This document shows positions 1 to 64,000 of a DNA stretch of 64,000 nt, one piece after another. The DNA is taken from contig CALAJV010000008.1 in NCBI GenBank assembly GCA_937922805.1, positions 15,475 through 79,474 on the forward strand, written 5' to 3'. The stretch comes from an uncultured Acidimicrobiales bacterium (GTDB lineage: Bacteria; Actinomycetota; Acidimicrobiia; Acidimicrobiales; SZUA-35). A program made the translations under genes and the position numbers. Under the pieces are notes generated by a model. That model made no database searches. It saw only the letters and a program-made list of their open reading frames with translations, and was not told the DNA's origin. Positions within the stretch are counted from its first letter, which is position 1. The number at the start of each line of letters is the position of its first letter.

Positions 1-291
1 CGTCGACGACTGCGTCGACTGCGCCGCCGAGTGAGAACCGTGTCGTGGAACCCAGTAATCAACTAGCGCCGTTCGAAGGAGTCAACCGGTTCACGAAACC
101 GGAGCTACTGGCCCTTCTGATCGATGGCTTTCTACAAGAGGTGTAGCGCTCTATCCGTTGACCGATCAGTCCACTAGCGGACCTATCGAACTTGAAAAAA
201 GAACTGGTAGACGCCAGCCCCTAAAATCGCGAGCAGTAGCAGACCAAGCGTGATGACAATTGAGGGGCGCAAGATATCTCCTTCAGGAACG

Positions 292-1209
292 TTAGTTTGG
301 GGCCTCAGTGCCTTCGACTGGTCGTTCACTTGACGGCTTTGAGCTGAGGGTAACTGGAGACTCCAGCGATGGGGCAGCATCTGAAGGAACTAGGACTATC
401 TCATCGCCTTCGGCCAACGACAATTCCTCTGCGGCTGAACTACGGTCAACGGCTATCGCCAGCAGGCCGTAGGAATCAACTAACAGTCCAAACCCGCCAG
501 TCGGAATATCGGAGAACGTGTCGACTCTAGCCGCGTTGCGGTTCACTCGGCCGCCGGTGATACTCACCACATCTGGCCATTCCTCACCCAGTTGATCGGG
601 GTCGACGTTGAGTTGAGCATTTCCGTAGCGATCAACCCACAGCACTTCGGCTCGGATCGATCCGTCTTCTTGTTGCTCACTAACCGACAACAGGCCTGGA
701 AGTAGTTGGATTGGATCTATCGGCGATCCTAGTTCGCTTAGCTCGACACCGCGGCAAAGGTGGGCGGCCACCGGCGCGAACACATCTCGCCCTGCGAACC
801 CGAGGCCAGGACTCGGCAAGTGATACTCAGCGTTGTCGAGCACGACTGCAGCAGTAGCTCCTCCCACCATCGCGACCGCTGGGGCTAACAATCCGTTGTC
901 GGGACCGACCAGAAAGGCTGCGCCGTTCGCAACTTCGATCGCCACCGGCTTTCTTTCACCGCCAACACCCGGGTCTACTGCACCCAAGACAACACCGGGG
1001 GCCATGTACTGGGTGGCCCGAGCCAACGCCAGTCCACCGGCACGGACATCATGGGGCTCGATCCCGTGAGAAACGTCAACGACTCGCACATCAGGTGCTA
1101 GATCACGAATGACCGAGTGGACGATTCCGACAAGCTCATCCTTGTATCCGAAATCGGACAAGAACGAGATAGTTGAGAATCTATATTCAGAGCGATTTTG
1201 ATCAGACAT
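292..1209 (-). CDS. SAM hydroxide adenosyltransferase family protein (DUF62; fluorinase/chlorinase-like fold)
   Basis: Conserved DUF62 blocks are present: 'ISFLSDFGYKDELVGIVHSVI', 'GVVLGAVDPGVGGERKP', 'LVGPDNGLL', 'GRDVFAPVAAHL', 'VLWVDRYGNAQLN'. The last ~30 aa are a low-complexity tail, so the exact C-terminus is less certain. Confidence 0.8.
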   Translation of the reverse strand: MSDQNRSEYRFSTISFLSDFGYKDELVGIVHSVIRDLAPDVRVVDVSHGIEPHDVRAGGLALARATQYMAPGVVLGAVDPGVGGERKPVAIEVANGAAFLVGPDNGLLAPAVAMVGGATAAVVLDNAEYHLPSPGLGFAGRDVFAPVAAHLCRGVELSELGSPIDPIQLLPGLLSVSEQQEDGSIRAEVLWVDRYGNAQLNVDPDQLGEEWPDVVSITGGRVNRNAARVDTFSDIPTGGFGLLVDSYGLLAIAVDRSSAAEELSLAEGDEIVLVPSDAAPSLESPVTLSSKPSSERPVEGTEAPN

Positions 1210-1237
1210 AACTTGGTTCCTCTACCCCACCGGGTTC

Positions 1238-2044
1238 TTATTGTTCGGACGACTCAGAGCGGCCGAGAGCAGTCGCTCGTTCAGCTGCGGCCGTGACTGC
1301 ACTGGTTATGGCTGACCGGATCTTGTGTTGTTCTAAGGCGTCGAGCCCAGCGGCTGTTGTGCCAGCCGGTGTAGTTACGCCCGCTCTCAACTCGACCGGT
1401 TCGACGCCGGTTTCGATCATCATTTTGCCAGCACCGAAAATGGTCTGTTTGGCTAGTTGGGATGCGACGTCTCGGCTCAGCCCGACTGAAACTCCAGCGT
1501 CAGTCATAGCTTCGGCCACTAAGAACAGGTAGGCCGGACCTGAGCCAGACAAGCCGGTGACTGCATCGAGCAGGTGCTCGGGAACAACGACGGCGAGGCC
1601 GACTACTCCTAAGATATCTACCGCCCATTGAGTGTCGGCATCCGACGCTTTCGTTCCGCCCGCCACGCCGGCTGCTCCGGCGCTTACTAGGGCCGGCGTG
1701 TTTGGCATGGCTCGAACCACCACAGTGTCGGGAGGGAGCGCCGCCTCCATTGTTTCAACCGTTACCCCAGCGGCAATCGACAGAACTCGGGCTGGTTGGG
1801 CCATTGCTGAGCAGACATCGACGACCTGATACGGTTTGACCGCTAAAACGGCGTCAACACCTTCGACCGGGGCCTTGGTAACGGTGATGCCTGGAATTTG
1901 TGTCTCTAGTAGTGCTCGCTGCGACTCGACTACTTCAACGATCGCCAGCTCTTCGCTGGTAGCCCATCCACCGTCGAGCAGGCCGCCGATCAAAGCTTGA
2001 CCCATTCGTCCGCCACCGACCATCTGTAGCTTCAATCCCATCAT
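1238..2044 (-). CDS. proC: Pyrroline-5-carboxylate reductase
   Basis: N-terminal Rossmann motif 'VGGGRMGQALIGGLL'. The central 'VRAMPNTPALVSAGA' and C-terminal 'VTTPAGTTAAGL..LE' blocks are typical of ProC. Confidence 0.9.
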   Translation of the reverse strand: MMGLKLQMVGGGRMGQALIGGLLDGGWATSEELAIVEVVESQRALLETQIPGITVTKAPVEGVDAVLAVKPYQVVDVCSAMAQPARVLSIAAGVTVETMEAALPPDTVVVRAMPNTPALVSAGAAGVAGGTKASDADTQWAVDILGVVGLAVVVPEHLLDAVTGLSGSGPAYLFLVAEAMTDAGVSVGLSRDVASQLAKQTIFGAGKMMIETGVEPVELRAGVTTPAGTTAAGLDALEQHKIRSAITSAVTAAAERATALGRSESSEQ

Positions 2045-2125
2045 GAGATGGTAATGGCTAAATCTCAGATGTTGGGTGGACGCTTCATATTGGAAAGCGC
2101 AATAAAGAGCAGGTTAGAAATCAGG

Positions 2126-2962
2126 CTAAAAATCGCTGACGTCGCCCCGAGCTCGTTCGAATGGGTGTGGGAGCGGCCCTCGGCCGGCCCCGCCGCTGTA
2201 GTCCCACTCCAGTGGATTATCTGACCGGTTCAGCTTTCGCTCACCGAAGCCGGTGTCTCGAACGATTAGCCCGACGAGCGCTCCGAACACAAACCCACCG
2301 ACGTGGGCCATCCAGGCCACGCCGCTATTGGCACCAGTGAAGAACTGGCCGACAAACCAGAACCCCAAGAACCATTTGGCGCTGATGTCTCGCAGCATAA
2401 AGAACACAAAGGTCCTAATCGGAGCATTCGGGAACCACAAAACGTAGGCGCCCATGATGGCCGCGATGGCGCCCGATGCTCCAACGACCGGGATGGTACT
2501 CGAGGGCTGAACCGCAAAGTGAGCGAACGTCGCGGCCACTCCTCCAACTAGGTAGAACAAGGCGAAGGCGGCATGACCAAGTCGATCTTCAATGTTGTTG
2601 CCAAAGATCCATAGGAACCACACGTTACCCAGTAAGTGCATGATGCTTCCGTGTAAGAACATCGAGGTGAGAGCACCCAAGTAGACGTTCTTTTCGGCGT
2701 AAGGTGACGTAGCTACTCCATCGTCGAGACAAGCGGCAGATTGGCCTTCACCAAACGTGGCTTCAATTTCGGCTTGGCTGAGCGCATCACCGGTCTTTAG
2801 TTCGCAGGGAATAGCAGCGTATTCGAGGTTGAAATCTAACGACTCAGCGTCGGGGTTTAACCCTTGTTGCGGGCCGAAATAGATCAACACGCAGGCGATC
2901 ATGATTCCGACCGTGAGGAACGGTGTGCGCGTAGTTGGGTTCTCGTCCTTAAACGGAATCAT
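2126..2962 (-). CDS. Rhomboid family intramembrane serine protease
   Basis: Multi-TM protein with 'HGSIMHLLGNVWFLWIFG', the catalytic-Ser block 'GASGAIAAIMGAY' and the catalytic-His block 'AHVGGFVFG'. Confidence 0.85.
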   Translation of the reverse strand: MIPFKDENPTTRTPFLTVGIMIACVLIYFGPQQGLNPDAESLDFNLEYAAIPCELKTGDALSQAEIEATFGEGQSAACLDDGVATSPYAEKNVYLGALTSMFLHGSIMHLLGNVWFLWIFGNNIEDRLGHAAFALFYLVGGVAATFAHFAVQPSSTIPVVGASGAIAAIMGAYVLWFPNAPIRTFVFFMLRDISAKWFLGFWFVGQFFTGANSGVAWMAHVGGFVFGALVGLIVRDTGFGERKLNRSDNPLEWDYSGGAGRGPLPHPFERARGDVSDF

Positions 2963-3028
2963 GCTGCCACGCTACCAGTTTCGTCAGATCCAACCGATAC
3001 TCACGACGAAGCTGACGCCCAGCTCGAA

Positions 3029-3835
3029 CTAGACGGAGAGGTTAGTCTCCGGACCGCTGGTGGGATCGTTGGTAAGAAAGTGTTGGACCATGGCCCAAGT
3101 TCCGTGGCCGAACAACGACCACCCTTCGTCGGTCTCAGCCGAAATGTTGTAGCTTCGAACTGGCGATGGCCTGAACCACAATCCTTCGAGAAAGGCCAAC
3201 GTGGCATGGGTGAACTGTTCCAGGGTCAGCCCATCGCGAATTTTCATACCGAACGCTTTGACTAGCCCGGTGAAGAGCGGACTGAATCGTTCTACCAAAA
3301 TGCTGCCGCCGGTATTGAGCGCTTGCACCAACGGGTCATCGGCTTCTAGCTCAGCGTGCATTCGCACGACCGCACTGAATCCAAGTTGTAGTTTCAAAAG
3401 AGGCTCGTTGCAGTAGGTGTAGTAGCTGACGTTGCATGCCAGCCGCACCATTTCTTTCAAAAACTGGCCCCGTTCTTCCGGCGTCATTTCTGCGAATTCA
3501 GGACCGTCTAAGGTTTCCAGCATCGGACCGATCGCCGACAACATCGCTTCTTGAGCGCTAACCCTCTCGTCTGGGTCGAGTAAGCGCAAAGCGACCGCTT
3601 CTTGAAATCGGGCTTGTGGTCGACGATCACTTTCACTTGACCAGGCCCGGTACGCCGTTGCTCGGGCCACTCCTGAGCGGGCGATAGCGTCTTCAAATTT
3701 CACCGGTGCTAGTCCAAGTGACAGTCCAACTTCTTGAAGCAAATCTATTCCAGCGGTGATGGTCGCTTCTTGAATTTCGTCTTTGCGACGCTTCGTCTTT
3801 TTCTCGAGTCGGGGTTCGGCAATTTGATCAGACAA
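3029..3835 (-). CDS. TetR-like HTH transcriptional regulator
   Basis: N-terminal TetR-type HTH 'EATITAGIDLLQEVG...FEDAIARSGVARATAYRAW', followed by an all-helical C-terminal domain. The subfamily is unknown. Confidence 0.55.
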   Translation of the reverse strand: MSDQIAEPRLEKKTKRRKDEIQEATITAGIDLLQEVGLSLGLAPVKFEDAIARSGVARATAYRAWSSESDRRPQARFQEAVALRLLDPDERVSAQEAMLSAIGPMLETLDGPEFAEMTPEERGQFLKEMVRLACNVSYYTYCNEPLLKLQLGFSAVVRMHAELEADDPLVQALNTGGSILVERFSPLFTGLVKAFGMKIRDGLTLEQFTHATLAFLEGLWFRPSPVRSYNISAETDEGWSLFGHGTWAMVQHFLTNDPTSGPETNLSV

Positions 3836-4048
3836 GGAGTGGCTCTCCGCGTTCGTGCGCTGGTAGTTGGTGCGAGTTCAGTTTTAGGTGAGGGATGTCG
3901 CGCTAGCGCGACGAATCACTTGACCCTACTTGGTCTGGATAGATAGTCAATATCCGGACTGGTTCGTTGGAAATATTACCTATCACCGGAGCACTTTGCT
4001 TAAAAGCAGGAAAGTCGGGACTCAAAATCCCGTTCTTGGAATTTTGTC

Positions 4049-4531
4049 CTAGTGCGATTCTGGATCAGGAAAGCGCGAAGCGAAGCCGATGCGTAGCGCG
4101 GGATGGAAGAAACGGTCGACCCAGAAGTACATCGACCCAAGAACTCGGTCAAGTTCGTCCGCTACTATCTGCGATCGATCTATCTGGCCTTGCAGGAAAA
4201 CCGCATCTTCTTCGCCAATAGCGAAGGCGGCTCCATACATTTTCGCGTTTCTTTTCAGCAGGTGAAAATAAAATTCGGACTCATTTTCTTCTGGGGCTGG
4301 GCAGAAGAACGACTCGTAGTGAAGTGTTCGTTGCCGCAAGTGGAATCGAATAGTGAACGCGTCTTTTTGTTCACCGTTCATCCGCACGAACCAACGTCGT
4401 TCTCCGGGCTTATCTCGCTCAACGGCGTCCACCGCCGGATTTTTCTCTAGTTCCGACAGTAGCCACGAGTCGATCACGATTTCGTGAGCGTCAAGCTCAC
4501 CAGTAGACGCTGGTCCCGATACACTCATCAA
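4049..4531 (-). CDS. YbjN-like (putative sensory transduction regulator fold) protein
   Basis: About 160-aa acidic protein immediately downstream of mshA (7-bp gap). This matches the conserved actinobacterial mshA / YbjN-domain gene pair. The assignment rests on context plus overall pattern. Confidence 0.55.
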   Translation of the reverse strand: MMSVSGPASTGELDAHEIVIDSWLLSELEKNPAVDAVERDKPGERRWFVRMNGEQKDAFTIRFHLRQRTLHYESFFCPAPEENESEFYFHLLKRNAKMYGAAFAIGEEDAVFLQGQIDRSQIVADELDRVLGSMYFWVDRFFHPALRIGFASRFPDPESH

Positions 4532-4538
4532 AATTTCC

Positions 4539-5885
4539 TTAAATACAGGGCACGAGCGGCTGCTCGGCGACTTCTTTATACAACTGTCGTAGCCGACGGG
4601 CCGACGTTGACCAGGTATAGGTTCTGGCCCGCGCCGCGGCCGACACGGCCAGACGTCGGGCTAACACCGGGTCTCGAAGGATCGCATCGACCCACCCGGC
4701 ATAGTCGGCTGGATCGCGACTCTCGACCAGGTAGCCAGAGTGACCATGTTCGACCAAGGTCAACAGTCCACCGACCGCCGATGCCACCGTAGGAATGCCG
4801 CAAGCGGCAGCCTCTAAAGCAACGAGGCCGAACGATTCCGAGCGGCTCGGAACGAGGCAAACATCGGCGGCTCGATAGTAGGTCGAAAGTAGGTGGTGAG
4901 GCTGAGCGGGAACGAAGCATACGCGGTCAACCAAGTTGAGATCTTCGATCAGGTCTTGGATTCGCTGCACTTCAGAGTTGCCTTCGGTGCCGCTCGCTCC
5001 GCCAACGATCCAAAGCCGGGCATCTTTGCGCTCCATCTCGGCTAGCGTTTGAACCGCGACATCAACTCCTTTGAGCGGTTGGATCCGCCCGATAAAAAGT
5101 AGCAACGGTCGATCGTCGATTTTGAGAGCACGGCGCGCTCCCGCTTGGTTTCCGGGCGAAAATAAGGCGTGATCAACTCCTGGTGGTACCACTTCGATGT
5201 GGCGAGGGTCAGCGTCGTAGTATTCGACGAGCTGTTCCACCTCAGCGTTGGCGTTGGCCAGAACCGCATCGGCGCAAGCCATAACGGCTGCTTCGGCTTT
5301 TGCTCTCGATTCCGGTTCAAAGTCGCCAGCCTCGGCTTTAACGCGGGCCAACGTGTGGAAGGTAGTTAGTAGCGGCAGCCCACATTGCTGTTTGAGCGTC
5401 CGCCCCGCTACTCCCGAGAGCCAGTAGTTGGCGTGGATAACGTCGGGTTTGAAGTTAGCGAAATCTTTCGCGACCCATTCGCTGTAGTCGTCAACGTATT
5501 CGCTGAGCTGCTCTTTGCTCAGTTCGGCCGGACCAGCGGGCACGTGCACCACGTCAAATCCTGGTTCGACCGTTACGACGTCGGGTAGATCGTCGGCCCA
5601 CTTGCGGACATACACCCGGCAGATCACGCCCGCTTGAGCCAGCGAAGAAACAAGCTCTCGAACGTAAACGTTCATTCCTCCGCCGTCGCCGCTTCCCGGC
5701 TGAGCCAACGGCGACGTGTGAAGCGACAAAATGGCCGCTTTGCTAATCGGATTCCTAGTCAGAGCTCTTACTCTCTTCGGTGTCAGAGTCAAGGTCTGGG
5801 TCTTCCTCAGGCGGTGCGTCCGACTGTGACTCAGATAGCGGTTCGCTCTCCTGGTCGGTGCTGTCGTCGCCGACGGTTGCTTCAT
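4539..5885 (-). CDS. mshA: D-inositol-3-phosphate glycosyltransferase (mycothiol biosynthesis, GT4)
   Basis: Hallmark 'LSLHTSPLAQPGSGDGGGMNVYVRELV' N-terminus and the GT4 C-terminal 'PSRSESFGLVALEAAACGIPTVA' block. The ATG at 5885 overlaps the upstream XRE gene by 131 nt. The real start is probably an in-frame TTG/CTG around 5729-5792. Confidence 0.9.
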   Translation of the reverse strand: MKQPSATTAPTRRANRYLSHSRTHRLRKTQTLTLTPKRVRALTRNPISKAAILSLHTSPLAQPGSGDGGGMNVYVRELVSSLAQAGVICRVYVRKWADDLPDVVTVEPGFDVVHVPAGPAELSKEQLSEYVDDYSEWVAKDFANFKPDVIHANYWLSGVAGRTLKQQCGLPLLTTFHTLARVKAEAGDFEPESRAKAEAAVMACADAVLANANAEVEQLVEYYDADPRHIEVVPPGVDHALFSPGNQAGARRALKIDDRPLLLFIGRIQPLKGVDVAVQTLAEMERKDARLWIVGGASGTEGNSEVQRIQDLIEDLNLVDRVCFVPAQPHHLLSTYYRAADVCLVPSRSESFGLVALEAAACGIPTVASAVGGLLTLVEHGHSGYLVESRDPADYAGWVDAILRDPVLARRLAVSAAARARTYTWSTSARRLRQLYKEVAEQPLVPCI

Positions 5886-6273
5886 TAGCCAAAACGAACG
5901 ATCGGTACACGCCTAGTAGCGCCTTGCGCTGTTCGTTGGTGAGTTCGTGAGATCGACGGATAGCAGATTCCAAGCCTGACGTTTCGGGGCCTTGGGTGCT
6001 GTCGAGCATTCCGGCCTGGACATACATTGTCTCCGCCGACACCTGAAGTGCTTTGCCGAGCTGCTGTAGTATCTCAGCCGAAGGCTTTCGAAGACCTCGT
6101 TCGATTTGGCTCAGGTAAGGGTTCGATACGCCGGCCAGATCGGCAAGCCGACGCAGAGATAGCTCTGCCAGCGTTCGCTGTTCCCGGATGAAACCACCGA
6201 TGTCGTTCGATTCGGCAGGCGGCAAATCGTCGGCTACAACCGCGGGCTCGTTCGACACCGATTTCTTGCTCAT
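5755..6273 (-). CDS. XRE-family HTH DNA-binding protein with acidic C-terminal tail
   Basis: Cro/C1-type HTH 'LSLRRLADLAGVSNPYLSQIERGLRKPSAEILQQLGKAL'. The C-terminus is a D/E/S-rich tail. Confidence 0.75.
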   Translation of the reverse strand: MSKKSVSNEPAVVADDLPPAESNDIGGFIREQRTLAELSLRRLADLAGVSNPYLSQIERGLRKPSAEILQQLGKALQVSAETMYVQAGMLDSTQGPETSGLESAIRRSHELTNEQRKALLGVYRSFVLANEATVGDDSTDQESEPLSESQSDAPPEEDPDLDSDTEESKSSD

Positions 6274-6351
6274 TCAATTGACGCTAACGGAGTTGCAGCG
6301 CCCTCCCACACCTAGGAAGTATGAGTCACATAGGTGCGATTAGGAGGTTGG

Positions 6352-6897
6352 TTAGGTTAAAAGCGCGTCTACCGACGCTTCACCATCTCGATAGCGCCGG
6401 GCAATCTCGTCTTGCATGGCGTCAATTCGATCATGCAGCTGGCGGCGAATAGTCGACATTTCAACTTCGAATTCGCGGAGGGTGTCGAACAAGTCGGCGA
6501 GTTGCCCTTTCTCAAGGTCGGAAACACCCGAAAGTTCGGCTGGGCTTGCGATTCGGTTGAGGCTATCTACTAACGCTAGGGCGATGTCGCCAGGCTCTAG
6601 AACTGGCACAGCTCTCGGTACCCGTTGATCTCCCTCGGTTGGGGCGTCAGTCAGAATGTCAGGCATCTCGAACAAAAGGTCGTCGACCTTTGTATCGGAG
6701 GGCGAATCGCCACCGGCCCGAACCTTCGCTTCGTGACCAACAATATCGAGCCGGCCTTGAGCCACTCGCCGCACAAAGGATACGTCTCCCTCGGCGGCGC
6801 TGGCCTCCACTCGGAGGCCTCGCAATCGATCGAGAGGCATCTCGTTGATTCCTTTTAGGCATTCATCGGCGAGTAAACGTTGCAAGTCGGCGTGCAC
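6352..6897 (-). CDS. RsiG-family-like coiled-coil protein (candidate c-di-GMP-binding anti-sigma factor)
   Basis: Two helical segments carry the E(x3)S(x2)R(x3)Q(x3)D signature. E36-S40-R43-Q47-D51 ('EGDVSFVRRVAQGRLD') is an exact match. E144-S148-R151-H155-D159 ('EVEMSTIRRQLHDRID') has H in place of Q. The C-terminal 'RRYRDGEASVDALL' is also typical. Confidence 0.55.
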   Translation of the reverse strand: MHADLQRLLADECLKGINEMPLDRLRGLRVEASAAEGDVSFVRRVAQGRLDIVGHEAKVRAGGDSPSDTKVDDLLFEMPDILTDAPTEGDQRVPRAVPVLEPGDIALALVDSLNRIASPAELSGVSDLEKGQLADLFDTLREFEVEMSTIRRQLHDRIDAMQDEIARRYRDGEASVDALLT

Positions 6898-6988
6898 GTT
6901 CTAACCGTACTTGGCTTGACTGGCCAACGGGTGACTCGTGGCTTTTTATTAGATGCCACCGGTAACCAGCAGGCGATGCGGTTTGATC

Positions 6989-8101
6989 TCAGCCGACAAC
7001 TTGCACTTGGTTAAGCAACACCAACCAAAGTGGAGCAGCTATCAGGTACGAGTCGATTCGTCGTAGCGCTGGGGCCCACGCGGCACCACGAGGAAGTAGG
7101 CCCGACGCTAGAACTTGCCCGAGTGGGCAGCAGATTGCGGTTAGTAACGCAAACAGAAGCACCGTCGACTCGGTAAACGGTGGAGGCAACGTGAGGAACA
7201 GAAGAAAGGCAACGGTGCCGAGGGCAACGATGCCAGCCATCGGGCCTTCGATCGCGTTGGCTGATCCGGTACCTACCAGGAAGTCGCCCGCTTCGTAGGC
7301 GCTTATGAGCAGTATCAGGCTCACTAGCGCAGAAACGTCCGACTTAGCAATGGCCGCCATGCAGGCAATGACAAGACCAGCCGGGATTGCCGATCGGGCC
7401 AGAATGTCGAAAAGTTGGAGAGGCGGGCGTTGATGGCCTCGGTAGAGCAAAACATACAAGCTGACGACGAGCACCCCGAAGGCAAACCCGATGATCACAC
7501 CTGGGGCTTCAAAAAACCCGCCGATTCCAATGAGGTAAGCGGTTGACGCCATCCACAACCGAGGGGCCGACAATTTGGGGAACCAAGCGTGCGCCGTTTG
7601 CAGCGCCGCCAGGGCGGCAATGGGTGCCCCAACGACCGCTATGCCGAGTGATCCAACTGCCGGGTCGCCCGTGGAGACGCCGAGCAGAGCGGCACCAACA
7701 ATCAGAGCGAACCAAATAATGCCGAACGTTATTTTCGGCCCGTCGGTTCGATAGGGCACGGCTAGTCGATTATTTTGCCAGCGTTCTTCCCGAGCTAGAG
7801 CCCGACCTCTTCGTTTGTCTTTAGAAGATGGCTTGCCTTTTTCGTCCCACTGAGCTGGAGGCCCAGGAGCCGGCTGTCGATTTCCACGTGGCTGGGCGTT
7901 CAGGGAAGGTTTACGCCTTTGGTCCGAACCGGAGCGACGTCTGCCCCCAGGTTGAGCGCCGGGGGGTGGCATAGCGGAACCGTTGTGGCCCGGCCGTTGT
8001 TGGCCGCGCTGATCAAGCGGGACTTGGCGGTTGGGGTGAACGTTTTGATGGGGAGGGCCGGGGCGCGGCGACTGGGGTGTTGGTTGCATTGGTTGACTCA
8101 T
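6989..8101 (-). CDS. Integral membrane protein, CdsA (CTP_transf_1)-like with degenerate motifs and a Pro/Arg/Gln-rich N-terminal extension
   Basis: About 125-aa disordered P/G/R/Q-rich N-terminus, then about 7 TM helices. 'SAYEAGDFLVGTGS' and C-terminal 'LRRIDSYL' resemble CdsA blocks, but the HGG motif is absent. The start overlaps the stop of the MoaD-like gene (ATGA at 8098-8101). Confidence 0.4.
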   Translation of the reverse strand: MSQPMQPTPQSPRPGPPHQNVHPNRQVPLDQRGQQRPGHNGSAMPPPGAQPGGRRRSGSDQRRKPSLNAQPRGNRQPAPGPPAQWDEKGKPSSKDKRRGRALAREERWQNNRLAVPYRTDGPKITFGIIWFALIVGAALLGVSTGDPAVGSLGIAVVGAPIAALAALQTAHAWFPKLSAPRLWMASTAYLIGIGGFFEAPGVIIGFAFGVLVVSLYVLLYRGHQRPPLQLFDILARSAIPAGLVIACMAAIAKSDVSALVSLILLISAYEAGDFLVGTGSANAIEGPMAGIVALGTVAFLLFLTLPPPFTESTVLLFALLTAICCPLGQVLASGLLPRGAAWAPALRRIDSYLIAAPLWLVLLNQVQVVG

Positions 8102-8343
8102 CCGCCTGATACCGGCGGCAGAACGGCGACCTCGTCGCCCGATGCCACTGCTTGTTCTCTTGCGACTGGAGATCCGTTCAACCAGACGTTGCTGCTTAGC
8201 AACACATCGTCGAATGGGCTACCGAAACGTCGGGTTGCTTCATCAAGCACATCGCCAACCGTCGAACCCTCAAGTTCTATGCTGGACGTCCCTGCAGATT
8301 CTCGGGCCTGGGCGAACAATCGAAGTGTGACCACAAACTCCAT
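8098..8343 (-). CDS. MoaD/ThiS-family ubiquitin-like sulfur-carrier protein
   Basis: 81 aa with 'LRLFAQARESAGT' at the N-terminus and 'SGDEVAVLPPVSGG' ending in Gly-Gly, the MoaD pattern. Confidence 0.8.
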   Translation of the reverse strand: MEFVVTLRLFAQARESAGTSSIELEGSTVGDVLDEATRRFGSPFDDVLLSSNVWLNGSPVAREQAVASGDEVAVLPPVSGG

Positions 8344-8565
8344 TGTGCCACGGTCGCCGATCAGTCACTATGGCAGGACGAGGCCTAATGTAGAGAGAAC
8401 GGTACCTCTGCCTACGATCAGTAACCTAAACGTGATCGTTGAGCGGTCGGATACGCCACATTTTCATCGCCAACGAGCCCAATTTCTTCCGAGAAGCGGT
8501 GCCACGCCCAGCCGACCGTTTCTAGACCGTCAACAAACCAAACAAAATATGGTGGAACAAAGATC

Positions 8566-9993
8566 GTGACTCAGAAACCGAAGGTGACCGTGGTTGGGGC
8601 AGGCCCAAATGGGCTCGCCGCGGCCATCACCGTGGCCCGTGCTGGCTATTCGGTGCAGGTTCTTGAAGCCAACGACACGATTGGTGGGGCGTGCCGATCC
8701 GAGCAGTTAACTGAACCCGGTTTCGTTCACGACGTCGGCTCGGCCATCCACCCCCTCGCTGTTTGTTCACCGTTTATGCAGACCATCCGCTGGGCCGATC
8801 ATGGCTTATCGTGGGTTTATTCGCCCGCTAGTGTGGCCCACCCTTTGGATGGTGGGCGAGCAGCGATCGGTTGGCGCAGTCTTGACCAGACGGCCGAAGG
8901 TCTTGGGGTTGACGGCCGGCGGTATCGGCAGTTATTCAAGCCGCTAGTCGACCGCTTCGACGAGTTGGTGCAGCTGACCATGCAACGACCGGCAGCGATG
9001 GCACGTTCGCCTTTGTCGGCTACCCGGTTTGGTCCGCTGCTGTCTCTCCCGGCATCGGTTACCGCCAAGATGTTCAAAACCGATGAAGCCAAGGCCTTAT
9101 TCGCTGGCCATTCGGCCCATTCGATTGTGCCATTAACCAAACCGTTAACGTCTGGATTTGGGGCGCTGCTGGGCGCGGCCGCCCACGCTGTTGGTTGGCC
9201 GTTCCCTGCGGGTGGTGCCAACGAGATCGCCCGGGTGCTTAGCGAAGTTTTGGTCGACTTGGGCGGCGACATCGTTACCAGCCACCGTGTGGCGTCGGTG
9301 GCTGACCTGCCAGGAAGTGATTCAACCATCTTCGCCCTCACCCCTCGACAGATAGAACGTATCGCTGGCGATCAGTTTTCCGCTCGCTCTCGGCGTAGTT
9401 TGACCAAGTTTCGCTACGGCCCCGGCGTGTGCAAAGTGGACTTCGCCACTAGCAGCCCGATTCCTTGGGCCAATCCCGACGTCGCTCAGGCGGCGACGGT
9501 CCACCTTGGCGGCACGTTCGAACAGGTCCAGCAGGCGGAAGCGGTGGTTGGAGACGGCGACCACGCCGAGACCCCGTTTGTGCTGTTGGCTCAACACACG
9601 CCGTTCGATCCGACGAGGGCTCCAAGCGGCCATCATACGGTTTGGGCGTATTGCCATGTGCCAAACGGTTCGACCGTCGACCAGAGCGACGTTATCGAGG
9701 ACCAAATCGAACGGTTCGCTCCCGGATTCAAACAGACAGTTCTAGCCAGACACGTCTCTCTAACCCACGATTTAGAAGCGGGGAATGCCAACCTTGTTGG
9801 TGGCGACGTTGGCGGCGGAAGCTACGTGAACCTACAAGCTGTGGCCCGACCGCGGCTAGCACTCCGCCCCCACACCTTGGCCGTTCCCGGGTTCTTTATT
9901 GGGTCGGCTAGCGCTTCTCCCGGGGCCGGAGTTCACGGCATGGGCGGGCATCTCGCGGCAAAAGACGCCATGCGGTATTTGGCCAGCCTGTAG
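8566..9993 (+). CDS. NAD(P)/FAD-dependent oxidoreductase (phytoene desaturase/CrtI-related, COG1233-like)
   Basis: Dinucleotide-binding N-terminus 'KVTVVGAGPNGLAAAITVARAGYSVQVLEANDTIGGACRS' and C-terminal 'GSASASPGAGVHGMGG'. Confidence 0.8.
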   Translation: MTQKPKVTVVGAGPNGLAAAITVARAGYSVQVLEANDTIGGACRSEQLTEPGFVHDVGSAIHPLAVCSPFMQTIRWADHGLSWVYSPASVAHPLDGGRAAIGWRSLDQTAEGLGVDGRRYRQLFKPLVDRFDELVQLTMQRPAAMARSPLSATRFGPLLSLPASVTAKMFKTDEAKALFAGHSAHSIVPLTKPLTSGFGALLGAAAHAVGWPFPAGGANEIARVLSEVLVDLGGDIVTSHRVASVADLPGSDSTIFALTPRQIERIAGDQFSARSRRSLTKFRYGPGVCKVDFATSSPIPWANPDVAQAATVHLGGTFEQVQQAEAVVGDGDHAETPFVLLAQHTPFDPTRAPSGHHTVWAYCHVPNGSTVDQSDVIEDQIERFAPGFKQTVLARHVSLTHDLEAGNANLVGGDVGGGSYVNLQAVARPRLALRPHTLAVPGFFIGSASASPGAGVHGMGGHLAAKDAMRYLASL

Positions 9994-10079
9994 GCTCGGA
10001 TCGACCGGAAACCCCGGGCGGCGCAGGAGCCGCCAGGTCTAGCAGGTGAACGCACGCCGAACAGAGAGCTGAACGACTC

Positions 10080-11279
10080 ATGAGTAGAGAAACGTTTTAC
10101 GACAAGGTCGACGCCACCTTGGACCAAATTCGAGATGATGGGCTTTGGAAAACTGAGCGGGCCATTGTGTCGCCCCAAGCTGGGTCAGTTGAGGTTGATG
10201 GCGTCGGCAAGGTGCTGAACTTTTGTGCCAACAACTATCTGGGCTTGGCGAACCATCCCGACATCATTGCCGGAGCGAACCAGGCGATGGCCGAAAACGG
10301 TTATGGCATGGCTTCAGTTCGGTTCATTTGCGGGACGCTCGACATTCACCGGTTGCTGGAACAAGAAATTGCTTCGTATGTGAATACCGACGACAGCATT
10401 TTGTTCGCCGCGTGTTTTGATGCCAATGGCGGCGTGTTCGAACCGCTACTCGGCGCCGAGGATGCGATAATTTCCGATTCGTTGAATCACGCGTCAATCA
10501 TTGACGGTGTCCGGTTGTGTAAAGCGCAGCGGTTCCGGTTCGAGACAAGAAGCATGGATGATCTTCGGGCTCAGCTGGTGGCGGCTGACGCCGCCGGGGT
10601 CAACACGAAACTGATCGTGACCGACGGCGTCTTTTCGATGGACGGCTATGTTGCCGACTTGGCCTCGATTTGCACCTTGGCCGACGAATTCGATGCTCTG
10701 GTAATGGTCGACGATTGTCACGCCACCGGCTTCATCGGACCTCAGGGCCGGGGAACTCCGGCACTACACGGCGTTGCCGATCGGGTTGATATTGTCACCA
10801 GCACGTTGGGCAAGGCGTTGGGTGGCGCAATGGGCGGGTTTGTAGCGGCCCGGCAAAACATCGTCGACCTGCTTCGGCAACGAGCTCGACCTTATCTATT
10901 TTCGAACGCGCTCAGCCCCGCTCATGTGGGCGGCGCCCGAGTTGCGTTGAGCATGGCGCTCGAAGCCGACGATCGTCGAGCGCAACTTGTGTCTAACGCC
11001 GAGCGGTTCCGATCAGCGATGACTACAGCCGGGTTCGAACTGACCGGACAAAGTCACCCAATCATCCCGGTCATGTTGGGAGACGCAAAAGTAGCGGGCG
11101 ACATGGCAACCCAATTGATCGAGCATGGCGTCTACGTGACTGCGTTTTCGTATCCGGTTGTTCCCATGGGCTTAGCCAGAATCCGAACTCAAATGAACGC
11201 GTCGCATACCGACGCCGAGATTGATCGAACCGTCGAAGCCTTTGTTGCTGTCGGCCGTGAACTGAAAGTTATTGGATGA
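10080..11279 (+). CDS. kbl: Glycine C-acetyltransferase (2-amino-3-ketobutyrate CoA ligase)
   Basis: 'LNFCANNYLGLANHP' and the PLP-lysine region 'IVTSTLGKALGGAMGG'. A 4-nt overlap couples it to the tdh gene that follows. Confidence 0.9.
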   Translation: MSRETFYDKVDATLDQIRDDGLWKTERAIVSPQAGSVEVDGVGKVLNFCANNYLGLANHPDIIAGANQAMAENGYGMASVRFICGTLDIHRLLEQEIASYVNTDDSILFAACFDANGGVFEPLLGAEDAIISDSLNHASIIDGVRLCKAQRFRFETRSMDDLRAQLVAADAAGVNTKLIVTDGVFSMDGYVADLASICTLADEFDALVMVDDCHATGFIGPQGRGTPALHGVADRVDIVTSTLGKALGGAMGGFVAARQNIVDLLRQRARPYLFSNALSPAHVGGARVALSMALEADDRRAQLVSNAERFRSAMTTAGFELTGQSHPIIPVMLGDAKVAGDMATQLIEHGVYVTAFSYPVVPMGLARIRTQMNASHTDAEIDRTVEAFVAVGRELKVIG

Positions 11280-12301
11280 AAGCTCTGGTCAAAACCGAGA
11301 GGGCCCCTGGGCTTTCCTTAGTCGACGTTGACGAACCCGAGGTCGGCCCGGCCGACGTGCTAATCGAGGTAACTCACGCCGCTATTTGCGGCACTGATTT
11401 ACACATCTATCAGTGGGACGAGTGGGCCCAGGAAACGTTGCAGCCTCCGGTGACGATCGGGCATGAGTTTATGGGCAAAGTTGTGGCTACTGGCGAGATG
11501 GTTACCGACATCGTGATCGGTCAACGGGTGGCCGGGGAAGGTCACATCATTTGCGGCAAATGCCGAAACTGTAGATCGGGTGACGGACATTTATGCCGAG
11601 ACACTAAAGGAGTTGGCATTCATAGAAACGGCGGCTTCGCCGAACGCGTGGTGATTCCAGCTGAGAACGCTTACCCGGTTCCCGATTCGATCACCGACGA
11701 GGTGGCGGCCGTGCTCGACCCGTTAGGCAACGCCGTCCATAGTGCCTTGTCATTTGACCTTGTTGGGGAGGATGTGCTCATAACTGGGGCCGGGCCGATC
11801 GGGCAGATGGCGGCCGCCGTTTGCCGTCATGCCGGGGCCCGCCACGTTGTCATCACCGATGTGAAACAGTCGCGTTTAGCCACCGCTGTACAAATGGGTG
11901 CCACCAGAGGGGTTCTTGCCGGCGAAGAAAACCTCCGCGAAGCAATGGATGAGCTTGGCATGACCGAAGGGTTCGACATTGCGCTGGAAATGTCGGGTAG
12001 CCCGCATGCCTTGAACGATGTTGTCTCCGTAATCAACCATGGGGGCAAGATCGGTTTGCTTGGGTTGTTTTCTTCCGATGCGACGATCGATGTGAACCAA
12101 GTAATATTCAAGGGGTTGTCGATCAAAGGCATTTACGGTCGAGAAATGTTCGACACGTGGTACAAGGCAACGGCGATGCTCAACTCTGGCTTGGACGTGA
12201 CACCTCTTATAAGTCACCGGTTTCCGATAGCTGACTACGAGCAGGCGTTCGAGGCGTTGGCGGCTGGTGAGGCCAGCAAGATTCTGCTTCAGATCAGTTA
12301 G
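11276..12301 (+). CDS. tdh: L-threonine 3-dehydrogenase (Zn-dependent MDR)
   Basis: 'ICGTDLHIYQWDEWAQ', 'GHEFMGKVV', the structural-Zn Cys cluster 'CGKCRNCRSGDGHLC' and 'GAGPIGQMAAAV'. It forms an operon with kbl. Confidence 0.92.
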   Translation: MKALVKTERAPGLSLVDVDEPEVGPADVLIEVTHAAICGTDLHIYQWDEWAQETLQPPVTIGHEFMGKVVATGEMVTDIVIGQRVAGEGHIICGKCRNCRSGDGHLCRDTKGVGIHRNGGFAERVVIPAENAYPVPDSITDEVAAVLDPLGNAVHSALSFDLVGEDVLITGAGPIGQMAAAVCRHAGARHVVITDVKQSRLATAVQMGATRGVLAGEENLREAMDELGMTEGFDIALEMSGSPHALNDVVSVINHGGKIGLLGLFSSDATIDVNQVIFKGLSIKGIYGREMFDTWYKATAMLNSGLDVTPLISHRFPIADYEQAFEALAAGEASKILLQIS

Positions 12302-12429
12302 CGGTCGAATAAATCTCACGCACCGACGACTGTCTTAGTCGCTGGTTCTACCTGCTCGTCTTCAACGCCTACTAAGGTAGACGGAACCGCACCTACGACT
12401 AGTGGCGCGAATCAGCGAGGCGAAGCTCT

Positions 12430-13044
12430 ATGTCAACCGAACTAGTGACAACCGAAATGCTATTTGTCCGTCATGGGCAATCAACGTGGAATGCGCTGAA
12501 GCGTTGGCAGGGCCAAGCCGACCCTCCTCTGTCAGAGTTCGGAGAAGAACAAGCGGGCATGGCCGCCAAATCGGTCGGGCAAGTCGACGTTGTGATCGCT
12601 TCACCGTTGGAACGAGCGTTGGCGACAGCCTCGATCATCGGAGCCCAGATCGGGGTAGGCCCGGTCCAAGTCGTCGATGGCCTAAAGGAACGAGATTCGG
12701 GTCAATGGTCGGGATTAACCCGAGTCGAAATTGAACAGAAGTGGCCGGGTTGGGTCGACAGCGACCGGCGGCCAGAAGGCTGGGAGTACAACAAAGATCT
12801 TGTACCGAGAATTCTCGAAGCGGTCGAATCGATTGCGGCAGAGTTCCCTGGCGCCACCGCTCTGGTAGTTAGCCACGGCGGAGTGATTATCGAACTGGAA
12901 GATCACCTTGGGGTGAATGAGGCTCGTATCCCAAACCTGCATGGTCGAATTGTCCGTCACACGGCAAACGGTTTGACTGCCGGCGATCGGCTGGAACTCA
13001 TACCAGCCGACATGCGCACAGGAGGCGAAAGTAAACGAGTATGA
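12430..13044 (+). CDS. Histidine phosphatase family protein (phosphoglycerate mutase-like)
   Basis: Catalytic 'LFVRHGQSTWNA' RHG motif, and 'VVSHGGVI' near the C-terminus. Confidence 0.85.
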   Translation: MSTELVTTEMLFVRHGQSTWNALKRWQGQADPPLSEFGEEQAGMAAKSVGQVDVVIASPLERALATASIIGAQIGVGPVQVVDGLKERDSGQWSGLTRVEIEQKWPGWVDSDRRPEGWEYNKDLVPRILEAVESIAAEFPGATALVVSHGGVIIELEDHLGVNEARIPNLHGRIVRHTANGLTAGDRLELIPADMRTGGESKRV

Positions 13045-13724
13045 CTTCTGGTGTGGCGGATCAGTTGAGCCTGATCGAACTTCTCATCCCGACTGAAGAG
13101 TCTGAACAAGTAGCACAGGAGCCCAAGGGTGAGCCTCAACTCAACGTTGAACCTCAACCTGCACTGCTCCATAACGACGAGTTATCCAGTGCCGCAGATC
13201 CCGGACCAGCGTCGCTCGAGGAAGACGACCCTGGGTATGTGCCACTTCTTGAACCGCTTACGCCTGTGGTTACTCGAAGCAGGAAGCGAAAGAAGACAGC
13301 CGAAGCGCAGCTGGCTGGCTCGGTAGTGAGCATCAAGATCCCAGCCGATTGCACGGCCGACGAAGAACAGTTTTTCGTTGACCACTTCATCAAGAAGTTC
13401 GAGCGGACGAGGGCCGCCAACGGGGTCAACCTGGCCAGTCGGGCGAAGAAGCTGGCGAAAGAGTTTGGTCTGCCCGTTCCTCAGAGTATTCGTTGGGTAT
13501 CGAACCAAAAACATCAGTGGGGTTCGTGTACCCCGGTCGATAGCTCAATTCGGATTTCCGATCGGCTAGCCGGGTTCCCCACTTGGGTTATCGATTATGT
13601 GATCGTGCATGAGCTGGCGCACTTGCTCATCGTCGACCACAGCCCCGAATTTTGGGCGCTAGTAAACGCCTACCCGAAAACTGAGCGGGCTCGCGGCTAT
13701 TTGCTGGCGAAGGAAGATGTTTGA
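13041..13724 (+). CDS. YgjP/DUF45-type (M48/SprT-like) metal-dependent hydrolase
   Basis: 'WGSCTPVDSSIRISDRLAGFPTWVIDYVIVHELAHL' contains the HExxH-type zinc motif typical of DUF45. It overlaps the preceding gene by 4 nt. Confidence 0.8.
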   Translation: MTSGVADQLSLIELLIPTEESEQVAQEPKGEPQLNVEPQPALLHNDELSSAADPGPASLEEDDPGYVPLLEPLTPVVTRSRKRKKTAEAQLAGSVVSIKIPADCTADEEQFFVDHFIKKFERTRAANGVNLASRAKKLAKEFGLPVPQSIRWVSNQKHQWGSCTPVDSSIRISDRLAGFPTWVIDYVIVHELAHLLIVDHSPEFWALVNAYPKTERARGYLLAKEDV

Positions 13725-13805
13725 CTCTGGCTGCACGTTGAGTCAGTTTGATCGCTGCGGCTACTTCCTGCGGTTACTGCCTGGCTCGTTACGGCCTGGC
13801 TCGGT

Positions 13806-16112
13806 TTAGGTAGCGGGAGCGCTTAGTTGTCTTTCGTCTTCGTCGCCGTAGAGCGGTTCGTTGTCTAGAGCTTCCAACCGGGCGTCGATCTCGTCCAACT
13901 CAAGGGCCATGGTTCGCAGATTTTCCATGGTTGGCAGTGGTTGCGGTGTGTCTTGGTCGGAGTCGGTTTCGATTGCCGCACCGCCGACCGGGGTGATGCC
14001 ATCACCGCTACCTTCGGCCTCATCACCGACGTCAGCCCCATCGCCGTTGCCGGCTTGGCTGTCGGTGTGATCGCTGGCGTCGTCGTTGTCCGAATCGGAC
14101 TCGGCGGCGTCGTCAACTGACATGGACGCAGCCGTCGATTGGTCGGCGGAGTCAGGTGTGGTTGGTTGACTGTCGCTTGGCCGCGAATCCGGAGAGGATG
14201 AGAATCGGTGGAGTGCTCCAGCAGTGAACAAGCCGGGCCCGGTTTTTGCTTGGGCCTCCTGGGCAACATCTTCGTCTTCGTCTGTGTCTGCGTGTTCTTG
14301 GTCTTGTTCGGAGCCTTGATCAGCTTGGGCCGGTTGTTCGAAGCCCTGCTTTCCAAGCTGAGCTACTTCTAAGGTGTCGTCGGCTTCGTCGTTGGCTGGT
14401 TGTTCGTCGCCTGTTGCCGGCTCGTCGTCGGTTCCGTGCTCGATGGCTGGTTGTTCGTCGCCTGTTGTCGGCTCGTCGTCGGTTCCGTGCTCGTTGGCTG
14501 GCTGTTCGTCGTCGGTTCCGTGCTCGTTGCCAGCATTGGCTTCGGAGTCATCGGCAGGGTCTTCGGGTTCATCTGTTGGTTGCTCATATCCGACGTACCC
14601 TGCGTCGGCTAGGTCGACCACGCCGAGATCAACCCACGGTGTCTCGTCTTCTGATTCGTCGTCGCCCAGGTAGCCAACGATGCCGACGTCGACGCCGTGA
14701 TCCTCTGACTCCTCTGACTGTTGGAATTGTTCTGCGTCGCCGAGCTGGCTGTTGTTGGTGGAATTCGCCGAGTCATCGCTGGTCGAGCGTTCCTCATCAG
14801 TTCCGTCACCGTTGTTGGTGTTTGCAGCTTCGAATTCGCGTTCAGCATTGTCCACGTCGGCTACATCAGCGTGATCAGGATCTACATCATCCTCATCGAC
14901 AACTGCAACCCGATCGTCTTCGCCGCTCATAGCTTCAAACTCGCTATCGATATCGTCTTCGGTGCCGGCTCCGACTTGATCGCCATGGCCGCTCATAGTC
15001 TCAAATTCTCCGTCAACATCGTCTTGATCGGTGACGTCCAACTCGTCAACGGCCGCGGCAACATCATCGTTCTCATCAACGCCAGCTTCAATGGTTTCGC
15101 CTCTGTCGGCTACGCCTCGACCGACCTCATCGTCTCTGTCGGCTACGTCTGCGGTGGCTTCATCGTCTGCGTCTTCATCAGCGGTTCGGTCTGCATCAAC
15201 GGTGGCTTCATCGCCTGCGTCTGTCGTGGCTTCATCGTCAGCGTCTTCATCAGCGGTACCGTCTGTATCAACGGTGGTTTCATCGGCTACGTCTTCATCA
15301 GCTGTGTTCTTATCGGTGCTGGCTTGTGCGGTGATGCTCTGTTCAGTTGTGTCGGCTTCGTTCGGGTTCTCAGATTCGAGGGCGTCGCCTTGGGAAGCGT
15401 CAACCGGCAACTCGATCTGATCTTCACTTGCTTCAGCTTGGTCGAAACTACCTGTGTCCTGGTTCGGTGAGCCGCCTTCATTTTCCGGGGCAGCTGCGCC
15501 GTCGACGGAAACGATTTCGTCGTCGCTTTCGTGAAGATCAGAGTCTGTGCTGGTTATGTGGTCGGCGTTGAACTGAGGGTTCGGTGTGGTGGCGTGAGGT
15601 TGGACGACATGGCTCTGTTGAGCAACTTGTTCGTCGTCTGTTGGTTCGGCATCGGCGAGCCATTGCTCGGCATCGACGGTGGGAGCGTGGGCTCGCTCGG
15701 GTGTCGGCTCTGGATTTCCATCGTTGGGGACTTGGGCCATGACGGGCTCGGTTTCCTGACTTATTGTTTCGTAGGTTACTTCATCCGATGCTGAATTTTC
15801 AGCATCTTCGCCGCCATGATTTGTTTCTTGACTTAGCTGGTGATTCGGCTGTTCGTCCGACGTGCTCTGTGGTTGAACTGCTCGTTCGTGGTCAGCGGGA
15901 AGAACGTTTTCTTCTTCTGCCAGTTCGCCTGCGTCCAAGTTTTGGCTTGCTGCTGATGTCGCTGCTTCAAGCTTTTGCGCTCGCCGGCGAGCCAAGATGC
16001 CATTCTTGCCCCACGGCGAGAGGGATTGCACTGCTCGAATCATCCGTTGAACCCAGTTGAGCTTTGGGGTCGGGGTTGAAAAATTCAGATCATTGCTATC
16101 CATCAGTGCCAC
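13806..16112 (-). CDS. Extremely acidic, low-complexity repeat protein (768 aa) with short basic N-terminus and helical C-terminal tail
   Basis: A long uninterrupted ORF with coherent D/E/T/A/Q-rich composition. It contains in-frame tandem repeats, for example the 17-aa unit 'EHGTDDEP(T/A)TGDEQPA' encoded by a 51-bp DNA repeat at about 14394-14530. It lies 18 bp downstream of the lipoprotein gene on the same strand. No recognisable domain. Confidence 0.6.
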   Translation of the reverse strand: MALMDSNDLNFSTPTPKLNWVQRMIRAVQSLSPWGKNGILARRRAQKLEAATSAASQNLDAGELAEEENVLPADHERAVQPQSTSDEQPNHQLSQETNHGGEDAENSASDEVTYETISQETEPVMAQVPNDGNPEPTPERAHAPTVDAEQWLADAEPTDDEQVAQQSHVVQPHATTPNPQFNADHITSTDSDLHESDDEIVSVDGAAAPENEGGSPNQDTGSFDQAEASEDQIELPVDASQGDALESENPNEADTTEQSITAQASTDKNTADEDVADETTVDTDGTADEDADDEATTDAGDEATVDADRTADEDADDEATADVADRDDEVGRGVADRGETIEAGVDENDDVAAAVDELDVTDQDDVDGEFETMSGHGDQVGAGTEDDIDSEFEAMSGEDDRVAVVDEDDVDPDHADVADVDNAEREFEAANTNNGDGTDEERSTSDDSANSTNNSQLGDAEQFQQSEESEDHGVDVGIVGYLGDDESEDETPWVDLGVVDLADAGYVGYEQPTDEPEDPADDSEANAGNEHGTDDEQPANEHGTDDEPTTGDEQPAIEHGTDDEPATGDEQPANDEADDTLEVAQLGKQGFEQPAQADQGSEQDQEHADTDEDEDVAQEAQAKTGPGLFTAGALHRFSSSPDSRPSDSQPTTPDSADQSTAASMSVDDAAESDSDNDDASDHTDSQAGNGDGADVGDEAEGSGDGITPVGGAAIETDSDQDTPQPLPTMENLRTMALELDEIDARLEALDNEPLYGDEDERQLSAPAT

Positions 16113-16130
16113 GGATTTCGACTCTACCGG

Positions 16131-17378
16131 TTAGGTCGCGATGTCGAGCGGTATCCGGGCGAACGACACGGTCTGGATCCCGTCGCCGAGCGGAGCGACC
16201 GGAATTTCTCGACTGCCGGGCGCAATATCGAGAATTGTGACCGTTTCCCCGCTCTCGGAGGCTTCGCTATCGTCGGCCGCTTCGTCGGTTTGAGATGCTT
16301 GGGAAATTTTCTTGTAAGCGATCCGTTCACCGTCGAATGTGAGACTGGTTACTTGATCTCGATCTTCACCAATTTTGAGACCGAGGATCGATGCGTTGGT
16401 CAGCAGCTCGAACGCCACTACTTCGGTTGCTTCTTCGGTGCCATCATCTCGGTAGGTGACGAGGGTGTAGACGACGGCGCCACCGTCGGGGCTAATGTCG
16501 ATCGCTCCGAACGCTGGCCGCCCGGGAAACGTGCACTCTGGAGCTTCGGTGTTTAGCAGGTCGAGCTGGTCGCCGTTGGCGTTGTAGAAGCGAATCTCAC
16601 CGCATTGTTCGTCTTGAACAATCACTGCTTGCAGGTCGCGGCTGGCGGCGAAGTCAACAACTTTTTCACCTTCAGCTAAGTTGATGTGGTTTTGGCGTTG
16701 CCGGGCTTGACCGTCTCGTTCGGAGACGAGCTGGATCCAGTCGATTTGGGTTTCGCCCAGTTGGACGAACGCCCGTGGCGCTCCGTCCCAGAATCCAACG
16801 TCGAGCAACGCAACTTGCTCATCGACGAGTACTTCGGGTTCCCGCTGCGATTGAAGGTAGATCACGCTCGAGTTGGCGTCTTGCACAACCAAGCCGCCGC
16901 CTAAATCGTCGACCGCTTTGATTACCGTAAATTCACTGAGCGGACTTTCAATTAACTCGGTGAGCCCTTCGCTGTCGGCCTGAAGGATTCGATCCTCTCC
17001 GCTTATTATTAGGTCTGCGATGTAATCCTCAGCCGCGGTTGGCACCGCTGCGCTGGCCGCCACCTGCTCCGACGAGTCAGTTTCGCCGGGGCGGATCACT
17101 AGCTGGGAGTCAGTTTGGGCTTCGGAGCGGGGGACGCTGCTCGTCGACGACGAAGCCGAGAAACCCTCTGGTTGCTCCAGTTCCGCGCAAGCACCAACGA
17201 TCAAGGCCAAAGTAACCAAGCCAGCGATCACTTTGATCGAGCGTGCGAATTGAGCGGGAACTCTCACGCCCCCCATCGTGGCAGGAACAACGCCGAAGGA
17301 GGCGGCACGACGGGCCAAACCAACAAAAAACCTGGCAAAACTAGACTGATCGAGCGCCTCAGGCACGTAACAAGTCAA
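16131..17378 (-). CDS. Putative lipoprotein with TolB/PD40-like beta-propeller repeats
   Basis: The likely start is the ATG at 17276 ('MGGVRVPAQFARSIKVIAGLVTLALIVGAC', lipobox-like VGAC). 'DISPDGGAVVY' and 'FDGERIAY'-type strands suggest PD40-like blades. The function is unknown. Confidence 0.5.
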   Translation of the reverse strand: MTCYVPEALDQSSFARFFVGLARRAASFGVVPATMGGVRVPAQFARSIKVIAGLVTLALIVGACAELEQPEGFSASSSTSSVPRSEAQTDSQLVIRPGETDSSEQVAASAAVPTAAEDYIADLIISGEDRILQADSEGLTELIESPLSEFTVIKAVDDLGGGLVVQDANSSVIYLQSQREPEVLVDEQVALLDVGFWDGAPRAFVQLGETQIDWIQLVSERDGQARQRQNHINLAEGEKVVDFAASRDLQAVIVQDEQCGEIRFYNANGDQLDLLNTEAPECTFPGRPAFGAIDISPDGGAVVYTLVTYRDDGTEEATEVVAFELLTNASILGLKIGEDRDQVTSLTFDGERIAYKKISQASQTDEAADDSEASESGETVTILDIAPGSREIPVAPLGDGIQTVSFARIPLDIAT

Positions 17379-17432
17379 AGACTCCCGAAAAAGACCATAC
17401 GGAACGCCCGATTTCCAGCTAGTCTCACTTTC

Positions 17433-17507
17433 GCCCCTGTGGCGCAGTCCGGTTAGCGCAGTGGACTTTTAATCCATTGGTCCTGGGTTCGAATCCCAGC
17501 GGGGGCA
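17433..17507 (+). tRNA. tRNA-Lys (anticodon UUU)
   Basis: Manual cloverleaf fold. Acceptor gcccctg/cgggggc (one G-U pair). D-stem gcgc/gcgc. Anticodon stem gtgga/tccat with loop c-t-TTT-a-a. 5-nt variable loop. T-arm ctggg-ttcgaat-cccag. Discriminator a. CCA is not encoded. Confidence 0.9.
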
Positions 17508-17822
17508 CTGCCAAATCCTTCTCCTGGAGCGGCTAAAACCGGTAGATCGAGCGTGCCGTCTCGTACCACCAAACCCCCCAAAATCCCGCCAACCCCTCTC
17601 AGTTGTGAGCAGAGATCTGTGTTGTCCCGATTCATGATTGAATTTCATGGGCTTGGAAATCGCGGTACCAGTTTGATCCAGAAAATGCAGCCGCTTAGTA
17701 TCAGAATCTGAGTACCCCACGCCGCTTACTTGCAGATCTGTATCCCGAGGATTCTCTGAAGAAGATGTTCTGGAGCCCCTTTGTCTCGAAGCGTCCCCTA
17801 AGAGATTGGGCCGGACGAAAAA

Positions 17823-18665
17823 ATGCAGCCTGAAGCAAGTCGACTTCGGACGAGACTAAATGATGATCGTGATTCGGACTGGGAAAACTATGAGTCTTTT
17901 AAGAAACGGGCCCAAGGCCCAATGCTGCTGCTGTCGCTGTTGTTGGTTCCGATCGTTGTGCTTCCGATCGCCGAGGATCTAAGTCCGATCGCACTTCGCT
18001 CTGTCGAGATCTTGGCTGCGGGAATATGGGGAGCGTTTCTCATCGAGTACCTCGTTCTTTTGTTTTTGGCACCGCAAAAAGTTCTCATGATCAAAAAACA
18101 CAAAGTTGATCTTGTTTTGCTCGTTCTCCCATTTTTTAGACTCGCTCGCATTGTCCGATTGTTGAGGCTCGTCCTCTATGGTTCAGCTGGTTCGACCGCC
18201 GCCAACGCAGTGCGTAAAATGGCGGAGCGGCCTGGGTTTCTGAAAGTTCTGACAGCAAGTTTCGTCTCGATAGCCGTTAGCGGGGGCCTTGTGTCAATTG
18301 CCGAGCATGGTCAGGCGAATAGCACCATCGATGGGCCAGCAGACGGTGTTTGGTGGGCAATCGTGACCTCCTCGACAGTCGGGTACGGCGACGAATTTCC
18401 AGTGACAGCTACAGGCCGGGTCATCGCCGTCTTTCTGATGTTGGTAGGTGTCGCGATCCTGTCGATTGTTACGGCCAACGTGGCTGCCGCCTTCGTCGAA
18501 GAATCAGCTGATCAAGACAACCAGCTCGACCGAATCGAGAAAGAGCTCGTGGCGATAAGAAAGTTTCTTGAGCCCAGAAAGGCGGATTCGTTGTTAGATA
18601 GTTCATTTTCTCCAGATCCGACAGCTGAGGTTCACAAAGACACAGAGATAGTTGACCTTCGGTAA
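17823..18665 (+). CDS. Voltage-gated-type potassium channel (ion transport family)
   Basis: K+ selectivity filter 'TSSTVGYGDEFP', an S4-like 'FFRLARIVRLLRLV' segment, and flanking TM helices. The gene is visibly more AT-rich than its surroundings, for example around 18040-18180. Confidence 0.85.
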   Translation: MQPEASRLRTRLNDDRDSDWENYESFKKRAQGPMLLLSLLLVPIVVLPIAEDLSPIALRSVEILAAGIWGAFLIEYLVLLFLAPQKVLMIKKHKVDLVLLVLPFFRLARIVRLLRLVLYGSAGSTAANAVRKMAERPGFLKVLTASFVSIAVSGGLVSIAEHGQANSTIDGPADGVWWAIVTSSTVGYGDEFPVTATGRVIAVFLMLVGVAILSIVTANVAAAFVEESADQDNQLDRIEKELVAIRKFLEPRKADSLLDSSFSPDPTAEVHKDTEIVDLR

Positions 18666-18997
18666 ATTCAAGAAGAAGGGGGAGATCTACGCAAAAACTT
18701 GTGCTTTGCAACAGCGTTCTCACACGAACCCCCACGCTCCACCGCCGCAAACCCGCTCCACTAGCGGCAGATTGCAGTACACCTGAAGGAACTCGAACCA
18801 CTACCCTTCTAATCCGTAAATATAAGGCGGCTAGTTTCGGTGAGTGTGTGTGGTTGACCGTTGTTGTCTTTATGGCTGTTTTGGCTGAGTTTCGACGCAG
18901 GCGGGAACCCTATGGTCCCTGTTGTCGACCGCTCTTCCCGGTCGGATGTTCTCAGATTTGTTCTCATCGGTCGCAACCTTGGCCGTCGGAGCCGTAC

Positions 18998-19996
18998 TCA
19001 TTCGCATGCAACTCCGTCACCATCGCGATCAAGTCCGTAAATATCTGCCCCTACAACACGAACAGGACCTCGGACGTAGGCAGGTCCATTCCCTGACCCA
19101 CCGGCACAATCAACGTCGCTCGCAACGGGAACGCAGCCCGAGTAGTTCGGATCACAGCCGTTTGCCGTTGTTGGTGCTGCGGTAGTTGGCGGTTTGGTGG
19201 TTGGTGCAGCGGTAGTGGGTGCTGCCGTAGTGGTTGGTTCTGCGGTGGTTGGTGGTTTGGTGGCGGTAGTTGTCGCTAGTGTTGTGGTACTTGCTTTGGT
19301 GGATGAGGGGCTTGTGCGAGTTGAAGTCGTAGATGAAGCCCTCGTTGTTGTCGATGTCTCATCTGGTTGATCAAAGAAGGTCTCAATCTTTTGTTCATTA
19401 TCTTGCGGTTCGTTGGGTTGGTTAGCAACGGCCAAGAGTGCGAGGCCGCCGATTACGCCAAGACCAACGAGGTTTGCCTTGCGTCGACGCGACCTCGGGC
19501 GTCCTTTAGGTCCACTTGATTCCGACCCAATGCGAATCGATCCTGGCCTGACAAGGTCGGCTGATCTCGGCGGAGGTGGCTGCGAATAAGCCGATATTGG
19601 TGCACGGTTCTCCGCTGCCAGCTCTTGTTCGAACAGCGCTATGCGTTGCGCTTGATATTGGGCTCCCAGCTGGGCGGCGTACCGATCACAGTACATTTTG
19701 GCGGCTAGCACCGTCTTTTCGCCAACACCTGGAATTGCGGTAAGCGTTGCAACGCTTGATCTTTTAAGAGTCCATAGGTTGGTTACTCCTGCCCTCTTAA
19801 GTGCCGACAGGCGCAGGCCGTGGCCACTAAAAACATCGATAGAAGTCGTCGAGAGTGCATTTTGGACATCGTCTTGAGCGAGACGCAGAGCCTTGCGGCG
19901 CCTTGCTTGTTTTTTGGATTGAGCTCTAGCTTTTTCGAACATCGCTTCCGACGCCTTTATGTAATTACTCAAAGACACAATTGTACCAGGCGCCAA
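18998..19996 (-). CDS. Membrane protein with cytoplasmic helix-hairpin-helix region, Thr/Pro linker and extracellular Excalibur calcium-binding domain
   Basis: HhH-like 'LTAIPGVGEKTVLAAK'. Single TM helix 'LVGLGVIGGLALLAVA'. T/P/A-rich linker. C-terminal 'CDPNYSGCVP...DCAGGSGNGPAYV...YGLDRDGDGVACE' carries the Excalibur DxDxDGxxCE motif. Confidence 0.7.
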   Translation of the reverse strand: MAPGTIVSLSNYIKASEAMFEKARAQSKKQARRRKALRLAQDDVQNALSTTSIDVFSGHGLRLSALKRAGVTNLWTLKRSSVATLTAIPGVGEKTVLAAKMYCDRYAAQLGAQYQAQRIALFEQELAAENRAPISAYSQPPPPRSADLVRPGSIRIGSESSGPKGRPRSRRRKANLVGLGVIGGLALLAVANQPNEPQDNEQKIETFFDQPDETSTTTRASSTTSTRTSPSSTKASTTTLATTTATKPPTTAEPTTTAAPTTAAPTTKPPTTAAPTTANGCDPNYSGCVPVASDVDCAGGSGNGPAYVRGPVRVVGADIYGLDRDGDGVACE

Positions 19997-20193
19997 ATCG
20001 GCGCTGAATTACTAGGGTATTCGGCGCTTCGACGTCTATTCTTGAAGGGTGAGCAGAGTCCTCGAATCCCCACGGGTGCCGAACCCGTCACTGGAAATTG
20101 GTCGCCATAGCCAATGTCGATTATCGAGGGCTTTTGCAGTCATTGAGCGGCGTGTGGTGATTTGTTGGAATATCTCGCTAGTCGGGTATGAAG

Positions 20194-21633
20194 TTACTGT
20201 TCGATTGACAACGGTCTTGTCTCAGTTAGTCCAACCGATTCGGTTTGATCCGTCTCGTTCGAATTAGCAGTTAGATCGATCTCAGCGGAAATGGGAGAGG
20301 CCTCGGATTGGTCTTGTGCCGACACGGGAACTGGGGCTTTTGGCTGTGGTTCAGAGTCCTCATTAACAACGCGCTTAACTTTCGGTGTTGGAGCTACCCA
20401 GGGCGTTATATTCTGCAGCACATGTTCATAAAACGAGTCGACGGTCTGGTTTACTGTGTCGACGAACCCAGGTGAACGACCACCCGACTTGCGGTTCTGA
20501 CCGGCTTCACGGTGCAGAACTAAGCGGAACCGTTGAACGTCGCCTTTACCGTGGGGCAGAAGACATGTCGGATCTTGTTCGATAGCGGCGAGGTCTGCGG
20601 ACCTCGGCGTCCGTCCGTTCCTTTCGAAAGCTTCGATGACGAGATCACGAGGAGCTTCATTGATTTGTCGAGTCAACCATGTGACCGAACCCTTTCCCTT
20701 CTTTTCCTCAGGCGCGACGATCGTGCAATCGACAACTATATTCCTGGCTCTCATATCGGCGGTAATACCAATATCGCTTGCCGTACCCGGAACTCGAATA
20801 TCACCGGTAACGACTCCATCTGTTAGAAGCTGATCTCGAACCGTTTGCAGACGCGCTTTTGGGTCTTGCTGTGCTTTCGGCAGGAGCTGAGCTACTTCGG
20901 CTCCGGTTTCTGAACTCAATCGGAGGGCCAAGTGTCGAAGCAGCTCATCCCACTTGGTCGCAATGTCATCGAGACCGTCGGAACGTTTCGTTAGCGTTCC
21001 TTGTCGAGCCCCGTCGCGAATATCGACCCACGCTGGCCCCATATCTGAAAAGCCTGTGACCCCCGAAGCTGGGTGCTCCAAATAGCGAATTAGCTCGGCA
21101 AGTATCCACGACTGTTCCGGGTCATCGACACCGGCATGAACTTTACATTTGACAGCCTTAGACAGGATCTCGCTCCACGAGTAGTGATGGACCTTCACCC
21201 GCGAATTCGAGCGGACCTTCAGTCCCTCGGTTGGATGAGCGCCAGCGATGCCAATCTCGTTCGAGATCGATATTACCAAATCGGCTTCGACCTCTCGGGC
21301 GGCGTCGAGGTAGCTGTTGAGCTGTTTCGCGTCGAGCAAAGCACCGCCGGTCTTCACCTCTACGAGCGCTCGCCAAACGGTCTTGCCGTACTTGACAACT
21401 ACGAGTCCGTCCGGGCGAACGTTTCCGTCAGGACACTTAACCTCAACCTCAGTGAAGGTCTCGACGATTGCCTTCTCAGCCTTTGATGCACCTAGCGGAC
21501 CAAAGATTTCCCTTGAGAAGTCTCGAACGATACTCAAGACCGCAAGAGTTGCAGAGGTGGCACGCTGTTCTGCGTCAGCTTGTCCACCAACTCCGGTGGT
21601 CGGAATCAGTCTCGCCCGCTGCATTTCACTCAC
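20194..21633 (-). CDS. Hypothetical protein with N-terminal PD-(D/E)xK nuclease-like core
   Basis: The spacing 'E62..RPD75GLVVV..WRALVE92VK94TGG' fits a restriction-endonuclease-fold core (acid ... D ... ExK). About 380 aa follow with no recognisable domain, ending in an acidic/Ser-rich tail. The gene looks monocistronic. Confidence 0.5.
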   Translation of the reverse strand: MSEMQRARLIPTTGVGGQADAEQRATSATLAVLSIVRDFSREIFGPLGASKAEKAIVETFTEVEVKCPDGNVRPDGLVVVKYGKTVWRALVEVKTGGALLDAKQLNSYLDAAREVEADLVISISNEIGIAGAHPTEGLKVRSNSRVKVHHYSWSEILSKAVKCKVHAGVDDPEQSWILAELIRYLEHPASGVTGFSDMGPAWVDIRDGARQGTLTKRSDGLDDIATKWDELLRHLALRLSSETGAEVAQLLPKAQQDPKARLQTVRDQLLTDGVVTGDIRVPGTASDIGITADMRARNIVVDCTIVAPEEKKGKGSVTWLTRQINEAPRDLVIEAFERNGRTPRSADLAAIEQDPTCLLPHGKGDVQRFRLVLHREAGQNRKSGGRSPGFVDTVNQTVDSFYEHVLQNITPWVAPTPKVKRVVNEDSEPQPKAPVPVSAQDQSEASPISAEIDLTANSNETDQTESVGLTETRPLSIEQ

Positions 21634-21826
21634 TTGCTACCCCTTTGCCAGTTCGATTTGTAAGGACGCCATTGACCTTAGGGCCCTGCTTCGTTCGGTA
21701 CAAACGAAGCAACGCCTCATTGAACGTAAGTGATTTAGTATTGGACTTGTTGCGGACGGGTATGCCCAGACATGGCAAATGGCCCGATGGGCCGCATGTC
21801 GAAGAGCGTGGCGGTGGAGTTATGTC

Positions 21827-21958
21827 TCGAGATTTTTTCGATGGTTCTGGCAGTACGCTCTGGCGGCTTCGCTAGTGCGGTCCATTGCAGTTCCAACTAA
21901 CCTGTACAGCCATGTGACCCCAACGATGCAGCGAGAGGCTGCCGCACTACTGGGAGAT
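21827..21958 (+). pseudogene. Tyrosine recombinase (phage-type integrase) C-terminal relic
   Basis: 'RFFRWFWQYALAASL/VRSIAVPTNLYSHVTPTMQREAAALLGD' resembles the integrase C-terminus (R-F-H-D-L-R-H... / LGHSSIAVT.N.YSHV.P.MQ.EAA..L), including the catalytic-Tyr context 'YSHV'. The conserved HxxR box is corrupted and the whole N-terminal part is missing. Confidence 0.4.
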
Positions 21959-22309
21959 GCCGGAGTACTCGTAGTAGTTGGAATAGCGCTTAGCTTTTCG
22001 GTGCGATCCACCTATCGCTCAACGGCGCCAACCCCAACTGTTTACCGGACCAACACCAAGCTGATTCCGACCCTGACGACGCATAGAGTAACGGCGGGAT
22101 AAAGGCTCATGCTGTGAAGCGGTCGAAAGAGCTAGCGGCCGAAACACTCAGTTGAAGAACCGCTGCTCGAGCTAGCGAACGTTAGTCGCTGGCTTGCAAC
22201 TTCGGTGTCGTTGTTCGTGCAGGGTGCGAATTTGTGGGTTACAGTGTGCGGAATCGCAGCGCCGACAAATATCTACTAGCTGCCTCTTAGTCCCGTCGAG
22301 TCTAGTTAG

Positions 22310-23002
22310 TTGGGCGTCGGTAGCGCCGGTGGTGATGGGAGTCTCACGATGTTTTCATACCCCAGATTCGTTGTTGCTGGTTTGTTTACGTTGGGTTTGT
22401 TGTTGGTGGGTTGCTCATCATCGGGAGACGATGCGATCGATACAACTACGTCTCAGTCATTCCCAGATCTGTCGGAGTTCAACAAGCAAAACGAGGCGAC
22501 CACGACCTCCTCAGTTGTCTCGACCACAGCTGCACCAACGTTAGAAGAGGCAAAAGCCGAAATCGAAGTCTTCATGCACGACGAAAACCGGAAATTGCAC
22601 GAGTGCATCAATGTCGCGCGAGAATGTGACGCGTTAGTACAACTCGCGGAGATTCATATTGACCGCCAGCTTGAAGCAAGTATTGGCCTCGCAAATGACC
22701 TCGTCAGAGAAGGTCTTGAGATTCAGTCGCCAATTGATCCCACTCATGATCGATATGAGATTGAAGAGATTGACTTGCCCTCCGCCACTTCAACATCAGC
22801 AGTCGTGACTTTCTGTGACATCGATGGCCATATCGTCTATCAGCCTGGCGGCGCCCCAGACGGTACCGATTTGATAATCAACGACAAAGTTGTCTCACGG
22901 ATCAAAATCGCAAACCTAACAAGGAACACAGAAGGCCGATGGCGAGTTTCGGACTCAGTTGAGAGAGAACAGTTTCCGAACGGCGACGGTTGCGACCAAT
23001 GA
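22310..23002 (+). CDS. Putative lipoprotein (cassette copy A, gene 1)
   Basis: The likely start is the ATG at 22349 ('MFSYPRFVVAGLFTLGLLLVGCSSSGDD', lipobox LVGC). It has an 'AKAEIE' helix and a C-terminal Cys. Its architecture resembles 31194-31844. Confidence 0.6.
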   Translation: MGVGSAGGDGSLTMFSYPRFVVAGLFTLGLLLVGCSSSGDDAIDTTTSQSFPDLSEFNKQNEATTTSSVVSTTAAPTLEEAKAEIEVFMHDENRKLHECINVARECDALVQLAEIHIDRQLEASIGLANDLVREGLEIQSPIDPTHDRYEIEEIDLPSATSTSAVVTFCDIDGHIVYQPGGAPDGTDLIINDKVVSRIKIANLTRNTEGRWRVSDSVEREQFPNGDGCDQ

Positions 23003-23850
23003 GAACACTCAGGGGGACAACCGCCCTTCTCCTAGTTTCTCTATTTCTGCTTTCTGCAAATGAAGTCGCCGCTGATGTCACTGTGACTCCACCACCGAAG
23101 GAGTCGGCTGGGGGTGGTGGCAGTTCCTTCTTTTCGTTGGTTGAGCAGGGGGCGGTGAGCTTCAATAACGGTGGCTATAGCGGACCGCGTGAGGTGTGTT
23201 CTTGGGATCGGAACCCGACCGGTTCGTTCGGTACGCACTACGAGGATGAAGATACGTTTTTGGTGTACGGCCGATACGACTGCACAACATTGGCTGATGC
23301 GATTGTTCTTGTTCCGCTCGGCACACCGGAGCAAACAGTCCTCCCTTCTCTGCGTTCCTACATTGAACGTCAGATCGCTCCGCCCGAGCCGAAAATAACG
23401 CCGTTGCGTCCTCAGGGCTGGGTCCTGACCCAAGTCGCAATCGACTTTCGAACTTCCAGCGACTCATGGCAACCGATTGAGGCCACGGCTCAAATTGATG
23501 CTGGCCCAAATTCAGTTTGGGTCACTGCCGTTGCCCGCCCGTACCGTTTAGAGTTCACACCAGCCGATCCGCGTTATCCCGGCGAAACGGTGTCTTGCAC
23601 TGACGACGAAGCAGTCGCTTCGTACGACTGGGAAAATCCTGGCGCCTGTTCATACACATACAGAAATTCTTCAGCGACCGCCCCGAATGGCTCGGAGTTT
23701 GACGCCTCGTTTGCCACCCACTGGGAAACAACATTTCGAACGTCATCTGGTAGTACCGGAACCATCAACCTTGATGCGACAGTAACACCAAGACCTCTGG
23801 CGGTAGCCGAGGTTAAGGCATTCACCACCTGCGTCGGTAGTTCTTGCTGA
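22990..23850 (+). CDS. Secreted hypothetical protein (cassette copy A, gene 2)
   Basis: Signal peptide 'TALLLVSLFLLSANEVAA'. The start overlaps the upstream lipoprotein gene by 13 nt. The C-terminal half aligns by eye with 31876-32772 (conserved 'CTD..' and 'CS..(Y/F)R' Cys positions and a 'V.E..A' ending). Confidence 0.6.
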   Translation: MRPMRTLRGTTALLLVSLFLLSANEVAADVTVTPPPKESAGGGGSSFFSLVEQGAVSFNNGGYSGPREVCSWDRNPTGSFGTHYEDEDTFLVYGRYDCTTLADAIVLVPLGTPEQTVLPSLRSYIERQIAPPEPKITPLRPQGWVLTQVAIDFRTSSDSWQPIEATAQIDAGPNSVWVTAVARPYRLEFTPADPRYPGETVSCTDDEAVASYDWENPGACSYTYRNSSATAPNGSEFDASFATHWETTFRTSSGSTGTINLDATVTPRPLAVAEVKAFTTCVGSSC

Positions 23851-23977
23851 TCATCGAAGGAATAGTGGCCATGGATAGATTTGCCTGATGCCGGTCACCG
23901 AGTACGAGCTTGGTGCAGATCATGCGCAATGACACTCGGCCACCAAAAACCAGTCGGCTGAATGGCTAGCTCGTTGA

Positions 23978-24157
23978 GGTTACAGCGTTGAGCAGAACCC
24001 GACCCGAAGTGGTGGCTCGCTTAGCAGAGCAGATCTGACGGCTAGGGGTCTCAATCCCGACAGGAATCCTGACTACTTGATCAACGGCAAAGTATTTGAT
24101 GCGATTACGCCCTCTACAGCTAGCCCGAGCAGAATTGTCGGAGGGTGGTCGCCGTAA
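23978..24157 (+). pseudogene. Start-less relic of a polymorphic-toxin C-terminal (REase-fold/CdiA-CT-like) module
   Basis: This frame reads 'GYSVEQNPTRSGGSLSRADLTARGLNPDRNPDYLINGKVFDAITPSTASPSRIVGGWSP*'. It has no start codon and an in-frame stop at 23975. 'NPDYLINGKVFDAITP' resembles the 'PDylidG..fD.ytP' core of nuclease toxin tips. Its TAA overlaps the ATG of the next gene (TAATG). Confidence 0.35.
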
Positions 24158-25083
24158 TGGGTACTGAACGATATGTGAAATTACATACTGAGCTTTCTCC
24201 GGTAGAAGTTCTGGCGTTATTACCTGTCGATGACGCGTTTGGTTTCGAGAACGAGCCGATTCATCACGTTACAGGCACTCGTTCGTTGGTAGAAGTTCGC
24301 CAATCTCAACCGGAGTATGGCTGGGAATGTTTGTTTGGTATCGACTGGAACACCTCGATCTCCATCGAATACGAACGCGATGAAGATGTCCATTCGACCT
24401 CTGACCTGTTAGACGCTCACATCGGCGCACTTATAAAGGCATCGAAAAGGGGCTGGGTTCAACATCTGGATTTACCGATTTTGTATTGGACACAAAACAA
24501 GGTGGTCGTCACGAGCAATGAGAGCTATCACAAAATCGTGGCGCAGTCGTTACAAGAAGCTGGTATCCCTTTTGGGTTCGCAGACATGGACGCTAACTCC
24601 GGTGACATCGATCAGCTTCTTCGCGACCGTTGGGTTGATGACGTCTACCAGCGCCTAGGGTCTGGCCCTTACTTCAACACAGATGTAGCTGACCGGTGGC
24701 AGAAAAAGTGGTGGGGCTGGTGGGGATTTGCGATGCAACATCTCGGAGTCGAGGTCGGCCATGACAATATCGTCCACTTTCAAGACCCCAAGGCTGCTCC
24801 CGAACTACGACAAGAAGTTGTCCAGTATCTAAGATCTGCACAATATACGGTCACGTTCCAACAACCGGCAACCAAGTGCTCCTATTGCGACGAACTTGTC
24901 GGCCCCCACCACCAATGGGATGGCGTATGGCTGTGGGACGAAATATTGGCTCATCATGTCGAAGCGCACGACTTTATTGTTCCCAATGAGCTAGTTGACC
25001 GGATTCGCCTACTTGGCTCACCTCTACAGCTCGCACCAGTTGGACCACACACCAAACTCCCCTCGCCCAGCTCGCCGGAGTAA
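24157..25083 (+). CDS. Hypothetical cytoplasmic protein (candidate orphan immunity protein)
   Basis: The ATG at 24157 ('MGTERYVKLH...') overlaps the stop of the toxin-like relic. There is no signal peptide, and the sequence is Trp-rich ('KKWWGWWGFAMQH'). No known domain was recognised. Confidence 0.55.
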   Translation: MGTERYVKLHTELSPVEVLALLPVDDAFGFENEPIHHVTGTRSLVEVRQSQPEYGWECLFGIDWNTSISIEYERDEDVHSTSDLLDAHIGALIKASKRGWVQHLDLPILYWTQNKVVVTSNESYHKIVAQSLQEAGIPFGFADMDANSGDIDQLLRDRWVDDVYQRLGSGPYFNTDVADRWQKKWWGWWGFAMQHLGVEVGHDNIVHFQDPKAAPELRQEVVQYLRSAQYTVTFQQPATKCSYCDELVGPHHQWDGVWLWDEILAHHVEAHDFIVPNELVDRIRLLGSPLQLAPVGPHTKLPSPSSPE

Positions 25084-25357
25084 TACGTCGCGAGGCACGC
25101 CCGCCTAAGCCCCGACCACATCTGCTTTAACTCTCTAGTAGTTGAGTTTCGTGGTGGACCGTTCCGCAGAGGCTTCGACACACGATTCGAAACGAAGGCC
25201 TCGAAAACGCTGTCGACTTGAACAGCGTCCAAACACGGTTTGGTTGAGAGCTTCATCAACAATTTTTCTATTCCGGGAACTTTTCTGCCGATGTCGGTAT
25301 CCAAACGTTTTAGAGGCAACCTTGCCTTGCGTAACAAGATAAACGATCGGAATAACA

Positions 25358-25885
25358 ATGAACTCCCGGACCCTCAACCGAACCAGATCAACTGATCTCG
25401 CTCCAACTCCTCAGAAAATGAAGCCACCCAGGAGAAACACACCTCAACCACGTCGTGTCGGCGCCATTGTCGCCGTGGCCGCCATCGCCCTCCTAGCCAC
25501 AGCTTGCGGCTCAAGCGAATCGATCGACTCAGCAGGCGAAACGGCAAACAGCGTCTCGACCCAGCCCACATCAGCACCGGACCAAACTACATCAGCAGCC
25601 GAACAGCCCACATCAACCGAAGCCCAAGCCGCGTCAAGCGGTGTGGGTGGTATGGAGGTTGCCAATGCTGTTGGTGTGCTATTCGGAATGGCATATGGAC
25701 CGTGCGCGGCTGAAGCAGACGCCGTTTTGAAAGAGAACAAAACACTGGAACAAGGCGATGACGTTGAACCGATGCTCCAACTGCTCGATGATCTAACCGT
25801 GTGTCTGGAAGACAACGACGAACAAAACTACCTCTCTCACGTTGAGGTCTTACGAAAAGCAACGATCCAACTGGGTGAGTCGTAG
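25358..25885 (+). CDS. Putative lipoprotein
   Basis: Basic n-region, then 'AIVAVAAIALLATACGSSES' (lipobox LATAC), a Ser/Thr/Ala-rich linker and a small helical domain with 2 Cys. Confidence 0.55.
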   Translation: MNSRTLNRTRSTDLAPTPQKMKPPRRNTPQPRRVGAIVAVAAIALLATACGSSESIDSAGETANSVSTQPTSAPDQTTSAAEQPTSTEAQAASSGVGGMEVANAVGVLFGMAYGPCAAEADAVLKENKTLEQGDDVEPMLQLLDDLTVCLEDNDEQNYLSHVEVLRKATIQLGES

Positions 25886-25889
25886 CGAA

Positions 25890-26297
25890 ATGGGCGCATG
25901 GGCTGAAAACACGTTCGGAAACGACACTTCGTGCGATTGGATCGTTTCGTTCCTCAGCAACCCCGGGTTGGGTGCGGTCACGTCCGCTATCGAAGCAGTA
26001 GTCGGGTTTGACGGCTACCTTGATGGCCGCCGAGCCGACCAGTGCCTCGCCGCATGTGAGGTCATCGCACGCCTTCAAGGTAAATGGGGTGTGCGGAACT
26101 CGTTCAGCGAAAATCTAGATACGTGGGTGGAATCCAACCCGACGGATGTGCCAAACGAGCTCAAGGCTCTCGCCGATGCCGCTATCGAACGAATACTCGG
26201 CCCTGATTCTGAACTACCTCAGCTGTGGGACGGTGCAAGCCGGAATGACGATTGGCACAACGTAATTGATGATCTGCGGGCAAGAGTCAGCGGATAG
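25890..26297 (+). CDS. DUF4259 domain protein
   Basis: 'MGAWAENTFGNDTSCDW' is the characteristic DUF4259 N-terminus. The ATG at 25890 lies just after the stop of the previous gene. Confidence 0.7.
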   Translation: MGAWAENTFGNDTSCDWIVSFLSNPGLGAVTSAIEAVVGFDGYLDGRRADQCLAACEVIARLQGKWGVRNSFSENLDTWVESNPTDVPNELKALADAAIERILGPDSELPQLWDGASRNDDWHNVIDDLRARVSG

Positions 26298-26454
26298 CTC
26301 GCAAAACATCGACCGTCACGACGTTGCCGTGCCGGTCGGCTACCCCATACAGTCCCATGTGTTGCCGCCTCAGGCGGCAACCCCGAGTTTCGGCTCAGTC
26401 GAAACATCGTCAGCTACGGCTCATCGGGGTCCGAAGTTACCGCATAAGGTCCTC

Positions 26455-26775
26455 ATGAGCGATCCGAATCAACCCCCCGACATTCTCGTCGAACGAGACA
26501 AAGGTCTAACCGTCACTTTCGCTGACGACCTGACGGCTGAGTTTTCACTCATGCAGATCCGACTGGCCTGCCCGTGCGCAACGTGCCGAAGCCTACGCGA
26601 CGTGGACAACGACGTGTGGCCCCGGCCGGGAAGCCCACTTCCCCTTCGAATCGAAGACGCCGAACTACACGGGGCATGGGGCATACGCCTCACCTGGAAC
26701 GACGGGCATGGCACCGGCATCTACCCGTTCGAGCTACTTCGTGAATGGGCAGAGTCGCAACTGCATCAGCAGTGA
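26455..26775 (+). CDS. DUF971 (gamma-butyrobetaine hydroxylase-like N-terminal domain) protein
   Basis: 'LRLACPCATC' and 'GIRLTWNDGHGTGIYPFELLREW' are DUF971 hallmarks. The upstream part of the tracked ORF (26266-26454) is judged non-coding. Confidence 0.75.
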   Translation: MSDPNQPPDILVERDKGLTVTFADDLTAEFSLMQIRLACPCATCRSLRDVDNDVWPRPGSPLPLRIEDAELHGAWGIRLTWNDGHGTGIYPFELLREWAESQLHQQ

Positions 26776-26816
26776 CAAAGCTCCAATCCCAAAGATGCCC
26801 GAGCGGCGAACGGTAG

Positions 26817-27899
26817 TTACTGTTGAAGCGTCCACGGGGCCGAGAACCCAGCCCCGGCCACATACGACGGATTGCACTCGTGTAGCGAAAGGTGCAGGTG
26901 GGTTCTGAGCGAGTTGCCAGTGTTACCTTGCAAACCCAACACAGTTCCGGCCTCCACCGGATCACCAGCAGCAACCGCGATCGAGTTGGTATCGAAGTGC
27001 CCATACAGCCAACACTGACTAGTCGAACTATCGCGGACCACAACCATCTCTCCCCAACCACCGTTGGGCTCCCCGACAGGGTCGAAATCAGCCCAGACAA
27101 CCACACCATCACAGGTCGCCACAATAGGAGTTCGGTGAGGGGCAACTAGATCGTAGGCGAATTCGTTCCACTCGTTGTTGTGGGTATACGTTCCTCCCGG
27201 CCGCTGAATAATCCGGTAGTCGACGTCGCCGTAGGGGTTAACATGCACAGCCCCGCCGCACATCTCAACCTCCGGCTTGGTGGTGGAAGGACTCGATACC
27301 GTCGGTTGGACTGTGGAGGGTTTCGTCGCCACCGGAACCGTGACCGTTGATTCAACGGTCGACTCGGTTGTTCCAGTGGCTACCGTACTCGCACTCGTTG
27401 GTTCGGTCGTTTCAGTGGCCGCCGAGGTCGCGACCGTGGATTCTCCTCCGGCTGGTTCCGCAGTGGTACTTGACGCTGTCGCAGTAGGCGGCGTTGTAGC
27501 TGATGCGGTTGTAGCTGACCGAGTTGTGGTTGGTGGGCTTGTGGTCGGTGGGCTTGTGGTCGTCGACTTTGTGGCGACGGATTTTGCCGTTGGCGGGATT
27601 ATCACCGTTAGTATTTGGGCTCGTTTGTCTAGTGGCTCTATCGTCGTCGGGTTGGTCGTCGACAGACGAGCAAAGGGTGCGCTACTTGTCGAACTGTCGC
27701 TCGCTTCCGGTGTCTCACCTGCGTCGGCCGACGCTGAAATATCTGGTGCGTTCCCAACGCCGCCGCTAGTGGCAATGTTGTTCGAACCCGACACCATCCA
27801 AATGCCGAAGAGCGAAAACGCTACCAATCCGCCGAGCAGAAAAACAGACACTCCGATCGCCTGAATTATCCTGCGTTCAGGCGATCTCAAATCAGCCAT
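26817..27899 (-). CDS. Membrane-anchored M23 (LytM-type) metallopeptidase
   Basis: N-terminal TM helix, a Thr/Pro/Ser linker ('TTTSPPTTSPPTTT'), and a C-terminal M23 core 'LYGHFD...GTVLGLQGNTGNSLRTHLHLSLHE'. Confidence 0.85.
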   Translation of the reverse strand: MADLRSPERRIIQAIGVSVFLLGGLVAFSLFGIWMVSGSNNIATSGGVGNAPDISASADAGETPEASDSSTSSAPFARLSTTNPTTIEPLDKRAQILTVIIPPTAKSVATKSTTTSPPTTSPPTTTRSATTASATTPPTATASSTTAEPAGGESTVATSAATETTEPTSASTVATGTTESTVESTVTVPVATKPSTVQPTVSSPSTTKPEVEMCGGAVHVNPYGDVDYRIIQRPGGTYTHNNEWNEFAYDLVAPHRTPIVATCDGVVVWADFDPVGEPNGGWGEMVVVRDSSTSQCWLYGHFDTNSIAVAAGDPVEAGTVLGLQGNTGNSLRTHLHLSLHECNPSYVAGAGFSAPWTLQQ

Positions 27900-28121
27900 C
27901 TTGGTTCTGGCTGCTCGGAATGGTTGGCAGTTACTGGTAGCGGCATGTAACCAACTTCTAGATGATGCCGACTCTGACAGAGCCAGCCCGTGTTGGTTAC
28001 TCGTTTGAGAAGCAGCGCGAAGGGGACACGAAAAGAACTTTTTCTTAGACCAAGTCCGGTTTTAGCTAACTAAGAGCACTAGCAGCACCAATCGGGATAG
28101 CCATTTGCCCCCGAATTGTGA

Positions 28122-30131
28122 CTACTGAACCGTTCCGAAGCATTGCCAACCTTGAGGGCTACCTGAAATCCACTCACATTGGTGGCCGAGGTTTTGATCG
28201 TCCCAAGCGATGCCGCATCCGCCTTGATCGACTGGTTTAGCAAAATCTTGCCGAGCTTGGTCGAGGTTGACGCCTGCCACCACCCGGCTTCGACAAACGG
28301 AACCCTCAGGTTGCGAACCCGATTGACCAACTGGCTTCGTTTCGGCTGCAGCGTTTCGAGCTTCCAGAGTGTCGTTGCTTTGATCGTTCTGTAACTGCAC
28401 TTGCTGGGGTTGATCAACATCGCTCTGACTGAAAGGTGGATCGACCGCCGGCCTCGGAGTCGTTTGTGGATTTGGCTGCCGGGGACGGTTGGGCTGCGCC
28501 CCGAAACACTGCCACCCTGCAGTTGGCTCGTCAACCCATCGGCATTGGTGGCCGAGCTGATCGTCCCATGCCATGCCGCACCCACCTTCAGCTATCGGAG
28601 TCTCGAACGCCTGTTTAGCGTTGCCGGTACCCGAACCAGCGGCGATCGGCCCGAAGCACGTGTTGCCAGTGGTCTCTTGAGGAGCGTCTTGTTGCCCGTA
28701 CGCCTCAATGAGGTTACTTACTCCAGCGGCCGGTAACGCTGCTTCCGAACAGCTTTGGGGTTCACGGTCCGACGCCGACGCTAACGATTCTTGCTGCCAA
28801 CATTCGTTGTTAACAGGCCGTTGCACAACCGTCACTGCCTTACCTGGAGCAACGTAGAGCAGACGATTAGGAGATCCTTGAAGACCGTGCAGTGCATTTG
28901 TCGTAGCGTTCGATAGCAGATGCGAGCGCACAGCGTCTGGAGACGCCGCTGGGTTTTTCGCCAAATAGATGGCTGCTGCTCCGGCTACGTACGGTGCAGC
29001 TAACGACGTACCGCTCGCAAATCGATGTCCGCCGGTATGGGCAGCGATTTTGATCTGCACCCCTGGGGCCAAAATATCAACGCATTTACCGTAGTTGCTG
29101 AACGAGGCCTGCGTATCGCCCCAATCGGTTGCGCCCACAGAAATCGTTGGGCCGAAGCTTGCCGGATTGCTGCACGGACTCGTTCCGTCATTCCCCGATG
29201 CGGCAACTACAGTCACGCCAGCATCGGTCACTCGCTCCACCGCTTCGTAGTAATGGTAGATGACATGATCAGTAGTCAGCGGATTCGGAATTTGGCCTCT
29301 ATCTCCGAAACTCAGGTTCAGAACTGCCGGTCCAGTGTTGTTTTTAGCTACCCAATCTAGAGCGGTCATAACAGCAGAGAACGCAAACTGGGAGCCGCAA
29401 TCACCAATCCTGAGCGAATAGATTGACGCTTCGTTGGCAACACCAACACTTTGACCAGCTGCTGCGCTAGCAACAGCAGTTCCATGGCCTTGGCAATCAT
29501 CCAGCGGATCATGTTGGCTTCCGACGAAGCTTGTTCCGCCAACGACTCGACCGCTCAGTTCTGGGTGGTGTTGGTTGACGCCACTATCCATTACGTAGAT
29601 CTTTATCCCATTACCATTTCCATTGGGGTTGAATGAACGATCAGTGTCGACCGTTCGCTGATCGATTCGGTCGAGGCTCCATGGAACCGGCGGACTTTGG
29701 GGCCAGGCACCGTCAGCTTGGCCGGATGGAACATTTGGAATCCGAACATAAAAGTCTTCGACGACTAGTTCGACGTTCGGGTCTCGCCGAACTTGGGCCA
29801 GCTGGTTGTTGTCGAGAGCGGCTGAGTAACCAAGTTGGCTGCTGGAAAGAGGACGAAGCCCAAGGCCTGCTCTATCAATTTGGTTCGAAGTGCCGTCCCG
29901 GTAAAACACTAGGTACGAGCCGGGAACGGCGTTGCCATTAGCCCGTTGCACCGGAGCTAGATCAGACTCGTCAGCCTCGGCACCAACGGATTGGTAGGCG
30001 ACAAAGGCCAAAACCAGTGCACCGACAACCGAAACAAGTTTGACGAAACTACGTAACCGACTGTCCGTACGTCGCATTTCAGAAACCCAACCCTCTAGCT
30101 CGAGGTGACCGTTTAGCCACCTTTTCCTCAC
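28122..30131 (-). CDS. Secreted subtilisin-like serine protease (S8) with I9 propeptide and two C-terminal Cys/Trp modules
   Basis: Catalytic triad blocks 'IYVMDSGV', 'GHGTAVASAAAG' and 'GTSLAAPYVAGAAAIY'. The likely start is the ATG at 30077 ('MRRTDSRLRSFVKLVSVVGALVLAFVAYQSVGA'). The C-terminus carries a duplicated ~40-aa module 'GGCG(M/I)AWDDQ..GHQC.W......GWQCFG'. Confidence 0.9.
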   Translation of the reverse strand: MRKRWLNGHLELEGWVSEMRRTDSRLRSFVKLVSVVGALVLAFVAYQSVGAEADESDLAPVQRANGNAVPGSYLVFYRDGTSNQIDRAGLGLRPLSSSQLGYSAALDNNQLAQVRRDPNVELVVEDFYVRIPNVPSGQADGAWPQSPPVPWSLDRIDQRTVDTDRSFNPNGNGNGIKIYVMDSGVNQHHPELSGRVVGGTSFVGSQHDPLDDCQGHGTAVASAAAGQSVGVANEASIYSLRIGDCGSQFAFSAVMTALDWVAKNNTGPAVLNLSFGDRGQIPNPLTTDHVIYHYYEAVERVTDAGVTVVAASGNDGTSPCSNPASFGPTISVGATDWGDTQASFSNYGKCVDILAPGVQIKIAAHTGGHRFASGTSLAAPYVAGAAAIYLAKNPAASPDAVRSHLLSNATTNALHGLQGSPNRLLYVAPGKAVTVVQRPVNNECWQQESLASASDREPQSCSEAALPAAGVSNLIEAYGQQDAPQETTGNTCFGPIAAGSGTGNAKQAFETPIAEGGCGMAWDDQLGHQCRWVDEPTAGWQCFGAQPNRPRQPNPQTTPRPAVDPPFSQSDVDQPQQVQLQNDQSNDTLEARNAAAETKPVGQSGSQPEGSVCRSRVVAGVNLDQARQDFAKPVDQGGCGIAWDDQNLGHQCEWISGSPQGWQCFGTVQ

Positions 30132-30240
30132 CTCCTAACTCGAACGACGAGGCCGCAACGGGGGACAAAAACGAAGCCAGGGGCGTGTGTCAAGAGAATC
30201 CCGATACGGGGCAGACAACAGGACTGATATCATAGTAACC

Positions 30241-30741
30241 ATGGTTTCACAGCCAAAGCGGCGGTCCGACGTTCAGAAACGAGAGTGGGCGTTGCTGAGC
30301 TACCGGATTCCTCGTCAACCTTCAACGCCACGTATCGCCGTTTGGCGGCGGCTTAAAGAACTCGGTGTTGTCCAAATCGGAGATGGAATGGTTGCCCTTC
30401 CTGGCGATGCCCGGTGCCGGGAACAGCTTGAATGGGTTTCGGTCAGTGTTGAAGAAGCCGGTGGTGAGGCGCTGGTCTGGCAGGCCACGCTCGCCCGCCG
30501 CAGCAACGATGCCGATCTTGTCCAGCGAATGCGGGATGCTCGCACCGACGAATACCATGCCCTACTCGACGAAATCGACGCTGATCAAGAAGGGGCCGGG
30601 CCCCGCACCGTCGCCAGGTGGCGGAGAGAATGGCGCAAAATCGATCGCCGCGACTATTTCCGAGCCCCCGGCCGAGACGAAGCGAAACAAGCTATCGCCG
30701 ACGTTGTTGAATCACCAGACCGAATCGAAGCCGACAAATGA
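30241..30741 (+). CDS. chrB: ChrB N-terminal-domain protein (chromate resistance regulator-like)
   Basis: 'WALLSYRIPRQPSTPRIAVWRRLKELGVVQIGDGMVALP' matches the ChrB_N pattern. The stop overlaps the next start (ATGA at 30738-30741). Confidence 0.7.
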   Translation: MVSQPKRRSDVQKREWALLSYRIPRQPSTPRIAVWRRLKELGVVQIGDGMVALPGDARCREQLEWVSVSVEEAGGEALVWQATLARRSNDADLVQRMRDARTDEYHALLDEIDADQEGAGPRTVARWRREWRKIDRRDYFRAPGRDEAKQAIADVVESPDRIEADK

Positions 30742-31178
30742 TCTGGGCCACCCGACCTGGCATCCACATCGACCGTGCCGCATCAGCGTGGCTGATAACC
30801 ACATATGTGGATGACGATGCTGAGTTTGTCTACATACATGACGTGGAAGATCTACCTGTCGGAGCGACAGCGTTCGACATGTTGGGCTGCGACTTAACCC
30901 ACCACGGCAGCGACGTAACCTTCGAAACGATCCTGCGACGATACGAGTTGCACGATCCGGTCTTGTGGCAGATCGCTGAGATTGTTCACCAGGCCGATGT
31001 TGAGGACGACAAATACGACGCGCCAGAAGCGGCAGGTTTCGACACCCTTATTCGTGCGCTCAGCGATAGCCACGACGACGAGACCGTCCGCACTCTAAGC
31101 GCCACGCTCTTCGACAGCCTGTATAGCTACTTCCGCCAAGATGCTGTCAGCGACGGGCCGATACCATCAAGCCGTTGA
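30738..31178 (+). CDS. ChrB C-terminal-domain (Chrome_Resist) protein
   Basis: 'WATRPGIHIDRAASAWLITTYVDDDAEFVY...FDM...HHGSDVTFETILRRYELHDPVL' matches the ChrB C-terminal domain pattern. Confidence 0.7.
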   Translation: MIWATRPGIHIDRAASAWLITTYVDDDAEFVYIHDVEDLPVGATAFDMLGCDLTHHGSDVTFETILRRYELHDPVLWQIAEIVHQADVEDDKYDAPEAAGFDTLIRALSDSHDDETVRTLSATLFDSLYSYFRQDAVSDGPIPSSR

Positions 31179-31193
31179 GGCCTGGGTGTCCGG

Positions 31194-31844
31194 GTGACGA
31201 ATCCGGGTATCCTGACCAATGTGAGCGGGATTCATCGAGCAGTGCGGGCCGGAACAGTAGCAGTCGTCTTGGCTAGCCTCGGGTTGGCTTGTTCGAGCAG
31301 CGACGACGAATTGTTAGAAGCTACAGCTACCTCAGTTGAAGCGACGACATCCGCCAGCATCGCCGAACCGACAACGACGGCTGAAGCCACCACGTCGACT
31401 GTCTCGTCAGCGGAGCAAGAAGAAGCCGCAGCGAAAGCCGAGATCGAGGAAGTAGTTACGTCGTGGTTGACCTTCCCGTACGACTCAGCCAAGGGTGAAG
31501 ATGGCCTCCCGCTGGAGCATGTGACCGGGCTCCTCCGAGAACGCATTCTGGGCAATCTGCAACAGCTCGAACAAGACGGCCAGATTCGACGTAGCCGAGG
31601 GAACGATCAGGTTGACGTGCTATCAATAGAGCTCGATGCAGCTGGCGGTACCGCCGAGGTTAAAACTTGCGGTGTGGGCGACAACGAGTTCGTTGATGCC
31701 GCAACTGGCGAGGTGGTTCTCACCGATGATCCCCGACCCTCTGTAGCCACGGTAATGATGACTCTGACCGATGACGGTTGGAAAGCCGCAGATTTCTTTG
31801 CCACGTTGGCAACCGAGAATCCGGAATTCTGCACGTTAACGTAA
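31194..31844 (+). CDS. Putative lipoprotein (cassette copy B, gene 1)
   Basis: 'VAVVLASLGLACSSSDD' lipobox, Thr/Ser/Ala linker, 'AKAEIEE' helix and a C-terminal Cys. The layout is the same as 22310-23002. Confidence 0.6.
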   Translation: MTNPGILTNVSGIHRAVRAGTVAVVLASLGLACSSSDDELLEATATSVEATTSASIAEPTTTAEATTSTVSSAEQEEAAAKAEIEEVVTSWLTFPYDSAKGEDGLPLEHVTGLLRERILGNLQQLEQDGQIRRSRGNDQVDVLSIELDAAGGTAEVKTCGVGDNEFVDAATGEVVLTDDPRPSVATVMMTLTDDGWKAADFFATLATENPEFCTLT

Positions 31845-31875
31845 ACGAACTGACCGAGACACAAGGCGGAGGTCG

Positions 31876-32772
31876 ATGGCGGGAACTACACAGCGAACGC
31901 TGCGATTGAGACTGATGTATGCCTCAGTCGTTGTCCTTGTCGGGCTAGGTTTCGTGGCGGGCTCAGCCCACCCGGCCCAAGGCGATAGCCACCAGTGCGG
32001 CTCGTATTGCACCGAAACCAACCCGACCGATCCTGCCGTTGTGGTCAATCCGAGGGTCGTCGTTCCCGGCGGCAGCACCGACGATGCACCGCGTGATGTC
32101 GGCGAAAGCCCCTACGGACCGAACTGCAATTTTTTCAAGGCGTTAGCCGGAGAAACCCACTATCTACACCCGATAGCTGGAGCGTGGGAAGTTACGTTCA
32201 CCGAAGACCATTGGTTGGTTTGGTGCTACCCCCAAACCGTCGTCTACGCCTACTTCCCCGTTGGTGATCCACCACCAGCGGTAATCGTTGACGACCTAAT
32301 ACTGGACGCTTACGACCGAACTCCTCTGACGTTCTTCTACCCCCAAATGTCGCCGGAAGGCACGGCCAACATCCCGAACCTTTCGCAAATCGAAACCTAT
32401 CTGTGGGTCGAAGAAGCCCTGTGGGACAACCCAGCAGTAGCGACCGCCGAAATACCAGGCATGTTAGAAGTAACCGTCACAGCCCAAGCCGTCGACGCAA
32501 CGTGGGTCGGCACCGCCGAACCGAACACGATTGTGTGCACCGATCACGGCCAGCCCTATCAGCCAGGCGCCGCCACCCAAGACGACACGTGCTCAGTTGT
32601 GTTCCGCCAGACAACAACCCCCAGCTTCACGAACGAAATGACCGTAACCGTCCGCTGGGAAGTCAACTGGACATGCACTCCTGGTTGTGGCGGCGGTCCA
32701 CTACCTGACCTGGAAACCGTTACCACGAGAGAAGTGGTGGTCGGCGAAATCCAAGCGGTAGGCAACGACTAG
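31876..32772 (+). CDS. Secreted hypothetical protein (cassette copy B, gene 2)
   Basis: Signal peptide 'MYASVVVLVGLGFVAGSAHPAQG'. The C-terminal half parallels 22990-23850 ('TIVCTDHGQPY...DDTCSVVFRQ...VTVRWEV...REVVVGEIQA'). Confidence 0.6.
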   Translation: MAGTTQRTLRLRLMYASVVVLVGLGFVAGSAHPAQGDSHQCGSYCTETNPTDPAVVVNPRVVVPGGSTDDAPRDVGESPYGPNCNFFKALAGETHYLHPIAGAWEVTFTEDHWLVWCYPQTVVYAYFPVGDPPPAVIVDDLILDAYDRTPLTFFYPQMSPEGTANIPNLSQIETYLWVEEALWDNPAVATAEIPGMLEVTVTAQAVDATWVGTAEPNTIVCTDHGQPYQPGAATQDDTCSVVFRQTTTPSFTNEMTVTVRWEVNWTCTPGCGGGPLPDLETVTTREVVVGEIQAVGND

Positions 32773-33072
32773 CCTCACCACAGGCCACCTAGTTACTAGC
32801 GGTTTACATAACCGACACTGAACCGCTCCAATCTGGGATCTCAGGTCTCGGTCGACCGCCATCGGATCGGCTGTATCAGGCTTCGCTAGTCGTTCGGCAA
32901 TGGCGCGTTACCAGTGTCCGTGAAGATCAATCTGGTCGAGGCGCTCGGGGCCTGTACGTGATGCCGTCAGGAGATTTCGAAAAAGGTGAGAATTTTCTCA
33001 AGAAGTCGGGAACTTTTCCGGGTTTGGCTGCGACTAAGGGCTGTTGCCCCCAAACGACGAAGGAAAGCAAAA

Positions 33073-35037
33073 ATGAAGTTTCGAGTTCCGACCACCAGAG
33101 TCACCATCTTTATCGTGGTTGCGCTCGCCTTGTTTAGTACCCCAGCCGTCGCTTGGGCGCTGACTTCGCCGAAGACAACCGTCAAGTTCCCCGCTGAATC
33201 AGCGGAAGTTCATGGCCGACTTCAGGTCGGCGGCACCGCCAACCACCAAGTCGGGGTCGCAGGTATCCGACTCGTACTTCGCAACCTTGATGACAACACC
33301 TACTTCGACGGAAAAACCTGGCAGGACTCTTTCATCAGGTTCGACATTCCAGTTCACAGCCCGGGCGAAACCAAAACCCGTTGGAGCTATTCACTTTCCG
33401 CTAGCAAACTCAAACCTGGCAACTATCGGGCTCGAGCCTTCGCCTACAGCGTTGAAGGTAACGGCGACGGCTTTGGTGGGGACTGGAACGAGTTCACCTA
33501 TCTTGGCCGCTTCAACCCTGCCCTCTACGACACCGAAATCTCTTCTCCATCCGACGGTCAAACTATTTCCGGCCCCATCTCAGTGACCGGCGTCGCCCAC
33601 TCCACCGAGGGCGTCAAATCAGTACGAGTTGTTGTTCGCAACACTGAGACAAACCACTACTGGAACTCGACCAGCGCTGGCTGGCAATCAACCTTCGTCA
33701 CCGTTCAAGCCGAACTAACTGAACCCGGTGGAACTAGTACTAACTGGACAGTGGACATTCCCGCAGATCAGGTAGCACCGGGAACCTATTTCACCCGGGC
33801 CTGGGTTCGCACCGCTGAAGGCCACGGCGACCCGATAGGTCGGGGTCAATCGGCGTTCACCGTGAACGCAGCTGAGGCCCCCATGGTCGTTCAACCGAAG
33901 GCCGAACCTGATCCAATCGCCGTCGACCCGAGCGTCACCGTCGGCGAACCAGTGCCAGATCCAACCACGACCGAACCAACCGCAACCACCGCAAAACCAA
34001 CCACAAAACCAAAGGCAACCCCGGCCACCATCGGATCAACTACAACCACCGCAAAACCAACCACAAAACCAAAGGCAACGCCAGCCACCATCAAGCCAAC
34101 CACAACTACCGCAAAACCAACCACCATCAAGCCAACCACAACCACCATCAAGCCAACCACAACCACCGCAAAACCAACCACTTCAGCCCCGTCGACGTCA
34201 GCTAAGCGCCAACCGTTCGGACAGGGAAACGTTAGTTGGGAACTCGTTGCCTCCGACGATTTCAATGGCAACAAGCTCGACGACAACATGTGGGAATACG
34301 GTTGGTTTAGATCGGCGAGCAACAGCAAATACGATCGACCAGTCAGCGGCGGCGAAACTGCCTGCTACCACACTGACCAAGTGACGTTGGCCGGCGGCGA
34401 ACTCAACCTGACGATGCGACCAACAACGGCGGAAGAGAACGCCTCGGGAGTTTGCAGGAAGAGAGACGGATCAAAAGCCTATTTCGTATCTGGCTACGCT
34501 ACCACCTACAAGAGGTACCAGATTCAGCCGGGAACCTACGTTGAAACTCGCATGCTGATGCCCGGCCAAGGAAATGTTCTGTACAACTGGCCAGCATTCT
34601 GGTCGACCGACATGGACAAGGCCTTCGGCAGCAGGTGGCCCCACAGCGGAGAATTCGATATAGCCGAAATTCTAAAGGGCCAGCCGTGCGCCAACTTCCA
34701 CTACGCAACGTCAGCGGGCGGGCCACACTTGCAAACAGGTAAGCGCTGCTCGACTGTAGCCGCCAACAAGTGGGCGGTGTTCGGAATGAAATGGAACTAC
34801 GACGGCACAGTCGAAATGTTCCATCAGGGCCAGCGGGTACAAGATCGAGGTGACAAAGGAATTTGGAACCTCGACCCGGTTGAGCTTGCAGGCTCGTTTG
34901 CTACCGATTACTCGCACAACATAGCGCTGCAGCATGGCCTTCACGATCCTGCTCATGTCGGATACAAAGAGCCAACTGCGGCAAACCCTCTGACTGTCAA
35001 GTTCGACTATGTAGACGTCTACAAACTCCCGAGGTAG
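33073..35037 (+). CDS. Secreted GH16-family beta-glucanase with two N-terminal Ig-like domains and Thr/Pro/Lys repeat linker
   Basis: ATG at 33073 preceded by aggaaag. Signal peptide 'IFIVVALALFSTPAVAWA'. Two ~100-aa beta-sandwich repeats. Tandem linker 'TTTAKPTTKPKATPATI'. GH16 catalytic block 'WPAFWSTD...WPHSGEFDIAE' (ExDxxE). Confidence 0.85.
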   Translation: MKFRVPTTRVTIFIVVALALFSTPAVAWALTSPKTTVKFPAESAEVHGRLQVGGTANHQVGVAGIRLVLRNLDDNTYFDGKTWQDSFIRFDIPVHSPGETKTRWSYSLSASKLKPGNYRARAFAYSVEGNGDGFGGDWNEFTYLGRFNPALYDTEISSPSDGQTISGPISVTGVAHSTEGVKSVRVVVRNTETNHYWNSTSAGWQSTFVTVQAELTEPGGTSTNWTVDIPADQVAPGTYFTRAWVRTAEGHGDPIGRGQSAFTVNAAEAPMVVQPKAEPDPIAVDPSVTVGEPVPDPTTTEPTATTAKPTTKPKATPATIGSTTTTAKPTTKPKATPATIKPTTTTAKPTTIKPTTTTIKPTTTTAKPTTSAPSTSAKRQPFGQGNVSWELVASDDFNGNKLDDNMWEYGWFRSASNSKYDRPVSGGETACYHTDQVTLAGGELNLTMRPTTAEENASGVCRKRDGSKAYFVSGYATTYKRYQIQPGTYVETRMLMPGQGNVLYNWPAFWSTDMDKAFGSRWPHSGEFDIAEILKGQPCANFHYATSAGGPHLQTGKRCSTVAANKWAVFGMKWNYDGTVEMFHQGQRVQDRGDKGIWNLDPVELAGSFATDYSHNIALQHGLHDPAHVGYKEPTAANPLTVKFDYVDVYKLPR

Positions 35038-35235
35038 TCAAAGCACACGATGCTCGAGAGTTGCGACGGCTCGATGAGCCTTTGAATATGGTGCTGGGTC
35101 GACCGTAAATGTTCGGCTCAGCACCGAAGTCAAAATTTTCTTGAATCCTCGGTCAGGAATCGGTCGAGTTAGGCGTCAAAGGTCTAGACATCTCTCTATT
35201 TCCCGCTGAGATGTTCTAGACGGAGCTGATTCACA

Positions 35236-37353
35236 ATGTCCTTTGGCCTTGACCGCCGTTCACGATTCCCACGATGGCTTGCACTTCTTTTTGTCGCTCT
35301 AGTAGCGGCTCTAGGAGCCGCCGCCGTTGAAGCAAACGTCAATTCCGAACCGGCCCAGGCCGCTACTCAAGTGGTGCCTTGCCACACCAACGTATGCGAC
35401 GTCGGCGCCCAAATCGACAAAGCTTGGGAGCAGAAGCGACACACTCCTGACCCCTGCCATTTCCACACCGAAGGCTCACGAATAATCATCCACAACAACT
35501 GCAAAGCAGACTTCGGCTACACCACAAAACAGCCCACGCAACCAACAAACCAACCACCAACGAACCAACAACCACCAACAAACGAACAACCGACAAACAA
35601 TCAGACGACCGACTCGATACCACAAGGGTCATCAAACGAACCAGGCGCCAACCCCTTCTACTGCGACAAAAACACCTGCGACGTCGGCGCCCAAATCGAC
35701 CAAATCTGGGAACACAAACGACACACCCAAGACGCCTGCCACTACGACACCAACGGCACCCAAATAATCATCCACAACAACTGCAAAGCAGACTTCGGCT
35801 ACACCACAAAACAACCCACACCACCAACAAACCAACCACCGGCTGGATCTGCCGGTGCCACTGATTCGTTCGGCTTGTCGGCCGGGACCGGCACTTCGGA
35901 TGAATTTCCCAAGCCGAATCCCATGTTCTGTAGCGCAGACGACGATTGCGACACTGGCGTCTTTATCGACGAGATTGAGGTAGCAGATCAGCTAAGCGCT
36001 GCAAGCTGTGCCGGCAAATTCTGGCGAGAAAGCACGTTCATCAGAGTAACCGGCGACTGCGAAGCCAATTTCCGCTACACCAAAATTGGCTCATCGGCTA
36101 CACCAGGGTCGGGCTCATCCGGGTCTGGTTCATCGGGTTCTGGGTCAACGTCTCCAGGCGACACGACGGGAACGGTGGTGACATGCAACGAACCAGTCAG
36201 CGCTCCCCTGATGGCCGGGCACAGGCGTGGGACGCACTGCGGCAATCTGAACGAAGCGACATCAAACAGAATTTCGTTCAGCGGTCAGCGATGGCGCAAA
36301 GATAGCGAACGGACCGTGAACAACACCTTCGACGGAAACCACGGCGCAGTCGGCGCTTTCCGAGTGAAATGTTTCTTCTCCCACTTTGATTATGTCGACC
36401 CCGTTGTTCACCCTGGCAACGACGCCGCCTCGCACCTCCATGCCTTCTTCGGAGCAACCACAGTAACCGGAACCGACAATCCGGCGACACTGCGAGCCAA
36501 CAATACTAGTTCAACGTGTCTCGGCGGGACTATCAACGAGTCGGCGTACTGGGTGCCGGCGTTGATGGATAAGACCACCGGAGCGCCGATTGTCCCCGAG
36601 CACGCGTTTATTTACTACAAGACGGGCTACCTACTAGGCAACGGGGCACACAACGCTGATGCAGTCGCCCAAAATCCCGGACTCAAGTACGAAAATATGG
36701 CAAGAGACAAAGCTATCCACGATGTCTTGCCCGACGTTGGAACGGTCGCGACTACGCAACATCACGCCAACCAAATGCCGTGGACATGCAAGGGAGCGCC
36801 TAGTGGCACAATTGCCGGTAAGAACCAAGTTGCGGTCGGCGAATTCACAGCGTCCCGAGTGTTCGGCGAATCCAGCCCGAAACCCAAAAAGACTATTAGG
36901 GAAACGCAGTGTAGAGCCGGCGATCTGTTGGTCATGAACGTTCGGTTCTTCCAGTGCTGGGACAGCAGCCAGAACCACAAGAGCCGAGTTGATTTGACCC
37001 AGATCAGCGGCGGAACCTGTCCAGACAAAGTCATTCCGAAAATCGAATATCAGGTGTACTACCGGCTCCCAGTCCACTCAAACAATTTGCGCCTTTCGTC
37101 TGACAACCCCAGCCCCGAGGTAGGCCAGTTTTCGGGCGAGTCCGTTCATGGCGACTGGATGAACGGATGGGATCCATTGTTCTCCGATGGAGACGACGGC
37201 TGGATACACCAGTGCATCAACTCAAGCCGCGACTGCGCGAACGAGGTACGCAAAAACAGTGACGGTTCCTGGACTCTGCTCGGCCAACTGAACCAAACCG
37301 ACCCTGCTGCTAGTGACGCTCGCCGTCCCAGCAAAGGCGGCCTCACCCACTAG
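35236..37353 (+). CDS. Secreted DUF1996-domain protein with three N-terminal 4-Cys modules
   Basis: Signal peptide 'WLALLFVALVAALGAAAVEA'. Two near-identical modules 'C..N.CDVGAQID..WE.KRHT.D.CH..T.G..IIIHNNCKADFGYTTKQPT' plus a third, diverged copy. Gly/Ser linker. C-terminal 'FRVKCFFSHFDYVDPVVHPGNDAASHLHAFFG' is the DUF1996 signature. Confidence 0.75.
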   Translation: MSFGLDRRSRFPRWLALLFVALVAALGAAAVEANVNSEPAQAATQVVPCHTNVCDVGAQIDKAWEQKRHTPDPCHFHTEGSRIIIHNNCKADFGYTTKQPTQPTNQPPTNQQPPTNEQPTNNQTTDSIPQGSSNEPGANPFYCDKNTCDVGAQIDQIWEHKRHTQDACHYDTNGTQIIIHNNCKADFGYTTKQPTPPTNQPPAGSAGATDSFGLSAGTGTSDEFPKPNPMFCSADDDCDTGVFIDEIEVADQLSAASCAGKFWRESTFIRVTGDCEANFRYTKIGSSATPGSGSSGSGSSGSGSTSPGDTTGTVVTCNEPVSAPLMAGHRRGTHCGNLNEATSNRISFSGQRWRKDSERTVNNTFDGNHGAVGAFRVKCFFSHFDYVDPVVHPGNDAASHLHAFFGATTVTGTDNPATLRANNTSSTCLGGTINESAYWVPALMDKTTGAPIVPEHAFIYYKTGYLLGNGAHNADAVAQNPGLKYENMARDKAIHDVLPDVGTVATTQHHANQMPWTCKGAPSGTIAGKNQVAVGEFTASRVFGESSPKPKKTIRETQCRAGDLLVMNVRFFQCWDSSQNHKSRVDLTQISGGTCPDKVIPKIEYQVYYRLPVHSNNLRLSSDNPSPEVGQFSGESVHGDWMNGWDPLFSDGDDGWIHQCINSSRDCANEVRKNSDGSWTLLGQLNQTDPAASDARRPSKGGLTH

Positions 37354-37410
37354 ATGTGAAACACTCCGCTGGCGTGCGACCTTACATCGCCAGCGTCTAG
37401 ACCTACGGTT

Positions 37411-37444
37411 GATGCCCCACTCAGACGCCAAGGAGTGGGGCATC
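37411..37444. terminator. Perfect 12-bp stem / 10-nt loop hairpin between convergent genes
   Basis: gatgccccactc-agacgccaag-gagtggggcatc. It lies between the stop of 35236-37353 (+) and the stop of 37542-38978 (-). There is no clear U-tract, so intrinsic terminator activity is inferred, not shown. Confidence 0.5.
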
Positions 37445-37470
37445 ACCGATTAGAACCGGTCCCGATAACC

Positions 37471-37506
37471 ATGAATCAGATCATGAATCAGATCATGAAT
37501 CAGATC
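37471..37506. repeat. Tandem 12-bp repeat (ATGAATCAGATC) x3
   Basis: Three exact head-to-tail copies at 37471-37482, 37483-37494 and 37495-37506. They sit in the intergenic region 36 nt from the stop of the RelA/SpoT-domain gene. Confidence 0.9.
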
Positions 37507-37541
37507 AGAATGGGCAACTTGATGAGCCCAGGGGCTGAGAG

Positions 37542-38978
37542 TTACGAGTTCGCCTCTTGGCCCGATATCCAGCGCCGTACTTTGGTTGCCGCCCTTGACG
37601 AGACGTCGTCGAGGATTCGGAGCTCAACCATTCGTTGCAAGGTATGACTGGAAAAGCTCTCCTTCAAACCAGCTGAGTTCGGACTTGGCACACCATCAGG
37701 CGACCGATTCCCCTCGAACGACAAGAGAGCTTTCACTACATACTCAACGTTGCGACGGGTTAGCGATTCCCCCGATGCCCGAGACATATCTCGGGCCGAA
37801 CGGGTAATCCGATTGGCAGTGGCCGTATCCGAATCGGTTGGTTTCGCTCGACGCCAAGCTTCGGTCACATGTTCGAACAACACCGGCCACTTTGTTGGTT
37901 CCAGCAGCGGGAACTGTGGATCGATTCGCTTGAGCTGACGGGCCGCCCCTGGTGCAGTTACGGCTCCCGAACCATCACCGATACGTCGCCCACCAATACT
38001 TCCCTCGGGGGTAGTTGAAGCATCTTGTCTAGCGGCATCAACCATGGGCATGAGATAGCCCTGTCGGCCTGTGCTGATCTCACCGTCGGGGACAGCGTGA
38101 AGCAAGAATCGTTTGAAGCTCCCGTGCCCAAACCAATCCTCGCTTACCTCGGCTCCAAACTCGCGTTGCAATTCCCATGCCAGCGCCGCCAGATCAGTTG
38201 GCCGTTGGAGCGATCGCCAGCGGTTGTCAAGCAACAGGGCGGCGTCAGCGGCTTGGCCTGCGAGCACTTCGGACGCTAACTGGGTTTCGTCGGTTGACTC
38301 TTCAAGAACTTGCTGATCGATGCGATCTAGCTCGGTCCGCAAATCTTCTGCGATCTCGTCAAGCACGGAAAGCAAATCAGCCATACGGGTACTCAATACG
38401 TCAACCAGGGGCGGCAAGGCCCCGTCTTTGCTGTAGGTATCTTCGTGGGTGAGTTCGCCCCAACTGTCCTGAAGAAGGGTTCGGACCTGTAGTTCGCAAA
38501 CGACCGGAACCCCGTCAAGGCCGATACCAAGGTTCACATGCCAACCTCGGTAACCGGAATCTTTCGGCTCGTTTACGTAGTCACGTTCTGACGACGGGTC
38601 GAGCCAGAGCCCAGAGCCTGGTTCACGAGCGAAACCATCGAGCGCCGTTTGGACCATATCGATGTCGCGCACGTTAATGCATGTAACTCGCAACCCAACC
38701 AGATCGTCGAGCACAAGAGGAATATCTTCTACCGTGACGATCCGCCCCTCGTACCGAGGTTGCTGAATCTTACGCCAAGTTCGACGCTTCGATTTTACCC
38801 GACCACTCGTGTTACGGATCCGGGCCAAGTCCCGATCGCTTAGCAGTTCACCAAGAGCATTGGCCAGAGACGCCGACGCCACCTCAAGGGCCGGTTCAAG
38901 AATCGACGCCCGGTACTCGTCATACCAAACGCCGAACTCGGCGTAGCCCAGCTCGGAATGGGCAGCTGTCTGAGTCAC
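37542..38978 (-). CDS. Stand-alone RelA/SpoT-homologue synthetase-domain protein with ~290-aa C-terminal extension
   Basis: Ordered synthetase motifs: 'GRVKS' (res 59-63), 'DLVGLRV' (92-98), 'SGYRGWH' (141-147), 'ELQVRTLLQDSW' (162-173), 'HEDTYSK' (178-184). No HD, TGS or ACT domains. GTG start. The C-terminal extension is Cys-free and helical. Confidence 0.8.
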   Translation of the reverse strand: MTQTAAHSELGYAEFGVWYDEYRASILEPALEVASASLANALGELLSDRDLARIRNTSGRVKSKRRTWRKIQQPRYEGRIVTVEDIPLVLDDLVGLRVTCINVRDIDMVQTALDGFAREPGSGLWLDPSSERDYVNEPKDSGYRGWHVNLGIGLDGVPVVCELQVRTLLQDSWGELTHEDTYSKDGALPPLVDVLSTRMADLLSVLDEIAEDLRTELDRIDQQVLEESTDETQLASEVLAGQAADAALLLDNRWRSLQRPTDLAALAWELQREFGAEVSEDWFGHGSFKRFLLHAVPDGEISTGRQGYLMPMVDAARQDASTTPEGSIGGRRIGDGSGAVTAPGAARQLKRIDPQFPLLEPTKWPVLFEHVTEAWRRAKPTDSDTATANRITRSARDMSRASGESLTRRNVEYVVKALLSFEGNRSPDGVPSPNSAGLKESFSSHTLQRMVELRILDDVSSRAATKVRRWISGQEANS

Positions 38979-39149
38979 GATGGCTTTATCTTAGACCCGG
39001 CACAAGACTCTTGCTGCTCTTCGCTTGAAACCTTGCGTTGAATTCGGGGTGCTGTGTGGCTCCTCAAATCGAACAGATCACCACCACGCCAGGCAGGCTC
39101 AACGATGAACAAAGGTGAGGCCTCGTAGCCGACGCACCCCACGTTACTG

Positions 39150-40715
39150 CTACGGGTTGCGGACCTTGACTAGCTCGATGAGGTCGACAAGGTTTCCACG
39201 GCTTCCTTCGTCGACAGCCCTGAGCCCAAACTCAATCGACGTTTGCCCCGGCAGAAGAACGAACTCGCCGGTATGCCTCGTCCAAGTAAGACCAGATGAT
39301 CTTGTCGCAATCGACCTTCCGTCGAGCAAGATCTGGATTGAGTCTTGACCATCTCGACCTCGGTGGTAGAACGACCATCGATAGGTTGCACCCGGTGTTG
39401 TGTTGACCCGTTGGTAGATCGAGTCGCGACGGACACTGTTTAGCTCGATGAGGTGCCGACCGTCGACAGCGTCGACTCCGTCGTATCCCGACCCCCAAAC
39501 TTCAACCACACCAGTATCGCTCCACCAACCGATGTAGGTGCCAAGCCGACGCTCACCGGCCGGCACATTATGCTGTTCAAACCCGTTGTTGTCCAGCTCC
39601 TGAAACCCTCCGATCGTTGACGGAGGACGGGTTGTCGGCGGTCTTGTCGTCGTTGGGGCCCGGGTCGTCGTAGTTGCCCTAGTTGTGGTCGGCGCCCTAG
39701 TGGTTGAAACTCGGGTAGTCGTTGGCCGTCTCGTTGTTGTTGGCTGCCTGGTTGTTGTTGTTCGTCTTGTTGTGCTTGCCTGTCTCGTCGTGGTCGCCTG
39801 CGATGTTGTTGGCCGAGCCGTAACTTGTCGGGTGGTCACGCTCGATTTTCGAGTCGTGGCCGGCTGGCTACCAACCGATGAATCGGGGATGGTCGTCAAC
39901 GGTTCATCGGATCCTGATTTCGAAGTTGTCGGCAACGGTTTTTCAGTGGAATCAGTGAGACCCTCTACCGACGAATCACGCGGCCCGGTTGACTGACCTC
40001 CGACCGGCTCAGCCGCATCTCCAACACGAAGAGTTGACGAGTCGTCTTGAGATGGTTCTGTTGTTGACGAACTACCTAGTGAACGATCGCTCTCGTCTGA
40101 GGTGCCATCTTCGTTTGCTACACCGGTGATCGAACGGTCATCGTCTGGCTGCGCTGGCGGTTCCGGAATTTCCGGATCGAAATTTGCGACGATCGACTGC
40201 TCATCGACCAAGGCCGAATCGGTTTCGCTCTCGGCTTGACTTCGAAAAGCCAAAAATGCGCTACCGGCAATCAACAGGCCGAGTAGAGCCAGAACACCCC
40301 GACGGACTGATCGCCGGTCAGACGTTGTGTTATAAGACGAACCTGAGATTCGTGTCGGGTCGATAGAACGAATGATCGATTTGGGCTCGCCGCCCACGGT
40401 GCTGGTGCTGCCAGCGTCAAACGAGTCAGACAAGAGCTTCGACATTTTCAGCTCGGCCGGGTTCTTGATTTCGTTTGATTGCTTCGGGATCTCGGCAGTT
40501 ACCTGCGCATCTTCAGATCCAGCTACTAGGTCGACGGTTCTCTCTGACGGTCCACCGTCGACGTCATCTGAAGTTTTTTCGATATCCCCACGATCGACAT
40601 CCGGAGAGTCGTCATCCCCCGGTAAGGCTCGTGGTCCCGCCTGAACCATAGTCTCCAGGGTACCGCTAATTGACACTGACTCTATAGTCGCCTTTTGCCC
40701 CCAGCCACTCGTCAA
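39150..40715 (-). CDS. Single-pass membrane protein with Thr/Arg-rich repeat linker and C-terminal jelly-roll (DUF642/CBM-like) domain
   Basis: Acidic cytoplasmic N-terminus and a TM helix 'GVLALLGLLIAGSAFLAF'. Linker '...TTTRQASTTRRTTTTRQPTTTRRPTTTRVSTTRAPTTTR...'. The C-terminal 'NNGFEQHNVP...YIGWW...HLIELNS...SIYQRVNTTPGATYRWSFYHRGR' resembles DUF642/choice-of-anchor-type domains. TTG start. Confidence 0.6.
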   Translation of the reverse strand: MTSGWGQKATIESVSISGTLETMVQAGPRALPGDDDSPDVDRGDIEKTSDDVDGGPSERTVDLVAGSEDAQVTAEIPKQSNEIKNPAELKMSKLLSDSFDAGSTSTVGGEPKSIIRSIDPTRISGSSYNTTSDRRSVRRGVLALLGLLIAGSAFLAFRSQAESETDSALVDEQSIVANFDPEIPEPPAQPDDDRSITGVANEDGTSDESDRSLGSSSTTEPSQDDSSTLRVGDAAEPVGGQSTGPRDSSVEGLTDSTEKPLPTTSKSGSDEPLTTIPDSSVGSQPATTRKSSVTTRQVTARPTTSQATTTRQASTTRRTTTTRQPTTTRRPTTTRVSTTRAPTTTRATTTTRAPTTTRPPTTRPPSTIGGFQELDNNGFEQHNVPAGERRLGTYIGWWSDTGVVEVWGSGYDGVDAVDGRHLIELNSVRRDSIYQRVNTTPGATYRWSFYHRGRDGQDSIQILLDGRSIATRSSGLTWTRHTGEFVLLPGQTSIEFGLRAVDEGSRGNLVDLIELVKVRNP

Positions 40716-40754
40716 CCAAGGTTGACGTCTTCTACTATGTCAACTAAGGTTGAC
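40711..40754. promoter_or_regulatory. Two GTCAAC-N4-GTTGAC palindromes plus candidate -35/-10 in a divergent intergenic region
   Basis: GTCAACCAAGGTTGAC (40711-40726) and GTCAACTAAGGTTGAC (40739-40754) have centres 28 bp apart. TTGACG (40722-40727), a 17-nt spacer and TAAGGT (40745-40750) form a plausible sigma-70-type promoter. That promoter would give a near-leaderless mRNA for the ATG at 40759. Confidence 0.45.
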
Positions 40755-40995
40755 AAAGATGGACGTGAGTATCGAAGAGCTCCCTCGGCCAGTTGAAACC
40801 GAGGCCGCACTAGCCGCTGTTGTCGCTCTCAGACGGAGCGCCGATCGGCTAGAAGCGGCGGCTGTGCAATGCGCTATCGAGAAGGGTTGGACTTGGCTAC
40901 AAGTAGCCGAAGCTCTCGGAGTTACAAAGCAAGCCGCTCACAAGCGCTACGCCCGACGAGTGAAACAAGCGTCAACCGAGCAAAAGGAAACCTAA
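40750..40995 (+). CDS. Small HTH DNA-binding protein
   Basis: 'GWTWLQVAEALGVTKQAAHKRYARRV' is a sigma-70-region-4/Clp-N-associated type HTH. The start is probably the ATG at 40759. Confidence 0.6.
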   Translation: MTKMDVSIEELPRPVETEAALAAVVALRRSADRLEAAAVQCAIEKGWTWLQVAEALGVTKQAAHKRYARRVKQASTEQKET

Positions 40996-41097
40996 TGTTC
41001 CGCAACCATCGAGCTCAGGGGCATAACCGAGCCCTTTCCAGCTACCCGTGAGTAGCGTGAGAGCTGTCACCTTCATCGATCACACCTCACCACGCTG

Positions 41098-41508
41098 ATG
41101 CGCAACATTGTTCGCTGGACCATTGGTGGAGCATTGTTGTTTGCGGGCTTCGGCCACCTGACATTTATGCGAACCGAATTCCAAGCTCAAGTTCCCAGTT
41201 GGTTTCCAACCGATTCCGACTTTGTGGTTCTGGCGTCGGGGATCGTCGAGATTTTCCTCGGCCTTGCATTGCTGTTTCTAGGTCGGCACAAAGTGGTAGT
41301 TGGATGGATCGTCGCTGCCTTCTTCGTGGTGATCTTTCCCGGCAATATAGCGCAATGGTACGAGGGCAACGATGCCTTTGGGCTCGACACCGATTTGAAG
41401 CGCCTCGCTCGACTTTTTTTCCAACCAGTGTTCATAGCAGTCACCCTCTGGGCGACCGATGCTTGGACGGCCTGGCGATCTAGAGGCCTGCGCTCTACCG
41501 GCGAGTGA
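41098..41508 (+). CDS. Small integral membrane protein (4 TM, DoxX-like?)
   Basis: Four hydrophobic helices ('WTIGGALLFAGFGHL', 'VVLASGIVEIFLGLALLFL', 'VGWIVAAFFVVIFPGNI', 'FFQPVFIAVTLWA'). The family call is tentative. Confidence 0.4.
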   Translation: MRNIVRWTIGGALLFAGFGHLTFMRTEFQAQVPSWFPTDSDFVVLASGIVEIFLGLALLFLGRHKVVVGWIVAAFFVVIFPGNIAQWYEGNDAFGLDTDLKRLARLFFQPVFIAVTLWATDAWTAWRSRGLRSTGE

Positions 41509-41544
41509 ACGATTTGATCGCTTGCTCTCCGTTGATCGGCCTCG

Positions 41545-42588
41545 TCAACTGTCCTTCGACGTACCGCGCCCCAGAATAAACATGGCCGCTAGGCCCGCCA
41601 TCGCCTTGCCAAAGCTCAACGGTTCCGATGCTACCGCCGAAGTCTGAACCGATGTCCGAAGTCCAGTCTGACCAGTTGCGGTTTCAACGCGTGCGGTTTC
41701 GGCCGGTGAGTTGTTACCACTTCTAGCGTCACCCAACAGCGGGCCCACTTCGAGCGCCGCGTTAACTTCAGCACCGATAATCACCGACAAAGCGGTTACC
41801 TGAAGGAAAATCATCAAGGCTGCTATTGTTCCCAACAATCCGTATGCGGCCGGCATAACGCCAACGTTGGACGAATAGAAGCTGAACCCAATGGCGAACA
41901 GCACGAACAACACCATGGCCACTACCGCTCCCAAATTTTTCCATGGAGTACGAGACGATCGATCCGGACCGTACCGATACAGAATGGTCAGCGCCCCGCC
42001 AAACAACGCCGCCATCAAGGGCAACCGCACCATGTTAATCAAGACCTCGGCTACGCCGCCCAGCTCGACCCGATCCAAAATCTGCGGAATCGCACTTATC
42101 GAAAACGCCATCAACGCAAGACCTACTATGGCGCCGGCAGTGAACACGTAGGCTAACCCTCGCACCTTCCAGCCGGGACGTTGATCAAACACCTCGTAGG
42201 CTAAGTTGATTGAGCCCATCAGCTTTTGCACCGCACCTGAAGCTGAGAACAGTGCTAGCAGCAGACCCAAGGCCAGCCCGCTAACCCGGCCGACGAAACC
42301 AGCCACCCCTCCACTATCGCCGTCGGCTGCTTCGGCGTCGTCTTCGACGTCGCCGACGATGTCTTTCAGGGTGCCTGTAATGAACGATTTCGTATCGTCG
42401 TCGAGCGACCCGGCAGCTTCAGATACTTGAGTCTCGATCTCTGCCGGGTCAGCCACCAATGCATACACCGATACCAAGGCGATCAACGTCGGGATCAGGG
42501 CTAATAGCCCGTAAAACGCAATGCCAGCAGCGCTGACCATGACGTTGTGAAACTTGATTCTGGTCAAGATCTCCTTGACGTGACCCAT
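41545..42588 (-). CDS. YihY/BrkB (virulence factor BrkB) family membrane protein
   Basis: 'SAAGIAFYGLLALIPTLIALVSVYALV' N-terminal signature and about 6 TM helices. Confidence 0.8.
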   Translation of the reverse strand: MGHVKEILTRIKFHNVMVSAAGIAFYGLLALIPTLIALVSVYALVADPAEIETQVSEAAGSLDDDTKSFITGTLKDIVGDVEDDAEAADGDSGGVAGFVGRVSGLALGLLLALFSASGAVQKLMGSINLAYEVFDQRPGWKVRGLAYVFTAGAIVGLALMAFSISAIPQILDRVELGGVAEVLINMVRLPLMAALFGGALTILYRYGPDRSSRTPWKNLGAVVAMVLFVLFAIGFSFYSSNVGVMPAAYGLLGTIAALMIFLQVTALSVIIGAEVNAALEVGPLLGDARSGNNSPAETARVETATGQTGLRTSVQTSAVASEPLSFGKAMAGLAAMFILGRGTSKDS

Positions 42589-42700
42589 GAGTTAGAACCT
42601 ACTTGCTTTCGTGTTGTTGTGCAGTCCAATCAGTTTTCTGTACCCGCTCAACCATCGCCACACCATGGTCTCGTCCGGCAATCGGTCCATCCGTATTCAG

Positions 42701-43468
42701 TTACAGACTGTTGCGCCAATCGACAAAGCGTTGCAGGTTGTCGAGCGAATAGTCGGGGCCGCCACAACCGATAGTGATTTCATCAACATTGGCGCTAGAC
42801 AACCCAGCGAATAGCGCGTCGAAATCCTCAACTTTGTCGACATCGACTCCGACCGACCGCTTTATCTCACTTGAATCTCGCCCTACTTTGCTGCACCAAT
42901 CATCGAGCACAGAATTCTTGTGCTCCCACTCATCGTTCCACCAGAAATGCCATACGTCAGCGTGACGAGCGGTGTATTGGAGCGTCTTCTTTTCGCCACC
43001 TCCACCGATGAGTAACGGAATTTTCCGAGTCGGCTGCGGGTTTAACGCCCCAAGTCGGGCTTCGATAACCGGCAAAGATTCCGACAATGCGTTCAGACGC
43101 CCCCCGGCGGTACCAAACTCGTAGCCGTACTCGTCATAGTCACGCTCGAACCACCCGGAGCCAATGCCAAGCACCAGCCGCCCATCGGAGATGTGATCAA
43201 CCGTTCGGGCCATATCAGCCAAAAGGTTCGCGTTGCGATACGTGTTGCACGTTACCAAGCATCCGATCTCGACTCGATTGGTTACCTCAGCCCACGACGC
43301 CAACATTGTCCACGCCTCAAAGTGCTCGCCATCGGCCTCGCCATACAACGGATAAAAGTGATCCCAGTTGTAGATAACGTCGGCCCCAGCTTCTTCGGCG
43401 GCGATAGCTGCTTCGCGAATTTGGCTGTAGGTCGCGTGTTGGGGATGAAGGTGCGCTGCGATTTTCAT
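42701..43468 (-). CDS. LLM-class (luciferase-like) F420-dependent oxidoreductase
   Basis: 'AEEAGADVIYNWDHF', 'ISDGRLVLGIGSGWFERDYDEYGYEF' and 'PLLIGGGGEKKTL' are typical LLM/F420 family blocks. Confidence 0.8.
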   Translation of the reverse strand: MKIAAHLHPQHATYSQIREAAIAAEEAGADVIYNWDHFYPLYGEADGEHFEAWTMLASWAEVTNRVEIGCLVTCNTYRNANLLADMARTVDHISDGRLVLGIGSGWFERDYDEYGYEFGTAGGRLNALSESLPVIEARLGALNPQPTRKIPLLIGGGGEKKTLQYTARHADVWHFWWNDEWEHKNSVLDDWCSKVGRDSSEIKRSVGVDVDKVEDFDALFAGLSSANVDEITIGCGGPDYSLDNLQRFVDWRNSL

Positions 43469-43571
43469 AGCGGCATCTTATAGGCCAAGGGCAACTAGCA
43501 ACCAGTATCAGACTCGACATTTGGTTCCGGCGGCCGAACTCGGCCGAAACAATCACCTATCCTCAGTGCCT

Positions 43572-44504
43572 ATGACTCAACGGCTCCATGTTTCACTACC
43601 GATCAAACCGATTCTGCTCGGACTAGGTGTCGCCTTAGTTGCTGTCGCCTGCGGCGGTTCTGGCGACCCGTCCGACGACTCGTCGATCACGGGCGCCGAT
43701 TCGAACGAGGGAACCGAAATCGACCTTGCCGACCTATCGTTCTCTGAGACGTCAGACGCCGACCGGGCCGCTGCCCTCCACTCCTGTTTCTGTGATCTCA
43801 CGAGCGTGGCCGACATGCCACTAGTGAAAGGTTCGTCTAACGACGTCGCTGCGACCTGGGCAACCGACGACGGGCGTTCATACAACCTCGAAACTGAAAC
43901 CTTCGATCTCCCGGACGTTCAGGGCCTGCGATTTCAAACCAACTACACGTTCAACAACGACGCTGGGAAGCCAGTTACGTTGTCGGCCACGTACAACGAA
44001 CGCCTCATCCGCTTTGGCGACTTTCTTCAAATCTCAATACATGAAGACGGCTCCGAACAGTCCCTCACATCGGTCGGTAGTTCCAGCCGGTACTCGTTCT
44101 CCCTGCCCGACCAAGAGCTGCGCGATCCAAACGACCGTCAGGGAACAAACGTTGAGCCAGAACAATCCGGCGACCTTTGGGACATGTTCCAAGAAATTCG
44201 CTCCTCCCGAGAGTCAGCAGCAAAGGTCGCGGCCTCGCAACTCGATGAGCTCGAAGCGCTCGGAGCCGACCGATTAGCCTCAGGGGTTCTAGAAAAGTGT
44301 GTTAGTCGACAAGAGTACGCGGGAGATGGGATTGAGCCGGAGTGCACGCAGTGGGATCCGCTCGACGACGCCGACACAGAACTACTCAGAAGCGAACTGG
44401 CAACCGAGATTGAGCAAGCCCGAACTAACCTTGATCAGTATGGTGACCTGCTGCATCAAGGCTTGATTGAGGCCCTACCTGAGGACTGCTTCATTGGCGA
44501 GTAG
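43572..44504 (+). CDS. Putative lipoprotein
   Basis: ATG at 43572. 'ILLGLGVALVAVACGGSGD' lipobox. The mature part is acidic with no known domain. Confidence 0.55.
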   Translation: MTQRLHVSLPIKPILLGLGVALVAVACGGSGDPSDDSSITGADSNEGTEIDLADLSFSETSDADRAAALHSCFCDLTSVADMPLVKGSSNDVAATWATDDGRSYNLETETFDLPDVQGLRFQTNYTFNNDAGKPVTLSATYNERLIRFGDFLQISIHEDGSEQSLTSVGSSSRYSFSLPDQELRDPNDRQGTNVEPEQSGDLWDMFQEIRSSRESAAKVAASQLDELEALGADRLASGVLEKCVSRQEYAGDGIEPECTQWDPLDDADTELLRSELATEIEQARTNLDQYGDLLHQGLIEALPEDCFIGE

Positions 44505-44560
44505 CCGAGGCTAACCAACGCCTAATAAAGAATGTCTCCCTAGTTGGGCACTGTAACTCA

Positions 44561-47272
44561 GTGGTGGCAGACCGGCCGAACAGTAGCGTGCCAATCATGT
44601 GGCGAATTGGGTTGGAACGACTAGTAGCGGTTGCCGTACTTGTGGCTGCCAGTGTGGCAGCCGGAGCGACGCCAGCGGCCGCTCAGGGTATACCTACTAT
44701 TACGGTCAACTGGCATGGGGATGGATCCGACGCCAACATCTCCGACGGCCAATGCGCCACAGCCGATGGCTACTGTTCGCTTCGAGCCGCGATCGAAAAC
44801 GCCAACGCGTTGTCGGGAGCGAACCGGATCGAGTTCGACCTTCAAGGGTCGACGCCGCAAACGATCAAACCGGCGAGCCCTCTTCCTCCGCTTTATGATG
44901 CCGACACAATAATCGACGGCTACACCCAACCCGGTTCGAGGGCCAACACCGACGAGGGCAAATCCAACGCTGTCATCAAAGTTGCTATCGAAGCCACGAA
45001 CCAAACCTGGGGTCTACGGATCGAATCATCTGGAAACACCATTCAAGGCCTCTCGGTTTATGGAGCACGAACCAACATAGAACTCTTCAGCGACGGCGCC
45101 GATGGCAACGTGATCGCTGGAAACTTCATTGGCACTAACCCGGCTGGCACCTACACCAAAGTCAATGTGGTAAACCTCGATTCCGGCATCGAACTTACTC
45201 ATGGCCCAAGCCAAAACCGAATCGGCCTACCCACCCTTGCTGGCCGCAACGTGGTAGCGGGATACGGGGCTCAAGGCATTCGTGTCAATGGAGGGCCATC
45301 AAATCAGAACCGCATCCAAAACAACATCATTGGCTTCAACCCCTCACTCACCGGCTCGCTCGGCGGATGGGTCGGTATTGATGTGCAATGGGGAGCGTGG
45401 GGCAACCTCGTTGGTGGCCTAGGTCAATATGAACGAAATGTCGTAGGGAACCAGACCTATCGGGCCGGTATCGATCTGTCTCACGGCGCGCTGAACAATG
45501 CCGTGGTTGGCAACTACGTCGGCGTTCTCGCCGATGGGTCAACCACCACCGATTACAGCGCCAACAAGGACGGCATTGTTCTCAAAGACGGACCGTTCAA
45601 CAACTACATCGGGCACAACGTCGTCGGCAACAGCAACAATCACGGCATCCGTTCCTATACCCGCTACAACGGGCCCAACATTTTTGATAGCAACCTTGTC
45701 GGAGTAGGAGTAGATGGTTCCAACATTGGCAACACCAACGTCGGCATTTTCCAAAATGGCTACGATCAACTCCTCTACAATAACGTCGTCGCATACAACG
45801 GAGCGGCAGGCATCGTTTCATCAAACGTAAACCAAGGCCAGCAGCATCATTTCACCCCTGACACAACTGAACGCTCGCAGATTCGTCAAAACACCTACTA
45901 CCAAAACGGCGGGTTGAACCTCGATCTGGAACCTATTGGCGTAAACATCAACGACAACGGTGATGGCGACGACGGGCCCAACGGTCTCCTCAATACGCCA
46001 GAGATAACGGGGATGGGGCCAGGCAAAGTATTCGGGACTACGTGTTCTGGATGTGCTGTCGAGATCTATATGAGCGGCCTGGCTGACGCCAACAGCAGCG
46101 GTTTATCACCTTCGGTAGGTCCCGCTCCGGGAGTCGGCGCTGCTTGGGTCGGAACTGCAACTGCTGGACCGGATGGCACATTTTCACTAGCCTCCGAATC
46201 TATTTCCACCGGATACACACTGTCGCTACTAACAGTCGACTCGGAAGGAAATACTTCGGAGCTAACACCACCGGTCGTCGTCGGCTCATCTCATGCTGGC
46301 ACAAACGGGGCCGCTAACGCTTCAGCGGGCGGAATTGCACCGCCAGCGGCACCAGCGCCGCCGCCACTTTGGGTAAGTGAAGAAGCGGTTATCACCGGCA
46401 CAGTAACCGACGCCGACGGAAACCCTGCTACTGGCGCCCAAGCTGAGCTGTTCACCCAGAACAACGATGGGAGCAGAGGCGATTGGGTCGCTTCGGCCTC
46501 TGTCCTATCCGGTAGCGGAACGTACCGGATAGAAGCACCAGCAGGATGCTGGGTGGTCACATTCGTCGCGCCGAGCGGTCAAACCTTTGCCGGCTCTGGA
46601 ACCCCGTGGCTCAGCAAACCGATCTGTACTACCGCCGGCGAGTCGGTCACTAACTTCAATGCCACCTTGGCAAGCGACGTAGACGACGACGGCGCAATCA
46701 CTGGAACGGTTACGAAAGCTAGTGCCGCTGTCAACGGCGTCCTGGTTGACTTGTTTGAGGCTGCGGCCGATGGAAGTCGTGGCCAGTGGGTCGCTAGCGC
46801 CACTACTAATGCCAACGGAAAATACAACCTACCGACCACCGACGGCTGTTGGATCCTGACGTTCGTCGCAGCCGAAGGTGAGACCTTTACTGAATCTCCC
46901 AGTCGGTACCTCAATCGAGCGGTTTGTACCGGTTCGGGCGAAACCGTTTCAGGAATCGACGCCGCGCTGGTTGACGCCACCCAAGCGGCAACTATCAACG
47001 GAATAGTAACCGACAGTGGAAACGGCGTCGGTGGGGTACAAGTCGACTTGTTTACCGCAGCGGAGAACGGGAGCCGAGCGAACTGGGTCTCAACGAGTGC
47101 TACGTCTGGAGATGGGTCGTTTGTCCTGGCAGCCAACGAAGGGTGTTGGGTGCTTACCTACGTGGCCCCTGCCGACAATACGTTCGCTGCGTCTGGTAGC
47201 CGATGGCTCAATGTTCCGGTCTGCACCACCGAAGGTCAAACCGCTACGGTGGATGCCGTCGTCCTCAGCTAG
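44561..47272 (+). CDS. Secreted right-handed parallel beta-helix repeat protein with three C-terminal CarboxypepD_reg-like domains
   Basis: Signal peptide (likely start at the ATG at 44597). 'GQCATADGYCSLRAAIENANA' is the beta-helix cap motif. Many 'N.I.GN.IG' turns. Three ~100-aa repeats of the form 'ITGTVTDADGNPATGAQAELF...GCWVVTFVAPSG'. Confidence 0.75.
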   Translation: MVADRPNSSVPIMWRIGLERLVAVAVLVAASVAAGATPAAAQGIPTITVNWHGDGSDANISDGQCATADGYCSLRAAIENANALSGANRIEFDLQGSTPQTIKPASPLPPLYDADTIIDGYTQPGSRANTDEGKSNAVIKVAIEATNQTWGLRIESSGNTIQGLSVYGARTNIELFSDGADGNVIAGNFIGTNPAGTYTKVNVVNLDSGIELTHGPSQNRIGLPTLAGRNVVAGYGAQGIRVNGGPSNQNRIQNNIIGFNPSLTGSLGGWVGIDVQWGAWGNLVGGLGQYERNVVGNQTYRAGIDLSHGALNNAVVGNYVGVLADGSTTTDYSANKDGIVLKDGPFNNYIGHNVVGNSNNHGIRSYTRYNGPNIFDSNLVGVGVDGSNIGNTNVGIFQNGYDQLLYNNVVAYNGAAGIVSSNVNQGQQHHFTPDTTERSQIRQNTYYQNGGLNLDLEPIGVNINDNGDGDDGPNGLLNTPEITGMGPGKVFGTTCSGCAVEIYMSGLADANSSGLSPSVGPAPGVGAAWVGTATAGPDGTFSLASESISTGYTLSLLTVDSEGNTSELTPPVVVGSSHAGTNGAANASAGGIAPPAAPAPPPLWVSEEAVITGTVTDADGNPATGAQAELFTQNNDGSRGDWVASASVLSGSGTYRIEAPAGCWVVTFVAPSGQTFAGSGTPWLSKPICTTAGESVTNFNATLASDVDDDGAITGTVTKASAAVNGVLVDLFEAAADGSRGQWVASATTNANGKYNLPTTDGCWILTFVAAEGETFTESPSRYLNRAVCTGSGETVSGIDAALVDATQAATINGIVTDSGNGVGGVQVDLFTAAENGSRANWVSTSATSGDGSFVLAANEGCWVLTYVAPADNTFAASGSRWLNVPVCTTEGQTATVDAVVLS

Positions 47273-47382
47273 GTAGTTTCCTTTCTGTAGGCGTGCTCTT
47301 TCGTAGAGCGCACAAACATTGTGTTGTCTGAAACTTTCTCAATCGGGGAACCAGTAACGATTCTGAGAACGTCATAGACAGT

Positions 47383-48597
47383 ATGAGTATGTTCAAGCGC
47401 CTTGTTCCGTTACTTATCGTTGCTTTGGTAGTCGCTTCATGCGGCAACGAGGCCAAAATAGAAGCAGGCGCACCGGGTGAGGCATCACTCGTCGTTCCCG
47501 GAAGCGGCGATTCGGACGGCGACGATTCGGGCGGAAATTCAGAACCATTGCTCGTCGATGATGAGGAACGTTCGGACAGCGACGACGAGTACGTCGAACG
47601 CGACACTGACAACACTGACAACCCTGTCGACAAAAGCGACCTCGACAACGGTGACCTCGACGCTGATGAGGACTACGACACTGGCCACGACAACGGTGAT
47701 GGCAGCAATAACAAAGCTAAAGACAGCGACAGCCACGATGCCCCTAGTCCAGGTGAGGCAGATCCGGCACAGGTAATTTCGTCCCAGAACGACCTGAACG
47801 ACCCGAAACCAATTGTAGTTAGCAACCTCATTTCGAACGGCGACTCAACCGTCACCGCTTACTTCTCCGGAGCATCACAGCCATGCGCAGGTGCTAAGGC
47901 CACCGTCATCGAAGACGGCGATGTTGTTGAGATTCTCGTTGAGATGGGCTCAACCCCGGAAGCCGCCTATACCTCATGCGTTGCCGTAGTGGTTGACTAT
48001 CGAATGGACATACAGCTAGAAGCCCCTCTAGCGGGGCGAGCACTTGAGATCCACCCGGATAACAAAGGCAATGCCGAAGAAGGTGCGATAGTTGTCGTTT
48101 CTCGAAATGATCTAGCCAACCTCCGGTCGGCGACCATCGAGGACCTAACTGTTGCCGACAACGGGACGACAGTGAAAGTCTGGTTTACCGGTGGGCTAAA
48201 GAAGTGCTACGGAGCGAAGGCAACGATGACGGAAACCAGCACTAAGGTCGAAGTTCATCTGGAGATTGGCAATCCCCCCGGTGCCGCCGATTGCGATGAC
48301 GTCGGCGTTCAATCGGTCATAAACATCGCTCTGGCAGCTCCGCTTGGTGAGCGTCTACTGGTCGCCCATCCGGATAGCAGCGCCAATACCCAACCAGAAT
48401 CGCCAGCCGAGCGGGCGGCCCAAGAATATATCGGACTACAGGTTGACGAAGCCGAGAAGCGGGCGAAAGAAAGCGGATTCGCTTTCCGAGTTGTGTGGAT
48501 TGACGGCGAAGCCTTACCGGTGACCGAAGACTACAGCGAAAGCCGAATTAACGTCGCGGTGGAAAAAGGGACCGTTGTAGAGTCATCCATCGGCTAG
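47383..48597 (+). CDS. Lipoprotein with acidic linker, two repeated domains and C-terminal I78-like (peptidase inhibitor) module
   Basis: 'LLIVALVVASCGNEAK' lipobox. Asp-rich segment. Internal duplication ('TV(T/K)(A/V)(Y/W)F(S/T)G...C.GAKAT..E......E(I/V).(V/L)E(M/I)G..P'). The C-terminal 'YIGLQVDEAEKRAKESGFAFRVVWIDGEALPVTEDYSESRINVAVEKGTVVESSIG' resembles inhibitor I78. Confidence 0.55.
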   Translation: MSMFKRLVPLLIVALVVASCGNEAKIEAGAPGEASLVVPGSGDSDGDDSGGNSEPLLVDDEERSDSDDEYVERDTDNTDNPVDKSDLDNGDLDADEDYDTGHDNGDGSNNKAKDSDSHDAPSPGEADPAQVISSQNDLNDPKPIVVSNLISNGDSTVTAYFSGASQPCAGAKATVIEDGDVVEILVEMGSTPEAAYTSCVAVVVDYRMDIQLEAPLAGRALEIHPDNKGNAEEGAIVVVSRNDLANLRSATIEDLTVADNGTTVKVWFTGGLKKCYGAKATMTETSTKVEVHLEIGNPPGAADCDDVGVQSVINIALAAPLGERLLVAHPDSSANTQPESPAERAAQEYIGLQVDEAEKRAKESGFAFRVVWIDGEALPVTEDYSESRINVAVEKGTVVESSIG

Positions 48598-48650
48598 TTG
48601 TTATTGACCCTCGGTCCGTCAATGGCGCAGCGCTAGTCACTCTACCTCGC

Positions 48651-51600
48651 TCAACGTCGAACGATGCCAGCAAACTGCTCAAAGGCAACAACGATGCAGG
48701 TTCTGCCGTTCTTCCAGCCCCAACCATCGCCATCAGAGTCAGCCTCTGGGAGACATACCGGGAACGCAGTCAGTTCATTGTTCACGACTACGACGGCGGT
48801 TCCAAGTTCGAGTGGAGATAACCGGCCACCGCTAAAGCAAAGCAGTCCACGATTCGGATCAACAATACAAACCGGATCCGATTCTTCTGCTCTATCGTCA
48901 TCGCCGCCAAGATCAGGGAGTTCAGGTAATTCAGAGAGGTCGAGCGGTGGACCGGTGATGACTATCTCTGGTAGCGGCACCCGCTCCGCCGATTGCATCA
49001 TCTCGGGATCAGCGTCAACCCCGAAGCGCTCCACCTCATGGATCTCGACCTCAGACAACGCCACCTCATGCCCAACCTCGAAGCGCTCCACCTCATGGAT
49101 CTCAACCTCAGGCAACGCCACCTCAACTTCGAAGCGCTCCACCTCGGCACCCGCAACCTCAGACAACGCCGACGTTTCGGTTGTAGGGGCAGCTGGCAAT
49201 TCAACTTCTGAAATCGATGAGTCGCGGTCGACTGGAGTTGTTTCGCTGGGAACTGTCTCGTCGACTAGGTCCAAGATGGGCTCAACAGCGGTCGGCGCCG
49301 GGTCTCCGGCCATCTCAGGCTGGGTTTGTTCTGCCGGCGACACTGACTCAACCTGGTCGGGCTTGCCCTGCCCATCTGGGCTGCCGGCATCAGTAGTGCC
49401 GGGCGCTCCAACGGTGGCTTCAGCGTCATCGACTCCTTCTCTATGAACCGCATACATTGCTTCGAGGGCCGGGAGCACGGTTGTCGCATCGGCAAAATCT
49501 CGACTCAGTTTGGCAACCGACAACATGTATGACTGATCTTCGACAGTCGATTCATTCTCAGTCCCGTATGCGGCTATCGATTGCAGGAGCGCATTGTCGG
49601 GTCGATCACGAAGCGCAATCTGAGCGAGGTCCACCGCCTCTTGATTCGATACGGTCATCGTAAAGTCGGCCGTTGAGAAGATGTTCGACGTCAGTCGATC
49701 CAAACCAGCTGCTTGCTCCAAAGACGGATCTACAGCACCAACTCCCCGGTGCTCACGAACTGATACCGCCTCATACTTGTTGAGGTTCAGCGCCTGCTCA
49801 GCCGTATAAACCTTGCTGGTAATAGCATCGTCAGGTCTCGTCGATCTCCCAGCCGACCCTCCGGGCGATACCCATTCCGTCACAGTCAAACTGGTGTTGT
49901 AGTTACGGTCGTGCCAAAGCTGAATTTCAACCGTGTCCTTGCGAGACAACGTAGGGCCACTAGTGCCGCCGGTTGACGGATTTACGCCAGTCAACTGCCC
50001 ATTGTGGTGCACCTGCGCATCGAGCGACTTGACGATGATGTCTACTCTGCCTTCAACTGTTGACCCAGTCCCGCCGGGTCGAACCGTAGCAGCGCCGGTG
50101 TCGATCTGGTTTTGGATGTCGGCAACTCTGGTCGCATCGTAGTTGAAGTAGTCGCCGCCGATGTCGGCTAGGAACCGTTCACCGCTGACCTTGACCGCAC
50201 CACCGACAGCCCCTTTCAGTGTGTTGGCCCACGTGTTGGGCAAGATCGCTGGTGGGCTCTTCGGCGGGGCTCCCTGCGACACAGGGCTGGGTCGAACGAT
50301 CGGCATACTTTCGGGGGGCTCAGGCTCGGCCGGCGGAACATAAAGCCGACCCTTTGTTTCGTCGATCACGTCGAGCTCTCGAGCTGTTGTCGGAGTGCCG
50401 TCGGCCTTGAAGTAACCGCTGACGAACCCGTTCACGTCGCGCTCAATGTAGCCCCGAGTCCCCACATCCTCTCGACTAACGCCTGATCGTTTGCCGCCGT
50501 CGAGCAAGCTGGCCATGGAGTGACCAGCTTGCGGGCCAGCGAATTCGGCTAGCGTCAGTGGCGGAGAGTCTGTTTCGGCCTTGGCTGCCTGAGTCTGCCG
50601 GTTCCCAGCGGGCGGCGAAGCGGTCGTGCCGTATCCCCAGTTCCCTTGGATTCCGCCGGTTATCTCGATCGTTTCGGCGTTGCTGATGATGCCGTTCCCG
50701 ACGGTGAAGTTTCCGACCGGCACCTCCACGTTACTAATCGGCAATACTGCGACTTCCTCGCCGCGGGCAATAAAGGTGTAGGGAGACTCTTGGGATCCGT
50801 AGGGGATGTAATCCACGGTGGCACCAGCCCCCACACTAAGTTTGCCATCTACGCCGAGTTCGCTGGAACCGTAGAGAGAACCCCCAAGGACCGCCGATTC
50901 GACCCCGCCAATAAATGTCGTGCCGTTGGCCGGTAAGTCGAGAGCGTCTTCTGGTCGAGGCACTTCTCCATTGGGCCCAACAGCGTCGACCGGTACGACC
51001 GTTCGCTGAAAGTCGAGAGATGTTCCCGGCACCCAAACTCCAGCCGAGACTTCGGTCCCTACCAGCCCGACGTTGGCCCCGATCCGGTCGCCGACAAAGT
51101 CGACCGACTGTTGAGCTACGAGGTTCTGCACCCCAGGTCGGCTGGAAGTGCGATCAATGTACTGTTCGAATCTCAAGGCGTCGACACCAATGCCGGCCTT
51201 GCCAAGTAAATCGATAGCTTTTCGACCCACTGATTTGGGGGCTTTGGCGTTAACCGACGTGATGGGTTCGTACGTAGTCACCAACGTTGGGTGATCAACG
51301 TCCCCCTCATCGAAACCGTCGGCAATTGATTCAGCCTTGGTTTCATGCATGGACTCCGGGAGCGCCATTCTTCGATCCATGAAACTTCCGGCCGGCTTTG
51401 ACAGCTCAGCAGCTACCGCAGCGACCTCATCGGGATCGTGACCGTCACCTGCGAACCGTCCCGTCGCCAGCGATTGAGCAACTTCGTTGGCCAGCCAGCG
51501 GTCCGGGTCGCTGTCAATTAGATCTCGTGCGCGTTGCGCCACCCGCTCGGACACGTTGGCGTATACATACGACTCATCTGCTTCGTCTTCAGATCGCGGC

Positions 51601-53792
51601 CCAACAATCGTAATCATCTGCGTTTCTGGATGTCCGGGGAACGGCTCGCTAGTGATCATCGGCCCTTCGGTATCGAAGCGTGAGCGATCAACCCGCTCAC
51701 CCGAGCCGCCAAACTGAGTTCCGAGGGCGACTACCGCCTGCCACGGCGGGATCTCCGAATTCTGAATACTTGCTGGATCTCCGAATCCATCCGACTGATC
51801 AGCGACCACATCCCCAGTTTGCGCTATCTCAGCCTCATCAGCCGGGGTGTTACCACTGTCGAAATTGTCGTAGCCTTGAACGTCCGATGGATCTATCACG
51901 GGTGCTGGAAGCTGTGGCCCAGTCGGGTCATCGCCAAAATCGAGTTCAGACTCCTCATCGACATCGTTAGGTACTGTTCCAAGGTCGACAATGTTGGGTG
52001 AACCATCGTCGTTAAAAAAATCGGCGTACCCGGTTTCCGGATCCTCAACTACCCACAACGAATTCCACCGTCTCGCGCCGGCCGGAACCCCAGGTGGAGG
52101 CTCCTCCGGCTGTTGTTCCACCACCGACCCAGAATCGTCAATCTGGTTCAAACCATCGACCTGAGCGTCCGCTTCACCAGTCTGAGTTTCGGTCAAACCC
52201 GATGTCAGCTCCGGTGTTGGAGCAGGAACGTCTTGTTGGAGCCACTCTGTATCTATGCTTGGCTCCGCCTCACTTTCGGAGCCACTTTGCATTGATCCAA
52301 GCCGGACAATGTTGGGTGAACCATCGTCGTTAAAAAAATCGGCGTACCCGGTTTCCGGATCCTCAACTACCCACAACGAATTCCACCGTCTCGCACCGGC
52401 CGGAACCCCAGGTGGAGGCCGCTCCGACTGTTCCACCGGCGCCAATCCAGAGTCATCGAACTGAGCGGGAACTTCAACAAAGGTGGTATCTTCCCCTGTT
52501 GTAGGTTGAGCGCTATCAGATAAAGATCCGTTCGTTTGGGTCGGTTCGATCGCTTCATCGCTGTCGCTATTCTCGGGCTGTAGCGCAGCGACCAGGGCGC
52601 TGTCGATGGTCCTAATTGGCGGCTCAGCTTGTTGGTTAGCGAGCTCGGCAACCTCCGGCCTGACCGATTCGGCTGCAAGCGAACTTGCAACGTCGTTTTC
52701 AGCAGCATCAACGTCTGGGTTGCCGCCAGTCAGTACCGCCGAATCAAAATCTACTGGAACGTCGCTACTCACTACGCTTTCGGTTTGCGAATCTGACTGT
52801 TCGATTTTGGCCGCTTCTGATTCCGGCAATGGTGTGAGAACAGCCGCCAGATCTTCGACGCCCTGATCTACCGAACTTTCAATTGCTAGCTGATCCGAAT
52901 CATCACTAGCGTCCTCGATCGTTGTTTCTCCGGTTATCGCATCAACCACCGTGCGGTCATCGGCTGGCCCATATGCGACAGCCTCAGCTCGAGAATTCTC
53001 AGGTTCAGAACGTTCACCCGCTTGACTGGGTCTGGCCACCGTGGCCATCTCAATGTCGGCGGCCCGAGCCGCTTGTTCGGTTGAGTAAGAGTCTCCAAAA
53101 GCATCGAAATATTCGGGCGACTCTTGAACGTCGACATCAGGGTCGACCGACGACGGCTCGAAGCTACCGCTAACGGTTTGATTGGCCACCGGCTCGCGCC
53201 CACTACCGACTACTTGCCCAGCTCCGAGCCCGTTGCCAGCCCCCGTCGTCGGAACGTCCTCATCATCAGGGTCAGAGTCGAACGGGCTGCCCCAATCCAT
53301 CATCGTCGCGTTGTTGAACGACGATACTGGCGAGGAAAACGAACTCGAACTTGTATCAGTATCAGTAGCCGACTCGCCACTCTTGTCGTTTTCGCTACCA
53401 GCCTCTACCGTGTCGGTGCTGGTATCACTGTCGGCGCTGGCACTGGTGTTAGTGCTGGTGTCGGTGTTGGTCGTAGCGGTGCCCAAACCATCGTTGCCGT
53501 AGTCAGTTGGGCTCGAGCTTCGTGCCTCATCGGCGCCGCCGCCAAGGCTCTCATCAGTGTCTTCGGTGCGCTCTTCGTCCGGCTCAGCTCTCGCACCGTC
53601 ATCACCATCACTAGTACCGCGATTCCCATCGTCGGGAATGGCCGACGTCGGGGAGGTAACACCCAACAAACCAGCGCTGGTCAAGGCGGCCGAGGCCAAA
53701 CCGAGCTTGAGTCCGCGTTTAACCCGCCCGCTCTTTGGGCGTGCCCGAAAAGCGTCTGGACACGCCAAATTTTTGGAGCACTTACCGCACAT
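48651..53792 (-). CDS. Giant secreted protein (1713 aa), acidic N-terminal region, internal repeats, C-terminal Cys-flanked DGDGWGW module
   Basis: A single uninterrupted ORF. Leader 'RVKRGLKLGLASAALTSAGLLGVTSPTSA|IPDDGNRG'. A duplicated 38-aa block 'PPGVPAGARRWNSLWVVEDPETGYADFFNDDGSPNIV'. 'EVERFEV/EVEIHEV' repeats near the C-terminus. Terminal 'CLPEADSDGDGWGWKNGRTC'. No catalytic domain was recognised. Confidence 0.7.
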   Translation of the reverse strand: MCGKCSKNLACPDAFRARPKSGRVKRGLKLGLASAALTSAGLLGVTSPTSAIPDDGNRGTSDGDDGARAEPDEERTEDTDESLGGGADEARSSSPTDYGNDGLGTATTNTDTSTNTSASADSDTSTDTVEAGSENDKSGESATDTDTSSSSFSSPVSSFNNATMMDWGSPFDSDPDDEDVPTTGAGNGLGAGQVVGSGREPVANQTVSGSFEPSSVDPDVDVQESPEYFDAFGDSYSTEQAARAADIEMATVARPSQAGERSEPENSRAEAVAYGPADDRTVVDAITGETTIEDASDDSDQLAIESSVDQGVEDLAAVLTPLPESEAAKIEQSDSQTESVVSSDVPVDFDSAVLTGGNPDVDAAENDVASSLAAESVRPEVAELANQQAEPPIRTIDSALVAALQPENSDSDEAIEPTQTNGSLSDSAQPTTGEDTTFVEVPAQFDDSGLAPVEQSERPPPGVPAGARRWNSLWVVEDPETGYADFFNDDGSPNIVRLGSMQSGSESEAEPSIDTEWLQQDVPAPTPELTSGLTETQTGEADAQVDGLNQIDDSGSVVEQQPEEPPPGVPAGARRWNSLWVVEDPETGYADFFNDDGSPNIVDLGTVPNDVDEESELDFGDDPTGPQLPAPVIDPSDVQGYDNFDSGNTPADEAEIAQTGDVVADQSDGFGDPASIQNSEIPPWQAVVALGTQFGGSGERVDRSRFDTEGPMITSEPFPGHPETQMITIVGPRSEDEADESYVYANVSERVAQRARDLIDSDPDRWLANEVAQSLATGRFAGDGHDPDEVAAVAAELSKPAGSFMDRRMALPESMHETKAESIADGFDEGDVDHPTLVTTYEPITSVNAKAPKSVGRKAIDLLGKAGIGVDALRFEQYIDRTSSRPGVQNLVAQQSVDFVGDRIGANVGLVGTEVSAGVWVPGTSLDFQRTVVPVDAVGPNGEVPRPEDALDLPANGTTFIGGVESAVLGGSLYGSSELGVDGKLSVGAGATVDYIPYGSQESPYTFIARGEEVAVLPISNVEVPVGNFTVGNGIISNAETIEITGGIQGNWGYGTTASPPAGNRQTQAAKAETDSPPLTLAEFAGPQAGHSMASLLDGGKRSGVSREDVGTRGYIERDVNGFVSGYFKADGTPTTARELDVIDETKGRLYVPPAEPEPPESMPIVRPSPVSQGAPPKSPPAILPNTWANTLKGAVGGAVKVSGERFLADIGGDYFNYDATRVADIQNQIDTGAATVRPGGTGSTVEGRVDIIVKSLDAQVHHNGQLTGVNPSTGGTSGPTLSRKDTVEIQLWHDRNYNTSLTVTEWVSPGGSAGRSTRPDDAITSKVYTAEQALNLNKYEAVSVREHRGVGAVDPSLEQAAGLDRLTSNIFSTADFTMTVSNQEAVDLAQIALRDRPDNALLQSIAAYGTENESTVEDQSYMLSVAKLSRDFADATTVLPALEAMYAVHREGVDDAEATVGAPGTTDAGSPDGQGKPDQVESVSPAEQTQPEMAGDPAPTAVEPILDLVDETVPSETTPVDRDSSISEVELPAAPTTETSALSEVAGAEVERFEVEVALPEVEIHEVERFEVGHEVALSEVEIHEVERFGVDADPEMMQSAERVPLPEIVITGPPLDLSELPELPDLGGDDDRAEESDPVCIVDPNRGLLCFSGGRLSPLELGTAVVVVNNELTAFPVCLPEADSDGDGWGWKNGRTCIVVAFEQFAGIVRR
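51987..52100. repeat. 114-bp direct repeat, copy 1 (inside the giant gene)
   Basis: Nearly identical to 52305-52418, with one mismatch seen (cgcgcc vs cgcacc). The offset is 318 bp (106 codons, in frame). Confidence 0.9.
52305..52418. repeat. 114-bp direct repeat, copy 2 (inside the giant gene)
   Basis: See copy 1. It encodes the second 'PPGVPAGARRWNSLWVVEDPETGYADFFNDDGSPNIV' block. Confidence 0.9.
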
Positions 53793-54086
53793 TGAAGACC
53801 CACCGTCATGTGTTTATGTAATTCCAAAGAGCAATTGTGACCAACCAGTAGCTAGTCGGAGGAAAGCTCCCCTCCTATAGTAGCGGTAATGTCGCCCATC
53901 CAGCGAACTAGCGACTGCAACCGCCTAAGCACCGCCATTTGACGACCGCCGCTATTGCTCCCATTATTTTTAGCTCAGTCGGCTTTACCACCGGTTGACT
54001 GACCGGCAGATCGGGCGATACGCTCGGTATAGACGGATCCGCTCGTAGGGTCAGTCTCACAAATCACAATTAGAGGTGGGTTCTTA

Positions 54087-54611
54087 ATGTGCAAAGACAA
54101 TTTTGACGCTCTCGTTAACGACGAGAGCCAACAAGACGGCGACACATCGACCGCCGACGGGGTGAAACGGCGCGGCCTAGCCATCGCGCTAGCATCGGCA
54201 ATGTTGCTTGGCTTACTGGCTCTCGTCGGCGCGGCCCAAGCCGCAGCCATCCCTGACGATGGCAATCGTGGCGACGGATACTGGAGCGCCGATGAAGAAT
54301 ACGTACCGCCGACCCTGACGCCTTGTACCGATCCTGACGGTGACGGCTGGGGCTGGAACGGGTTCGAGACGTGTGAGATGGACGGCCACGACCAAGTTGT
54401 TAGCGACGAAACCGACTACTACGACTATTGGGCGGGCGAAGGCCACCCTGACACCTACGCAGGAGAAATTAGAACGATCACCATCGTGTGTGTTGATACC
54501 GACGGCGACGGCTGGGGTTGGGCCGAGTACGAAGGCGAGGGCTACAGCTGCCAAGGCCCGTACCACTACATCTCGATGGAACCAAACCATGGCGGCTTCG
54601 GCCGGGGCTAG
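54087..54611 (+). CDS. Small secreted protein with two Cys-flanked DGDGWGW modules; leader paralogous to the giant protein
   Basis: 'VKRRGLAIALASAMLLGLLALVGAAQAA|AIPDDGNRG', then 'CTDPDGDGWGWNGFETC' and 'CVDTDGDGWGWAEYEGEGYSC'. It is transcribed divergently from 48651-53792. Both genes start ATGTGC behind similar GGTGGGT(C/T)(T)CTT(C/A)A sequences. Confidence 0.7.
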   Translation: MCKDNFDALVNDESQQDGDTSTADGVKRRGLAIALASAMLLGLLALVGAAQAAAIPDDGNRGDGYWSADEEYVPPTLTPCTDPDGDGWGWNGFETCEMDGHDQVVSDETDYYDYWAGEGHPDTYAGEIRTITIVCVDTDGDGWGWAEYEGEGYSCQGPYHYISMEPNHGGFGRG

Positions 54612-54628
54612 AACTAGATTCAATACTT

Positions 54629-54664
54629 GGTGTCAGCAGAATCGTCTGCGGTTCTGCTGACACC
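54629..54664. terminator. Perfect 13-bp stem / 10-nt loop hairpin between convergent genes
   Basis: ggtgtcagcagaa-tcgtctgcgg-ttctgctgacacc. It lies between the stop of 54087-54611 (+) and the stop of lon (-), followed by gttt on the + strand. Confidence 0.55.
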
Positions 54665-54713
54665 GTTTCGAGGTTGAGTTACCGCCAGCCATGCCAGTGT
54701 CGATCCAACAGCA

Positions 54714-57167
54714 TTAACCGTCGGACGAATCGACCAGCGCCAGTTCAAGAACTTCATCTATGTCTTCGACTAAATGAATGGTCATCGCTTGACGAATGTC
54801 ATCGGGGACGTCATCGAGATCTCGACCGTTGTCGGCCGGCAACACAACGGTGGTAATTCCCGCTCGGTGGGCGGCCAGCACTTTTTGTTTCACGCCACCT
54901 ATCGGAAGCACTCGACCGTTAAGTGAAACTTCTCCAGTCATCGCCAAATCAGACCGAACCTTCCGGCCAGAAAGCAGGCTGGTAAGGGCTGTCGTCATAG
55001 TGACTCCGGCGCTTGGACCGTCTTTGGGAACTGCCCCAGCGGGGAAGTGGACGTGTATCCGCTTGTCAGCGGGAAGCTTGTTTCGACTTGACACTACTGA
55101 TCGAACAATGGTCGCTGACTCTTTCATAACATCACCGAGTTGGCCGGTGAGAATGGGTTCTGGTGAGGCTCCTTCTGGGGCGTCGACCAACGCAGTTTCG
55201 ACGAACAAGACATCGCCACCGGCCCCGGTTACGGCCAGACCAGTAGCGATACCAGGACGATCGATTCGATTAGCGACTTGCTCGTTTGGCAGTGGTTTAC
55301 CCAACAGATCATCGAGTTGATCAACCGTCACTGTTGCTGGAGTCTCCAACTCGCCGACTGCAATTGCGGTCGCGGTTTTGCGGAGCACTTTGTCGAGCTG
55401 GCGTTCTAGCCGCCGAACTCCGGCCTCTCGGGTGTAGTCGGCGGCGATTGCAGCCAATACATCCTCGCCGACTAGTACATCGTCTTGGCCAAGTCCGTTG
55501 TCGGCTACTAACCGATCCATTAAGTGATCCCGGGCGATTACGGTCTTTTCAGCCGAGGTGTAGCCTTCGATCCCGATGATTTCCATTCGGTCGAGAAGGG
55601 GTCCAGGTATCGAGTCCAAAACGTTGGCGGTGGCAACGAACACCACATCGGACAGGTCGAGCTCAAACTCAAGATAGTGATCGCGGAACGAGTGGTTCTG
55701 CGCTGGGTCTAATACCTCAAGTAGCGCAGCTGACGGGTCGCCTTGCCAACCACCGCTAACTTTGTCGACTTCATCTAACAGGATGACCGGGTTCATTGTA
55801 CCCGCCTCTTTCAAGGCGGCGACTAGACGGCCGGGACGAGCGCCTACATACGTTCGACGATGACCTCGAATTTCGGCCTCATCTCGAATGCCGCCGAGAG
55901 CCAGCCGAACGAATGAACGACCCAGCGCATCAGCGATTGATTGCCCGAGGGAAGTTTTGCCGACCCCAGGAGGTCCGACTAAGGCCAAGATGGCCCCACC
56001 GCGAGGGCGTCGCCGAGATTCCGGTAGCTCCTCGTTGCCAGTTTGATCTGCTGTTTGATCTGCTGTCTGACTTTCTGTCTGCCTTTCGATTTGACCGCCC
56101 GTTTGAGCCGCTCGCAGCTTTCGAACCGCGAGATGCTCGATGAGTCGATCTTTAACATCGTCGAGCCCGGTGTGGTCGCCGTCAAGGATCGCCCGGGCCG
56201 CTTCGAGGTCGAGCTGTTCGCTCGAACGCTTGGCCCACGGGAGGTCAAAAACGGTCTCGAGCCAGGTTCGTATCCAACTTGACTCCATCGATTCGCCACC
56301 GGATCGCTCGAGGCGGTCGAGCTCTTTGCTAATGGATGTGGCTACCTTTTCGCTCAGGTGGCCTTGGTCGACAAGCTCGGTCAACTGGGATCGATACCCG
56401 GCAATGTCATCTGAAGAACCCTCAGAGCCTTCGACCTCGGCTAGTTCAGATTGAATTGCGGCCAGCTGGCGACGGAGGATAGCTTGCCGTTGGGTTTTGT
56501 CGAGGTCGTCGGTGACATCCTTTCGGATTTTCTCACTAATCTCGATTTCATTCAACGCTGTTTTGGCCCAGTCCAGCGCCAGGCGTAATCGATCGTTTAG
56601 ATCGACGGTTTCCAGCAGTTCGATTCGTTGCTCAAGTTTCAAGTCGGGCCAATATGCTATGGAGTCGGCCAACGCCTCGGGTTGATCAACCGGGGGAATC
56701 ATCGCCGACATGGCTCGACCCCCGATTTTGTTGACTAATGCGATCGCAACCGACCGGTACGAGGTAGCAAGGTCGAAGGTCTCGGCGTCGGGCTCGGGGG
56801 ATGGTGTTGGGGCTGCTTCGACCCACAGGCCGTCGGTTTTACCGACGACTCCGTGGCCGACCCGAGCCCGACGCTCGGCTCGCAACGTGACGGAGGGCGA
56901 GCCGTCACGATTGGTGTTGCGATCTTCAATAGTGGCGATGACTCCAACCGACGCGTAGCTTCCATCGACACGAGGAACAAGAAGCACCCGAACAGGAACC
57001 GGGTCGTTATCCGGCAGCGAGCTCTGGCTCGTCAGTGTTTGGCTATCAATGGCGGCAAGGAGTTGTTTAGCTTCGTCGGACGCCAAAGTAACGGTGACGA
57101 CCATGTCCGGAAACACAACACCATCGGTTGTAGGGAGAACGGGAAGATGAACTGCGGTAGTAGGCAT
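54714..57167 (-). CDS. lon: ATP-dependent Lon protease (endopeptidase La)
   Basis: LON N-domain, Walker A '[11 protein letters not shown]', 'ILLDEVDK', and the protease-domain catalytic Ser block '[15 protein letters not shown]'. A Gln/Thr/Asp-rich insertion ('[18 protein letters not shown]') lies just upstream of Walker A and is encoded by a short tandem DNA repeat at about 56041-56064. Confidence 0.95.
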
Positions 57168-57181
57168 TGAAATCCTTCAGC

Positions 57182-57206
57182 AAGATAGCGATGAGAAGAT
57201 AGCGAT
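57182..57206. promoter_or_regulatory. 11-bp direct repeat AAGATAGCGAT x2 (3-nt spacer) just upstream of lon
   Basis: Copies at 57182-57192 and 57196-57206, 15-40 nt upstream of the lon start codon (57167, minus strand). Confidence 0.4.
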
Positions 57207-57239
57207 TAGAATTGGGGACGAATCTATTTCGTAATTTTG

Positions 57240-57251
57240 ATTACATGTAAT
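57240..57251. promoter_or_regulatory. Perfect 12-bp palindrome ATTACATGTAAT in the lon / RHH-like divergent intergenic region
   Basis: The sequence is self-complementary. It is embedded in the only strongly AT-rich segment of this intergenic region. Confidence 0.4.
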
Positions 57252-57322
57252 ATTGAAATGACGGTATAGTCGTAAACACCGCTGGAAGCGGTTGTATTCC
57301 CAGGACTTTCTAGGAGTTCCCT

Positions 57323-57811
57323 ATGGCACGCCCGTCTTGCACCCAGACCGAAGTAGACACTTGGTTCGCTCAGCGGCTACCCGAAACGTGGTTTGATGGC
57401 CCGCCAACGATCCAAGTCGACAAAGATGAAATTCTGGTAGTTGGCGTCCTGGCTGGACCGATTGAAAAAGCCGAAAGTCGGTTGGTTCAATTTCGAGAAG
57501 AAACCCGCCTGCAGCGGATGGAGATCGCAGAAAGCGCTCAGATTCTTTGGAAGCGAACGGTCTCGTGGGGTGCTCAAGCCAATGACGTCGAATCCCGATT
57601 CACAACGGCATCAGTGCCGGTGATGACTCGGCTTCGGTTCGACGAGCGGCGCGTGCTCGATACGTTAATTGATGCGGGTGTGGCCCGTAGCCGATCCGAT
57701 GCTCTTGGCTGGTGTGTCCAACAGGTAGGCCGCAATCAGGAAGAGTGGATCGACCGGCTAAAGGATGCCATGAGCGAAGTAGAGCGAATTCGGAACGAAG
57801 GACCACAGTAA
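57323..57811 (+). CDS. Conserved hypothetical protein with C-terminal ribbon-helix-helix-like segment
   Basis: 'VPVMTRLRFDERRVLDTLIDAGVARSRSDALGWCVQQV' looks like a CopG/RHH-type DNA-binding module. It is transcribed divergently from lon. Confidence 0.5.
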   Translation: MARPSCTQTEVDTWFAQRLPETWFDGPPTIQVDKDEILVVGVLAGPIEKAESRLVQFREETRLQRMEIAESAQILWKRTVSWGAQANDVESRFTTASVPVMTRLRFDERRVLDTLIDAGVARSRSDALGWCVQQVGRNQEEWIDRLKDAMSEVERIRNEGPQ

Positions 57812-57840
57812 AGGCGAGACATCGTCAACTGGTCAACTTC

Positions 57841-58311
57841 TTAGCTTCCCGCTAGGACCAGCCCGGACTCAAGAAATGCATCAAAGTTCTCCGAAAGGTT
57901 GACCACTGCTTCGTCTGGCTCGAAGCCCTGCATCACGAACACGACAGGTGGGTCGACCTTGACCGAACGAAAGTCGAAGGCTAGGTCCCCGTTTGGGCAC
58001 TCAATGAATGGCACCAGCAGCTCGGGAAAGTCGTTGTCTACCATGACGGAATACCGATACGGAACCGAATAGAAGAAATCGTCAGGCGATTCAACGCATC
58101 CGGGCTCGAACCCTAGAACAAATCCGGCCACGAACCGCATCTCTTGGATCGGCACCTCAGCGTTGTCGGCGATCATTCCCATGTGTTCAGCCAAAAATTC
58201 TACATACGTTTTGGGAAACTCGATTCCGCGAAGGTGCTGGTACTGCTCCAGTTCAGACCGGTCCAGCTCGGTGCTGAGCTTTCCGTACCGTTCCCACTCA
58301 ATTCCAATCAT
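57841..58311 (-). CDS. SMI1/KNR4 (SUKH-1) family immunity protein
   Basis: 'LEQYQHLRGIEFPKTYVEFLAEH' is a SUKH-type N-terminal motif. The ATG at 58311 overlaps the TGA of the upstream toxin gene (ATGA at 58308-58311). Confidence 0.65.
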   Translation of the reverse strand: MIGIEWERYGKLSTELDRSELEQYQHLRGIEFPKTYVEFLAEHMGMIADNAEVPIQEMRFVAGFVLGFEPGCVESPDDFFYSVPYRYSVMVDNDFPELLVPFIECPNGDLAFDFRSVKVDPPVVFVMQGFEPDEAVVNLSENFDAFLESGLVLAGS

Positions 58312-61300
58312 CCTGATCTGCCACCTCCCCAAATTCTCATACCGCCAGTGTGGTTAACCTGGTGTGGTCCCACTCTATCTACTAGCTGTAGCCGCCCAAG
58401 GTCTTGATGGTGGTGCCAGGTTAGGTCGGCCGGAGAGGTAGTCCGGAACGTTCCATCTGGTTTCGGCCAAATGTGAGCGAGTTGGGCATCGTCCAGCCCT
58501 ATGCGATTTACCAACGTCGGGTCTTCCAAAATCGCCTCATAAAGCTTCTGGTTCGCCGCAGCGAAGTGCGGTCCGTCCTTGCCACCGTGTAGAACGGCGT
58601 CGGAAACCACATCATCGATAGCGGTGTCGAAGTGGGAGTCGAGTTCGATGAAGCCATTCTCATCGAAGCGGGCTGTTTTGTAGCGTCCGTTCTCGACATT
58701 TCGTGAGTTGATTAGGTTGACCCATTCCCCTCCCCCATTAGCGTTCGGCACCCAGACCTCGCGACCGACACCGTCGGGTCGGGGCCGCGTCAGCGGCTTT
58801 CTTGTAGGGTCATCGATCAGCCGGAGATCAGCATCAGTGGCCGTGATGCCTCTGGTGCCGACCGTTGGAGGAGGCAGGTCAAGCTCGTCGAGAATGGTCA
58901 CGACCTCAGCCGCGCTTCTGCCGTCAGACAATAGCTCTCTCGCTATTTTGTCTTCGTTCACGGCCAAGATGGCGGCATAACGATCCATGAACTCCCGTGA
59001 GCTCAGCTGATCGGCTTCACCGGCTAACGCCCGAAGATCAGCGTTGGTAGATCGACGGGCTATCTCAACCAGCTCATCGGTCGTGTTTTTCAACGTAATC
59101 TGCGACGACGCATCACCGAGATTGACAATCCGTTGCCCTCTTCGAATCAGTCGAGCAGCGGTGAAGATGTCGCCCAAGCCACCGGTAGCAGCAATAGCTA
59201 CGTTGAGCGGATCGTCAGCCTCAATGAAGGCATAGACCTCTAGGGCTGCCAGTCCGATCAAGCCCGCTTTCACCCACAGCGGGGCCGCTGCACCACCGGA
59301 GTACACAACGGTGGCGGTAACCGCGGCGGCCAACCCAATCCATCCGATTAGTTCACCGAACTCTTCCCACCCAAAGGTGTCTTCTCCTAGCCCAAACTGG
59401 CGGCCGGTTTCAACCAGGTCGATAATGGTCGGAGGTACATTTGGGTTGCCCTTATTGGCATCCAGCCACGCTTCGATTTGATCTTCGTGGAGGTTTGCCG
59501 GGCGGTTACCATCGTCATCAGGTGGATTGATCTCGTCGTAGAGAGGCCCGAGTCGAGCAGTCAGAATCATCTGAACAACAAGGGCTTGGGTGTCTTCCCG
59601 AGTGATATGGAAGTCGCTAGCTCCGGCCGATTGATACTCTCCACCCGGACCCATGAACGTGTCGTTGCCCGCCGCTCCCGGCAAAAGCTCGAAGATTATT
59701 GCGTTCTCAGGCTTGGTGAGCTCGATAGCCAGCTCTTGTAAACCTTCGGGTATGTCATGGAAAACCGAGGCCTCTCCAGCAGCGATTTGGCGCAACGCTT
59801 CTTCATGGCCGAGCGCCCAGCCGTTGCCAAAGTTATGAAGCCAAGCGGCGTACTCGCCGTAGGATGAGACAAGGCCAATCTGATCGTCATCCAGCGGAAG
59901 ATCGACCTGCGGAGAACCTTCAAGGAATCGAGCCTCTTGCACTGTTTGCAGAACTGAGAGCTCAACCGCCAACGACTGTTTGACCTCATCAGGTACATCG
60001 AGATTTTCAACTTGATCGGGTGAGACCGGGTTGCCGAGGGCATCGGTGTCGTAGACCAAGCGCAACCGGCGAACTCTGTCGTTGGTTGAGTCCTCGTCGA
60101 CAGCCGATATCGCTATTCGACCAGCGTCAGCAGCAGGAACACCGCCGATCATCGCTTGGTTGACAAACTCCGTGGCGTCTTCGTCGTGATCTACAAGTTC
60201 GGAAACTCGAACTCGACGCTCGAGCCAGAGTTCGTTGAACTCAGCGTCTGTTAGCTGATCCGGATTGGCGAGTTGAGCGTCGATCTCATCGATTCGGACG
60301 GCGGCTGCATATTGGTCATCGTCGAGTCCGTAGTTAGGAGCGGCTAACGCGGTTGCCAATGTCGACCGCAGGTTTTGGGGTGGCAGATCGTCGAAACCTG
60401 AGACACCTCCAACCCAACGGGAATCATCGGACTCGGCAACAAGGTCGGGGTAGGTATCGAGAACGTAGTTTGTAAGCTGCTGGCCACCAGCCGAAATGGT
60501 GCCGTCGCTTTCAATGGTCGAACCAAGTAGCTGATCCAGAAGCTGCTGCCTCCGGTAAGGCTGGTTGGCGTGTGAATATCCATCGTGGCTTGGGCCGACC
60601 GTTTGATTGCTGAGAATAAATCCTGACTCATCGAGATCAAGGGCATCGACTAGCAGATTCAGCGCCGGCTGACCGTCAACTCTGGCCGAGGTCAAATCAT
60701 CAACTAGAGCGCCTTGCTCGCTCTCGGGTAAGAGAAGTAGACCTTGGGTAACAAGCATGGTGGCCGCCTGCTCGTTTAGGTAGTTGCCTTCAGCATCTGG
60801 ATCTAGATCGGCCTGAGTGTGGATACCCATCTCGATCATTACTTCAGCGATGAGAGCCCGACGGTCGGGGTCTTCTTCGCCTGCGGCATTGGCATACTCG
60901 TAGATCGCTATACCCAAAGTTTGATGGGGTTCGTACCGGTCATTCCCCTCCATGGCTCCATCGATGATGTCTTCTAGTTCAGCCTCGATCTCAGCTTTCG
61001 CTGCTTCGTTCTCGATTTCTTCTAATCGATCTTTGTCTTCATCAAGCGGGATGTCTTCATCTGATAACGAGAAACCGGCATGAGTCAACGCTCGGTTAAC
61101 AGCAGCGTAGGGCGCGGTGTAGACCCCGTTCACGCCGGTTCCGTCGAGCAGCGCATCATGGATCTTCTCGACGAACCCGTTGTTGTATTTCGCTTCCGCG
61201 ATCAGCTCGGCAAAAGGGTCGTTGCTCCCCGAGTAGTTTGACTTGGCGGCCAAAGGCGTGACTCCGGAATCGCCAAGGACCGACCCGGTTGACGTCCGTT

Positions 61301-61463
61301 GGCTGACAACCCCATCGAACGTTCCTTCCAACCCGGCCACATAGCCGGTTCCTTGGGTGAAAAAAACAGCAAGATCTTCCGTTTTGGCCTGGACCTGATG
61401 GCCAAAGGCGTTTAATCCGTCTCTCTCATCAGCGCCCATCGTGAACCTCAACCAGGCAAACAC
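58308..61463 (-). CDS. Polymorphic toxin with C-terminal WHH-type HNH/EndoVII nuclease domain
   Basis: C-terminus 'RFDENGFIELDSHF...GPHFAAANQKL...DLTWHHHQDLGRLQLVDRVGPHQVNHTGGMRIWGG' matches the Tox-WHH pattern. About 900 aa lie upstream with no signal peptide. A hydrophobic block ('IGWIGLAAAVTATVVYSGGAAAPLWVKAGLIGLAALEVYAFI') precedes the toxin tip. The start is the GTG at 61463 or the ATG at 61439. Confidence 0.7.
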   Translation of the reverse strand: MFAWLRFTMGADERDGLNAFGHQVQAKTEDLAVFFTQGTGYVAGLEGTFDGVVSQRTSTGSVLGDSGVTPLAAKSNYSGSNDPFAELIAEAKYNNGFVEKIHDALLDGTGVNGVYTAPYAAVNRALTHAGFSLSDEDIPLDEDKDRLEEIENEAAKAEIEAELEDIIDGAMEGNDRYEPHQTLGIAIYEYANAAGEEDPDRRALIAEVMIEMGIHTQADLDPDAEGNYLNEQAATMLVTQGLLLLPESEQGALVDDLTSARVDGQPALNLLVDALDLDESGFILSNQTVGPSHDGYSHANQPYRRQQLLDQLLGSTIESDGTISAGGQQLTNYVLDTYPDLVAESDDSRWVGGVSGFDDLPPQNLRSTLATALAAPNYGLDDDQYAAAVRIDEIDAQLANPDQLTDAEFNELWLERRVRVSELVDHDEDATEFVNQAMIGGVPAADAGRIAISAVDEDSTNDRVRRLRLVYDTDALGNPVSPDQVENLDVPDEVKQSLAVELSVLQTVQEARFLEGSPQVDLPLDDDQIGLVSSYGEYAAWLHNFGNGWALGHEEALRQIAAGEASVFHDIPEGLQELAIELTKPENAIIFELLPGAAGNDTFMGPGGEYQSAGASDFHITREDTQALVVQMILTARLGPLYDEINPPDDDGNRPANLHEDQIEAWLDANKGNPNVPPTIIDLVETGRQFGLGEDTFGWEEFGELIGWIGLAAAVTATVVYSGGAAAPLWVKAGLIGLAALEVYAFIEADDPLNVAIAATGGLGDIFTAARLIRRGQRIVNLGDASSQITLKNTTDELVEIARRSTNADLRALAGEADQLSSREFMDRYAAILAVNEDKIARELLSDGRSAAEVVTILDELDLPPPTVGTRGITATDADLRLIDDPTRKPLTRPRPDGVGREVWVPNANGGGEWVNLINSRNVENGRYKTARFDENGFIELDSHFDTAIDDVVSDAVLHGGKDGPHFAAANQKLYEAILEDPTLVNRIGLDDAQLAHIWPKPDGTFRTTSPADLTWHHHQDLGRLQLVDRVGPHQVNHTGGMRIWGGGRSG

Positions 61464-61739
61464 AACGGCACAAACGGGGACTGCAGCGGGGGTGGGCGAA
61501 ACTCGCCATGTCGCGCATTGTAGAACCGGTGTTGATTAATGGGAATGGGGAGCACTCCCCGCTTTTCCACTCTTAATCGCCGTTTGGTGGCGGCCAACGA
61601 CCGGGCTCAAGCGGGCACGACGCCGAGATCGATAACATGCCGCTGAGACGGCCCGGCTTGGCTCCCGCTATCGACACAGCTATCGCCCCATGAGTGACTG
61701 GCAAACTGACTTGGCGGCCGGGCAGCAACTTGGTACAAG

Positions 61740-62825
61740 ATGTTGGTCATGGACATCGGAGTATGCATTGCGAGTATGGCCACCGACATCGACTACGTGG
61801 TTGAGGCCGAGCGCCTTGGTTTTAGTCACGCCTGGTTCGCCGACAGTCAAATGATCTGGAGCGATGTGTACGCCTGCCTTGCCCTCGCCGCCGATCGCAC
61901 GACAACGATAAGACTTGGCACCGGTGTGTCAGTGGCTGCGACGAGACCAGCCCCAGTCACCGCAGCATCAATGGCCACCATAAACGCGTTGGCTCCGGGT
62001 CGAACCTTTTGCGGCATCGGCACTGGTAACACGGCCATGCGCATAATGGGTCACAAGCCAATGACAATCAACCAGTTCGACCGCTACCTTGGCGAACTCA
62101 AACCGCTTCTTGCCGGTCAAGAATCGCTGGTCGATTGGCGAGGCAAGGTTTCTCCAGTTCGCCACATCATGCCCGATGCCGGATTCGCCAATTTTGATGA
62201 TCCAATCCCACTGTATGTTTCCGGTTTTGGTCCTCGCTCTTTGGCGCTGGCCGGCAAGCACGGTGATGGCATGGTCCTTTCAATCCCTCCGGTGCCAGAA
62301 ATCATGGAACGGGTATGGGCAACTGTGGCGGCCGGAGCAGCCGATCATGGCCGCCGAATCGACCAGGACGATTTTCCTACATGCTCCCTAACAACCATCG
62401 TCGTGCTGGAACCCGGTGAGGCTACCGACAGCAGTCGGGTCAAAGCGCAGTGCGGCGCATTCGCAATTGCCTCGCTGCACTACGCATATGACCAGTGGAG
62501 AAACTACGGTCGATTACCGTCGAACCCGGCGGTGAAAACGGTTTGGGACGATTACGTCGCCCTACTAGACGAGACGCCAGAAGCTATTCGCCACCAGCGA
62601 GTGCACGCAGGCCACAATTGTTGGGTCGTTCCCGAAGAGGAACGATTCGTGACTGGCGAATTGATCGAATCCACTTGCCTAGTCGGCGAACCGGAGAACT
62701 TGGCCGACCGGCTCAAAGATCTCAAAGTAGCCGGACTCGACCAAGTGATGATCCTGCCGCCGTTGGAGCCACGCTACGACGTACTAGCCGATGTCGGAGC
62801 GAAACTACTTCCGCTCCTCACCTAG
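61740..62825 (+). CDS. LLM-class flavin/F420-dependent oxidoreductase
   Basis: 'AERLGFSHAWFADSQMIWSDVYACLALAA', 'RLGTGVSVAATRPAPVTAASMATINALAPGRTFCGIGTGN', and C-terminal 'LKDLKVAGLDQVMILP'. Confidence 0.8.
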   Translation: MLVMDIGVCIASMATDIDYVVEAERLGFSHAWFADSQMIWSDVYACLALAADRTTTIRLGTGVSVAATRPAPVTAASMATINALAPGRTFCGIGTGNTAMRIMGHKPMTINQFDRYLGELKPLLAGQESLVDWRGKVSPVRHIMPDAGFANFDDPIPLYVSGFGPRSLALAGKHGDGMVLSIPPVPEIMERVWATVAAGAADHGRRIDQDDFPTCSLTTIVVLEPGEATDSSRVKAQCGAFAIASLHYAYDQWRNYGRLPSNPAVKTVWDDYVALLDETPEAIRHQRVHAGHNCWVVPEEERFVTGELIESTCLVGEPENLADRLKDLKVAGLDQVMILPPLEPRYDVLADVGAKLLPLLT

Positions 62826-62893
62826 AGCTCTCGGCCATTTCGGGTGACCCCGTCGCGTTCATCCAGTTCGATTCGGCTGATAGTCTCAGCTTC

Positions 62894-63865
62894 GTGCGCC
62901 TACTTCAACCCCGGTTGCTGCTGACTACAGCTATTGTTCTCGCCGCCGGCGGAATCAGCACAGCATCAATCTTGGGGTTCGCAGGATCATGGACATGGGC
63001 GTTCGATCTCCTCAGCCACTACCGCCTACAATACGCAATCCTCATCGCCCTGCTACTCGCGATATCACTAGCCACTCGCCACAAATGGCTCATCGCCGCA
63101 ATGACGGCATTGTTCGCCGTGCACCTCGTGCCATTAACCCCAATGGTCATCAGCGGCGACCAACCAACCGGAACCGGCGACTCGATTCGAATCGTGCACC
63201 TTAATGTTCTGACCGAGAATACCGAACGAAGCAAAGCGGCGCGATGGCTCGCCGATCAGAACGCCGAAATAGTTGTAGTCCAAGAGACCGACGAGCTCTG
63301 GGCTCAAACTCTCGACACTGAGTTGGAAGATATGACGAGGCTCGACACCGCAACGCTGTCTGGTTTCGGCAACTTTGGCATGGCTGTCTACATAAACGAT
63401 GACTTCGCCATCGACAACGTGGAAGTTCTCGACCCGATTTCGACGCCAGCTCTGGCGGTGACGATCCCGTTGGAGTCTGGGGCTTCGCCTCTCCTCCTCT
63501 ACTCGATTCATACTGTGCCACCGCTCGGGGCCGACAGGGTCGAGTACGCCAGCGAGCAGATTGACTTAGCCAAGCGGCGAATCGCTGATCACGACGGCCC
63601 GGTAGCGCTCGTCGGTGACTTGAACGCTACTCGCTGGTCTCACACGTTCCGACGGGTAACTACCAACACTGGTCTGAGAGATGGCGGCGCGGGTTCAGGA
63701 ATCACCGGCACTTGGCCGTCGCCACTTTGGTTCACCGGCATGATCGGGATAGATCACGTTCTGGTTACCGAACAGATCCGCGTCGACGATTATTGGATCG
63801 GTCCTGATCTAGGGTCAGATCACCGCCCGGTCGTTGCCGACCTAACGGTAGTCTCAGCCACCTAG
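62894..63865 (+). CDS. Membrane-anchored endonuclease/exonuclease/phosphatase (EEP) family protein
   Basis: Three N-terminal TM helices, then EEP blocks 'IRIVHLNVLTEN', 'EIVVVQETD', 'GDLNATRWS' and 'IDHVLV...GSDHRPVVADL'. The tracked ORF start (62495) overlaps the previous gene in another frame. An in-frame GTG at 62894 is the proposed start, so the start is uncertain. Confidence 0.7.
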   Translation: MRLLQPRLLLTTAIVLAAGGISTASILGFAGSWTWAFDLLSHYRLQYAILIALLLAISLATRHKWLIAAMTALFAVHLVPLTPMVISGDQPTGTGDSIRIVHLNVLTENTERSKAARWLADQNAEIVVVQETDELWAQTLDTELEDMTRLDTATLSGFGNFGMAVYINDDFAIDNVEVLDPISTPALAVTIPLESGASPLLLYSIHTVPPLGADRVEYASEQIDLAKRRIADHDGPVALVGDLNATRWSHTFRRVTTNTGLRDGGAGSGITGTWPSPLWFTGMIGIDHVLVTEQIRVDDYWIGPDLGSDHRPVVADLTVVSAT

Positions 63866-64000
63866 AACCTGGATTCAGTTTGCTCGACTATCTGTCTTTC
63901 AAGCCTCGGTGTTCAAACAAACCGCGGGCTGGTCAGGCGTTATCTCCAACGGAACCGGCTAGACAGAAGCTATGACCTCTATCCTTCCCGGCGAATCGAC

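Follow-up and report, generated by a model that had tools for sequence, protein, structure and literature searches.

A conserved RelQ/RelP-like alarmone synthetase of Acidimicrobiales with a LOTUS-like C-terminal cassette that may respond to RNA

The window, a stretch of 64,000 nucleotides from an uncultured Acidimicrobiales bacterium, encodes a conserved protein in which a RelA/SpoT synthetase domain (RSD) is followed by a divergent OST-HTH/LOTUS winged helix (M1) and a basic helical domain (M2). By sequence profile and by predicted fold, the catalytic domain has its nearest relatives in the housekeeping enzymes RelQ and RelP, not in CapRel. The best reading of these data, about as likely as not, is a small alarmone synthetase (SAS) of the RelQ/RelP kind that RNA regulates or tethers. 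A role in stress signalling coupled to RNA appears more likely than that of an anti-phage toxin. The gene and its parts are laid out as follows, in coordinates of the window:

38979..39149, upstream intergenic region of 171 bp; the preceding gene on the same strand lies at 39150-40715
37542..38978, minus strand, complete open reading frame of 478 codons with a GTG start, encoding the RSD + LOTUS-like + helical domain protein
38805..38978, minus strand, N-terminal long helix region, residues 1-58; acidic, pI 4.4; counterpart of the RelQ/RelP N-terminal helices
38424..38804, minus strand, RelA/SpoT synthetase core, residues 59-185, with five catalytic motifs (Pfam PF04607)
38301..38423, minus strand, acidic helix, residues 186-226, pI 4.1; aligns with the RelQ C-terminal helix
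38256..38300, minus strand, linker 1, residues 227-241; acidic, variable and disordered (pLDDT <50, column identity 0.40)
38046..38255, minus strand, M1, residues 242-311; divergent OST-HTH/LOTUS winged-helix domain by hhalign and AF2
37953..38045, minus strand, linker 2, residues 312-342; disordered, of varying length (pLDDT 34-56, column identity 0.24)
37563..37952, minus strand, M2, residues 343-472; basic six-helix domain, pI 10.5 (AF2 pLDDT 90-97)
37354..37541, downstream intergenic region shared with a convergent gene; two hairpins and a 12-bp tandem repeat

Membership of the RSH superfamily is supported by the Pfam family RelA_SpoT (PF04607), the sole significant Pfam family in the protein, which covers residues 59-185 (E 9e-14; 52.2 bits, cutoff 27), and by the motifs RxKxxxS, DxxGxR, YxxxH, ExQxRT and HxxYK. 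The initial annotation had listed a complete set of synthetase-fold motifs, and all five are intact. Their residues (G59-R60-K62-S63, D92/G95/R97, Y143/H147, E162/Q164/R166 and H178/Y182) are invariant in 39 homologues and in two Streptomyces proteins, within a core whose mean column identity is 0.81. It had also noted that HD hydrolase, TGS and ACT domains are lacking, and Pfam found none of them here or among the 39 homologues. The protein therefore falls in the SAS class, defined as a synthetase without HD, TGS or ACT/RRM; it is, however, multi-domain. The description of a stand-alone RSH synthetase with a large C-terminal region was borne out, in the form of a conserved three-module protein whose C-terminus is unlike that of CapRel.

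Among solved structures, the sequence profile matched RelQ (E 1.3e-16) and RelP (4e-13), with CapRel (7ztb/9erv) at E 0.033 and long Rel at 0.58, and no solved toxSAS other than CapRel appeared at E<=10. Predicted structure gave the same picture: RelP and RelQ occupied Foldseek ranks 1-36 at about 1e-9, over ~210 columns that include the terminal helices, and CapRel stood at rank 49 (8e-5). The NCBIfam YjbM equivalog NF053588 scored 53.6 bits, below its curated cutoff of 320, and the protein is for this reason a relative of RelQ/YjbM rather than an orthologue. AF2 places a helix at residues 12-45 with pLDDT >94, and the acidic helix at 186-226 is very highly conserved (column identity 0.88); one may speculate that the latter serves in oligomerisation or autoinhibition.

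The region after the synthetase had been characterised as a Cys-free helical extension. The protein has only two cysteines, C100 and C161, and residues 190-478 contain none. Its helical character holds for M2, with six helices, and fails for M1, an alpha/beta winged helix, and for the two disordered linkers. The segment LAALAWELQREFGAEVSEDWFGHGSFKRFLLHAVPDGEIS had been called OST-HTH/LOTUS by eye. In support of that call, M1 aligned with the published OST-HTH alignment in hhalign at a probability of 93.7% (score 35.4, 68 columns in register), against a maximum of 9.4% (score 16.7) for 30 column-shuffled controls and 1.1% for the reversed profile. A profile drawn from the RSD family alone reached only 27-54%, and Pfam OST-HTH (PF12872) remained below threshold on M1 (best 12.8 bits, E ~0.1, cutoff 23.8), with sub-threshold matches in 1/39, 2/10 and 3/32 segments, the last set being diverse M1-like segments; it was the sole recurring Pfam family. 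The AF2 topology of M1, H-b-H-(insert)-H-b-b at pLDDT ~90, fits the LOTUS fold: a winged helix of ~70 residues with a three-helix HTH core, an insert before helix 3 and a two-strand wing. M1 is strongly conserved (column identity 0.84), is repeated in tandem up to 10 times, and has homologous repeats in NYN and STAND proteins.

Of the structural comparisons proposed for the C-terminal region, Foldseek yielded no solved match, and it was hhalign that gave LOTUS for M1. Against the PDB, the C-terminal model found nothing below E 0.3 and no LOTUS entry among the best 50, and against the BFVD viral structures nothing below E 0.1. The best TM-scores belonged to the Roquin ROQ winged helix; this and the other winged-helix look-alikes, PadR and MukE, were weak (none below E 0.1) and were discarded, as were acyl carrier proteins, chance-level matches to PDB sequences of M1 and wider M1-superfamily HMM profiles. 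We assign M1 to a divergent branch of OST-HTH/LOTUS winged helices solely from profile-profile comparison.

M2 is strongly basic, with conserved Arg, a column identity of 0.61 and an HTH-like 'ARD..A..G.SLSRR.LDYV.KAL' segment. It found no relative in Pfam, in the PDB or by Foldseek. As candidates, OHA and OST-HTH were rejected at hhalign probabilities of <=2% each, and the 'bacterial domain X' that the OST-HTH paper describes was set aside because that domain is N-terminal and unrelated. An exhaustive HMMER search recovered NYN and STAND relatives of the C-terminus, for which a word-indexed search with the C-terminus alone had returned only same-family fragments. M2 accompanies M1 in the NYN proteins, and the M1+M2 cassette also lies C-terminal to NYN ribonuclease domains, in a family of at least 996 protein clusters. 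Several STAND and SIR2-STAND NTPases (SIR2_2 + nSTAND) likewise terminate in M1 repeats, a pattern typical of conflict systems. Because the cassette is common to NYN RNases, its M1 forms LOTUS-like tandem arrays and its M2 is basic, it appears to point to RNA. In bacteria, OST-HTH is as a rule joined to NYN/DUF88, an architecture with a predicted role in RNA recruitment (PMC2848206).

We propose that the gene product is an active pyrophosphokinase of the SAS type, RelQ/RelP-like, whose most likely products are (p)ppGpp or pGpp, formed from ATP and a guanine nucleotide; alternative products would be ppApp or pyrophosphorylated RNA ends. The predicted nucleic-acid-binding cassette, in which a LOTUS/OST-HTH winged helix and the basic helical domain after it are each attached through a flexible linker, would probably control the activity or the location of the synthetase. 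Its ligand may be RNA or an RNA-protein complex, and binding would switch or position the synthetase; alarmone output would therefore report RNA status. Parallels would be found in long RSH enzymes, whose C-terminal domains bind tRNA and the ribosome, in the inhibition of RelQ by ssRNA and in the RNase HII-fused SAS RelZ. Regulation by ssRNA is known for both RelQ and RelZ, the latter an actinobacterial SAS joined to an RNase (PMC7591505).

The family was detected in ~112 of 185,579 species genomes and is for this reason not a universal Acidimicrobiales gene. A protein identical to the 478-residue product (P0001) is present in public MAG assemblies. The full three-module protein, at 53-70% identity, occurs in more than 120 protein clusters, almost all from Acidimicrobiales, and strong purifying selection acts on each of the three modules. 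Similarity clusters track taxonomy, 27 of 28 Ilumatobacter-labelled proteins falling in a single cluster, and synteny is retained among close relatives. A status as syntenic core gene was rejected, as no other species matched the neighbours seen in the window and only those ~112 species genomes yielded the family. No member was found by contig scan of 2.9 million viral contigs or by tblastn of 72,556 plasmids. The gene looks like a chromosomal gene under selection, unlike a typical defence gene.

Monocistronic transcription is plausible. The 171-bp upstream gap, GTG start, downstream hairpin and 12-bp repeat of the initial annotation are all present, with two hairpins rather than one (37367-37395 and 37413-37442); the repeat, CATGAATCAGAT, runs for 3.6 copies at 37470-37511. 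An Rfam scan of the gene flanks gave no match, and a promoter/terminator scan was uninformative there, with no sigma-70-like promoter match upstream. Clustering of flanking ORFs over ~80 loci revealed no partner: no family occurred in more than 14 loci, and the recurring ones were generic. The earlier observation that no small antitoxin-like ORF adjoins the gene extends to related loci, where no adjacent small ORF is conserved. The toxSAS modules FaRel, FaRel2, PhRel and PhRel2 are defined by an antitoxin encoded in the same conserved operon of two or three genes (PMC7229694), an arrangement that this clustering did not find.

Seven annotated Acidimicrobiales neighbourhoods consist of ordinary metabolism, and their only mobile or defence gene is an unrelated helicase-nuclease in one of them (L001). 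With metabolic contexts in all seven loci and clusters that track taxonomy, the accessory setting suggested at first is not supported. In one locus (L088) an RRM-domain protein adjoins the gene. The few Streptomyces copies are found in variable accessory DNA, the neighbours of two copies being different. One of them (L084) is 105 bp downstream of DUF4297 + HerA (PADLOC E 6e-30 and 8e-219), among FtsK/SpoIIIE, GntR and NUDIX genes, in a region that resembles an integrative conjugative element.

These results bear on the proposal that the protein is a fused toxin and sensor working by the logic of CapRel, in which a toxic synthetase would pyrophosphorylate tRNA or make (pp)pApp, and LOTUS+M2 would inhibit it until phage RNA or protein is bound, leading to abortive infection. 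We consider this possible, at well below the standing of an RNA-controlled SAS. The fusion and the lack of a partner gene have held up, as expected of a single polypeptide like CapRel; catalytic affinity, the seven Acidimicrobiales contexts and absence from the viral and plasmid collections speak against the rest. The PADLOC candidate PDC-S33 matches the catalytic core (E 5.5e-11, 40.5 bits), in a match that spans only profile positions 93-174 of 349, not the full length; a literature search found no paper for 'PDC-S33'. The appearance of the cassette on NYN RNase, SIR2_2 + nSTAND NTPase and RSD is the kind of swapping typical of immune systems, and the small number of species genomes, the proximity of one Streptomyces copy to DUF4297 + HerA and the differing neighbours of the two Streptomyces copies would also suit defence. 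Against this, the catalytic domain is far nearer to the non-toxic RelQ/RelP than to CapRel, with other solved toxSAS undetected. The N-terminal region, in which FaRel2 depends on a basic patch to bind tRNA (bioRxiv 10.1101/2021.04.30.441581), is acidic here, and the C-terminal region has neither a pseudo-zinc-finger nor cysteine. Full-length conservation across an order, clusters that follow taxonomy, metabolic surroundings and the lack of copies in the viral and plasmid collections likewise argue against a toxin. AlphaFold had been suggested as a check for docking of the C-terminal domain on the synthetase active site; AF2 produced no confident contact between the two (pTM 0.43).

A broader reading, also tentative, takes the LOTUS-like and basic helical cassette for an exchangeable RNA-recognition or sensing module placed on RSD, NYN and SIR2-STAND proteins alike, the present protein being either an RNA-gated alarmone synthetase or a toxSAS with a LOTUS sensor. 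In the first of these forms, which shares in that tentative standing, it would belong to a previously unrecognised class, a minimal, ribosome-independent counterpart of long-RSH regulation.

It is unlikely that the protein is an RNA-directed pyrophosphokinase outside defence, in which LOTUS+M2 would recruit a cellular RNA (tRNA, rRNA or an mRNA 3' end) and the RSD would pyrophosphorylate its 3'-terminal ribose; such an enzyme would regulate RNA stability or translation, and in NYN RNases the cassette would likewise guide the enzyme to RNA. RSH-fold enzymes do pyrophosphorylate tRNA CCA ends (PMC11559606; bioRxiv 10.1101/2021.04.30.441581), the cassette is common to ribonucleases whose substrate is RNA, M2 is strongly basic, and flexible linkers could bring bound RNA to the active site. 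The catalytic domain, however, groups with the nucleotide-using RelQ/RelP and is without the basic N-terminal patch. Moreover, the known tRNA-modifying RSHs are all growth-inhibitory members of the toxSAS clade, a poor fit with purifying selection on a gene that has no antitoxin.

The binding partner of an animal LOTUS domain can be a DEAD-box helicase instead of RNA, and extended LOTUS domains of animals bind and stimulate the helicase Vasa. That the cassette is instead a protein-docking module, with M1/M2 anchoring the synthetase at an RNA helicase, a degradosome or a ribosome-associated factor so that alarmone is made locally, is very improbable: the LOTUS-like M1, the helicase binding established in animals and the RRM-domain neighbour in L088 would suit it, but no conserved helicase or other partner gene lies nearby, bacterial OST-HTH is predicted to bind RNA (PMC2848206), and a basic M2 suits nucleic-acid binding.

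A literature search found no paper pairing 'OST-HTH' or 'LOTUS domain' with alarmones or SAS. SAS are usually seen as enzymes of one domain, with transcription and small ligands as the main means of control; RelZ and CapRel are two well-studied exceptions, each of which revealed new biology. A family that joins a RelQ/RelP-like synthetase to LOTUS/OST-HTH would offer a direct route from RNA status to alarmone level, in an order, Acidimicrobiales, that is abundant and largely uncultured in soil, freshwater and marine habitats. Bacterial OST-HTH, whose function is only predicted, would gain a second enzymatic partner beside NYN, and M2 would be a newly defined, previously unannotated basic helical domain that accompanies OST-HTH-like modules. 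If the defence reading were true, the cassette would be a new type of sensor for toxSAS effectors; if the exchangeable-module reading were true, LOTUS domains would for the first time be functionally linked to nucleotide second-messenger signalling.

Among known systems, the closest solved relatives by sequence and fold are the Firmicutes housekeeping SAS RelQ (YjbM/SAS1) and RelP (YwaC/SAS2). They share with the present protein the motif set, including K-[DE]-S-G-Y-R, the N- and C-terminal helices that flank the core, and an acidic N-terminal region. Identity is only 22-26%, however, and the present protein has ~250 additional C-terminal residues, the LOTUS-like domain and M2. RelQ is itself ssRNA-regulated (PMC7591505), and a corresponding control of the present protein by RNA is what we infer.

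Conceptually, the nearest precedent for an alarmone synthetase tied to RNA metabolism is RelZ (MS_RHII-RSD) of Mycobacterium smegmatis, together with the actRel/RelS group; RelZ is likewise an actinobacterial SAS with more than one domain. RelZ combines an RSD with the nucleic-acid-processing RNase HII and is regulated by ssRNA (PMC7591505; PMC5566576). In RelZ the extra domain is an N-terminal enzyme (RNase HII/DUF429), whereas here it is a C-terminal binding cassette without catalytic motifs.

CapRel proteins such as CapRelSJ46 resemble the present protein in architecture: one chain that begins with an RSH synthetase and ends in a non-catalytic domain, with no antitoxin encoded separately. 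Their catalytic domain is only remotely similar, as the profile E-value and Foldseek rank given above attest. The initial annotation had set the candidate sensor apart from the CapRel pseudo-zinc-finger, rightly so, as the Cys-free C-terminus is LOTUS-like and helical. No association with prophages or defence islands was seen in the seven annotated Acidimicrobiales loci or in the viral contigs, and one Streptomyces copy does lie beside DUF4297-HerA.

The C-terminal cassette itself finds its counterpart in bacterial NYN(DUF88/LabA-like)-OST-HTH proteins, in which the region after NYN is homologous to it, and the M1 arrays of the relatives recall the tandem LOTUS arrays of the eukaryotic protein MARF1/limkain b1. 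The present M1 variant differs from the NYN-OST-HTH form in lying below the Pfam OST-HTH threshold, and M2, neither OHA nor 'domain X', is absent from the descriptions in the OST-HTH paper. The N-terminal enzyme differs as well: a PIN-like RNase in NYN-OST-HTH proteins and MARF1, and a RelA/SpoT pyrophosphokinase here.

The gene under study is real as initially annotated, and public metagenome assemblies contain a protein identical to its product.

Window 37542..38978, minus strand: complete open reading frame (ORF), 478 aa, GTG start, encoding a RelA/SpoT synthetase domain (RSD), a putative LOTUS module (M1) and a second C-terminal module (M2)

The sole significant Pfam domain is RelA_SpoT, which covers residues 59-185 (E 9e-14) and scores 52 bits where the cutoff is 27. 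Across an alignment of 38 full-length homologues (54-70% identity), all synthetase motif residues are invariant (G59/R60/K62/S63, D92/G95/R97, Y143/H147, E162/Q164/R166, H178/Y182), and the two Streptomyces homologues, at ~40% identity, keep every one of them. The motifs are thus intact, HD, TGS and ACT domains are found in none of the 39 family members, and residues 190-478 contain no Cys, all as first read. Two longer members, P0173 (731 aa) and P0192 (831 aa), carry 300-390 additional N-terminal residues without a Pfam match.

In sequence comparisons with solved structures, B. subtilis RelQ/YjbM (E 1e-12 with the single sequence, 1.3e-16 with the family profile) and RelP (family profile, E 4e-13) come closest, whereas the profile reaches CapRel at only E 0.033 and long Rel at E 0.58, and no other solved toxic small alarmone synthetase at E≤10. 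Foldseek ranks 1-36 are all RelP/RelQ chains (~1e-9 to 1e-6, ~210 aligned columns including flanking helices); long Rel/RelA follow, with CapRel at rank 49 (8e-5). This affinity argues against the CapRel-like fused toxin-sensor proposed in the initial annotation, which we consider possible but doubtful. RelQ orthology was ruled out (53.6 bits against an NCBIfam cutoff of 320), as was membership in the PADLOC candidate PDC-S33, whose match is confined to an 82-residue catalytic core and reflects domain-level homology. In FaRel2, the tRNA acceptor stem sits on a basic N-terminal patch, whose counterpart in RelP/RelQ is acidic (bioRxiv 10.1101/2021.04.30.441581). The N-terminal region and core of the window protein are both acidic, which points weakly to nucleotide rather than tRNA substrates; that the enzyme serves as an RNA 3'-pyrophosphokinase seems to us quite unlikely.

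AlphaFold2, given the family alignment, returned a full-length model (mean pLDDT 83.5, pTM only 0.43) of three confident bodies with two disordered linkers between them.

Residues 1-58: N-terminal helix; column identity 0.63, pI 4.4; AlphaFold2 helix 12-45 at pLDDT >94
Residues 59-185: synthetase core; column identity 0.81, pI 5.2; all five motifs present
Residues 186-226: acidic helix; column identity 0.88, pI 4.1; pLDDT 50-76
Residues 227-241: linker 1; column identity 0.40, pI 4.1; disordered
Residues 242-311: M1; column identity 0.84, pI 5.1; helix-strand-helix-insert-helix-strand-strand
Residues 312-342: linker 2; column identity 0.24, pI 4.7; disordered
Residues 343-472: M2; column identity 0.61, pI 10.5; six helices

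Modelling residues 239-478 alone recovered both modules (pLDDT 87.8). Judging by their column identities, the C-terminal modules appear to be selected as strongly as the enzyme, and such conservation of the protein speaks against a toxin-sensor. Given the low pTM and long linkers, the AlphaFold2 model does not predict that the C-terminus docks onto the active site; as a prediction this is neutral on autoinhibition, arguing neither for nor against it.

The C-terminus has no significant match in Pfam, in PDB sequences, or by Foldseek against PDB and viral structures. Searching 1.84 billion representatives exhaustively by HMMER, with residues 240-478 as a profile, yielded only 194 clusters, the majority being RSD plus C-terminus proteins of 440-510 aa. 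In six others (P0240, P0252, P0255, P0238, P0270 and P0163), a NYN (PIN-like RNase) domain precedes M1+M2, and P0163 carries ten tandem M1 copies. A search with P0255 showed that NYN + M1 + M2 is shared by at least 996 clusters (coverage 88-98%), a large family of 520-590-aa proteins (P0255, P0240, P0284-P0401) from Acidobacteriota, Chloroflexi and Deltaproteobacteria, publicly annotated as NYN only, the LOTUS-like + M2 tail being unannotated. This swapping of the M1+M2 cassette between effectors is a point in favour of the toxin-sensor. Three STAND NTPases (P0205, P0242, P0177) end in one to six copies of M1 without M2, one having an N-terminal SIR2 domain and another TPRs and six repeats. 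Together with P0163 and P0187, they suggest a divergent, unannotated OST-HTH subfamily serving as a repeat module of conflict-type proteins.

Because bacterial OST-HTH is stereotypically paired with NYN/DUF88 (Anantharaman et al. 2010, PMC2848206), the C-terminal modules were compared by hhalign with OST-HTH sequences taken from Additional file 1 of that paper (39 bacterial, 22 eukaryotic). The M1 superfamily profile (32 sequences) matched at 93.7% probability (score 35.4), with 68 columns in register and W-x-G-x-G-s-F-K-x-F-L falling on y-G-y-x-k-L-s-d-L, against a maximum of 9.4% (score 16.7) for 30 column-shuffled targets and 1.1% for the reversed target. A profile from the RSD family alone reached 27-54%, and the sole Pfam family recurring among diverse M1-like segments was OST-HTH, at E ~0.1. 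From these profile comparisons we conclude that M1 is a putative divergent OST-HTH/LOTUS domain, and the initial by-eye guess therefore appears right. M2 gave at most 2% against OST-HTH; OHA, OST-HTH and the 'domain X' of PMC2848206 were each rejected on comparison. It is a basic helical domain outside these families, has a conserved HTH-like segment and co-travels with M1.

The full-length protein spans >120 protein clusters (53-70% identity). When one genome per GTDB species was scanned by motif, 112 carried the gene; apart from two Streptomyces, nearly all of them belong to Acidimicrobiales (Ilumatobacteraceae, Microthrixaceae, Aldehydirespiratoraceae and unnamed families). Since Ilumatobacter also encodes a long Rel, and Acidimicrobium ferrooxidans appears with Rel only in a 2011 listing, the gene is an additional, non-universal RelA/SpoT homologue (RSH), a distribution that favours a toxin-sensor. 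Average-linkage clustering tracks taxonomy: 27 of the 28 Ilumatobacter-labelled proteins share one cluster, the window protein belongs to another cluster, of 18 members, one containing Microthrix stands apart from both, and the Streptomyces pair is outermost. Two loci labelled Gammaproteobacteria / Candidatus Azotimanducaceae (L058, L081) lie on short MAG contigs and group within Ilumatobacter; they are probably mis-binned rather than cross-phylum transfers. No copy occurs in the viral contigs and plasmids searched, and this absence from mobile elements also weighs against a toxin-sensor.

The 171-bp upstream gap and the downstream elements were found as annotated, the latter including two hairpins in the convergent intergenic region 37354-37541. 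An Rfam scan of the gene flanks, this region included, gave no match.

37367-37395: perfect hairpin, 8-bp stem
37413-37442: perfect hairpin, 10-bp stem
37470-37511: 12-bp tandem repeat CATGAATCAGAT, x3.6

The secretome-rich neighbourhood is seen in the window, but the accessory framing of the gene is not supported. Proteins rich in Thr/Pro, containing repeats and apparently secreted or anchored, lie at 32986-37353 and 39150-40715 (one with Gmad2 Ig-like and glucanase-like regions, one DUF1996 protein with three Cys-motif repeats, and one of 521 aa without a Pfam domain); they have no match in other species and none is syntenic with any of 80 related loci. Seven Pfam-annotated Acidimicrobiales neighbourhoods instead hold metabolic and stress genes (pta-ackA, folate synthesis, hydrogenase, glutamate synthase, GGDEF/EAL, Usp and an RRM protein), contexts that disfavour a toxin-sensor. 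Flanks are shared by all locus pairs at ≥90% identity, 44% at 80-90% and <10% below; no flanking gene family recurs in more than 14 of ~80 loci, and recurring ones are generic. In Streptomyces sp. NPDC048111 (L084, 3095-7389), the homologue lies on the same strand as the anti-phage pair DUF4297 + HerA (PADLOC E 6e-30 and 8e-219) and 105 bp downstream of it, an adjacency that favours a toxin-sensor. FtsK/SpoIIIE, two GntR/UTRA and one NUDIX gene lie nearby; actinomycete integrative conjugative elements typically carry such genes, and the region looks like one of them. The second Streptomyces copy (L086), 86% identical, has entirely different neighbours and a weak Shedu/DUF4263 match 3.4 kb away.

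Within the window, an 81-aa ORF (40750-40995, plus strand) shows weak, sub-cutoff homeodomain-like/Myb-like HTH matches (Pfam E 3e-5 and 1e-4); another gene separates it from the RSD gene, 1.8 kb downstream, and it is not conserved beside homologues. The 14-16 kb stretch owes its strong AT skew (-0.39) to an extremely acidic, D/E/T-rich low-complexity ORF of 768 aa without a Pfam domain (13806-16112, minus strand), and the sole RNA gene found in the 64 kb is tRNA-Lys(TTT) (17433-17508, plus strand).

The reading that the evidence favours, at about an even chance, is a RelQ/RelP-type alarmone synthetase, predicted to be active, in which the LOTUS and basic helical cassette would bind nucleic acid, probably RNA, and gate or localise the enzyme's output. 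Long RSHs read tRNA and ribosome status through C-terminal domains. That the LOTUS domain acts as a protein-docking module is very improbable. Neither the enzyme class nor the LOTUS domain is new; their combination, M2 and the shared cassette are undescribed in the literature searched, where no paper joins OST-HTH/LOTUS to alarmone synthetases and the fusions listed in the OST-HTH paper include none to RelA/SpoT (PMC2848206). For an alarmone synthetase under RNA control there is precedent, as single-stranded RNA inhibits RelQ and also regulates the actinobacterial RelZ (PMC7591505); in RelZ the RSD is fused to RNase HII, whereas in the window protein it is fused to the LOTUS/M2 cassette.

Follow-up and report, generated by a model that had tools for sequence, protein, structure and literature searches.

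A giant and a small predicted secreted protein, encoded divergently, share a candidate N-terminal address tag and CBM10-type modules

Two genes of very unequal size stand back to back, divergently oriented and 294 bp apart, in the window analyzed here, i.e., the whole 64 kb stretch of DNA from an uncultured Acidimicrobiales bacterium. The giant and the small protein begin with similar leaders, continue with the same short peptide, and carry DGDGWGW motifs. This raises the question of why neighbors of such different length share these pieces, and of what the shared peptide may do. The explanation that we favor, and to which we give slightly less than an even chance when taken as a whole, is that a tagged cassette and CBM10-type modules are carried by exported, lineage-restricted proteins, with the tag acting as an address and the giant as a tether. 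The features on which the argument draws are listed in Table 1.

Table 1. Coordinates of the features of the divergent gene pair in the window (the arrow marks the predicted cleavage site)
Feature	Position	Strand	Remark
Giant gene, 1713 aa	48651..53792	minus	ORF check
Small gene, 174 aa	54087..54611	plus	Leader, tag, and two degenerate CBM10-like cores
Giant, Shine-Dalgarno to second codon	53787..53804	minus	GGTGGGTCTTCAATGTGC
Small gene, Shine-Dalgarno to second codon	54075..54092	plus	GGTGGGTTCTTAATGTGC
Giant leader, residues 1-51	53640..53792	minus	MC start, 29-aa basic n-region, h-region, c-region ending TSA
Small-protein leader, residues 1-54	54087..54248	plus	MC start, acidic 24-aa n-region, KRRGLA, h-region, c-region ending AQAAA
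Tag in giant, residues 51-59	53616..53642	minus	A↓IPDDGNRG
Tag in small protein, residues 54-62	54246..54272	plus	A↓IPDDGNRG
Internal 38-aa repeat of giant, first copy, residues 459-496	52305..52418	minus	PPPGVPAGARRWNSLWVVEDPETGYADFFNDDGSPNIV
Internal 38-aa repeat of giant, second copy, residues 565-602	51987..52100	minus	PPPGVPAGARRWNSLWVVEDPETGYADFFNDDGSPNIV
Short acidic EVERFEV/EVALPEVEIH repeat tract of giant, residues 1550-1592	49017..49145	minus	
C-terminal CBM10-type module of giant, residues 1677-1702	48687..48764	minus	FPVCLPEADSDGDGWGWKNGRTCIVV
Small-protein module 1	54324..54374	plus	CTDPDGDGWGWNGFETC; partial module-HMM match, 21.5 bits, positions 11-28
Small-protein module 2	54489..54551	plus	CVDTDGDGWGWAEYEGEGYSC; core match only, 17.4 bits, positions 11-20

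The two open reading frames are real genes. GC1 exceeds GC2 in both, as it does in the neighboring lon gene, and the four strain-level contigs all show the same divergent arrangement. Comparison of the giant gene with a 99.5%-identical strain variant gave 10 synonymous and 10 non-synonymous codon differences, which corresponds to a crude dN/dS of around 0.3. The first-pass annotation had pointed to similar ribosome-binding contexts and to an ATGTGC start in both genes, and the two sequences (ggtgggtcttcaATGTGC and ggtgggttcttaATGTGC) were both found. An independent repeat search returned the stretches from Shine-Dalgarno to second codon as an 18-nt inverted pair, 83% complementary. In the giant, GTT, the codon for the valine of VKRG, cannot serve as a start; translation must therefore begin at the ATG at 53792 and include the long n-region. 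A GTG start for the small gene, giving a canonical MKRR leader, was considered and dropped, since the ATG has a strong Shine-Dalgarno (GAGGTGG) and the equivalent position of the giant is GTT.

Homologues of the two proteins were found only in near-identical strain contigs. Word-indexed searches with either protein as query returned only the query itself or a 99% variant, and neither protein matched NCBIfam, PHROGs, or PADLOC. The earlier remark that the bulk of the giant matches no recognized domain agrees with our searches: a search of 1.84 billion representatives gave no homologue of residues 514-1660, and for the whole protein none was found in the 5.8-billion word-indexed search or among PDB sequences, Pfam giving only the sub-threshold module match described below. 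As judged from these searches, the giant is a lineage-restricted orphan except for its last ~45 residues. It is very acidic (net charge about -203), the two copies of its 38-aa repeat are about 94% identical in DNA, and its EVERFEV/EVALPEVEIH tract has a 10-aa insertion in a strain variant. AlphaFold2 models computed without an alignment were uninformative (mean pLDDT of 32.9 for residues 514-1713 of the giant and of 44.8 for the small protein).

Both proteins had been credited with a long n-region and a similar signal sequence. The leaders are indeed 50% identical over 38 aa (pairwise E 1.9e-6) and, on this alignment, the signal peptides are homologous. From an AxA-type pattern, cleavage is predicted between A and I in both proteins. 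A lipobox Cys at +1 is absent: the predicted mature N-terminus is Ile, and no Cys lies close to the predicted cleavage site. Inspection of the n-region arginines gave KRRGLAI in the small protein, only KRGLKL in the giant, RPRRVGA in one tagged protein from elsewhere (L014, see below), and none in the low-GC/CPR instances. The Cys residues of the giant are confined to the n-region (3) and to the C-terminus (4). Having Cys only in the cleaved leader and in the C-terminal module, together with an extremely acidic charge, the giant appears extracellular in character.

The peptide AIPDDGNRG is identical in the two proteins, as the first-pass annotation had stated. The DNA that encodes it is the same at 22 of 26 positions, and the four differences are all synonymous (none non-synonymous), while the leader is otherwise half diverged. 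The view that synonymous divergence under a kept peptide reflects selection was borne out by these counts, and it is also backed by the occurrence of the same octapeptide, in other codons, after signal-peptide cleavage sites of unrelated proteins in distant phyla. These comparisons support peptide-level selection on the tag. One could ask if the likeness is the mere trace of a partial duplication, or of gene conversion between neighbors, the tag itself being functionless. Two inverted DNA pairs, one at the ribosome-binding site and start and the other at the tag, sit at matching positions of both genes and point to common ancestry of the 5' ends. Yet gene conversion would homogenize synonymous sites and flanks, whereas the flanks are 50% diverged and all the differences within the tag are synonymous; moreover, genes of other phyla that are unrelated to the pair have this peptide in the equivalent place. 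Such a trace without function is largely refuted by these sequence comparisons and seems to us extremely improbable.

Within the window, the tag is not a generic feature of secreted proteins. Six-frame translation of all 64 kb contains it exactly twice, in the giant and in the small protein, and it is absent from ~11 other proteins whose N-termini look, by eye, like those of signal peptides or lipoproteins. A relaxed regular expression applied to the window and to all retrieved loci gave no more true instances. Its sole extra match, VPNDGN at 15714-15731, lies inside a cytoplasmic-looking acidic protein and was rejected, and a PPDDDGNRP stretch within a neighboring toxin was taken to resemble the tag in part by chance. 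Neither Pfam nor NCBIfam has a model for the tag, a text search of the literature returned no paper with "IPDDGN", and no candidate receptor or processing enzyme was found near the two genes.

A database search for the peptide had been suggested, and we carried it out by back-translated pattern scans of DNA (pattern A↓IPDDGN(R/S)G). Five other gene families turned out to have the tag immediately behind a classical signal peptide; they belong to a Kaiserbacteria MAG, to low-GC contigs, and to a marine contig with 65% GC. Among the 18 pattern matches, 8 have the exact peptide behind a signal peptide that ends in an AxA-type site (L007, L011, L012/L019, L015/L016/L020, and L014). These instances span genomes of 34-65% GC, and the codons of the tag differ and vary freely among them. 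The tag always stands immediately after the predicted cleavage site, with Ile-Pro first and then two Asp; the proteins downstream of it are unrelated and start with low-complexity linkers. At the level of sequence, these matches establish that the tag recurs across phyla after predicted signal peptides. Two of the tagged proteins from other bacteria were searched against PDB sequences and gave no match. The exact tag is nevertheless rare, with 2 true matches in the representative genomes of 185,579 species, and a scan of viral contigs gave none. A seven-sequence tag profile run against 5.8 billion proteins gave 141 word-sharing candidates and none at E<=10, a limit that is too strict for a 9-residue motif. 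This rarity counts against a general sorting system, for which more matches would be expected unless our pattern is stricter than the motif usually is.

The octapeptide might instead be a local device for export or stability, made of an acidic early-mature region and an aminopeptidase-resistant X-Pro N-terminus, perhaps with a small Ca2+- or Asx-turn cap. Acidic early-mature regions aid export and X-Pro N-termini resist trimming, and both the constant position of the tag and its order of residues fit such a role. But composition would suffice for this purpose, yet the eight residues are invariant across phyla despite free codon change, and the other secreted proteins of the window do without them. 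We therefore regard a purely local device as unlikely.

The neighborhoods of the tagged genes bear on another possibility, a link to type IV secretion systems (T4SS). In the Kaiserbacteria MAG (L007, on the 47.9-kb contig JABMNX010000035.1), a tagged gene of 537 aa is followed at once by the gene for a TrbL/VirB6 protein (PF04610, 30.4 bits vs a cutoff of 25.9), and in L020/L019 a T4SS_pilin gene (PF18895, 26.9 bits vs a cutoff of 26.6) immediately precedes the tagged gene; weak NCBIfam matches agree. The tag could be an accessory signal of a monoderm, MPF_FATA-like T4SS, in which tagged proteins are pilus- or channel-associated adhesins or effectors docking by their N-terminus, and the pair in the window would then serve a T4SS elsewhere in the genome. 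T4SS genes are common in Patescibacteria, which weakens the adjacency, and just two independent loci show it; a further tagged gene (L011) has no T4SS gene within 2.4 kb upstream. No T4SS Pfam model matched the window from 13.8 to 64 kb with the left flank included (window and ~10 kb of flank), and phmmer with CPR TrbL and pilin found no homologue in the window and flank. In favor of such a signal, a study of the T4SS clusters of Patescibacteria, which does not describe the tag motif, finds non-pilin genes within their pilin arrays and traces the clusters to monoderm systems, those of Actinobacteria included (PMC12102498). On balance, a T4SS signal seems quite unlikely as an explanation of the pair.

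The second shared piece is the module. DGDGWGW occurs three times in the six-frame translation of the 64 kb (48714-48734, 54336-54356, and 54501-54521), and all three modules have a DxDxDG loop (DSDGDG, DPDGDG, and DTDGDG). In the module alignment, GWGW lies between a putative disulfide-forming pair of Cys, and the module of the giant combines loop, GWGW aromatics, and flanking Cys. The small protein had been described as essentially two modules of the giant type. This stands for the DxDGDGWGW core, which is common to all, but the rest of the small-protein copies is degenerate: with an HMM built from 342 related modules they give the partial matches of Table 1, against 44 bits over the full length for the giant.

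The module also turned out to have many relatives, when searched for as the first-pass annotation had advised. Exhaustive phmmer against 1.84 billion representatives gave 122 non-self matches, with E down to 9e-19, all of which align only to residues ~1663-1710 of the giant and have 2-9 copies per matching protein. The Pfam domain CBM_10 (PF02013), described in its entry as a "cellulose or protein binding domain", is present in 119 of these 122 proteins (10/10 and 109/112). The partners of the CBM_10 arrays, among others GH12, GH5, PL14, GDSL, SASA, and astacin, are mostly secreted polysaccharide-active enzymes. The best PDB match of the module profile is the CBM10 of Cellvibrio japonicus xylanase A (1E8R/1QLD), where GWGWE..SCI aligns to residues 21-34 of 1E8R. 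In that structure, cellulose is bound through the GWGW tryptophans. The giant itself matches CBM_10 at residues 1675-1701 over profile positions 7-36 with 16.3 bits (E 0.014), below the gathering threshold of 23 bits; at E<=1, CBM_10 finds no match in the small protein. In the giant and in the related arrays, the CBM_10 matches start at profile position ~6-9, the N-terminal third being missing. Taken together, the profile and alignment results show that the window modules are related to CBM10.

DxDxDG loops are calcium-binding motifs (EF-hand, thrombospondin type 3, Excalibur-like), and the modules had first been read in this light. Part of this reading stands: the loop is literally present, and the next PDB matches of the module profile are calmodulin EF-hand DxDGDG loops, albeit weak (E 0.008-0.05). 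One family member (P0009) almost reaches the Excalibur threshold (20.2 vs 22 bits). Models PF05901, PF18884, and those of EF-hands did not match the giant or the small protein at E<=1, and the module belongs with CBM_10 rather than to an unknown Ca2+ type. This clarifies rather than adds something new, as a puzzling "DGDGWGW" repeat, for which a text search of the literature returned no paper, can be filed under CBM10. It also reveals a large CBM10 sub-family with a built-in DxDxDG loop and suggests Ca2+-dependent polysaccharide binding.

Having both pieces in common, and keeping their divergent arrangement across strains, the two proteins might be partners: the small one would bind the giant, by its tag to a CBM10-like module or by modules working as dockerins, and anchor it, cap it, or compete with it. 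CBM_10 does take in protein-binding fungal dockerins (Pfam family description). However, a CBM10-like module is absent from the two full-length tagged proteins that were inspected in other bacteria, so that the tag needs none, which weakens docking of tag to module, and CBM10-array proteins elsewhere lack the tag. We consider direct partnership very unlikely.

We return to our preferred explanation, a shared address on exported proteins. The anatomy of both genes and the homology of their 5' cassettes are evident from the comparisons above, while the cleavage site, tag function, Ca2+ binding, glycan binding, and tether role are what we infer from them. Both proteins would have been assembled from the same two portable pieces, the CBM10-type modules and a 5' cassette spanning the Shine-Dalgarno, the MC start, the long signal peptide, and the first eight mature residues, IPDDGNRG. 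The cassette was probably copied between the two genes and then diverged, except for the octapeptide. Cleavage by signal peptidase would expose the octapeptide at the new N-terminus, before a flexible acidic linker, where it may serve to address or dock the protein outside the cytoplasm: some component of the envelope would recognize this short ligand and retain the protein, position it, or pass it on. The module would form a disulfide-clamped hairpin showing both tryptophans of GWGW, and the preceding DxDxDG loop probably binds Ca2+. By analogy with CBM10, the modules may attach the proteins to insoluble polysaccharide (cellulose, chitin) or to another protein. The giant would then be a long, highly acidic tether or adhesin with the tag at one end and glycan binding at the other, and the small protein a minimal version with the same address and a similar ligand.

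The tag thus looks like an undescribed address tag. A broader claim, that IPDDGN(R/S)G at the mature N-terminus is an unrecognized sorting or docking signal of bacteria without outer membrane, common to Actinomycetota and Patescibacteria (CPR) and linked to T4SS in the latter, strikes us as rather improbable. The T4SS apparatus is essential to the epibiotic life of Patescibacteria, and the known hosts of cultivated Saccharibacteria are actinobacteria. Given these hosts, mimicry might be involved, with epibiont proteins carrying a host surface-address peptide to be placed on, or recognized by, the host envelope. Should the tag indeed be an address signal, it would provide a rare N-terminal analogue of the sorting tags known from C-termini. 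It would also offer a handle on how monoderms, including the little-understood Patescibacteria, deliver proteins to the cell surface or to the T4SS machinery.

Comparison with known systems sets these features in context. With the T4SS clusters of Patescibacteria and monoderm MPF_FATA systems (PMC12102498), the resemblance lies in the two tagged genes that adjoin VirB6/TrbL and VirB2-like pilin genes elsewhere, whereas the pair in the window has no T4SS neighbor. The modules resemble CBM10 (PF02013; 1E8R/1QLD) in the P-x-C ... GWGW(E)N...SC-I/V core with two tryptophans and flanking disulfide cysteines, and in being a terminal appendage of a secreted protein. They differ from it in that the giant module has neither the WYG segment nor the first Cys and covers only profile positions ~7-36, that a DxDxDG loop is inserted, that the small-protein copies have altered Cys spacing and match partially, and that the giant carries no recognizable enzyme domain. 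With EF-hand-like loops (calmodulin, Excalibur PF05901, bacterial TSP3 PF18884), the modules share a literal D-x-D-G-D-G, but here the putative Ca2+-binding loop is set in a CBM10-type hairpin instead of a helix-loop-helix. Finally, the tag differs from C-terminal sorting tags in being N-terminal, exposed by removal of the signal peptide, devoid of a transmembrane helix, and apparently rare, and we know of no cognate enzyme. It is nonetheless like the signals of LPXTG/sortase, PEP-CTERM/exosortase, and GlyGly-CTERM/rhombosortase in that it is short, invariant, terminal, and connected through a flexible linker with cargo proteins that are unrelated, and in that it recurs across distant taxa and is kept by selection on the peptide.

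The genes for the giant secreted protein and the small one lie divergently, separated by 294 bp, and both ORFs look like real genes from their sequence. Their GC content by codon position is similar to that of lon, and between the giant and a 99.5%-identical strain contig 10 codon changes are synonymous and 10 are not, with a further 10-aa indel in the giant's EVE-type micro-repeat tract. Both start with ATGTGC behind GGTGGGT and five further bases. In the giant a GTT codon precedes KRG, which makes its ATG and long n-region genuine. The first-pass annotation had described a common start context, leader, post-signal peptide and Cys-flanked DGDGWGW modules, and all were recovered: an independent repeat search returned the start element and the tag DNA as inverted pairs, the leaders align with 50% identity across 38 residues (E 1.9e-6), and the six-frame translation of the entire window yields no more than two occurrences of the octapeptide IPDDGNRG (the tag) and three of DGDGWGW. 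AIPDDGNRG is identical in the two proteins and the four DNA differences beneath it are all synonymous, as claimed. The tag is not generic among secreted proteins of the window, being absent from about eleven others whose N-termini were judged by eye to resemble those of signal peptides or lipoproteins. The cleaved n-region of the giant starts MCGKCSKNLAC (residues 1-11), with three cysteines and a CxxC among them; these are its only cysteines beyond the C-terminal module, and the small protein retains MC alone.

Coordinates of the gene pair and of other features in the window
Feature	Position	Strand	Size or identity
Giant ORF	48651..53792	-	1713 aa
Small-protein ORF	54087..54611	+	174 aa
RBS/start inverted pair	53787-53804 / 54075-54092		18 nt, 83%
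Tag DNA inverted pair	53617-53642 / 54246-54271		26 nt, 85%
Start of giant n-region, residues 1-11	53763-53792
Giant 38-aa repeat, residues 459-496	52305-52418
Giant 38-aa repeat, residues 565-602	51987-52100
Giant acidic EVE-type repeat	49017-49145
Acidic ORF	13806-16112	-	768 aa
Protein with mucin-like region	18998-19996	-	332 aa
CSLREA-like exported protein	44561-47272	+	903 aa
Lipoprotein-like protein	47383-48597	+	404 aa
SUKH/SMI1-KNR4 protein	57841-58332	-
Toxin-like protein	58308-61463	-	1051 aa

To search other bacteria, AIPDDGN(R/S)G was back-translated to GCNATHCCNGAYGAYGGNAAYMGNGG and public collections were scanned, giving 7 matches in genome representatives, 11 in metagenome contigs and none in viral contigs. 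Each was translated, and in 8 of the 18 the tag comes in frame directly behind a classical signal peptide whose last residue is Ala; the other 10 are out of frame or inside unrelated proteins, a count close to chance expectation. The eight represent five gene families (slashes mark the predicted cleavage): ..FVPTAYA/IPDDGNRG in a Candidatus Kaiserbacteria MAG (L007), ..VSEVQA/IPDDGNRG in an uncultured MAG (L011), ..QIALA/IPDDGNRG (L012, L019) and ..QTALA/IPDDGNSG (L015, L016, L020) in contigs of 34-37% GC, and ..APAGA/IPDDGNRG behind a long Arg-rich n-region in a marine contig of 65% GC (L014). Codon use for the tag varies freely, and the tagged proteins have nothing in common past leader and tag, after which come low-complexity linkers. 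This recurrence across phyla in otherwise unrelated proteins, with free codons, argues strongly for sequence-specific selection on the peptide predicted to become the mature N-terminus, and bears out the earlier preference for selection over recent duplication. That the tag is a functionless trace of duplication is largely excluded, given its synonymous-only divergence in the pair and its recurrence after signal peptides in other phyla. The exact form is rare. Scanned across representative genomes of 185,579 species, the pattern missed the window locus. No Pfam or NCBIfam model covers the tag and a literature search found no description; as a cross-phylum N-terminal motif it is real and apparently undescribed. 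The tagged proteins of L020 (1155-2600, minus strand) and L019 (1152-2471, plus strand) carry tandem repeats NDSGSQGTHEQKDRDLDPQGGQH in allele-dependent copy number and a conserved C-terminal domain with an HTHP...PPSAAD motif, JAB/MPN metallopeptidase-like in our reading and without a Pfam match.

Two loci offer a lead that the tag could be a signal specific to type IV secretion (T4SS). The neighbours of the tagged gene in L007 encode a TSP3-repeat protein on one side and a membrane protein of the TrbL/VirB6 type on the other; in L020/L019 the tagged gene comes right after one for a T4SS_pilin. Pfam scores for all three neighbours are slightly over the curated thresholds, and NCBIfam gives weak matches, to mobilome membrane proteins and pilin-like conjugal proteins, that point the same way. 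A 2025 survey places the origin of Patescibacteria T4SS in the monoderm MPF_FATA class, which takes in Actinobacteria, and describes clusters with pilin arrays at times broken by non-pilin genes (PMC12102498). However, no T4SS gene was found within the short upstream stretch of L011 or around the window pair (Pfam from 13.8 to 64 kb, phmmer with CPR proteins, left flank), so the link is a lead resting on two loci and no property of the pair. A non-specific export or stability cap is a further rival reading of the tag.

Behind leader and tag, the giant continues with an acidic low-complexity stretch rich in Ser/Thr (about 400 residues), a pair of 38-aa repeats that are nearly identical, a region of about 800 residues of more ordinary composition, the EVE-type repeat, and a C-terminal Cys pair followed by the module. 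With DNA about 94% identical between the copies, the 38-aa repeats look like a recent internal duplication. As the first-pass annotation had noted, most of the giant matches no domain: exhaustive phmmer against 1.84 billion representatives found no homologue of residues 514-1660 at E<=0.001, nor did the whole giant find one in a 5.8-billion word-indexed search, Pfam, NCBIfam, PDB, PHROGs or PADLOC. The body is an orphan. AlphaFold2 without alignment gave a pLDDT of 33 for giant residues 514-1713 and 45 for the small protein.

The window is chromosomal DNA with genes for lon, luciferase-like oxidoreductases, RelA/SpoT, many secreted enzymes and a GT4 glycosyltransferase with an MshA-like motif (our reading); RsiG and a Rex-like regulator are present in the flank and parallel contigs. 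Such a gene content makes Actinomycetota the probable source. The pair is always kept on near-identical contigs from four metagenome assemblies. Directly downstream of the giant 3' end, on the opposite strand, are encoded two exported proteins, one with a weak CSLREA N-terminal match and three CarboxypepD_reg/DUF1416-like repeats, the other very acidic, internally duplicated and without a family match; this four-gene order is kept in L002, the one longer strain contig spanning it. Elsewhere, a polymorphic-toxin-like protein ends in a Colicin-DNase/WHH nuclease domain, and the immunity-type SUKH gene overlaps its stop; the PPDDDGNRP of the toxin partially resembles the tag, which we judged chance. 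No Pfam family matches the 768-aa ORF, whose product is extremely acidic, with a net charge of about -195 (25% of residues); AT skew is very strong (-0.39) across the 14-16 kb interval. The 332-aa protein has a weak helix-hairpin-helix match, a mucin-like low-complexity region and, at its C-terminus, a further DxDxDG-type motif that aligns, just under threshold, with the final 12 positions of the Excalibur calcium-binding domain.

CBM10 is a polysaccharide-binding module, whose fungal versions bind protein instead. Pfam CBM_10 scored 16.3 bits on the giant (threshold 23 bits), and the small protein had no Pfam match, CBM_10 included. The database search for the module, by exhaustive phmmer with giant residues 514-1713 against the 1.84 billion representatives, gave 122 non-self matches (E down to 9e-19), all confined to residues ~1663-1710, with 2-9 copies each. 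The matched proteins carry arrays of (F)P-x-C-x5-D-x-DGDG-[WYF]-G-[WF]-EN-x3-C-x-V, in which Pfam calls CBM_10 in 10/10 and 109/112, and partner domains include GH12, GH5, PL14, GDSL and SASA esterases, astacin, CotH and GGDEF. An HMM of 342 array modules matched the giant module over its full length (44 bits), the small-protein modules over the core only (21.5 and 17.4 bits), and nothing else in the window. Among PDB sequences, the module profile matched best the CBM10 of Cellvibrio xylanase A (1E8R/1QLD, E 6e-4, GWGWE..SCI), followed by DxDGDG loops of calmodulin (E ~0.01-0.05). The earlier calcium reading is thus plausible, but the family is CBM10.

The best-supported account of the pair combines a cassette, an address tag and glycan-binding modules. 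A 5' cassette common to both genes would have been duplicated, with the octapeptide alone held constant; signal-peptide removal at the predicted site would expose it at the mature N-terminus, where it may serve as a tag for addressing or docking. Insoluble glycan would be the ligand of the CBM10-like modules, probably with Ca2+; the giant would then be a tether or adhesin, long and acidic, and the small protein a minimal relative. In other proteins tag and module each occur without the other, which weakens the idea that the small protein binds the giant directly, as partner, anchor or competitor. The initial observation is confirmed and its interpretation supported in part: peptide-level selection on the tag is borne out, and the module is reassigned to CBM10. 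From the phmmer, HMM and PDB matches, the module is a CBM10-type hairpin and a variant of this known family, from which it differs in being shortened and in having an EF-hand-like loop embedded in it.
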